Assembly: GCA_043798915.1 (NCBI GenBank)
Contig: JAZDOG010000098.1
Coordinates: 1-32,713 of the forward strand
Direction: 5' to 3'
From: Pseudomonadota bacterium
Lineage (GTDB): Bacteria > UBA10199 > 2-02-FULL-44-16 > JAAZCA01
DNA: 32,713 nt
Numbering within the stretch: the stretch's first letter is position 1; every line of letters begins with the position of its first letter. Under the pieces are notes generated by a model, which made no database searches, was not told the origin of the DNA, and saw only the letters and a list, made by a program, of their open reading frames with translations. The translations under genes and the position numbers were made by a program. Below are positions 1 to 32,713 of the stretch, piece by piece.

Positions 1-60
1 AAGAACGGCGGGCTGGCAAAGATGCAGGCGCTTCGTCAGAAGGAATTTCTGCTCGATTGA
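1..60 (+). CDS. 3' end of upstream gene, probably CoA-transferase subunit A (partial)
   Basis: Frame 1 reads KNGGLAKMQALRQKEFLLD-TGA; identity inferred only from position before a CoA-transferase beta subunit. Confidence 0.5.
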   Translation, partial: KNGGLAKMQALRQKEFLLD

Positions 61-67
61 AACACTT

Positions 68-101
68 CCCCTCCTTTGTAAGGAGGGGCCAAGGGAGGTA
101 G
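68..101. repeat. REP-like palindromic repeat, single unit
   Basis: CCCCTCCTTTGTAAGGAGGGG hairpin plus CCAAGGGAGGTAG tail; same unit at 2691, 19573 and 23266. Confidence 0.85.
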
Positions 102-104
102 ACC

Positions 105-875
105 TTGTCAGACTACAACTCGATGGAACTCATGATATGCGTGGCCGCCCGCTTCATGGAGAACGGCTGCTCGGCCATCGTCGGCACCGGCGCGCCCTGC
201 GCCGCGGCGATGCTCGCCCAGAAGACCGCGGCGCCCGACATGCTGATTCTCTTCGAGGCCGGCGGCGTGGCGCCCCTGCTTCCGACGATGCCGGTCTCCG
301 TTGGCGACTCGCGCACCACATGGAAGGCGCTCATGGCGAGCTCCATGACCGAGACGATGTCTCTCGCGGCCCGCGGCATGGTCGACTACGCCTTCCTGGG
401 CGGCGCCCAGATCGACAAGCACGGAAATCTTAACTCGACGATGATCGGCGACGACTACCTCCATCCAAAGATTCGACTGCCAGGCTCCGGCGGCGCGGGC
501 GACATAGCGACAAACTGCTGGCGGATAATGGTGATCACACCTCATGAGAAGCGCCGCTTCGTCGAGAAAGTCGATTTCATCACGTCGCCCGGCTATCTCA
601 AGGGAGGGAAATCGCGCGAGGAAGCTGGGCTCCCGCCCGGCACCGGCCCGTACAAGATCATAACTAACCTCGCCGTAATGGGCTTTGACAACAAGGACCG
701 CCGCATGGAGATCGAATCGCTCTCCCCGAACGTCACCGTTGCCGAGGTCCAGGAGAACACGGGGTTCGAGCTGCTCGTCCGCAAGGACGTGCACGAGACG
801 GAAGTCCCCACGGCGAACGCGCTCCGCATCCTCCGCGAAGAGGTCGACCCCCATCGCTACATCATCGGCCGCTGA
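105..875 (+). CDS. Family I CoA-transferase subunit B (glutaconate/acyl CoA-transferase beta-like)
   Basis: LFEAG (catalytic Glu position), FLGGAQIDKHGNLNST and RLPGSGGAGDIA motifs; TTG start with GGGAGG upstream. Confidence 0.88.
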   Translation: MSDYNSMELMICVAARFMENGCSAIVGTGAPCAAAMLAQKTAAPDMLILFEAGGVAPLLPTMPVSVGDSRTTWKALMASSMTETMSLAARGMVDYAFLGGAQIDKHGNLNSTMIGDDYLHPKIRLPGSGGAGDIATNCWRIMVITPHEKRRFVEKVDFITSPGYLKGGKSREEAGLPPGTGPYKIITNLAVMGFDNKDRRMEIESLSPNVTVAEVQENTGFELLVRKDVHETEVPTANALRILREEVDPHRYIIGR

Positions 876-885
876 GGTGATTGCA

Positions 886-1380
886 CTACGGGCCTACTAA
901 CTGCACATCCGGTTTCTCCGCATACCAATTGCTGTCGCGAAGATAGGCGTCCAGCTCGGTCTTGATGAGGTCCTCGTGGCTGCGCTCGATGTCGGCGAGA
1001 TATTCGAATATCCGCCGCGCGGTCGGCTCCACGGCGCCCGAGGCCGCGCGGAGATAGAAATCGTGGGCCGCCCTCTCGCGCTCGATCGCCAACTTGAGCA
1101 GGCCCTCCAGCGAATCCTGGGACGCGGGCGGCCTGCCGCCCTCTGCTGTCTCAGGATCTCCGGGGATCCGCGGCGGCGCCCCCTTCTCGCCGGTCATCTT
1201 GCGATAGAGCGCGACGAGCATCTGGCGATGCGCAACCTCTTCCTTCGCCAGGGATTCGTATCGAGCCCGGACGAGGTCGTTTTTGATCATCTCTGCCAGG
1301 CTGCCATAAAAAGCCGCGGCCTCCTCCTCGCTCCTGACCGCAAGGCCGAGTATCTCCAGAACCGTGAGGTCTTCCTTCAT
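886..1380 (-). CDS. Ferritin-like/rubrerythrin-family diiron protein
   Basis: Duplicated E..A..FY and ExxH helices (EEVAH, IERSH); AAGGAG RBS. Confidence 0.85.
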   Translation of the reverse strand: MKEDLTVLEILGLAVRSEEEAAAFYGSLAEMIKNDLVRARYESLAKEEVAHRQMLVALYRKMTGEKGAPPRIPGDPETAEGGRPPASQDSLEGLLKLAIERERAAHDFYLRAASGAVEPTARRIFEYLADIERSHEDLIKTELDAYLRDSNWYAEKPDVQLVGP

Positions 1381-1394
1381 TGTCGTCTCCTTGA

Positions 1395-1457
1395 TGAGCC
1401 GAAGGCGAAGAATCCCATGGTATCAATGGGATCCTTCGCTTTGCTCAGGATGACAGC
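1395..1457. repeat. Second REP-like inverted repeat (TGTCATCCTGAGC type)
   Basis: TGAGCCGAAGGCGAAGAATCCCAT (1395-1418) pairs imperfectly with ATGGGATCCTTCGCTTTGCTCA (1426-1447). Confidence 0.6.
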
Positions 1458-1975
1458 TTCGCTGTCACTTCCTTCACGGCCTTCAGGACCGCCGCATAGT
1501 CCGGTTCGCTTGTCAGCTCGTGCATCACCTGGACGTAGCGGACCACCCCTTCGCGGTCCACAACAAAGACCGCCCTCGCCAGAAGACGGAGCTCCTCAAT
1601 GAGCACGCCGTACGCAATTCCGAATGAAGCCGCGCGGTAATCGGAGAGCGTCGTCACCCTCTCGACCCCGGCCGCACCGCACCACCTCTTCTGCGCAAAC
1701 GGCAGGTCCATGCTGACCGTCAGGATGTTCACGTCCTTCCCGAATTTTCCGGCCTCCTCGTTGAACCTGCGCGTCTCCATGTCGCAGACGGGCGTATCGA
1801 GGGATGGGACGGAGCAGATCACGCAGATATTCCCCTTGTATGACGACAGCTTGACCGGCTTCATGTCGTTGCCGGTGAGCTCAGCCTCATGCATTTTCTC
1901 TCCGACATTCAGCTCCTTTCCCAGAAGCGTCAGCGGATTCCCCTGAAATGTCACCGCACCCTTGCGTTCATTCAT
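1445..1975 (-). CDS. tpx: Thiol peroxidase (atypical 2-Cys peroxiredoxin)
   Basis: VPSLDTPVC and SMDLPFAQKRWC motifs; GAGGAGG RBS. Confidence 0.95.
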   Translation of the reverse strand: MNERKGAVTFQGNPLTLLGKELNVGEKMHEAELTGNDMKPVKLSSYKGNICVICSVPSLDTPVCDMETRRFNEEAGKFGKDVNILTVSMDLPFAQKRWCGAAGVERVTTLSDYRAASFGIAYGVLIEELRLLARAVFVVDREGVVRYVQVMHELTSEPDYAAVLKAVKEVTAKLSS

Positions 1976-2011
1976 ATGACCTCCTCAATTAATGTTTACC
2001 GAAATAAATGT

Positions 2012-2584
2012 TTACCAATTTTCCGCCAGTATCTCGAAATGATCGCGAGGATGCGCGCACGCCGGACACAGCTCCAGCGCCTCGTTCCCCTTGTGCAGAT
2101 AGCCGCAATTGCGGCAGCGCCACACCACCGCAGTTTCCCTCTTGAAGACGCGCCCGGCTTCTATGTTGTTCTTGAGATCCATATAGCGCTTCATGTGCTG
2201 TTTCTCAGCCACCGAGATGGCGTCGAATGCGGCCGCGACATCGCTGAACCCCTCGCTGCGCGCGATCTGGGCAAAGCCCGGATAAATCTCCGACCACTCG
2301 CTCTTCTCGCCGGCAGCAGCGGCAGCAAGGTTCTCCAGGGTCTTTCCGGTGAAGCCTGCAGGGAAGCTCCCATAAATCTCGACCTCTCCGCCCTTGAGGA
2401 ATTTGAAAAAGCGCTTCGCGTGCTCCCTCTCCTGGTTCGCCGTCTCCTCGAATATGTCGGATATCTGGACATATCCCTCTTTCTTCGCCTGGCTTGCGAA
2501 ATACGTGTAGCGGTTGCGCGCCTGGGACTCGCCCGCAAATGCGGTGAGCAGGTTTTTCTCCGTCTTCGATCCCTTGAATTCCAT
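2012..2584 (-). CDS. rbr: Rubrerythrin
   Basis: KTEKNLLTAFAGESQARNRY start, ExxH motifs, C-terminal rubredoxin CRNCG...CPAC; start moved to ATG 2584 after AAGGAG. Confidence 0.95.
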   Translation of the reverse strand: MEFKGSKTEKNLLTAFAGESQARNRYTYFASQAKKEGYVQISDIFEETANQEREHAKRFFKFLKGGEVEIYGSFPAGFTGKTLENLAAAAAGEKSEWSEIYPGFAQIARSEGFSDVAAAFDAISVAEKQHMKRYMDLKNNIEAGRVFKRETAVVWRCRNCGYLHKGNEALELCPACAHPRDHFEILAENW

Positions 2585-2649
2585 CTTAGGACTCCTTTCC
2601 GCCGGCTTAAGCCGGCCGGGCATATGCAGAATTGAGATAGGGGTTCATA

Positions 2650-2664
2650 TTACAGAATCTATAA
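2650..2664. promoter_or_regulatory. Putative PerR/Fur-type 7-1-7 operator
   Basis: TTACAGA-A-TCTATAA inverted repeat (one mismatch) upstream of the rbr-tpx-ferritin-like operon. Confidence 0.4.
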
Positions 2665-2690
2665 CTTGGCAACCGGCCAATCCAATCCTT

Positions 2691-2766
2691 CCCCTCCTTT
2701 GTAAGGAGGGGCTGGGGGAGGTAGATCTACCCCACCCTGACCCTCCCCTTACAAAGGGGAGGGGAT
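2691..2766. repeat. REP-like doublet (inverted pair of hairpins)
   Basis: CCCCTCCTTTGTAAGGAGGGG..GGAGGTAG-AT-CTACCCCACCCTGACCCTCCCCTTACAAAGGGGAGGG. Confidence 0.9.
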
Positions 2767-3411
2767 CGGCTTCAGAATCTTAAGCAGCTCGCCGGGGCTA
2801 TTGATGATGGTCTCGGCCCCGTTGCTGACGAGCTCATCGGCGGTCCTGAAGCCCCAGAGCGCGCCCACAGGATACATGCCGGCGCTCGAGGCGGACTGCA
2901 TGTCCACATCCGAATCGCCGAGGAAGAGGCACCTGTTGGGTGAAACCGAAAGCCTGCGGCTTATCTCCAGAGCGGGCGCCTGATGCGGCTTCAGGGGCAA
3001 GCCGTCGACAGCACCCAGAATCGCATCGAAGTGAAAACCGCCGAGCAGCTTGCCCACGAGCAGCTTCACTGAGGCCTCCGGCCTGTTCGACAGTATCCCC
3101 ATCCTGATATCCAGAGAGGATATACCGCTCAGGAGCTCGTTGATGCCGTCATAGGGGCGGGACTTGTGGAACCCCCGATACCCCACCTCCAGCTCCTTGA
3201 ACGCCTTGATCGTGACCTCGTCCCAGCACTTTTCGGGCAGCACATTGCGGACCAGGCTCTCCATGCCCGCCCCCACATATTTCTTGTATGCCTCGACTTT
3301 ATGGCCCGGCAACCCCATCGACGCCAGGATCGCGTTGATCGCGTCGGCGATGTCGTCGATCGTATTGAGGAGCGTTCCGTCGAGGTCAAAAATAACGGCA
3401 TCAAATTTCAT
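2749..3411 (-). CDS. HAD-superfamily hydrolase (phosphoglycolate phosphatase-like)
   Basis: FDLDGTL motif I, LSN motif II, KP motif III, LGDSDVD motif IV. Confidence 0.92.
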   Translation of the reverse strand: MKFDAVIFDLDGTLLNTIDDIADAINAILASMGLPGHKVEAYKKYVGAGMESLVRNVLPEKCWDEVTIKAFKELEVGYRGFHKSRPYDGINELLSGISSLDIRMGILSNRPEASVKLLVGKLLGGFHFDAILGAVDGLPLKPHQAPALEISRRLSVSPNRCLFLGDSDVDMQSASSAGMYPVGALWGFRTADELVSNGAETIINSPGELLKILKPIPSPL

Positions 3412-3491
3412 ATTCTGGGCCCTCTCCCCTTGCCATATCGCAACCCGTGCAATATGGTCGCGGTGGTTACACCATCTTGGGTAAATAGTAA

Positions 3492-4457
3492 ATGCGCTGC
3501 ATCTGCTTTACAATAACAATCTTTCTCCTTGCCGCCCTGCCGGCCTTTGCCTCTGATTCGCTCCGGCTCGTCACCTCCCTGGATCCGATCGAGGCGGCTG
3601 AATATATCGAAGCGTTCCAGAAAGACACGGGAATAAATGTGCAATGGATCAGGCTCTCGGCCGGCGAGGCGCTCTCGCGGCTCAAGGCCGAGGCTGAAAA
3701 CCCCACGCAGGACGTCTGGTTCGGCGCCCCATCTTCCGAGCTCGCCGCAGCGGCTGAAGCCGACCTGCTCGAACGGCACAGCTCCGGCACAACCCGGAAT
3801 ATCCCGTTCGGGTGGCGCGATCCCGACGGATACTGGACCGGCATATACTTCGGCGCGATCGCATTCATAAGCGGCAAGGGGGTTAAACCGCCGACATCGT
3901 GGCAAAACCTGCTGACGAAGCCCTACAAGGGCGAGATCGCCGTCAGCTATCCCTACACCGCGGGGACCGGCTTCACCGTGCTCTCGGGGCTCATCGCCAT
4001 AATGGGCGAAGAGGCCGCGTTCAGATACTGCGAGAAGCTCGACTCCAGCGTCCGGCACTACACGAATTCGGGGGGCGCACCGATCATGGAGGTGGGACTC
4101 GGCGAGGCGGGCGTGGGGATCGCGTTCGATCAGGACGCGCTCCGAAAGGGCAAGGCCCGCGGCCTTCCCGTCACGATAACGTATCCTTCTGACGGCGTCC
4201 CATATGAGATCGGCGGCGTCGCCATCGTAAAGGGCGGCGACAGGAAACTCGCAGCGCGCTTCGTTGACTGGGCGGCCTCTCTTGCCGCGCAGAACCTGAT
4301 GCACAGATGGTACCGCGTGCCGCTGGCAGCGGGCGCGGAGATAAACCCCGGCTCGAGGCGGCCCGAAACCCTGCCGCTGGCGCAGATGGACTTTCAGGAT
4401 GCCGGCGAGAGGAGAGAGGAGCTGATAAGGAAGTGGAGAGAGAGGGTTGGCAGATAA
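3492..4457 (+). CDS. ABC transporter substrate-binding protein (AfuA/FbpA-like)
   Basis: Signal peptide (LAALPAFA), EAENPTQDVWFG, PTSWQNLL, GTGFT, YPSDG motifs; first gene of an SBP-permease-ATPase cluster. Confidence 0.88.
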   Translation: MRCICFTITIFLLAALPAFASDSLRLVTSLDPIEAAEYIEAFQKDTGINVQWIRLSAGEALSRLKAEAENPTQDVWFGAPSSELAAAAEADLLERHSSGTTRNIPFGWRDPDGYWTGIYFGAIAFISGKGVKPPTSWQNLLTKPYKGEIAVSYPYTAGTGFTVLSGLIAIMGEEAAFRYCEKLDSSVRHYTNSGGAPIMEVGLGEAGVGIAFDQDALRKGKARGLPVTITYPSDGVPYEIGGVAIVKGGDRKLAARFVDWAASLAAQNLMHRWYRVPLAAGAEINPGSRRPETLPLAQMDFQDAGERREELIRKWRERVGR

Positions 4458-6067
4458 AATCGATCGCCGCCCTGGCGGCGGTCCTCGTCGCGATCTTCGT
4501 CGTCTGGCCGCTGTGGACGGTATTCTCTTCCGCGAGCATTCCCTCCATCCTGCGTTTCTTCGACACGCCCTACTTCGTACGGCCCTTCGTAAACAGCATC
4601 GTGCTGGGAACGGCGGTGGCATTTTGCGGCACCGCGATCGGATTTTTTCTGGCCTACGCCAGCGAGCGCGCGCACGTGCCCTTCGCGAGGCTTTTCGACA
4701 ACCTCTTCGCAATACCGCTGGTCGCGCCTCCGTTCATAGTCGCCATCGCGAGCATCATGCTGCTGGGCCGGAATGGTATCATCGTCCGCTATATCTTCGG
4801 CGGCCGGGAATTTTTCTCGGTCTACGGATTCTGGGGCCTTCTCATAACCGAGACGCTCGCGTATTTTCCGACGGCATACCTGGTGCTCAAGGGGACGCTC
4901 GCGGCCATACATCCGACATACGAGGAGGCGTCGCGATCGCTCGGAGCCTCGCGATGGAAGACATTCTGCTCCGTGACGGCATCGCTCGCCATACCGGGCA
5001 TCCTGAGCTCTTTTCTTCTCATCTTCATAGAATCGCTCGCGGACTTCGGAAACCCGCTCGTTCTCTCCGGCTCGTATCAGGTGCTCTCCGTGCAGGCCTA
5101 TCTCCAGATCACCGCCCTCTACGACACCGCTGGAGGGGCCACCCTGGCCCTGATGCTCCTCTTGCCTTCCCTTTTGGCGTGGGCGATTCAGAAGCGCGTC
5201 GCCGCCGGGCGATCGTTCGTGACGATCTCCGGCAAGGTGCCGCGCGCGGCGAGGGCATCGAGTCGCTTCACGGTCGCCGCTGGAACAGCTCTCTCCGCGC
5301 TGGCTGCGGCCCTGGTGGTCCTCTTCTACGGAATGATCGTTGTCGGCGCCTTCGTCAGGATGTGGGGAGTGGACTGGGCCCCCACGCTCGCAAACTTCGC
5401 AAAGGGCATGAAGATGGGGTGGCAATACGTCTCGGGTTCCGTGCTCATCGCGCTTGCCGCCGCACCGGCCACGGCGATTTTGGGAATCGCGATCGCGTAT
5501 CTGGTGGAGCGAAAGAAATTCCGCGGGCGGAGGCTGCTCGAGTTAGCGAGCATGCTGGCGTTCGCGGTCCCTGGCACGGTCCTCGGGATCGGATACGCAT
5601 TGGGCTTCAGCAGACCCCACTGGTTCATGCCCGTGGCGCTCACCGGGACCGCGTGGATCATCCTCGCCATCTTCGTGTTCCGCAACTTACCCGTAGGCGT
5701 GCAGGCCGGGCAATCGGCGCTGGCACAGATCGACGTCTCGATCGAGGAGGCCGCGCGTTCTCTGGGCGCAGGTCCAGCCGCGACATTCCGAAAAATAGTC
5801 CTGCCCCTCATGGCGCCGGCCCTGCTCACGAGCGTCATCTACGGCTTCGTGAGGGCGATGACGCAGATAAGCGCGGTGATATTCGTGGTCTCGGGAAAGT
5901 GGAACCTGCTCACGGTCTTTCTCATGGGGCTCGTCGAGAACGGAGAGCTCTCGATCGCCGCGGCGACAGGGATCGTGCTCGTGGCGATCGTGATAGCGGC
6001 GATGGGTATCCTGAAACTCGCCGTGCACCGCTGGCAAACTCGCCTGCTCGTTAAGGCTGCATGGTGA
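4433..6067 (+). CDS. ABC transporter permease, duplicated domain (AfuB/FbpB-like)
   Basis: Two EAA loops (YEEASRSLGAS, IEEAARSLGAG), LADFGNP, many TM helices; GTG 4433 start is a best guess. Confidence 0.88.
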   Translation: MEREGWQIKSIAALAAVLVAIFVVWPLWTVFSSASIPSILRFFDTPYFVRPFVNSIVLGTAVAFCGTAIGFFLAYASERAHVPFARLFDNLFAIPLVAPPFIVAIASIMLLGRNGIIVRYIFGGREFFSVYGFWGLLITETLAYFPTAYLVLKGTLAAIHPTYEEASRSLGASRWKTFCSVTASLAIPGILSSFLLIFIESLADFGNPLVLSGSYQVLSVQAYLQITALYDTAGGATLALMLLLPSLLAWAIQKRVAAGRSFVTISGKVPRAARASSRFTVAAGTALSALAAALVVLFYGMIVVGAFVRMWGVDWAPTLANFAKGMKMGWQYVSGSVLIALAAAPATAILGIAIAYLVERKKFRGRRLLELASMLAFAVPGTVLGIGYALGFSRPHWFMPVALTGTAWIILAIFVFRNLPVGVQAGQSALAQIDVSIEEAARSLGAGPAATFRKIVLPLMAPALLTSVIYGFVRAMTQISAVIFVVSGKWNLLTVFLMGLVENGELSIAAATGIVLVAIVIAAMGILKLAVHRWQTRLLVKAAW

Positions 6068-6088
6068 TAGACAAGACGGAGCGATAAT

Positions 6089-6736
6089 ATGCATCTACAA
6101 CTCACCAACGTATCGAAATTTTTTACCGACAGGAGGGGGAACGTCGTGCCCGTGGTCTCGGGGCTCACCCTCGAGGTCGGCCGCGGGGAGTTCGTCTGCC
6201 TCCTCGGGCCGTCCGGCTGCGGGAAGACCACGGTGCTGAGGCTCGCGGCGGGGCTCGAGTCGCCCACGGCCGGCAAAATCCTCCTCGGCGGCAGGGATAT
6301 CACGAAGCTCCCGCCTGAGAAGAGGAACATGTCGGTCGTCTTCCAGCACTACGCGCTCTTCCCTCACATGAGCGTGGCGGCCAATATCGCATTCGGGCTC
6401 AAGGTGAGGCGCAAGCCTTCCGAGGAGATATCGCGAAAGGTCCACTCCCTCCTGGATGTGGTTGGTCTCTCCGGCCTCGGCGAGCGCGCACCCTCCGAGC
6501 TATCGGGCGGCCAGCAGCAGCGGGTGGCGCTCGCCCGGGCGCTGGCGATCGAGCCCTCCGTCCTCCTCTGCGACGAGCCGCTCTCGAACCTCGACTCATC
6601 CTTGAGGCTCCAGATGAGGACCGAGATAAAGGCGCTGCAGCACCGCCTCGGGCTATCCACGCTCTACGTCACGCATGACGAGGAAGAAGCGAAATTTCTT
6701 GCGGACAGGATAGTGCGGATGGAACCGACGCAATAA
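6089..6736 (+). CDS. ABC transporter ATP-binding protein (AfuC/PotA-like), short
   Basis: Walker A GPSGCGKT, LSGGQQQR signature, Walker B LLCDEP, H-loop VTHD; no C-terminal TOBE region. Confidence 0.9.
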   Translation: MHLQLTNVSKFFTDRRGNVVPVVSGLTLEVGRGEFVCLLGPSGCGKTTVLRLAAGLESPTAGKILLGGRDITKLPPEKRNMSVVFQHYALFPHMSVAANIAFGLKVRRKPSEEISRKVHSLLDVVGLSGLGERAPSELSGGQQQRVALARALAIEPSVLLCDEPLSNLDSSLRLQMRTEIKALQHRLGLSTLYVTHDEEEAKFLADRIVRMEPTQ

Positions 6737-6741
6737 AAATT

Positions 6742-7893
6742 TTATCCCGCTATCTCTTTCAGCACATTCCTCGCTATCACGATTCGCTGGACCTCCGAGG
6801 TTCCCTCGTAGATCTCCGTGATCTTCGCGTCCCTGAAATAGCGCTCGACCGGGTATTCCTTGCAATAGCCGTAGCCGCCCAGCACCTGGACCGCGTCCTT
6901 CGTCACCATCGTTGCCGTCTCGGAGGCGAAGAGCTTGGCCATCGCGGCCTGCTTGGCGATGTTTTTGCCGTGGTCCTTGAGCCATGCCGCGCGGTGGACG
7001 AGGAGGCGCGCCGCATCGATGTTCATCGCCATGTCGGCGAGCTTCCACTGTATCCCCTCGAATGCGCTGATCGGCTGGCCGAACGCCTCGCGCTCCTGCG
7101 AATATTTCGCCGCCACCTCAAACGCCGCGCGCGAGATCCCCAGCGCCTGTGTCCCGATGCCGATCCTTCCGGAATCGAGCGTGTCGAGCGCCACAGTGAA
7201 GCCATTTCCCTCGCCGCCCATGAGGTTTTCCTTCGGCACCTCGCAGTTCTCCAGCACGATGCTGGATGTCGACGACGCCCTGATGCCGAGTTTGTGCTCC
7301 TTCTTGCCGACGGAATAGCCGGGAAAAGTCTTCTCCACGATGAACGCGCTGATCCCCTTGTGCCTCTTGGCCTTGTCGGTCATGGCGTAGACGATCATCG
7401 CGTCGGCGTTCGGACCGTTGGTGATGAAGTTTTTCGTGCCGTTCAGGATGTATCTGTCCCCTTTGAGGACCGCCGTGGTCTTCTGGTTGGCCGCGTCCGA
7501 CCCGGCGCCGGGCTCGGAGAGCGCGTAGGCGCCGAGCTTCAAGCCCTTCGCAAAATCCGGCATATACCTCTTCTTCTGCTCATCGCTCCCCCATCGGCCG
7601 ATGCAGCCGAGATAGAGCGAGTTGTTGACCGACATGATGACGGCGGTCGAGGCGCACGCGGCGGCGATCTCCTCTAGCGCAATCACATACGAGAGCATCT
7701 CCATCCCTGAGCCGCCGAGCTCTGTCGGGGCCATCATCCCCATGAGCCCCAGCTCCCCCATCATCTTCACCTGCTTCTCCGGGAAGGTCTCGTTCTCGTC
7801 CCACCCGGCGGCGTTGGGAGCCAGCTCCTTCTGCGCAAAGTCCCGCGCCATCTCGCCTATCATCTTCTGCTCGTCGGTCATTATGAAATCCAT
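6742..7893 (-). CDS. Acyl-CoA dehydrogenase (butyryl-CoA dehydrogenase-like)
   Basis: [29 protein letters not shown] and [10 protein letters not shown] motifs. Confidence 0.95.
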
Positions 7894-7910
7894 GTGTCAC
7901 CTCGCATGAG

Positions 7911-8759
7911 CTAATACGTATAAAATCCCCTGCCCGTCTTCCTGCCTAGCCAGCCCGCGTCCACGTATCTCCTGAGCAACGGAGATGGCCGATACCTCGG
8001 GTCGCCAATATCGCGATGGAGGACGGAGAGAATCGCCAGGACCGTGTCGAGGCCGATAAGATCGGCCAGCGCAAGCGGCCCCATCGGAAAATTGCAGCAG
8101 ACCTTCATGCACTCGTCGATGTCCTCGCGCGCCGCCACGCCCTCGTGCAAGGCGCCGATCGCCTCGTTGATCATCGGCATCAACACCCTGTTGGCGATGA
8201 ATCCCGGGGCGTCGTTAGACCTGACCGCGGCCTTCCCAAGCTTGGCGATCAGATCCATGACGACCTGCTCAGTCTCGTCGGATGTGGCAAGCCCGCGGAT
8301 GACCTCCACGCCCTTCATCAGCGGCACCGGGTTCATGAAGTGCATCCCGATGACGCCCTGCGGCCTCTTCGTCGCGGCGGCTATCCGCGTGATCGAGATG
8401 GAAGATGTGTTTGTCGCAAGGATCGCTGAGGGCGCAAGGGTCTCGTCCAACTTCTTGAATATCTCTATCTTGAGCGCTTCGTTTTCTGTCGCCGCCTCGA
8501 TGGCGATGTCAGAACCCTTGAGATTGGCGACATCGGCAGTGATCGAGATCCTCTTCTGCGCTGCGGATCGATCATCGCTGGATATCTTGCCCTTCTCCGC
8601 CATCTTGCGGAGCGACGATTCGATCGCCGCGAGGCCCCTTTTGCAGAACGAGACGTCGATGTCGCGCATCACCACGTCGAAGCCGGCGACCGCGAAGACC
8701 TGCGCGATCCCGCTGCCCATCTGCCCCGCCCCGACCACGCCGACCTTTTTTATCACCAT
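7911..8759 (-). CDS. hbd: 3-hydroxybutyryl-CoA dehydrogenase
   Basis: GAGQMGSG Rossmann motif, [25 protein letters not shown]; start at ATG 8759 after GGGGAGG. Confidence 0.93.
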
Positions 8760-8903
8760 GGCATCCTCCCCTGTCACCACAACCGCTATGCGCTTGAAAC
8801 CCGCCGGAGTATTGTGAGCGGAGCCGCTTTTGTCAACCGCGTAGCTTGCAAAAGAATGACGGCAGGTGTATCTGTTCTCCTCACAAATCCAAAGGGGGTC
8901 AAC

Positions 8904-9320
8904 ATGTCGGTTGAAATGGACGTCCGGTACGACGGAGGATTTCGCTGCACGGCAACCCACGGGCCATCGGGAATCACGATGACGACCGACGCACCGACGG
9001 ACAACGGCGGAAAAGGCGAGGCCTTTTCGCCGACGGACCTCGTGGCGGCGGCGCTGGGCACGTGCGTGATGACGATCATGGCCATGATGGCCGAGCGAAG
9101 CGGCTTGGATCTCACGGGCACGCGCATCCATCTGGTCAAGGATATGGCCACAGCCCCAAGCCGCCGCATCGGGAGGGTCGGGGCCACCATCACGTTCCCG
9201 AAGGGTTTGAAGATTTCGGACGCCGACCGGATCAAACTCGAGAGAAGCGTGGAGTCATGCCCCGTGAAACAGAGCCTGCACCCGGACATCAAGGTGGCAA
9301 CCGAGTTCATCTATCCATAG
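8904..9320 (+). CDS. OsmC family protein
   Basis: TDAP.DNGG.G..FSPTDL.AAALGTC and CPV..SL motifs; start at ATG 8904 after AAGGGGG. Confidence 0.9.
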
Positions 9321-9341
9321 AGGCGAGTTGAAGATTCAGGA

Positions 9342-10502
9342 TCACTTTTGCCAGCACATATCATCAGGGGGAGAAACGGCCTCAAGGCGCTTCGCATAAT
9401 TCTTTCTCAGATGGCCATCTCTTGTGAGAAGATCGTGCTGTTTGAGCCTCTTCTCGATATGAGAGAACATCGCCTTGAAATATGGGCACATGGTTGACTT
9501 GTGAAGGAAGTTCCCCCGCCCGCGTCCCAGGTTCGGGCATCCACCGTAACACTTCTCGAAATATCTGCATCCGGCGCATTCCTCTTTGACGATGTCATAG
9601 CGGCCGAGCAGCATCTTTCGCGCAGGGGATTCCATGATTTCATCCATGGACTGACTGAAGATATTTCCATAGATATATCGCCCAAAGTCCATGCGGGAAC
9701 AATTATATGCCGTTCCGTCCGGATTGAAATGGATAGTATGTTCCGGACATGACTTTGAAAAGGCGCAGTCGCCAAGCCCATCCTTTGCACCCGCGAGAGC
9801 AGCGATAAAACAACCGAAGTTCGTTATTATGATATCAGCATCCCGGTCATAGAACCAGAGATCGAACAGCTTCATCGAAAATCTGGCGTATTCCGTGGGC
9901 GTGATTCCATAGAGATTTTCTTTTCGGGGGCCAAGGTGATGCGAAGGAACGGTGCTGAACGAGAGATTCCGCTCCCTGAAAAAACGATAGATTTCCTCCG
10001 CGCGCCCTATGTTCTGCCTGGTGATTACGCAAAGCATACTGCACCGAATGCCGTGCTCGTTCAGGATATCGAGATTCTTGAGAACGGCCGCTTCGGTGGG
10101 CGCCCCGTTCCTGAAAACGCGGTTTACATTGATCGCATCGAAGGAAACACCGACAGTCCCCATCCTGCCGGTCTTGAAAAGTTCCAGATAGTCCTCATCC
10201 AGGAGGGTGAGGTTCGTTTGAATGCCGTTTATGATATTGAACTTTTTATCACAAAAAATTTGATCCTGAAGCTCCAGAACCCTCCAATAGAATGACACCG
10301 GCATCAACATCGGCTCGCCGCCATGCCAGACAAATAACAGCTTAGAGGGATTTGAGTCCTTGAGGTAGAAATCTCTGATCCTGTTAAAGAGCCTTTCGAT
10401 CTTCTTTACCGTAAACACGTCATCCCTGTTATGATGCGCATGTTCATAACAGTATTTGCAGCGCAGGTTGCACCTCTTGGTGGTTTTGATGATGATATTC
10501 AT
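9342..10502 (-). CDS. Radical SAM/SPASM-domain peptide maturase (anSME-like fold)
   Basis: CNLRCKYC, WHGGEP, IQTN; SPASM cysteines CAFSKSC...YNC...YGNI...CAGCRYFEKCYGGCP...C; start 10502 or 10532. Confidence 0.9.
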   Translation of the reverse strand: MNIIIKTTKRCNLRCKYCYEHAHHNRDDVFTVKKIERLFNRIRDFYLKDSNPSKLLFVWHGGEPMLMPVSFYWRVLELQDQIFCDKKFNIINGIQTNLTLLDEDYLELFKTGRMGTVGVSFDAINVNRVFRNGAPTEAAVLKNLDILNEHGIRCSMLCVITRQNIGRAEEIYRFFRERNLSFSTVPSHHLGPRKENLYGITPTEYARFSMKLFDLWFYDRDADIIITNFGCFIAALAGAKDGLGDCAFSKSCPEHTIHFNPDGTAYNCSRMDFGRYIYGNIFSQSMDEIMESPARKMLLGRYDIVKEECAGCRYFEKCYGGCPNLGRGRGNFLHKSTMCPYFKAMFSHIEKRLKQHDLLTRDGHLRKNYAKRLEAVSPPDDMCWQK

Positions 10503-10520
10503 TGATATGAACAGACATAA

Positions 10521-10560
10521 ACACCCACACATGGCGGCATGTCACGCCATATGTAGGTGT
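10521..10560 (-). terminator. 16-bp RNA hairpin between precursor and maturase (attenuator or mRNA stabiliser)
   Basis: Minus strand ACACCUACAUAUGGCG-8 nt loop-CGCCAUGUGUGGGUGU pairs fully with two G-U wobbles, followed by UUAUGU. Confidence 0.65.
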
Positions 10561-10597
10561 CAACCGCCGAATTATCGCGTTCCAACCGCTGATCCGC

Positions 10598-10789
10598 TTA
10601 CCTCGTGGTCTTTTTCACCGCAGCAGGCTTCCCCATCGGCACTGTCGCTCGAACTGCGGGAATCACGCCTTTTTTCACCTGATCGGTCGGACGACTAACC
10701 TTATCCACCCTGCCTTTTCCGCTGCTCTGCAGCCAGTCCATCCACATCAACTCGCCCGGCTCAACCTCGTTATACAGTTTCTTCGGCAT
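10598..10789 (-). CDS. 63-aa putative RiPP precursor peptide (WMDWLQ motif)
   Basis: AAAGGAGG RBS before ATG 10789, promoter upstream, co-oriented directly before the rSAM/SPASM gene. Confidence 0.75.
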   Translation of the reverse strand: MPKKLYNEVEPGELMWMDWLQSSGKGRVDKVSRPTDQVKKGVIPAVRATVPMGKPAAVKKTTR

Positions 10790-10831
10790 ACAATCCTCCT
10801 TTGAATGAAAGAACACCTCACCCAATGACTG

Positions 10832-10859
10832 ATTATACGCCCTGTCGCTCTTTTTACAA
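10832..10859 (-). promoter_or_regulatory. Sigma70-type promoter for the precursor gene
   Basis: Minus strand TTGTAA-N16-TATAAT about 40 nt upstream of ATG 10789. Confidence 0.6.
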
Positions 10860-11016
10860 CATTTTCCTCCCCCGTCAGGATGGAATTGAATTGCCTTTCA
10901 GGGAGTAACCGGTTGATATATAATATAAAATATTATTCCAGTGCTGACTAAATAATTTTAACTGCGGTTGAACTCAGAACTCAGAACAAAACTTTCCCTT
11001 TCATTATCGAACCGGT

Positions 11017-11508
11017 ATGATTGCATTCATGCGCGGCAAAGCTACAAAATTCAGCCCCAGTCCCAAGCGAACATCGCCATCCCCACGCACTTCTATACAA
11101 CTCAATCATGAGACTGATGGCAGAACGATATCGCTGATCCACATCCGCATGAGGCTTGGGCAGGGAAGGTGGACAGGCACAAAGGCATTTCTCGATTCAG
11201 GCGCTCACACCAGCATATTCAATGCAAGGACGATGAAACGACTTGGAGTGTCTCCCTCCGTCGGAAAAATTGCCTCCATGCGAGACGGAAGCGGGAGGGT
11301 ATTTCGGTGCCGCCGGCGCAAGATCGAGGTGAAGGTGGGAAACCTCATCCTCCCCTTGAACGCGGCATTCTCTGAAGAGTTCAACATGGGCTTCAATATA
11401 CTGGGGATGGATTTCTTCTCTCAGACAGTCATAACCTTCGACATACCAAACAAGAGGATCCTGATCAGGAAAGAGGGACAAGGACGCCCAGCAGATCCAA
11501 TGTGTTGA
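11017..11508 (+). CDS. Retropepsin-like (clan AA) aspartic protease
   Basis: AFLDSGA catalytic motif and NILGMDFF motif; start uncertain. Confidence 0.8.
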   Translation: MIAFMRGKATKFSPSPKRTSPSPRTSIQLNHETDGRTISLIHIRMRLGQGRWTGTKAFLDSGAHTSIFNARTMKRLGVSPSVGKIASMRDGSGRVFRCRRRKIEVKVGNLILPLNAAFSEEFNMGFNILGMDFFSQTVITFDIPNKRILIRKEGQGRPADPMC

Positions 11509-13453
11509 TAAACTGAATCATCATATTATATGCGCTGGCATCTCGACCCACCGATATGCCACAGAGCTTCATGGCTTCCCCGACAGTCGTTCCAACCTCC
11601 AAAGCCCCAAGCAGCTTCAGGGACTCCCGCCTTCTCCCAACGACCCTGATCTGATCGCGCAGGACATACTCGGTTTTCCCTCTGTCATCTTTCAACTTTT
11701 TAATACGGCGTGGATTCAGATGGTACTTTCGATCGAGGATCCTCGAGAGACGAAAGTAGCCGGAATTCACCGGCCTTTCTCTAACCCTGTCTCCAAACAG
11801 CAAATCGTCGTCAAATAAAACCATCGCTAATTGATCAGCTTTTAAAAAAAGCAACGACCTGTTCTGGTGAAGCCCATTGATCCACTTATCCCACGCCATC
11901 CATTTTCTCGTAGCACGGGCCTTATCCTGCTTATTTTTCAGGATGTCGATGCTGAACAAATTGGAACCGAACAACGTCGCCGAAGAGGGAGCCGTTGTGA
12001 TGCCAAATTTGCCGGGATCCGCAGCGATGTCGGAATCGGAAAAGAGCTGAAAACCAGACAGGACGATGTTTGATATGAAGGGTACATACGGCGTGATGCG
12101 ATCGAGGGTGAGGACAAAGTCATCGGGCGTTTCCATAGGCAGGTCGAAGATCAGAAAAAGCGTCGGCTTCAAACCGCAGTCGCAAGCGCTTTCGATTGCC
12201 TTCAGCTGATCCCCTGCCAACAACCCCCTGTTCATAGCGCGCAGGACATCGTCGCTCAGCGACTCGACCCCGAACTGGATGCCCCTGAGCCCGCTCGCCT
12301 TGAGCTGTTCGAAGCGCGCTTTCGTCCAGCCTCTCTCCGGGCGAACCAGCGTATTCCATCGAACATCCAATTTGAGTTTGCGTATCGATTCGGCAATATC
12401 CAAAGCATCCTTTGGCGCAAGGGCCGAGCCAGCATTGAAAAACTTGCCACAGCCAAACTTTTTTTCGATACCCTTCATCTGTTCCGCAACGATCGGGCCT
12501 GGTCTGGCCATATATCTGGAAACCGTTTTTTTGCTGCAGTAAGAGCACCTGCGCCAATAGCACCCTTCAGATAGGGCATAGCTGAAATCGCGAGGCACGC
12601 TGAAATAACGATCCACTGGGAGGCACCCATATTTAGGGACGAGAAATGGGGCGCCAAGAGGACGGTCTCCTCCATTCAAAATCCGCGGCCACGCCTTTCC
12701 CTCAGAGCACATCCCGATTAGTTTCGAAAGCGCCCCTTCGCCATGGCCCAGCACGCAACAATCTATCGAGCTTGGAACCTGAGATTCATCGAAGACTGTA
12801 CCAAATGCGATTGTCGAAGCCGGCCCTCCTATCAGGAGCCGCACATCCCGATATTCTCTGCGTATATAATCCGCATATCCCACAACATTTACGAGCTGAC
12901 GGTGTGTGATGATTGAAAAACCAACGATATCCGGTTTCCACCGAAGGGCACCGTCAATCAATGATTGGATCCTCCTGAAGTGAGGAGGTATAATTCTGGC
13001 ATCATGATGATTGGCGGCCTCAAGAGCATGGATGATATTCCAGCACCTCTTGATCAGATCGTGCGCCCTGTAGTATTCCCTGGCGGAAAAGGACTGCGGC
13101 TTTTTCAGTATCCGGCTGGCTGCTCGATGATCCTCTGGGAGATCATCGCACCATCGGCGGACCCATGCCGACAGCTCAAAAAAACTTCTCTTCGGCAACC
13201 TCCTCGACCTGACCGTCGTCTCCAGCGCCTTTTGCAATTCGCCCGTCCCCTCGGGGCTCAGCATCCAGCGCGCGATCTCCAGATTCAGATCGCAGGCCTG
13301 CACCGACACCCCCTGTTCCTCAAGGCAGGCGGCAAGCTGCGGTATCGAGAGATAGGGGGAGCCGACATCCCAGACAGGCGGAAAAAAGAAGAGGACCTTC
13401 GTCCTCCCCTCATCCTTCCGATCTATTCTCCTGCTATGTGCGGATCCTGGCAT
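11465..13453 (-). CDS. Cobalamin-binding (class B) radical SAM protein, putative peptide methyltransferase
   Basis: N-terminal PYLSIPQLAA..DLN, DIVGFS, LIGGP, GHGE B12-domain motifs; GCYWRRCSYC; FGVESLSDDVL..M.RG. Confidence 0.88.
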   Translation of the reverse strand: MPGSAHSRRIDRKDEGRTKVLFFFPPVWDVGSPYLSIPQLAACLEEQGVSVQACDLNLEIARWMLSPEGTGELQKALETTVRSRRLPKRSFFELSAWVRRWCDDLPEDHRAASRILKKPQSFSAREYYRAHDLIKRCWNIIHALEAANHHDARIIPPHFRRIQSLIDGALRWKPDIVGFSIITHRQLVNVVGYADYIRREYRDVRLLIGGPASTIAFGTVFDESQVPSSIDCCVLGHGEGALSKLIGMCSEGKAWPRILNGGDRPLGAPFLVPKYGCLPVDRYFSVPRDFSYALSEGCYWRRCSYCSKKTVSRYMARPGPIVAEQMKGIEKKFGCGKFFNAGSALAPKDALDIAESIRKLKLDVRWNTLVRPERGWTKARFEQLKASGLRGIQFGVESLSDDVLRAMNRGLLAGDQLKAIESACDCGLKPTLFLIFDLPMETPDDFVLTLDRITPYVPFISNIVLSGFQLFSDSDIAADPGKFGITTAPSSATLFGSNLFSIDILKNKQDKARATRKWMAWDKWINGLHQNRSLLFLKADQLAMVLFDDDLLFGDRVRERPVNSGYFRLSRILDRKYHLNPRRIKKLKDDRGKTEYVLRDQIRVVGRRRESLKLLGALEVGTTVGEAMKLCGISVGRDASAYNMMIQFINTLDLLGVLVPLS

Positions 13454-13460
13454 CGGCTGT

Positions 13461-14711
13461 TCACCATCGGTTTGGCATGTCCATTTGTCTTATGGTCTTC
13501 GCTATCAAGCCACGACACAGGACCTTCATGTCCCGGTCGGCCTTCGTTCTCCATATGTTAAAATATTCATCCATCTTCGCCTTTTTCTTGTACATATCGG
13601 GCAGCGGCACTGGGATGAACCACTGAGCGCAGCTTCGAAACTCCAATCCCTCATAGATTTTTTTTAAACCGTCGTAGTATTTTTCAAACTTCTTCAGCTT
13701 TCCCCGGTAGATCACGATCTTGCATTTGGAATGCGTCTTAGCAAAGTGGCTCAGCACAGCCTTCAAATAGCCGTATCTCTTTTCAATATCCCTATGGAAC
13801 GGCTCAGCAAAAGGGAAGATAAAGTAGCACATATTGAAAGATTCGACAATTTTCTGGAGGGTGTCGACCGGCGGCAGATTGAAATATTCAAACTCGTAAT
13901 ACAGATCCAGATCATATCTGCGCGAACATATCTTATCCACATACTCCCGCCCCAGCATGCTGGCAAAGTCAGAGATGACATACACTCGCTTCACGCATTC
14001 GTCGCGGCTCAAGCGCCGCAGGTCCCGAACGACGCTCTCAGGACTTCTCGCGACCAATCCCCTCTTATATATTTTCCGCAAGGTTCCCCTTCTGGCATAG
14101 CAGAATTCGCAATCGTATCTGCACCCCTTGTACGCCGTGATGAACGGGTAGGTGCCAAGTATCTCGTTGAGGGGGCTCCCAAATGGAATGGAGCTGTGCA
14201 CCTTCTTCATCCGCTCTTTATAGGTTGGGAACCAATCGATCGTGATACAATCGCTGGCGCTATATGCATCCCCAGATACGGCATAGGATTGCGGAGCAGA
14301 GCGCCCGCGGCTGATGACATTGGGCACGTCTCTTGTGTCCAAACCGTCGAGCAAGCGGTCCACCAGCATACTGAAGGGATATTCGGCGTCTCCCTTGATC
14401 ACATAGTCTATGTCATAATGCTCGACGATGGGCTCTGCAAAGATTGTGGCAGTATGCCCCCCAACGATGATCTTCAGGACAGGGTTTATCTTCTTGAATT
14501 GGGCCGCCATCCTTCCGATTTCGCCAAGCGGAAAATACCAGTGGCAATCCATCACGACTATCCTGCTGTTTCGTATGTCGCGATCCCGCACCTCAAAATT
14601 GAGTTTGCCCAGCTTGGAGCAATCCAGGCTGTTCATCAACCCTATCAGACCTGACGGAATGCTGTAATCGGAGGGCCTGCCGCTTGGATGTATATAGAGG
14701 ATATCTCTCAT
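13461..14711 (-). CDS. Cobalamin-binding radical SAM protein, short and divergent
   Basis: MDCHW, IIVGGHTA, IKGDAE B12-domain motifs; KGCRYDCEFC; RSPESVV; start at ATG 14711. Confidence 0.82.
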   Translation of the reverse strand: MRDILYIHPSGRPSDYSIPSGLIGLMNSLDCSKLGKLNFEVRDRDIRNSRIVVMDCHWYFPLGEIGRMAAQFKKINPVLKIIVGGHTATIFAEPIVEHYDIDYVIKGDAEYPFSMLVDRLLDGLDTRDVPNVISRGRSAPQSYAVSGDAYSASDCITIDWFPTYKERMKKVHSSIPFGSPLNEILGTYPFITAYKGCRYDCEFCYARRGTLRKIYKRGLVARSPESVVRDLRRLSRDECVKRVYVISDFASMLGREYVDKICSRRYDLDLYYEFEYFNLPPVDTLQKIVESFNMCYFIFPFAEPFHRDIEKRYGYLKAVLSHFAKTHSKCKIVIYRGKLKKFEKYYDGLKKIYEGLEFRSCAQWFIPVPLPDMYKKKAKMDEYFNIWRTKADRDMKVLCRGLIAKTIRQMDMPNRW

Positions 14712-14733
14712 ATATGGTTTTTCACATCGGATG

Positions 14734-15675
14734 TTATCGCCTGGCCGACACACGAGCTGGCACTTCGGATGCGGTCTCCCCAAGATTGTACGGCTTAAAC
14801 CCAGGACATCGTAATTTAAATGCGCATTTTTTACATTGCGGATCGATATTCGCTTCCTTCTTCACAATTATGCCGGTGGTCATCCGCGGATCGAAATATA
14901 CTATCGGCTGTCGCAAAGGATCCGGAAGAAAACCATTCCTCGTGCAATCGCTGCGATTTTTTCGTTCCAGGACGCAATACGGGATGTGCGACACCAGACA
15001 ACGAACCCTGCCCATCGCCACGGCAGATGCCGCCTTATTGAGCAAGGCCTTCGTCTTCAGCATATCCACGGCGAATTCGGCAATATTGGCCTTCGCTTCT
15101 CCGGTATAAAGTGCGGGGTTCAAGCTGATATAGTCGACCTTCGGAAAATGGCCTGCAATCCATCGCGCGACAGCCGGATTTATGCGATACGTCGCCTTGC
15201 ACTGCAGCAGCTTGACCTCGACGATCAGCTCGTATCCCTTATCTTTTAAATCGCAAAGATTGCGGATGGCAGCACATGCTTTTTCAAATGACCCGCCCCT
15301 CCCGGTCATCGCATCATGCTGGCCGGACGTTTTGCCGTAGAGAGGTATGCAGATATAGTCAAGGCCGCAGCGGGCCAGCTTCGCTGCATACCGAGGATCT
15401 GCGAGTTTGATGCCATTCGTGAAGAGGTTCGACCTCGCCCCTCGCCTTTTTATTTCCTCAAGCATCCCACAGAGCCCATCGTGAAGCGTCGGCTCACCGC
15501 CGTTGATGATGATCCTGTCCCCTCGGCCTATCTTCCACTTTCTCAAGATTGACATGATTGTTCTGGTGGATATCTGGGAATGGCGGTCAAGATTCGCGGC
15601 GCAGAACCAGCATCGCTGGTTGCAGCGCAACGTGATATTGAAATAAAGGATTTTCATGTTTGCCCAATTTAGCAT
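14734..15675 (-). CDS. Radical SAM protein, HxsC-like, with C-terminal Cys motif
   Basis: CNQRCWFC, NGGEPT, FTNG, HDAMTG..GSF, HIPYC, C-terminal CKKCAFKLRCPG; start 15675 or 15657. Confidence 0.82.
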   Translation of the reverse strand: MLNWANMKILYFNITLRCNQRCWFCAANLDRHSQISTRTIMSILRKWKIGRGDRIIINGGEPTLHDGLCGMLEEIKRRGARSNLFTNGIKLADPRYAAKLARCGLDYICIPLYGKTSGQHDAMTGRGGSFEKACAAIRNLCDLKDKGYELIVEVKLLQCKATYRINPAVARWIAGHFPKVDYISLNPALYTGEAKANIAEFAVDMLKTKALLNKAASAVAMGRVRCLVSHIPYCVLERKNRSDCTRNGFLPDPLRQPIVYFDPRMTTGIIVKKEANIDPQCKKCAFKLRCPGFKPYNLGETASEVPARVSARR

Positions 15676-15746
15676 TTCTCCTGGGCGAAGACTAGGCTAA
15701 TATTCTTTTGGGCTAGCACGGCGGGCGGCTGATGTAGGAAGTTGGC

Positions 15747-16862
15747 TCATCTGCTCTGGCTCTGCTTATCCGTTACGTCGACGAACGGAATCTGTGGTGA
15801 AAGATTATATTGTTTTCCAACAGCTCGCAGTTCGCTCAAATCGTATTTGCTGTGGCAACCGGCATCCCAGCTGGATTTCCATCTGCCCATGACGATCCAA
15901 TTCACACCCGATGTTGTGAATTGCTGTTCCCCGTTATACTTGCGATAGACCTTGCCCGCTGTCGGGTCAGTCAGCACCCAGCGCCCCGTTCGTCGGTCAA
16001 ACACCTCGACGAGATCATGGCCCACATCCATATCGCCGTCGCCATATATGAATTCTGCACCCACCACCTTGAGAAGGCGAGCCTCCATACCAGTATTTTT
16101 CAGCAGCGACAGGAAGGTCTCCGCATAATCTCCACAAGCGAAAACGAACCGCGATCCGATCACTTCATGTGCGCTGCGGCGGCACACAAACAGGCTCGAG
16201 GGGCTCCCTTTTCTGGCCGCAAAAGGAGTGTTCTCATACTCGCCCAAGCTCGACATCCTTTTGCGGAACTCCAGCATGATCCCTTCAAGCGACTCCTCGG
16301 AGCCTATCCCGGCGAAAAAATCCCTTATGACGGACGTCGGGTAATTCTGCTGCACTCCTGGGGGTTGACCGTCGAGTTCAGCAAACGAACTGAACATGGC
16401 AGCTTCTGCTCTCAGATACGCATCGTCCAATTCGGCGAGCGGCAGTTTTGCGCCCATATATGTTTCCAACGACCTCTGAAAGCTACTGAGATACGGATCC
16501 GAAAAATCATCGACACAGGTGTTTGCAGAAGGCGGCGTCTCTTCACAGACGCGCAATTCGCGGAGGTCAATTCTGTTTTCGCCGTCTTTTCCGCACATCC
16601 CGCTCAAGAGAAGCCTGAATCGGGCCGCTCTCGGAATATACTCATTCGCTGGATCGCTTGGGCTCTCAGCTTCGATGGATATCGTCCCCAGGCTATCTGA
16701 ATAGGAATCGATGCGCAGGTGCCGTGCGCCGTCCTCACGATGACCGATCGTGCAGGTGCCCACGGCGCTCGTCTGCATGCTGTCAGAGAAACGATCCTGA
16801 AGACACCGGTCTTCCAGCACTTTAAATAGCTGATCGTTCCTCTCGATCTGACATATTGCCAT
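15747..16862 (-). CDS. Transglutaminase-like (papain-fold) domain protein
   Basis: Cys-His-Asp triad: ACGDYA..F..LL...G..AR, GHDLVEVF, WVLTDPT; start uncertain. Confidence 0.78.
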   Translation of the reverse strand: MAICQIERNDQLFKVLEDRCLQDRFSDSMQTSAVGTCTIGHREDGARHLRIDSYSDSLGTISIEAESPSDPANEYIPRAARFRLLLSGMCGKDGENRIDLRELRVCEETPPSANTCVDDFSDPYLSSFQRSLETYMGAKLPLAELDDAYLRAEAAMFSSFAELDGQPPGVQQNYPTSVIRDFFAGIGSEESLEGIMLEFRKRMSSLGEYENTPFAARKGSPSSLFVCRRSAHEVIGSRFVFACGDYAETFLSLLKNTGMEARLLKVVGAEFIYGDGDMDVGHDLVEVFDRRTGRWVLTDPTAGKVYRKYNGEQQFTTSGVNWIVMGRWKSSWDAGCHSKYDLSELRAVGKQYNLSPQIPFVDVTDKQSQSR

Positions 16863-17064
16863 TATGGCCTCAGGGCGTGAGGTAGACCCGCAACCACGGG
16901 CCGTCAATTTATTATCGTCCGAATGCCAAATTTGTTGCGCACATTTTTATTAACTGATTCACCTTATAAAACAAGTATTTATAGGCGCACCTCCCGCTTT
17001 TCCCGCTTGTGCTGAGGGGGGCTCTGCCTTATGATTCTGCGCACTCTGAGCAAGCGGAGAATAC

Positions 17065-18096
17065 ATGGAAGACCTGAAATGCATTTTAAAAAAATGGCAA
17101 ACTTTCTTAAATGACAAAGATGAGAAGGAATACCTCACAATATTCGTTCACATCCCGTTTTGTTCCTCCAAATGCAGATATTGCATGTACGCCTCGCGGG
17201 TATTGAAGGATCGCAGCCAGATCGACGATCATCTCATTTTTTTGGACAAGGAGATGTCATATTTTTCCCAGTTATTCAGAAAAGAAAAAATATCCTGCCT
17301 TTATATAGGCGGCGGCACCCCATCGATCATGTCTGTGGATCAGATGAAGAGGCTGTTCGATATCATACAATCGAATTTTGAACTGGATATGGATGAAGGA
17401 AACATGTTCTCCATCGAAACCAATCCAGCCCATCTGGACACTGACAAAATTGATTTTCTGACAGGCTCGTTCATCAACAGGGTGAGCGTCGGCATTCAGT
17501 CGTTTGACCGAAATGTTATGGAGGCAGAAAGGAGAAAGAATCCGTCCGGCGAAAGAATCTCGTATCTCCTCGGATATCTCATGGCGTCCCTGAAACATAA
17601 GAGGTCGAGCGTCAATGCCGACCTGATGATCGGCCTTCAGAAGGAGCGGAAGGAAAAGATACTGATGGGGCTCAATACCCTGTCGGACATGGACATCCCG
17701 AGGATAACCCTTTACGCATGCAGAAAAAAAAGAACCCCGGCCGAGCAAAAGAGATTTGAAAAATATGTGGTCTCATCGATAAAACATATTGATTCCCGCC
17801 TGACCAAATATCAACTGACGACGGACGACGTCGCCGCCTTTTCAGAGAGCAACATCTTTTATCACAAAGACATCTCTTGTGGTTTTAAAAAATGGTACGA
17901 TCCCCTCCCATCGATATACAACAACACCCTTGGTTTCGGCGTTGCTTCAAATTCATACATTATTCCTTTGAATTTTTGTTACAGAAGACGCCGGGATGGA
18001 TGGCACATAATCGCAGACAAGTACTATGACGGGGTATTCAAAAGAGCCAATGAAGCGCGAGAGACCCTTTCCGCCGATGATATATTGTACCTGTAG
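17065..18096 (+). CDS. HemN-like (class C type) radical SAM protein
   Basis: FVHIPFCSSKCRYC, LYIGGGTPS, ETNP, RVSVGIQSF, NADLMIGL; divergent and short C-terminus. Confidence 0.85.
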   Translation: MEDLKCILKKWQTFLNDKDEKEYLTIFVHIPFCSSKCRYCMYASRVLKDRSQIDDHLIFLDKEMSYFSQLFRKEKISCLYIGGGTPSIMSVDQMKRLFDIIQSNFELDMDEGNMFSIETNPAHLDTDKIDFLTGSFINRVSVGIQSFDRNVMEAERRKNPSGERISYLLGYLMASLKHKRSSVNADLMIGLQKERKEKILMGLNTLSDMDIPRITLYACRKKRTPAEQKRFEKYVVSSIKHIDSRLTKYQLTTDDVAAFSESNIFYHKDISCGFKKWYDPLPSIYNNTLGFGVASNSYIIPLNFCYRRRRDGWHIIADKYYDGVFKRANEARETLSADDILYL

Positions 18097-18099
18097 AAC

Positions 18100-19560
18100 C
18101 TATGCGGCTACGTAGCCGGCCAGCCTTGCAATCCAGCTCCATGCCAGTCCGAACACGACCGTCGCAACGGCCAGCGCCGCAAGCAGGACCGCAAGCCCCC
18201 TGCCCTCGATGGTGAATAACTGTTCCGAGGCTGCCTGGTCGAAGAAGATCGCCTTCACGATGCGCATGTAATAGTAGAGCGAGACGACGCTGTTCGCGAT
18301 GCCCACTGCCGCAAGCCACCAGAGCTTTGCATCAATGACCGCCGAGAAGAGATAGAATTTTCCGATAAAACCAATGAACGGCGGGACGCCGGTGAGCGAG
18401 AGGAGAAACACCGTCATCGCGATCCCCAGGAACGCGCCGTATGCCCCGGAGCGCCCCACCCCGGCAAACGCGGAGATGTCGTCCGACCCGCACCTGTTCG
18501 AAACTATCTGGACGACGAGGAACGCGCCGAGGTTCATGATGAGATACGCCACGAAATAGAAATAGACCGCCTCGTTTCCCTTCGCACTCGCACAAGCAAG
18601 ACCCATGAGGAGATATCCGGCGTGGGCGATGGAAGAATACGCGAGCAGGCGCTTCGCGTTCGTCTGCGGGATCGCCGCCAGATTGCCCAAAGTCATCGTC
18701 GCGGCGGAGACCACAGCGAGGATCGCCGGCCAGCCCATGGCCGGCCCGATGAGAGTGGCGACCCTCATCAGGACCGCAAAACCGGCGGCCTTGGGCGCCA
18801 CGGAGAGAAGAGCCGTGATGGGAGTAGGCGCGCCCTCGTATGCGTCGGGGCACCAGGCCTGCATCGGAACCGCGGCGACCTTGAAGAGGAAGCCACCGAG
18901 AATGAGGATCCCGGCTACGGTAGAGGCAAGCCCTATCCCCGATGAGGCCGGCGAAAACGCGAAGAGGTCGAGCGAACCCTGGAGGCCGTAGAGGATGCTC
19001 GCGCCGAAGAGGAATACGCCGGATGCCACCGCTCCGAAGAGGACGTACTTGAGCGCCGCCTCTGAGGACCTCACGGAATTCCGCGTGAAGCCCACGAGCA
19101 TATAGGACATGAGCCCCACGAACTCGATCGCGAGGTAGATCACGAGGAGGTTGCGCGCCGCCGCCAGCAGGTCCATGCCGACGACCATCCCTAAAATCAG
19201 GGCGTAATATTCAAAATCATCCTTCGTGGATCGTGAATCGTAAGTACCCAACTCGCGCGATTTTTGAGAAAACACGACGACCGCAAGCGCCGTCGCCGCA
19301 AAAATGAGTTTGAAGAACACAGCGGGGCGGTCGAGGACGAGAAGATTCAAAAAGAGCGATGGCTCAAGGACGCCCCACTGGGCGACGATGAAACACGACG
19401 ACGCGACAAGCCCAGCTGCGGCCACATATGGCGCCATGCGGGAAATGACACCCCCTTGTCTTACGAGGGCCCCAAGCGCCGCCAGGCAAAGCAGCACCAC
19501 CGCCACACCGCAGAGGATGAGTTCGGGGATGAAATATGTGAGGCTCGCTATATTTGGCAT
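18100..19560 (-). CDS. nuoN: NADH-quinone oxidoreductase subunit N
   Basis: EAALKY, FKVAAVPMQAWCPDAYEGAPTP, KRLLAYSSIAHAGY. Confidence 0.95.
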   Translation of the reverse strand: MPNIASLTYFIPELILCGVAVVLLCLAALGALVRQGGVISRMAPYVAAAGLVASSCFIVAQWGVLEPSLFLNLLVLDRPAVFFKLIFAATALAVVVFSQKSRELGTYDSRSTKDDFEYYALILGMVVGMDLLAAARNLLVIYLAIEFVGLMSYMLVGFTRNSVRSSEAALKYVLFGAVASGVFLFGASILYGLQGSLDLFAFSPASSGIGLASTVAGILILGGFLFKVAAVPMQAWCPDAYEGAPTPITALLSVAPKAAGFAVLMRVATLIGPAMGWPAILAVVSAATMTLGNLAAIPQTNAKRLLAYSSIAHAGYLLMGLACASAKGNEAVYFYFVAYLIMNLGAFLVVQIVSNRCGSDDISAFAGVGRSGAYGAFLGIAMTVFLLSLTGVPPFIGFIGKFYLFSAVIDAKLWWLAAVGIANSVVSLYYYMRIVKAIFFDQAASEQLFTIEGRGLAVLLAALAVATVVFGLAWSWIARLAGYVAA

Positions 19561-19572
19561 ATTAAAATCATT

Positions 19573-19656
19573 CCCCTCCTTTGTAAGGAGGGGTTAGGGG
19601 AGGTAGATACCGCCATAATCTACCCCACCCTGACCCTCCCCTTACAAAGGGGAGGG
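19573..19656. repeat. REP-like doublet
   Basis: Same inverted pair as at 2691, with central spacer ATACCGCCATAAT; lies between nuoM and nuoN. Confidence 0.9.
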
Positions 19657-19663
19657 AAAATAT

Positions 19664-21138
<1,475 letters not shown>

Positions 21139-21142
<4 letters not shown>

Positions 21143-23265
21143 ATAGCCAGTCTCCATATAAAGACCGCGAGCAACCCAGCGAGCGCGATGTAGAAGTAGT
21201 GCTGTATCCTTCCCGTCTGAATCGTCCGAAGCCTCTTGCCAGCCGCGATGGTGGCTCCGGCGACGCAATTGACCGCTCCGTCCACAAAGAGGTCGTCCCA
21301 CCAACCGGAGACCCTGGCCGAAAGGACGCCGAAGGCGCCGGCGAGGTTCACCGCGCCGTCGACTACGGCGTCATCGAACCACTTGAGCGCAGCGTTGAAG
21401 GCGATGAGCGGCCGGACGAAGATGGCATCATATATCTCGTCCACATAATATTTATTGAGGACCAGGACGTAGAGGCGCCGGAAGCTCTTCGTAAACGCCT
21501 CCACGAGGTTCAGCTTTTTCGTGTAGAGCCACGTCGAGATCGCGATGCCGGCGACGGCGACCATCACCGAAACGATCATCAGCAGATATTCGAGCGATGC
21601 CGGGTGCGCCGTTTCCCCTTCCGATGCTGCGGCGGGGAAGACCGGCCCCAGCCAGTCCGCGATCAGATTCGGGATGTGGATATATTTTCCTATCGCTGCC
21701 GGCACACCCAGGACACCGCCGAGGACCGAAAGGACCGCGAGCGCCGCGACGACCCACGTCATGATCTTCGAATGCTCGACCGGCGTAAACGGCTGAAAAT
21801 GCTGATCGACGCGGCGTTTGTCCTCCAGCGCATCCCTCTCATGCTGCTCGTAGTCGTGCTCGCGCCTGAGCTTGCCCAGAAAGACGAGCGAGACGCACCG
21901 GAACATGTAGAACGCCGTCGCAAACGCGCTCGCGAGGCCTACCGTCCAGAGCCCGTAATAGAGCTTCGCATGCCCGCCCCGAAGGAATGCCTGCCACAGT
22001 ATCTCATCCTTGCTGAAGAACCCCGACAGCGGAAAGATCCCGGAGAGTGCGAGCGTGGCCGCGACAAAAGAGACGAAGGTGACCGGCATGAATTTCCTGA
22101 ATCCCCCCATCCTCTTGATGTTCTGCTCGTGATGCATCCCGAGGATCACGCAGCCGGCGCCCAGGAAGAGGCATGCCTTGAAGAATGCGTGCGTCACGAG
22201 ATGAAAGATTCCGGAGGCGTACATCCCAGTCCCCATACCGAGGAACATGTATCCCAGCTGGCTCACGGTCGAATAGGCGAGCACCTTCTTGATGTCGTCC
22301 TGCGCGAAGCCGATCGTTGCGGCGAAGAGGGCCGTCGCCGCGCCGACCGCCGCCACGACCGCGAGGGCCGCCGGCGACATCGCGTAGAGGAAGCTCATCC
22401 GCCCGATCATATAGACGCCGGCGGTGACCATCGTCGCGGCGTGGATGAGCGCCGAGACCGGCGTGGGGCCTGCCATCGCATCCGGCAGCCAGACGTAGAG
22501 CGGTATCTGCGCGGATTTTCCCGTCGCGCCGAAGAAGAGCAGCAGGCAGACGAGCGTCACGAGCGGTATCGGACCCGCCATCGCGCCCTGAAGCAGGCCG
22601 GCGTTCGCCTTGAGATCTACGAATGCAAACGCCGGATGACCCACGGCATACATCCCCCAGAAGAGGACGAGGATGCCGAGCAGAAACCCGAAGTCGCCGA
22701 TTCGATTGACGACGAACGCCTTCATGCCGGCGACGGCGTTCGGCTTGTGCTCGTACCAGAACGCGATGAGAAGATACGAGCAGAGCCCCACGCCCTCCCA
22801 TCCTACGAACATGAGGAGGAGGTTGTCGGCCATCACGAGCATGAGCATCGCAAAGGTGAAGAGGTTGAGATAGGAGAAGAAGCGCGCATAGTCCGGGTCC
22901 GCGTTCATGTAGCCCGTGGAATAGAGGTGGATGAGGAAGCCCACGCCCGTGACGACGAGCATCATCACGACGGAGAGCTGGTCGATGAGAAAGCCGGCGT
23001 TCACGCCGACCGAATTGATTCTCACCCATTCGAACCACGTGACAGAGACGCTCCTCGCCGCCGGATCGAGGACCCACAGGTCGTGAAGGCAGCCAAATGA
23101 AAGGATGAGCGAGGCCAGCACCGAGATGCAGCCGACCAAATAGACGAACCGCCGCGAGGCCCTGATCCCCGAAAACGCGACGAAGCCATTGGCCGCCGCT
23201 CCGAGGAGCGGGATGAGTGGGATGAGATAGCTTATGTTTATAAAATTCATAATCTCTACCAACAT
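21139..23265 (-). CDS. nuoL: NADH-quinone oxidoreductase subunit L
   Basis: GWEGVGLCSYLLI, GKSAQIPLYVWLPDAMAGPTPVSALIHAATMV, DIKKVLAYSTVSQLG; start 23265 or 23250. Confidence 0.96.
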
Positions 23266-23360
23266 CCCCCTCCTTTGTAAGGAGGGGCTAGGGGAGGTAG
23301 ATCAGCGTTGAATACCTGATCTACCCCACCCTGACCCTCCCCTTACAAAGGGGAGGGGAT
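23266..23360. repeat. REP-like doublet
   Basis: Same inverted pair with spacer ATCAGCGTTGAATACCTGAT; lies between nuoK and nuoL. Confidence 0.9.
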
Positions 23361-23364
23361 AGTT

Positions 23365-23664
23365 TTAATGCCTCAGCGTATCCGCGTTAGACACATCTAT
23401 CGAATCGAACCGCCGACGTATCGCGAGCAGGAGTGAGAGCGCGACCACCGCCTCCGCCGCCGCGAGCACGATGATGAAGAGCGTCATCACATGCCCGTCG
23501 ATGCGGTTCCCCTGAAAATGCGAGAACGCGATGAAGTTGAGGCCGGAGGCGTTGAGCATCAGCTCTATGCCCATGAGTATGCCGACGGCATTCACGCGCG
23601 TGAGGCACGTGTAGAGGCCGAGCAGAAACAGGATCAGGCCTACTATGAGATAATGTTCTAACAT
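23365..23664 (-). CDS. nuoK: NADH-quinone oxidoreductase subunit K
   Basis: IELMLNA and AAAEAVVAL motifs, 99 aa, operon position. Confidence 0.93.
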   Translation of the reverse strand: MLEHYLIVGLILFLLGLYTCLTRVNAVGILMGIELMLNASGLNFIAFSHFQGNRIDGHVMTLFIIVLAAAEAVVALSLLLAIRRRFDSIDVSNADTLRH

Positions 23665-24158
23665 TTAACTTCCCTTCGTCCCAACACCACTGCCCCGACC
23701 ATGACGAGCACGAGCAGGAGCGACGCAACTTCAAATGGAAGCAGGTAATCACCGAGCAGTTTCTCACCTATCAGCGCAGTAGTCGGCACAAACTCCTCGG
23801 AGGGGAGCGCCGCCCAGCCTGCAGACCTGTACGTCCTCCAGATGAGCGCGCCAAGCGCCGCGACTGCCGGCAGAGCGACCATCGGCGCCATCGTCCGGTT
23901 CGTGATCTTCGCCTGGCCTATCTTCGTAGTCAGCATGACCGCGAAGAGGATGAGGACCAGGATGCCGCCGATGTAGATGACCAGCTGCACGATCGCCACG
24001 AAATCGGCCGAGAGCAGGATGTAGAGCCCCATGACGCCGGCAAAGGCGCCGAGCAACGCAAAGGCGGAATGGACGAGGTTGCGCGAAAAGGCGACGACGC
24101 ACGCCGAGCCTATCGTGACGGCGGAGATCGCGAGAAATATGATTGTGCGAATGTCCAT
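23658..24158 (-). CDS. nuoJ: NADH-quinone oxidoreductase subunit J
   Basis: NLVHSA, QLVIYIGGILVLILFAVML, YLLPFE. Confidence 0.93.
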   Translation of the reverse strand: MDIRTIIFLAISAVTIGSACVVAFSRNLVHSAFALLGAFAGVMGLYILLSADFVAIVQLVIYIGGILVLILFAVMLTTKIGQAKITNRTMAPMVALPAVAALGALIWRTYRSAGWAALPSEEFVPTTALIGEKLLGDYLLPFEVASLLLVLVMVGAVVLGRREVKC

Positions 24159-24159
24159 T

Positions 24160-24624
24160 CTATGAATTCCCCTCAGCCTTCTTCGCCGATGGTCTGTACG
24201 GCACGACCGGAGCTCCCTTGACGAACCTGAACACGAGCTCCTTGAGGTCCGGCGTTGCGCGCTCGAACTCGCGGGAGAAATGGACCGCGCTCGTCGGGCA
24301 TGCCTCCGTGCAGAGCCCGCAGAACATGCACAGACCGATGTCGATGTCGAACCTCGATATCAGCCGTTGCGAGGGGGATTTCATTATCTCAACCTTTATG
24401 CACTGTATGGGGCAGGCCTGTTGGCAAAGCGTGCATGCGGTGCAGGCTCCCAAATCGACGTCGAGAAAGCCGCGATAGACAGGCGGCAGCATCTCCTTGA
24501 CGGGCTTCATAGTCCTGTCCGGATACTGGACGGTGATCGGCCGGCGCAAAAGGTGGCTCGCAGTGATCGTGAGGCCCTCGACTATCGTCGTGGCCGCCTT
24601 GGCTATGCCTGTGAAATAACCCAT
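24160..24624 (-). CDS. nuoI: NADH-quinone oxidoreductase subunit I
   Basis: TVQYP and two CxxCxxCxxxCP ferredoxin motifs; start ATG 24624 or GTG 24630. Confidence 0.93.
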   Translation of the reverse strand: MGYFTGIAKAATTIVEGLTITASHLLRRPITVQYPDRTMKPVKEMLPPVYRGFLDVDLGACTACTLCQQACPIQCIKVEIMKSPSQRLISRFDIDIGLCMFCGLCTEACPTSAVHFSREFERATPDLKELVFRFVKGAPVVPYRPSAKKAEGNS

Positions 24625-24634
24625 CCGCACTCCA

Positions 24635-25843
24635 TCATATGATCGGGTTCAGATCGAACCGGCTCTTCGTGAAACGCATGTGCCACAACACCCGCCGGAT
24701 AAAATAGAAGATGAACAATGCCGCGGCGCCAGCCAGCGCCAGACTCACGAGCAGAATCCCCGCCGGAAAAAGAAGCATCCACACGGCGGTCCCGATGAGG
24801 GATGCAAATGCGAACGGCGTGAGATAGAGCCACGACACGCGCATGAGCTGATCGACGCGCAGCCTCGGCAGCGTCCAGCGGATATGGATGATCAGAAAGA
24901 CCCAGATCCACGCCTTCGCCTGAAACACCGCGAGCTCGATGATGTGCGGGAGCGCGAACCACTTGCCCGCCGCCCACCCATGCAAGCCCGCCGGTATCTG
25001 CCAGCCGCCCAGGAAGAGCGCTGCGGCGAGCGCGCCAACGACATAGAGGTTGCCCCACTCCGCGAAGAAGAAGAAGAGGAAGCGCATGCCGCTGTATTCG
25101 GTGTTGTATCCGGCGACGAGCTCGCTCTCTGCCTCGGGAATATCGAACGGCGTGCGGTTACCCTCCGCCACGGCGGCGATGAGGAATATGACGAACGCGA
25201 TCGCCGCGAACGGCTGCGAGAAGACGAACCACTTGAGGGGCGACGCACCCTGCGCGCGGATGATCCCCTGCAACGACAGCGTCCCCGACGAGAGCACGAC
25301 GACGAGGAACGAGAGGACGATCGGTATCTCATAGGAGACCATCTGCGCCGCCGAGCGCATGCCGCCCAAGAGGGACCATTTGTTGTTCGAACTCCACCCC
25401 GCGGCGAGGAGGCCGATCACGACCAGTCCCCATGCGCCGACGATATAGAGAAGGCCCACGTTGAGGTCCGCGCCGATGAGGAGCGATGAGAATGGAATCG
25501 TGACGAGCGTCATCGCGACACCGACGAAGACAGGATACGGCGCGAAGCGAAAGAGGAGGCGGTCCGCGGAATCGGGGATCAGGTCTTCCTTCAGCCAGTT
25601 CTTGAGGCCGTCGGCCAGCCACTGGATGACACCCTGCGGCCCCACCCTGTTCGGCCCGATCCTGCTCATGATCCGGCCGGCGATCCTGCGCTCGAGCCAG
25701 CTCACCGGCCCGGCGAAGAGCGCGAAGAAAGTGAGAAGGATTGCGGAGACGATCAGGTACCATATCGCATCGGCGATCCATGATGGCAGGGCAGGAAAAT
25801 ACATTCCAATTTGCCGAACGAAAAAGTCCATTGATATCGCCAA
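24635..25843 (-). CDS. nuoH: NADH-quinone oxidoreductase subunit H
   Basis: ERRIAGRI..RIGPNRVGP, RSAAQMVSYE, NRTPFDIPEAESELVAGYNTEYS, PRLRVDQL; start uncertain. Confidence 0.95.
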   Translation of the reverse strand: MAISMDFFVRQIGMYFPALPSWIADAIWYLIVSAILLTFFALFAGPVSWLERRIAGRIMSRIGPNRVGPQGVIQWLADGLKNWLKEDLIPDSADRLLFRFAPYPVFVGVAMTLVTIPFSSLLIGADLNVGLLYIVGAWGLVVIGLLAAGWSSNNKWSLLGGMRSAAQMVSYEIPIVLSFLVVVLSSGTLSLQGIIRAQGASPLKWFVFSQPFAAIAFVIFLIAAVAEGNRTPFDIPEAESELVAGYNTEYSGMRFLFFFFAEWGNLYVVGALAAALFLGGWQIPAGLHGWAAGKWFALPHIIELAVFQAKAWIWVFLIIHIRWTLPRLRVDQLMRVSWLYLTPFAFASLIGTAVWMLLFPAGILLVSLALAGAAALFIFYFIRRVLWHMRFTKSRFDLNPII

Positions 25844-25939
25844 GGCTTATCCAGCCATGGGATTACGCCCCTCCCCATGTCCTGCAACAGACTGCTCCCC
25901 GGCTGAATACACCAAGATTTTAATTACCAGAACAACCTG

Positions 25940-26128
25940 TTAGATATCCCCCTTGCGAAACTGTTCCCATATCCTTCGACGCCTGGGTGTAAGACCCTCA
26001 TAAGAAAGTTTTGCGGCATCGTCGAGCCATGCAAGCCGCATCTCGGGCGGCATCTTCCTGTATTCCCGAATCATCTCGCGCGTGATGTGGGACTTTACCC
26101 CGCCAAGTTTTGACTCATCCCTTGTCAT
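25940..26128 (-). CDS. Small hypothetical protein (62 aa), likely partner of the nucleotidyltransferase
   Basis: AGGAGG RBS, overlaps the upstream gene; helical MPPEMRLAWL segment. Confidence 0.65.
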   Translation of the reverse strand: MTRDESKLGGVKSHITREMIREYRKMPPEMRLAWLDDAAKLSYEGLTPRRRRIWEQFRKGDI

Positions 26129-26633
26129 TAGCAAGCTCCTCCTTGAGTTTCTCCAGTGCTTCGATGTCCGACATATCCTGCAATCTCATCGCCTCGCGTT
26201 TTAGCTGAATCAAGTGGTCTATGGATACTATGGGGATTGTGATATTGTCGAGGGTGATAGTCTCCTTGTCGCGCCACATATCGGCAAACGGTATCGGCTC
26301 GTTGACAAATACATCTACAACCTCATAAGGCAAATCGGGTTTCTGAAATGAAAAGACGCGCATGTTTTTTTCTGCAATCCAGCGCTTGCGGTTTTCAGGG
26401 TCGGCGAAGGCCTCTGCCGGAACCGGCACTTTTGGCTTGAAACCCAGCCTCGTCATGCACTGCGCAAACTTCACGACATTTTCCCGTTCGAGCGCGACGA
26501 TCAGATCGAGGTCAGCGGTGAACCGCGGCACACCCAACAGATTGACCGCAATCCCCCCTGCGACAACGAATTTCACATCGTTCGCCGCCAGCTCACTGAA
26601 GACATCCATGTACCATGAACGCATTTTATTCAC
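26115..26633 (-). CDS. Minimal nucleotidyltransferase-fold protein
   Basis: VVAGGIAV, RFTADLD, VDVF and LIQLKREAMRLQDMSD motifs of pol-beta-like NTases; GTGA overlap with upstream gene. Confidence 0.82.
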   Translation of the reverse strand: MNKMRSWYMDVFSELAANDVKFVVAGGIAVNLLGVPRFTADLDLIVALERENVVKFAQCMTRLGFKPKVPVPAEAFADPENRKRWIAEKNMRVFSFQKPDLPYEVVDVFVNEPIPFADMWRDKETITLDNITIPIVSIDHLIQLKREAMRLQDMSDIEALEKLKEELANDKG

Positions 26634-26923
26634 CCCTTTGAAAGGACATCCTTGAGCTCATTTTCAACGCCCGCCGTTCTGAGCACGATTTTCTTGTATT
26701 CTTTATACAGCGGAAATTTTTTATTCACTGAATAAATTCTGAGATTGCCCTTCAATTCGACTGACAACAGCCCCATCGATTCAAATTCTTTGATCTTCCT
26801 GGCCAGATTTCTCTTGTCCGCACCCAGGCGCCTCACTATCTCATTGAAATACAGAGATTCATCTTCGTGGAGAAAAAAATATCCCAGGAGTTTTCTCGTT
26901 GTTTTTGACGACAATTTCAGCAT
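26630..26923 (-). CDS. Winged helix-turn-helix (ArsR-like) DNA-binding protein
   Basis: LYFNEIVRRLG...LARKIKEFESMGLL...GNLRIYSVN; GGAGG RBS before ATG 26923. Confidence 0.8.
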   Translation of the reverse strand: MLKLSSKTTRKLLGYFFLHEDESLYFNEIVRRLGADKRNLARKIKEFESMGLLSVELKGNLRIYSVNKKFPLYKEYKKIVLRTAGVENELKDVLSKG

Positions 26924-26940
26924 TTTCCGGCCTCCAAAAC

Positions 26941-26987
26941 TACACCGATGAGTGTAAATAGTGACACCCATAGGTGTCAACTATTTT
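26941..26987 (-). promoter_or_regulatory. Sigma70 promoter overlapped by two palindromic operators
   Basis: Minus strand TTGACA-N18-TACACT; ACAC-N6-GTGT palindromes at 26942 and 26964. Confidence 0.65.
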
Positions 26988-27005
26988 ATGGGGAGTTTGA
27001 ACAAC

Positions 27006-27026
27006 TTGGAAACCAGGGTTTCCCAA
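27006..27026 (-). terminator. Possible weak hairpin after nuoD
   Basis: GGAAACC-AG-GGTTTCC inverted repeat, poor U-tract. Confidence 0.3.
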
Positions 27027-27059
27027 ACAGACAACCATGTAAGTAATGTAATCCTGCAT

Positions 27060-28178
27060 TTATCTATCCACCTCCGGCGCGACGATGTCGAGGCTTGAGA
27101 ACAGCGCCACGAGATCGGCGATCATGAGACCGGGCGCAATCTTTTCGATTATGCTCATCGCTGAAAATGAACCGGTCCTGATCCTCACGCGATAGGGTTT
27201 GTCGGTCCCGTCGCTCACGATGTAATAGCCCATATCGCCGCGCGCCGATTCGCACCTCACATAGACCTCGCCCGCCGGCGGCTTTATCTTTCGCGGAACC
27301 TTCGCCATGATCTCGCCGGATGGCAGCTGATCCAGCGCCTGCCTGACGATCCGCGCGCTCTCGATCATCTCGCGTATGCGGACCATATAGCGGTCGAACG
27401 AATCGCCCACCCTCCCCGCTTCGCCCCTGCCCACAGGCACGCCGAACTCGAACCTCGGGTAGACCGAATAAGGCATGTCGCGCCGGAGGTCCCACGAGAC
27501 GCCGCTGCCGCGGATATTGGGGCCGACGAGGTTCCAGGCGATCGCCTCCTTCCCCGAAATGATGCCTATGTCAGCGAGCCGCCTCACGAATATCTCGTTG
27601 AAGGAGATCAGCCGGTTGAATTCATCGACGATCGGCACGAAGTGATCGAGGAACGCGACGCACTTTTCCTTGAAGCCGTCGGGCAGGTCGTGCGACACGC
27701 CGCCGATCCTCGCGTAGTTGTAGGTGAGCCTCGCGCCGCAGACCATCTCGAGGAGGTCGTTGATCGTCTCGCGCTCGCGAAGGGCGTGGATGAATGGCGT
27801 GAAGGCCCCCATGTCCATCGCCATGCAGCCGGTCATGATGAGGTGGTTCGATATGCGGTTCAACTCCGATGCGATCACCCGGAGGAACTCCGCGCGCTGT
27901 GGCACTTCGATACCCGCTAGCTTCTCGACCGCCATCGCGTAGGTCTGGTTGCAGGTCATCGCGCATACGTAGTCGATCCGGTCGGTGTAGGGCTGGAAGC
28001 CGGCGTAGCCGACTATCTCTGGTATCTTCTCCATCGCGCGGTGGAGATAGCCGATGTCCGGGACGCACTTATGGATCACCTCGCCGTCGGTGGTGACGAT
28101 GAGGCGCAGCACGCCGTGCGTCGACGGGTGCTGCGGGCCCATCGATATCATCATCTCCTCTGTGCGAAGCCTGCCCAT
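27060..28178 (-). CDS. nuoD: NADH-quinone oxidoreductase subunit D
   Basis: [25 protein letters not shown]-terminal DIVAPEVDR; no NiFe CxxC motifs. Confidence 0.95.
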
Positions 28179-28180
28179 AT

Positions 28181-28582
28181 TTATTTATCGCAGGGGAATT
28201 CACGGGAGCAGCTCATCCCCTGATACTCCTCCGGCTCCTTGTAGTCCTTGCGAAGCGGGTGGCCCGCCCAGTCATCAGGATTCAATATCCTTTTGAGATT
28301 CGGATGGCCGGTGAATTTGATGCCGACGAGGTCATAGGTCTCGCGCTCCATCCAGTCGGCGGATGGCCAGATGGGCGACACGCTTTGAATCTCTGGTGAT
28401 TCCTTCGAAATCTTTGCCTTCAGGACGCGCGTCTCCTTCCTCGCATAGGAGAAGAGATGGTACACGACCTCAAGATGATCGCCGCGGTCCGTGCCGGTGA
28501 GGCAGGACAAGCAATTGAACCCATCGCGCCTGAGTTTGAGGCACGCCTCGAACAATTTTTCTGACGCAACAAGTTCTTCCAT
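28181..28582 (-). CDS. nuoC: NADH-quinone oxidoreductase subunit C
   Basis: [36 protein letters not shown]. Confidence 0.95.
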
Positions 28583-28583
28583 G

Positions 28584-29057
28584 TCATGCCCTCAGAAATT
28601 TTTCGCGCTGCATCTTCTCCTGCAGCTTGAGAAGCCCGTGGGTCAAGGCCTCCGGCCTCGGCGAGCACCCCGGGACGTAGATGTCGACCGGGATGACCTT
28701 GTCGATCCCCTTGAGGACCGAGTACGAGTGCCTGAAGAGCCCGCCGCAGTTGGCGCAGCTGCCCATCGAGATGACGTACTTGGGGTCGGGCATCTGGTCG
28801 TAGAGGCGCTTCGTCCTTATGGCCATCTTGTAGGTGATCGTCCCGGCGACGACCATGAGGTCGGACTGCCTGGGCGTGGCGCGCGGCACCGCGCCGAAGC
28901 GGTCCCAGTCGCAGCGCGGGCCGCCGGTCTGCATGAGCTCGATGCCGCAGCAGGCGGTCGCGAAGAGCATGTACCAGACGCTCGACTTGCGGCACCAGTT
29001 CAGAAGCTCGTCGAGCTTCGTGGTCAGGACAAATTCCGGGACTTTTCTATAGAGCAT
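28584..29057 (-). CDS. nuoB: NADH-quinone oxidoreductase subunit B
   Basis: [33 protein letters not shown]; start ATG 29057 or GTG 29075. Confidence 0.95.
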
Positions 29058-29437
29058 ATGTCTTTCTTTACCCACTCCAAGTCCCCCTTCGCCCATGCAT
29101 AGATGAGTCCAGCAACTAGAATGAGGACGAACAGGAGGATATCGATCAGGGCCACGGCGCCGCGGCCGCTTGCGACACACCCCTTGAAGACGGCGGCCAC
29201 CGGAAAGATGAGCGCCACCTCGACATCGAAGATCACGAAGATGAGGGCGATCAGATAAAAACGGATATTGAAGTTGATCCAGGCCGGCCCCACCGCAGGC
29301 TCGCCGCACTCATATATCTCGCCCTTCACGGCCGAGGGGCTCCGCGGGCGCACGAATCTCCCGGCAAAGAGCGCCCCGAAGACGAAGAGCGTTCCGACCA
29401 GCAAAAAGACCAGGACAAGCGCGAAGTGACCTATCAT
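29024..29437 (-). CDS. nuoA: NADH-quinone oxidoreductase subunit A
   Basis: [30 protein letters not shown]; start ATG 29437 or TTG 29452. Confidence 0.93.
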
Positions 29438-29519
29438 ATGTAAATAAGGCAATCCGTCTGGACAGACGCGCAGAGTTATTATAAAAGCGATTCCGCTGTC
29501 AGCCGTCTCGCACTCAACG

Positions 29520-29981
29520 ATGAGGGACTATATGAGGAATCATCTCCATAATCAAGGGTCGCCGTGGATGGCCCTGGCAATCGCGGCAATGCTTGGATTT
29601 TCGCTGGTCATGCTCTGGCAGGCTGATGCATCGGCCGCCTGCAGAGCGGGCGACAGCGCGAAGGTGCTCTGGGAGGGAAAATGGTATCCCGCAACAGTCA
29701 CGGGGACCAAGGAAAATTCGTGCTGCATCCACTACGATGGCTTTGACCGCTCCTGGGATGAATGCGTTGGCGCCGATCGGATCAAGCTCGCTGGCAAGGA
29801 CGGCAGCACGCCTGACACTGAGGCCTACAAGAAAGGTGACAAAGTTCAGGCCAAGTGGAAAGGGGAATGGTACCCGGCAACTGTAATCGCTGTAAAGTCG
29901 GGCAGCTACAGGATACATTACGACAACTTCGGATCGAGCTGGGACGAGTGGGTCAGCCCTGATCATCTCAACATTAGATAA
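29520..29981 (+). CDS. Secreted protein with two Tudor-knot/Agenet (chromo-barrel-like) repeats
   Basis: Hydrophobic signal region ending ADA/ASA, then two GD.....W.G.WYPATV.......IHYD.F..SWDE.V repeats; start uncertain. Confidence 0.8.
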   Translation: MRDYMRNHLHNQGSPWMALAIAAMLGFSLVMLWQADASAACRAGDSAKVLWEGKWYPATVTGTKENSCCIHYDGFDRSWDECVGADRIKLAGKDGSTPDTEAYKKGDKVQAKWKGEWYPATVIAVKSGSYRIHYDNFGSSWDEWVSPDHLNIR

Positions 29982-29991
29982 GGATCAAACC

Positions 29992-31104
29992 ATGAAAAAT
30001 AAACTGCAGGTCGGCGTCGTATTCGGGGGGCGGTCGGGCGAGCACGAGGTGTCCCTGGTCTCCGCGACCTCCGTCATGTCGGCGCTGGACAAGGGGAAAT
30101 ACGACGTGATCCCCATCGGAGTCACCAAGGACGGCAGATGGTTCGCGGGCGAAGGGGTCATGGGCGACCTGAAAGGCGGCAAGACCCCTCCCGCAGAGGC
30201 CGAGGTCTCGATACTGCCGGAGCCTTCGCGCAAGGGGCTCTTCAATTTGAAAAGCGGAAAGATCACCCCGATAGACGTCATATTCCCCGTGCTCCACGGC
30301 ACCTACGCGGAGGACGGGACGATGCAGGGGCTCTTCGACCTCGCGCAGATACCGTATGTCGGGGCCGGCGTCTTAGGGTCAAGCGTGGGCATGGACAAGA
30401 TCGTGCAGAAGGACATCGTGAAACAGGCCAGCATCAACGTTGCCCCTGCAATCTGGTTTCTGTCCAAGGAGTTTGCCGAGGATCAGGAAAAGATAATAGA
30501 AGAGACGGAAAAAAAGATATCCTATCCCTGTTTCGTAAAGCCGGCCAATTCGGGTTCAAGCGTCGGGATCAGCAAGGCCCATGACCGCCGGGAGCTCGTC
30601 TCATCCATAAAGGACGCCTTGAGATACGACCGGCGCGTGCTGGTCGAAAAGGGAATAGAAAACGCCCATGAGGTCGAGGTGAGCATCCTCGGCAACGATT
30701 CCCCGAAGGCCTCCTGCGTCGGCGAAATAATTCCGTCCAACGAATTTTATGATTACGACGCGAAATACGTGGACGGAAAATCCAGGACGGAGATACCCGC
30801 GGAGCTTCCGGAGAAGCTGTCGTCCGAGATCCAGAGGATGGCGATGAGGGCCTACAGGGCCCTCGACTGCTCCGGCATGGCGCGGGTCGATTTTCTGGTG
30901 AAGGGGGATGCGATCTACTACAATGAACTGAACACGATCCCTGGCTTCACGTCGATCAGCATGTATCCGAAGCTCATGGAGGCGTCCGGGACTTCCTATT
31001 CGAAACTGCTGGATGATCTGATCGCCCTGGCGGCCGAAAGGTTCGAAGTCAAAAAGAGCCTGCTGACCTCGTATCAGCCAAAGGAAGATTGGTTCAAACA
31101 TTAA
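29992..31104 (+). CDS. ddl: D-alanine--D-alanine ligase
   Basis: FGGRSGEHEVSL, LHGTYAEDGTMQG, KPANSGSSVG, FYDYDAKY, NELNTIPGFT. Confidence 0.96.
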   Translation: MKNKLQVGVVFGGRSGEHEVSLVSATSVMSALDKGKYDVIPIGVTKDGRWFAGEGVMGDLKGGKTPPAEAEVSILPEPSRKGLFNLKSGKITPIDVIFPVLHGTYAEDGTMQGLFDLAQIPYVGAGVLGSSVGMDKIVQKDIVKQASINVAPAIWFLSKEFAEDQEKIIEETEKKISYPCFVKPANSGSSVGISKAHDRRELVSSIKDALRYDRRVLVEKGIENAHEVEVSILGNDSPKASCVGEIIPSNEFYDYDAKYVDGKSRTEIPAELPEKLSSEIQRMAMRAYRALDCSGMARVDFLVKGDAIYYNELNTIPGFTSISMYPKLMEASGTSYSKLLDDLIALAAERFEVKKSLLTSYQPKEDWFKH

Positions 31105-31126
31105 ACAAAGGATATAAAGCCCCCAA

Positions 31127-32713
31127 ATGGCCGATACGTACCCGGAAATCTTCGATGGCTACCGCATAGTGCGACCGGCTATAGGCCGCGGCGGCGCCGG
31201 GGTCGTGCATGAGGCCCTGACACCGGATGGCCAGCGCGTTGCCATCAAGGTTCTGGACCGGCAGACAATCGAGGCAAGACTCTTAAAGCGTTTTGAAGAG
31301 CAACACGCGAGCCGGGGCAGCGATTCGATTGAACCCGCGGAGGAGACCCGCCGCGCGTATGAAAAATACGTCGAGCACTTTAAAGAGGAATATCAGACCC
31401 TTGTCTCCCTTGCCCACCCCAATATCGCCAGGGTCCGGCATATAGGTTTTTACGAAGGCCATTTCTATATCGTATCGGAATTCGTCGACGGCAAGCCCAT
31501 AGCGGAGCATGTGCGCGGCTGGAAGCCGCTGGACATGATCCCGCTTTTCATCCAGGCCCTGAGCGGCCTGGATTTCATCCATCGCAGCGGCCTGATTCAC
31601 CTGGACATTAAATCGCAGAACATCCTCGTCCACGCAACCGACAGCGGTCCGCAGGTCAAGATCATCGATTTCGGTCTCGCGATGCAGCCGGCGGATTACA
31701 GCGGCGGTTTCATGGGCACTTTATCCACCATGGCGCCGGAGGTGGCGCTCGGTTTTAAAGAACAGGTGGATGCCAGGGCCGATCTCTTCTCATTTGGTGT
31801 CGTAATGTACCAGTGCATTACCTGGGGGCGCTTGCCCTTTGGGCGCCTTGCAAGGGACGATCGCATGGAAATGCGCCGTGACATAGAATACGAAGCGCAT
31901 CAAAACTTGCGTCTGCCTTCACGCGCGCATCGGAAAGATTCGGATCTCGTGCCTGAATTTCTGGACACGATAGTAATACGCCTGCTCGCACACAAGCCCC
32001 AGGACCGCTTCTACGGCAACGCGAGGGCGGTGATAAACGCCCTCACGACCCACATGCCTGACGTATTTCGGGACGACCCTGACACAAGGGGGGCCTACCT
32101 GCGGCCGGAGAGGGGAAGGCTGATCGGGCGCGATGAAGAATTGGAGACAGTCGAAAAGGGCATCCAAACCCTCGTGGAGGGAAACCAGCCGTCCATTTCC
32201 ATTTTTTCCATCACAGGCGAAGGCGGAATGGGTAAAACACTTTTTTTAAAACATCTCAAGGACGCGGCTGACAAATATGTGGAAACAGTCTCCGTTCATT
32301 CCCTCGTATTCCCCGCAAATGAAGACGTCATCGAGGAAAAAACCGCAAACCTTTCCAGACAGTTGGCCGAAAACGCGAAACCGGTCATTGTCTTCATTGA
32401 CGATCTGCACGAGCTTTCTTCGAACTCAAAAGCTGTTGGAGTCATTTCAGGTCTCATCCGTCTTGTCGTTGAGCGAAGGCATAAGCCGGACGTTTATGCC
32501 GGCATTCAGCCGGCAATGCTCGTCTTCACGACAACCGCTCAACCCTCCGGCTTCCTTTCCTGGCTTGCCAGTATCCTTGCCAGCAACCCGGAAGCGCTGC
32601 AAACCATCGTGCTCAAACCATTCAGCGCAAAGGATATCGAAACGTATCTGCTCTCTACGCCGGCGCTGCATGGAAGGGAGCTTCCAAAAGAGCGCGTTGA
32701 CGCGCTTTACCGC
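31127..32713 (+). CDS. Ser/Thr protein kinase fused to a P-loop (AAA_16/STAND-like) NTPase, partial
   Basis: Not in the ORF track because it runs off the window; reads IGRGGAGVV, VAIK, HPNI, HLDIKSQN, DFG, APE, then LIGRDEEL, GEGGMGKT, VFIDDLH. Confidence 0.9.
   Translation, partial: MADTYPEIFDGYRIVRPAIGRGGAGVVHEALTPDGQRVAIKVLDRQTIEARLLKRFEEQHASRGSDSIEPAEETRRAYEKYVEHFKEEYQTLVSLAHPNIARVRHIGFYEGHFYIVSEFVDGKPIAEHVRGWKPLDMIPLFIQALSGLDFIHRSGLIHLDIKSQNILVHATDSGPQVKIIDFGLAMQPADYSGGFMGTLSTMAPEVALGFKEQVDARADLFSFGVVMYQCITWGRLPFGRLARDDRMEMRRDIEYEAHQNLRLPSRAHRKDSDLVPEFLDTIVIRLLAHKPQDRFYGNARAVINALTTHMPDVFRDDPDTRGAYLRPERGRLIGRDEELETVEKGIQTLVEGNQPSISIFSITGEGGMGKTLFLKHLKDAADKYVETVSVHSLVFPANEDVIEEKTANLSRQLAENAKPVIVFIDDLHELSSNSKAVGVISGLIRLVVERRHKPDVYAGIQPAMLVFTTTAQPSGFLSWLASILASNPEALQTIVLKPFSAKDIETYLLSTPALHGRELPKERVDALYR

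What the first reader, a model, noticed from the sequence alone, without database searches (positions are those of the whole stretch)
9342..18096. Candidate undescribed RiPP cluster with five radical SAM enzymes of four types
Seen: a precursor-like peptide, an rSAM/SPASM enzyme, a clan AA protease, two B12-binding rSAMs, an HxsC-like rSAM, a transglutaminase-like protein and a HemN-like rSAM lie together between housekeeping genes (osmC and nuoN). Established: SPASM enzymes cross-link peptides, and class B and class C rSAMs methylate them. Inference: together they make a cross-linked, multiply methylated peptide. I do not recognise this combination as a characterised pathway. No exporter is present, and the genes sit in at least four transcription units.
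Basis: partly seen in the sequence, partly recalled or inferred. Interest (0 to 1): 0.92.

Follow-up and report, generated by a model that had tools for sequence, protein, structure and literature searches.

The report
Rare five-radical-SAM peptide maturation island
A foreign stretch of DNA in this uncultured bacterium carries a small conserved peptide gene surrounded by five radical-SAM enzymes and two proteases, a very rare and undescribed enzyme set that most likely builds a heavily modified peptide of unknown role.

Summary
Window 9342-18096 is a low-GC island (0.45-0.53 against about 0.60) between osmC and nuoN. It encodes five radical-SAM proteins with intact cluster motifs: an anSME/DynA-like SPASM enzyme, two B12-binding enzymes, an HxsC-like enzyme and a HemN-like enzyme. 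It also encodes a transglutaminase-fold Cys-His-Asp protein, a retropepsin-like DSGA protease and a 63-aa peptide.

Seven of these nine genes recur in the same order in one metagenome contig (L003), between different housekeeping genes. Synonymous sites there are saturated and all seven genes are under purifying selection. The first 19 codons of the peptide show 7 synonymous and 0 replacement differences. A hairpin with compensatory changes separates the peptide gene from the SPASM gene.

SPASM and HxsC-like enzymes are adjacent in one distant genome and fused in another. The large B12 enzyme's C-terminal domain resembles PqqD, a lead only.

The HemN-like gene is missing from L003, so it is accessory at best. 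No curated family cut-off is met, and five literature searches found no description.

The best reading is a RiPP-type peptide-maturation cassette. The chemistry and the role (antibiotic or HXS-like antiphage effector) are untested. It is a new variant of a known kind.

The parts
9342..10502 (-). SPASM-domain radical SAM enzyme, 386 aa. anSME/DynA-like, with no N-terminal RRE. The ORF is open up to 10532, but the start at 10502 matches the orthologues.
   Evidence: Pfam PF04055 and PF13186. NCBIfam DynA 215.4 bits (cut-off 450) and anSME TIGR03942 198.2 bits (cut-off 349.45). PDB: anSME 4k37 E 3.8e-32 and ChlB 9gm3 E 3.9e-20. CNLRCKYC triad. Eight invariant C-terminal Cys in 9 family members. 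78% identity to the L003 orthologue, dN/dS 0.056.
10520..10561 (-). Conserved RNA hairpin between the peptide stop codon and the SPASM start codon. It is a candidate attenuator or processing site that could set the precursor-to-enzyme ratio.
   Evidence: 17-pair stem in the terminator scan. RNAalifold on window plus L003 gives 15 pairs, 3 with compensatory double changes, 4 with one-sided changes and none broken.
10598..10789 (-). Precursor-like peptide, 63 aa: MPKKLYNEVEPGELMWMDWLQSSGKGRVDKVSRPTDQVKKGVIPAVRATVPMGKPAAVKKTTR. The N-terminal 20 residues are acidic and invariant. The tail is basic, Lys-rich and variable, with a conserved S-R-P-x-D block.
   Evidence: AAAGGAGG lies 6-7 nt before the ATG in both loci, and the flanking intergenic DNA is poorly conserved. 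In the first 19 codons, 7 synonymous and 0 replacement differences. Over the whole gene pN is 0.30 and pS 0.85. The only homologue among 5.8 billion proteins is the L003 peptide. pI is 4.4 for residues 1-20 and 11.6 for the rest.
10832..10859 (-). Promoter-like site upstream of the peptide gene (TTGTAA, 16 nt spacer, TATAAT).
   Evidence: 10 of 12 consensus matches. This is a consensus match only: the region as a whole has no more such sites than shuffles.
11017..11508 (+). Retropepsin-like (clan AA) aspartic protease, 163 aa, with a DSGA active-site motif. It is a candidate processing protease.
   Evidence: PF13975 E 5.1e-09 and PF13650 E 2e-06. TIGR02281 only 16.5 bits (cut-off 57.95). PADLOC candidate PDC-M08B E 2.1e-05. 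58% identity to the L003 orthologue, which sits on the opposite strand to its neighbours there as well. dN/dS 0.22.
11465..13453 (-). B12-binding radical SAM enzyme 'B12a', 662 aa, with an unusual CX4CX2C triad and a C-terminal winged-helix domain (about residues 571-662) that resembles PqqD/RRE peptide-binding domains.
   Evidence: PF02310 E 2.4e-11 and PF04055 E 1.5e-13. Best NCBIfam match TIGR04072, 82.5 bits (cut-off 360); RiPP C-methyltransferase TIGR03975, 70.6 bits (cut-off 281.85). Atlas structure search: PqqD TM 0.69 and MftB chaperone TM 0.65, both by target and all under the tool's bar. CYWRRCSYC in the window and CYWHKCFYC in L003. dN/dS 0.12.
13461..14711 (-). B12-binding radical SAM enzyme 'B12b', 416 aa.
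   Evidence: PF02310 E 8.3e-06 and PF04055 E 4.9e-05, both under the gathering score. TIGR04190 98 bits (cut-off 500). CRYDCEFC triad. Nearest solved structure 9ccb, E 2.1e-04, named QCMT in PMC12931638. The family is broad: 140 representatives at E<=1e-30. 73% identity to the L003 orthologue.
14734..15657 (-). HxsC-like radical SAM enzyme, 307 aa, non-SPASM, with a C-terminal CxxCx5C.
   Evidence: TIGR03977 HxsC 119.2 bits, E 1.5e-34 (cut-off 267.9); the next family scores 57 bits. CNQRCWFC triad. Relatives lie next to (L065) or are fused to (L057) anSME-like SPASM enzymes.
15747..16862 (-). Transglutaminase-fold protein, 371 aa, with an invariant Cys243-His282-Asp299 triad. It is a candidate cysteine protease or transamidase, and its N-terminal roughly 165 residues have no known fold.
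   Evidence: PF01841 E 0.005. Triad invariant in 4 of 4 family members. Atlas structure search: residues 166-368 match Transglut_core/DUF553 clusters, and two rows meet the bar. Only 3 homologues in 5.8 billion proteins. dN/dS 0.12.
17065..18096 (+). HemN-like (class C type) radical SAM protein, 343 aa. It lies inside the low-GC island but is not part of the conserved cassette, so it is a possible accessory.
   Evidence: PF04055 E 3.7e-14. STM4012 family 122 bits, ChuW/HutW 120.6, HemN 118.7, all below cut-off. GC 0.447. No match in L003. The genome has two other HemN/HemW paralogues. The only closer relative (43%) lies in G005 among three B12-rSAM genes.

Best explanation
This is a horizontally acquired, very rare peptide-maturation (RiPP-type) cassette.

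**Shown here**
- A 63-aa peptide gene and an anSME/DynA-like SPASM radical-SAM gene lie on the same strand, behind a promoter-like site, consistent with one transcription unit. A conserved hairpin lies between them.
- A divergently placed retropepsin-like protease gene is part of the unit.
- A four-gene operon is also part: transglutaminase-fold Cys-His-Asp protein, HxsC-like rSAM and two B12-binding rSAMs.
- These genes travel together as one unit.

**Inferred**
1. The SPASM enzyme acts on the invariant acidic N-terminal block (Tyr6, Trp16, Trp19). It either forms a carbon-carbon or ether cross-link at an aromatic residue, as its cyclophane- and daropeptide-forming relatives do, or oxidises the conserved Ser of the S-R-P-x-D block, as anSME does. 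Both give -2 Da.
2. The HxsC-like enzyme works as its partner, as in HxsB/HxsC pairs.
3. The two B12-rSAMs add methyl groups (+14 Da each) at unactivated carbons. The large one docks on the peptide through its PqqD-like C-terminal domain.
4. The transglutaminase-fold protein and/or the aspartic protease cut the peptide and release a modified, strongly basic product.

The neighbouring HemN-like rSAM may add a further methylation in this host only. The biological role of the product is not known.
For: - **Island.** GC is 0.45-0.53 against about 0.60 in the flanks. The transglutaminase-like marker was found in 1 of 93 genomes of the phylum (the window's own genome only). Among 41 genomes (the window's own and 40 relatives), only one relative gave a hit, a weak 80-residue match.
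- **Conserved unit.** 7 of 11 window queries (all 7 cassette genes) match L003 in the same order and relative orientation, at 58-78% amino-acid identity. L003's flanks are rarA/MgsA and recN, not osmC and nuoN. pS is 0.64-0.85 (saturated) while pN is 0.12-0.30 for all seven genes.
- **Peptide is real.** It has a shared RBS, 7 synonymous and 0 replacement changes in codons 1-19, and a hairpin with 3 compensatory pairs before the SPASM gene.
- **SPASM enzyme.** Its nearest relatives are peptide or protein maturases: DynA, anSME, DarE, GrrM/OscB, AmcB and YhhB. Its nearest solved structures are anSME and the cyclophane synthase ChlB (the role of ChlB is taken from passages of PMC12912966).
- **SPASM and HxsC-like link.** They are adjacent in L065, next to a Trp-rich 48-aa ORF. 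In L057 they are fused into one 710-aa protein next to a Lys-rich LysM protein.
- **B12a C-terminus.** It resembles PqqD and MftB peptide chaperones in the Atlas structure search. This is a lead only.
- **Active sites.** All five rSAM Cys triads, the DSGA motif and the Cys-His-Asp triad are intact.
Against: - Only one other complete locus could be inspected. The contigs of the other 2 transglutaminase homologues and 7 SPASM homologues could not be fetched.
- By longest-contig length, none of the contigs holding the 7 further close SPASM relatives coincides with a contig holding a transglutaminase homologue. The full cassette may therefore be rarer than the peptide/SPASM core. This comparison is weak.
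- No exporter, immunity gene or regulator is present.
- Every family match is below its curated cut-off, so the chemistry is analogy only.
- The RRE assignment is under the Atlas tool's bar. My own AlphaFold model of that domain was poor (pLDDT 58) and gave no significant Foldseek match (best E 2.3).
- The best NCBIfam matches of B12a are lipid enzymes: TIGR04072 and the hopanoid methylase HpnR.
- The conserved part of the peptide is N-terminal and the variable part C-terminal. This fits a conserved leader with a variable core, but equally a non-RiPP small protein.
- The cassette sits in several transcription units.
- L003 adds Sir2-like and HD genes that have no obvious RiPP role.
Confidence: 0.62

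Rival explanations
1. Same maturation logic, different role. The cassette is an HXS-like antiphage system. Radical-SAM enzymes and proteases mature a small, strongly basic peptide into an effector that acts on incoming nucleic acid or on the envelope. It would not be an exported antibiotic.
For: [quoted passage not shown]
- HxsC is by far the best curated match of the 307-aa rSAM.
- The peptide tail has pI about 11.
- In L057 the fused SPASM and HxsC-like enzyme sits beside a Lys-rich LysM (peptidoglycan-binding) protein.
- L003 carries Sir2-like and HD-domain genes inside the cassette, domains common in defence systems.
- The protease matches the PADLOC candidate PDC-M08B.
- The distribution is patchy, the island is low-GC, and there is no exporter.
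Against: - HxsC scores 119.2 bits (cut-off 267.9) and HxsB 51.8 bits (cut-off 370). No island protein matched the HxsD family.
- The peptide has no histidine and therefore no HxS repeat, no signal peptide and no peptidoglycan-binding domain.
- The only PADLOC system matches were generic rSAM-core matches to pVip.
- Sir2 and HD are absent from the window.
- Neither locus lies in a recognisable defence island.
Confidence: 0.2
2. Two unrelated units are juxtaposed. The peptide and SPASM gene form a small RiPP pair. The operon (transglutaminase-like, HxsC-like, B12b, B12a) modifies something else, such as a lipid, a cofactor or a large protein. The HemN-like gene is a third, independent gene.
For: - The genes lie in separate transcription units on different strands.
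- The best NCBIfam matches of B12a are lipid enzymes.
- The nearest solved structure to B12b is a protein methylase, not a RiPP enzyme.
- There are 8 close SPASM homologues but only 3 transglutaminase homologues.
- The HemN-like gene is missing from L003.
Against: - Both sub-units are kept together, in the same order, in two loci whose synonymous sites are saturated and whose flanking genes differ.
- The HxsC-like family is adjacent to, or fused with, SPASM relatives elsewhere, which ties the two sub-units together.
- B12a has a PqqD-like C-terminal domain (a lead only).
Confidence: 0.13
3. Chance clustering or decaying genes: an assembly of unrelated, non-functional radical-SAM paralogues in a junk island.
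For: The sequence comes from a metagenome-assembled genome with 3.26% estimated contamination. The gene junctions with osmC (21 nt) and nuoN (3 nt) are very tight.
Against: - All seven shared genes are under purifying selection.
- All catalytic motifs are intact.
- Synteny is shared with an independent contig.
- The island is embedded in a 32.7-kb contig between high-GC native genes on both sides.
Confidence: 0.03

Closest known systems
HXS antiphage system (HxsA/HxsB/HxsC/HxsD; Li et al., Nat Commun 2026, PMC13128918)
   Same: A SPASM rSAM and an HxsC-type rSAM are paired with a ribosomal, basic substrate that is proteolytically processed. HxsC is the best curated match of the 307-aa enzyme. 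The distribution is mobile and patchy.
   Different: Scores are below the HxsB and HxsC cut-offs. There is no HxsD, no HxS repeats (no His at all) and no peptidoglycan-binding domain. The substrate is 63 aa rather than more than 200. The cassette has two B12-rSAMs, a transglutaminase-fold protein and a retropepsin-like protease in addition. The two rSAM genes are about 4 kb apart, whereas that paper reports HxsB and HxsC as always close together (section 10).
Daropeptide and triceptide maturases (DarE, DynA; three-residue cyclophane-forming enzymes such as ChlB, GrrM/OscB, AmcB, YhhB)
   Same: The SPASM enzyme lacks an RRE, sits immediately downstream of a small peptide gene with Trp/Tyr in its conserved block, and has DynA as its best NCBIfam match and ChlB as its second solved relative. 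PMC12912966 (passages) states that cyclophane-forming enzymes and daropeptide maturases share an origin.
   Different: All scores are far below cut-off (DynA 215/450, DarE 136/650). The aromatic block is at the N-terminus of the peptide rather than in a C-terminal core. Four more enzymes and two proteases are attached, which is not known for these classes as far as I recall. That darobactin and dynobactin cross-links involve Trp is also from recall.
Anaerobic sulfatase-maturating enzyme (anSME; TIGR03942; PDB 4k36-4k39)
   Same: It is the closest solved structure (E 3.8e-32 over the whole length) and has the same architecture with two auxiliary clusters (8 invariant Cys). The peptide has a conserved S-R-P-x-D block reminiscent of the (C/S)-x-P-x-R sulfatase motif (that motif is from recall).
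   Different: The score is 198.2 bits, below the cut-off of 349.45. No sulfatase gene lies in the island. The final Arg of the motif is Asp here.
Proteusin-type RiPPs (polytheonamide: B12-rSAM C-methyltransferases PoyB/PoyC plus an rSAM epimerase and a protease)
   Same: Several rSAM enzymes, including two B12-dependent ones, and a cysteine-type protease act on one ribosomal peptide rich in Val/Thr/Ala. PoyC is named as a valine C-beta-methylase in a title seen in the reference list of PMC9062424; the rest is from recall.
   Different: TIGR03975 scores 70.6 bits (cut-off 281.85). There is no nitrile-hydratase-like leader, as the peptide has no Pfam or NCBIfam match. There is no PoyD-type epimerase family match.
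Lasso-peptide B proteins (RRE plus transglutaminase-like leader peptidase)
   Same: A transglutaminase-fold Cys-His-Asp protein in a peptide cluster, with an extra N-terminal domain. The lasso comparison itself is from recall.
   Different: There is no lasso cyclase and no Transglut_core3 match. The N-terminal domain could not be modelled (pLDDT 58.6).

Membership tests
HXS system | HxsC equivalog (TIGR03977) at or above the curated cut-off of 267.9 bits | tested here: not met
   119.2 bits, E 1.5e-34. It is the best family but below the cut-off.
HXS system | HxsB equivalog (TIGR03978) at or above 370 bits | tested here: not met
   The SPASM enzyme scores 51.8 bits. DynA (215.4) and anSME (198.2) score far higher.
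HXS system | Substrate HxsA with His-Xaa-Ser repeats and a peptidoglycan-binding domain; HxsD partner protein | tested here: not met
   Neither the window peptide nor the L003 peptide contains His. The peptide has no Pfam or NCBIfam domain, and no island protein matched an HxsD model.
Dynobactin/darobactin (daropeptide) maturases | DynA (NF041298, cut-off 450) or DarE (NF038005, cut-off 650) equivalog score | tested here: not met
   215.4 and 136.5 bits.
Triceptide cyclophane synthases (3-CyFE) | Family model at cut-off (GrrM/OscB 310, AmcB 425, YhhB 445, FxsB 370, XyeB 450) and an aromatic-X-X motif in the precursor | tested here: inconclusive
   Scores are 122.7, 106.9, 101.5, 84.5 and 61.8 bits, all below cut-off. 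The peptide has Y-N-E, W-M-D and W-x-x in its invariant block, but so short a motif is not diagnostic.
Anaerobic sulfatase maturase | TIGR03942 at or above 349.45 bits, and a sulfatase substrate with (C/S)-x-P-x-R | tested here: not met
   198.2 bits. No sulfatase lies in the island. The peptide carries S-R-P-T-D in the window and S-R-P-G-D in L003.
RiPP C-methyltransferase, B12-rSAM (TIGR03975) | Subfamily score at or above 281.85 bits | tested here: not met
   B12a scores 70.6 bits and B12b 27.6 bits.
RiPP cluster (generic) | Short precursor gene next to a maturase, conserved with it | tested here: met
   The peptide lies 95 nt upstream of the SPASM gene in the window and keeps that position in L003. 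It is under purifying selection.
RiPP cluster (generic) | RiPP recognition element (PqqD-like winged helix) in at least one enzyme | tested here: inconclusive
   In the Atlas structure search, B12a residues 571-662 match PqqD (TM 0.69 by target) and MftB (0.65), all under the tool's bar. There is no Pfam PqqD hit. My own AlphaFold model was poor and Foldseek found nothing significant.
RiPP cluster (generic) | Processing protease | tested here: met
   Two candidates by family and intact active sites: the DSGA retropepsin-like protein and the Cys-His-Asp transglutaminase-fold protein. Activity on the peptide was not tested.
RiPP cluster (generic) | Dedicated exporter or immunity gene | tested here: not met
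   No transporter domain and no hydrophobic segment in any island protein.
Radical SAM superfamily (all five enzymes) | Three-Cys [4Fe-4S] motif | tested here: met
   CX3CX2C in four proteins. CX4CX2C in B12a, conserved in L003.

The most novel reading that the evidence does not exclude
The cassette is a new kind of mobile immune or competition module. Four to five radical-SAM enzymes, two of them cobalamin-dependent, and two proteases turn a 63-aa precursor into a cross-linked, C-methylated, polycationic peptide. That peptide would act on nucleic acid or the envelope inside or at the surface of the producer. It would be an HXS-like antiphage effector built from a RiPP-sized peptide, with Sir2 and HD add-ons in some hosts. 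Related Lys-rich peptide and B12-rSAM arrays such as the one in G005 would then be a wider, unrecognised family of such systems.
Probability: 0.18. Interest if true: 0.85.

Novelty: new variant of a known kind. Interest (0 to 1): 0.62.

Why it matters
- **New chemistry to test.** This would be a RiPP-type pathway with an enzyme set not found in the curated families or the searched literature: a SPASM enzyme, an HxsC-like enzyme, two B12-rSAMs (one with a non-canonical CX4CX2C motif and a possible built-in peptide-binding domain), a transglutaminase-fold enzyme and a retropepsin-like protease. Each is an uncharacterised family with a defined candidate substrate, so the chemistry can be tested directly by co-expression and mass spectrometry.
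- **Beyond the HxS motif.** The link between HxsC-like and SPASM enzymes (adjacent, fused and co-conserved) extends the recently discovered HXS logic, in which radical-SAM enzymes mature a basic effector, past Proteobacteria and past the HxS motif.
- **Tempering point.** Uncharacterised radical-SAM peptide clusters are common in genome mining, and the evidence here rests on two loci.

Tried and rejected
- **Complex prediction** of the peptide with B12a residues 540-662: no verdict (score 0.00, controls not run). This counts neither for nor against binding.
- **Public sequencing runs** for the island: none was listed, and no RNA holder was listed.
- **AlphaFold2 of the transglutaminase-like protein** (4-row alignment): pLDDT 58.6. 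The best Foldseek PDB hit was a putative cysteine protease, 3isr, at E 0.021, not significant. The fold was instead confirmed through the Atlas.
- **AlphaFold2 of the B12a C-terminal domain** (2 rows): pLDDT 58.0. Foldseek's best hit was a winged helix at E 2.3, which is unusable.
- **Genome-contig scan with the transglutaminase alignment:** 92 pattern matches, 0 relatives.
- **Genome-contig scan with the SPASM alignment:** 555 relatives, the best 80 kept, all at 27-34% identity and none a close family member.
- **Viral-contig scans:** 3 distant SPASM relatives and 0 transglutaminase relatives.
- **Matching contig lengths** of B12b representatives to SPASM or transglutaminase contigs through cluster look-up: no match. 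This is uninformative, because the representatives are single proteins.
- **Empty-site test in relatives.** osmC was found in 3 of 14 relatives. The two loci fetched (L088, L089) share no further synteny with the window, so an empty osmC-nuoN junction could not be shown.
- **Remnants of the L003 Sir2-like and HD genes** in the window: none.
- **Second copy of the peptide** in the window's own genome: none.
- **Earlier-findings look-ups** by place (near) and by sequence: nothing.
- **Literature.** 'radical SAM + RiPP + HxsC' returned 1 paper, not relevant to this cassette. 'radical SAM, RiPP, transglutaminase, aspartic protease, cobalamin' (4 of 5 terms) returned 0. 'RiPP + radical SAM + retropepsin' returned 0. 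'radical SAM, B12-binding, defense system, phage, precursor peptide' (4 of 5 terms) returned 2, both irrelevant. '9GM3' returned 0.
- **Lasso-peptide reading** rejected: no cyclase. **Sulfatase-maturation reading** rejected: no sulfatase.

Full report
**What is there**

Reading the minus strand from 16862 down to 11465 there is a tight four-gene operon:
- a 371-aa transglutaminase-like protein;
- a 307-aa HxsC-like radical-SAM protein;
- a 416-aa B12-binding radical-SAM protein (B12b);
- a 662-aa B12-binding radical-SAM protein (B12a).

A 163-aa retropepsin-like aspartic protease (DSGA motif) lies on the plus strand at 11017-11508. Its end overlaps the end of B12a by 44 nt. On the minus strand again, a 63-aa peptide gene (10789-10598) is followed by a 386-aa SPASM radical-SAM gene (10502-9342). 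A 343-aa HemN-like radical-SAM gene lies on the plus strand at 17065-18096.

All five radical-SAM proteins keep their three-cysteine motif. B12a has CX4CX2C rather than CX3CX2C, in this locus and in its orthologue.

The flanks are OsmC and NuoN. No island protein has a transporter domain or a membrane-like hydrophobic segment.

**It is a foreign island**

- GC is 0.447-0.534 across 9-18 kb, against 0.60-0.61 on both sides.
- The transglutaminase-like protein is the most specific marker. A profile of its family matched 1 of 93 genomes held for the phylum, the window's own genome only.
- The single protein matched 2 of 41 genomes (the window's own and 40 relatives). The second match is an 80-residue hit at E 1e-4.
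- I could not show an empty osmC-nuoN site in relatives, because gene order around osmC is not conserved in them.

**It is a conserved unit**

The transglutaminase-like protein has only three homologues among 5.8 billion proteins. One of them lies on a 63-kb metagenome contig, of which I fetched 21 kb (L003).

Of 11 window proteins used as tblastn queries, 7 matched L003 at 58-78% identity, in the same order and relative orientation. These are the transglutaminase-like protein, the HxsC-like enzyme, B12b, B12a, the protease, the peptide and the SPASM enzyme. The HemN-like protein, OsmC, NuoN and Hbd did not match.

In L003 the cassette lies between rarA/MgsA and recN, so its borders coincide with the seven shared genes.

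Synonymous sites between the two loci are saturated (pS 0.64-0.85), while replacement differences stay at pN 0.12-0.30. Where dN/dS could be computed it is 0.06-0.22. The synteny is therefore maintained by selection and is not just recent common descent.

L003 has two extra genes between B12a and the protease: a protein with a partial Sir2 domain and an HD-domain protein. The window holds no remnant of either.

**The peptide is a real gene**

- In both loci an AAAGGAGG box precedes an ATG, while the surrounding intergenic DNA is poorly conserved.
- The first 19 codons (MPKKLYNEVEPGELMWMDW) differ at 7 codons, all synonymous.
- The rest is a Lys-rich tail with pI about 11. It is much more variable, apart from an S-R-P-x-D...KKG block.
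- Between the peptide's stop codon and the SPASM start codon lies a hairpin of 15 pairs. Three pairs are kept by compensatory double changes, four by one-sided changes, and none is broken. From my own knowledge, a stem-loop between precursor and maturase genes is a familiar way of setting their ratio in bacteriocin operons.
- A word-based search of 5.8 billion proteins found only the L003 peptide. The window's own genome has no second copy.

**What the enzymes resemble**

- **SPASM enzyme.** It is closest to DynA (215 bits), anSME (198), DarE (136) and several cyclophane-forming maturases, always below the curated cut-offs. By sequence, the closest solved structures are anSME and ChlB. ChlB is treated as a three-residue cyclophane-forming enzyme in PMC12912966 (passages). 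The enzyme starts directly with its radical-SAM motif, so it has no N-terminal recognition domain. It forms a tight family of nine members, counting itself, at 51-100% identity. After these, identity drops to 34%.
- **307-aa enzyme.** It matches HxsC at 119 bits; the next family scores 57 bits.
- **B12b.** It belongs to a broad unnamed family with 140 representatives at E<=1e-30. Its nearest solved relative, at E 2e-4, is 9ccb, which PMC12931638 names as the glutamine C-methyltransferase QCMT.
- **B12a.** It has only weak family matches; the best are lipid-pathway enzymes. The ESM Atlas structure search of its residues 571-662 returned PqqD and MftB peptide chaperones as nearest folds: TM 0.69 and 0.65 by target, all under that tool's bar. 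My own model of this domain was too poor to confirm this. I treat the recognition element as a lead, not a finding.
- **Transglutaminase-like protein.** The fold is confirmed for residues 166-368, with two Atlas rows meeting the bar. The Cys243-His282-Asp299 triad is invariant in 4 of 4 family members.

**A bridge between the two halves of the cassette**

I tested the 80 distant SPASM loci from the genome scan (all at 27-34% identity) with all window proteins:

| Window protein | Loci with a match (of 80) |
|---|---|
| HxsC-like enzyme | 2 (L065, L057) |
| Transglutaminase-like protein | 0 |
| Protease | 0 |
| Peptide | 0 |
| B12b | 0 |
| B12a | 2, weak (L079, L037) |
| HemN-like protein | 1, weak (L023) |

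- In L065 a Trp-rich 48-aa ORF is followed by three radical-SAM genes. The last two are an anSME-like SPASM enzyme and an HxsC-like enzyme, end to end.
- In L057 the two are fused into one 710-aa protein beside a Lys-rich LysM protein.

Adjacency and fusion in unrelated genomes argue that the SPASM and HxsC-like enzymes work together. This in turn ties the peptide/SPASM pair to the four-gene operon.

**The HemN-like gene**

It lies within the low-GC stretch (GC 0.447) but is missing from L003. The genome has two ordinary HemN/HemW paralogues elsewhere.

Of 41 genomes searched (the window's own and 40 relatives), 39 have a HemN-type match. Only one relative, G005, has a closer homologue (43% identity, E 1e-83). 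In G005 that gene sits among three B12-binding radical-SAM genes and three Lys/Arg-rich small ORFs with ribosome-binding sites. That hints at a recurring partnership with B12 enzymes and basic peptides. It remains a hint, so I count the HemN-like gene as a possible accessory and not as a core part.

**Most likely mechanism**

*Shown:* the genes, their intact motifs, their conservation as a unit, and the reality of the peptide gene.

*Inferred from family resemblance:*
1. The SPASM enzyme, helped by its HxsC-like partner, modifies the invariant N-terminal block. It either makes an aromatic cross-link or oxidises the conserved Ser. Either gives -2 Da.
2. The B12 enzymes methylate unactivated carbons.
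3. One or both proteases separate the acidic block from the basic tail.

I put 0.62 on the peptide-maturation reading as a whole. I put much less on any single chemical step.

**Role of the product**

While checking HxsC, I found that the HXS system has been shown to be an antiphage system. There, HxsB and HxsC mature a basic, N-terminally processed effector (PMC13128918; abstract and sections 9-11 read).

*For an HXS-like role:*
- the basic tail of the peptide;
- the LysM neighbour in L057;
- the Sir2-like and HD genes in L003;
- the lack of an exporter;
- the match of the protease to a PADLOC candidate.

*Against membership of HXS proper:*
- both enzyme scores are under their cut-offs;
- there is no HxsD;
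- the peptide contains no histidine.

I give the defence role 0.2. An alternative view of the Sir2-like gene comes from PMC12912966 (passages). That paper shows ADP-ribosylation as a tailoring step in a triceptide pathway, although by an ART-fold enzyme and not a Sir2.

**Novelty**

None of the nine proteins reaches a curated NCBIfam cut-off. Apart from generic radical-SAM-core matches to pVip, the only PADLOC match is the protease's weak match to candidate PDC-M08B. Five full-text searches found no description of this combination (and 75, which found only HXS). Supplementary files of these papers were not opened.

The logic (a ribosomal peptide, radical-SAM maturases and a protease) is well known, so this is a new variant of a known kind.

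Noticed in passing
window 26115-26980 (-): A second low-GC patch (0.479 against about 0.60) interrupts the nuo operon between nuoH (24635-25843) and nuoD (27060-28178). It holds a DUF2204-type nucleotidyltransferase gene and an HTH_20 gene, which looks like a toxin-antitoxin-like pair inserted inside a respiratory operon.
   Followed up: no
L099 (G005:C26:4000-23999), 7351-18674: A same-family relative carries an array of three B12-binding radical-SAM genes and the 43%-identical HemN-like gene. Interleaved with them are three Lys/Arg-rich small ORFs (47-51 aa, each behind an RBS), AAA_14/DUF4143 ATPase genes and a DUF772 transposase gene. This may be a wider family pairing basic peptides with B12-rSAMs.
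   Followed up: partly
L057 9523-12127: In a Pyrinomonadaceae MAG, one 710-aa ORF fuses an anSME-like SPASM radical-SAM enzyme to an HxsC-like radical-SAM enzyme. It lies directly after a 126-aa protein with a Lys-rich N-terminus and a LysM domain, an arrangement reminiscent of HxsA/HxsB/HxsC.
   Followed up: partly
L065 1402-4632: In a Ruminococcus MAG, a 48-aa ORF ending in a Trp-rich stretch is followed by three radical-SAM genes. The last two are an anSME-like SPASM enzyme and an HxsC-like enzyme. This is a compact RiPP-like operon.
   Followed up: partly
window 12556-12564 (B12a residues 298-306) and L003 B12a residues 291-299: The radical-SAM cluster motif of B12a has four residues, not three, between the first two cysteines (CX4CX2C). 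This spacing is conserved in both orthologues.
   Followed up: partly
L003 15423-17308: The orthologous cassette carries two extra in-operon genes. One is a 370-aa protein whose residues 183-286 match only the N-terminal half of Sir2/CobB models. The other is a 258-aa HD-domain protein with a weak Cas3-HD-like match. Both are absent from the window.
   Followed up: partly
window 9320-9342 and 18096-18100: The island's end genes abut the native genes very tightly. 21 nt separate the convergent osmC and SPASM stop codons, and 3 nt separate the convergent HemN-like and nuoN stop codons. That leaves no room for terminators or recognisable insertion scars.
   Followed up: no
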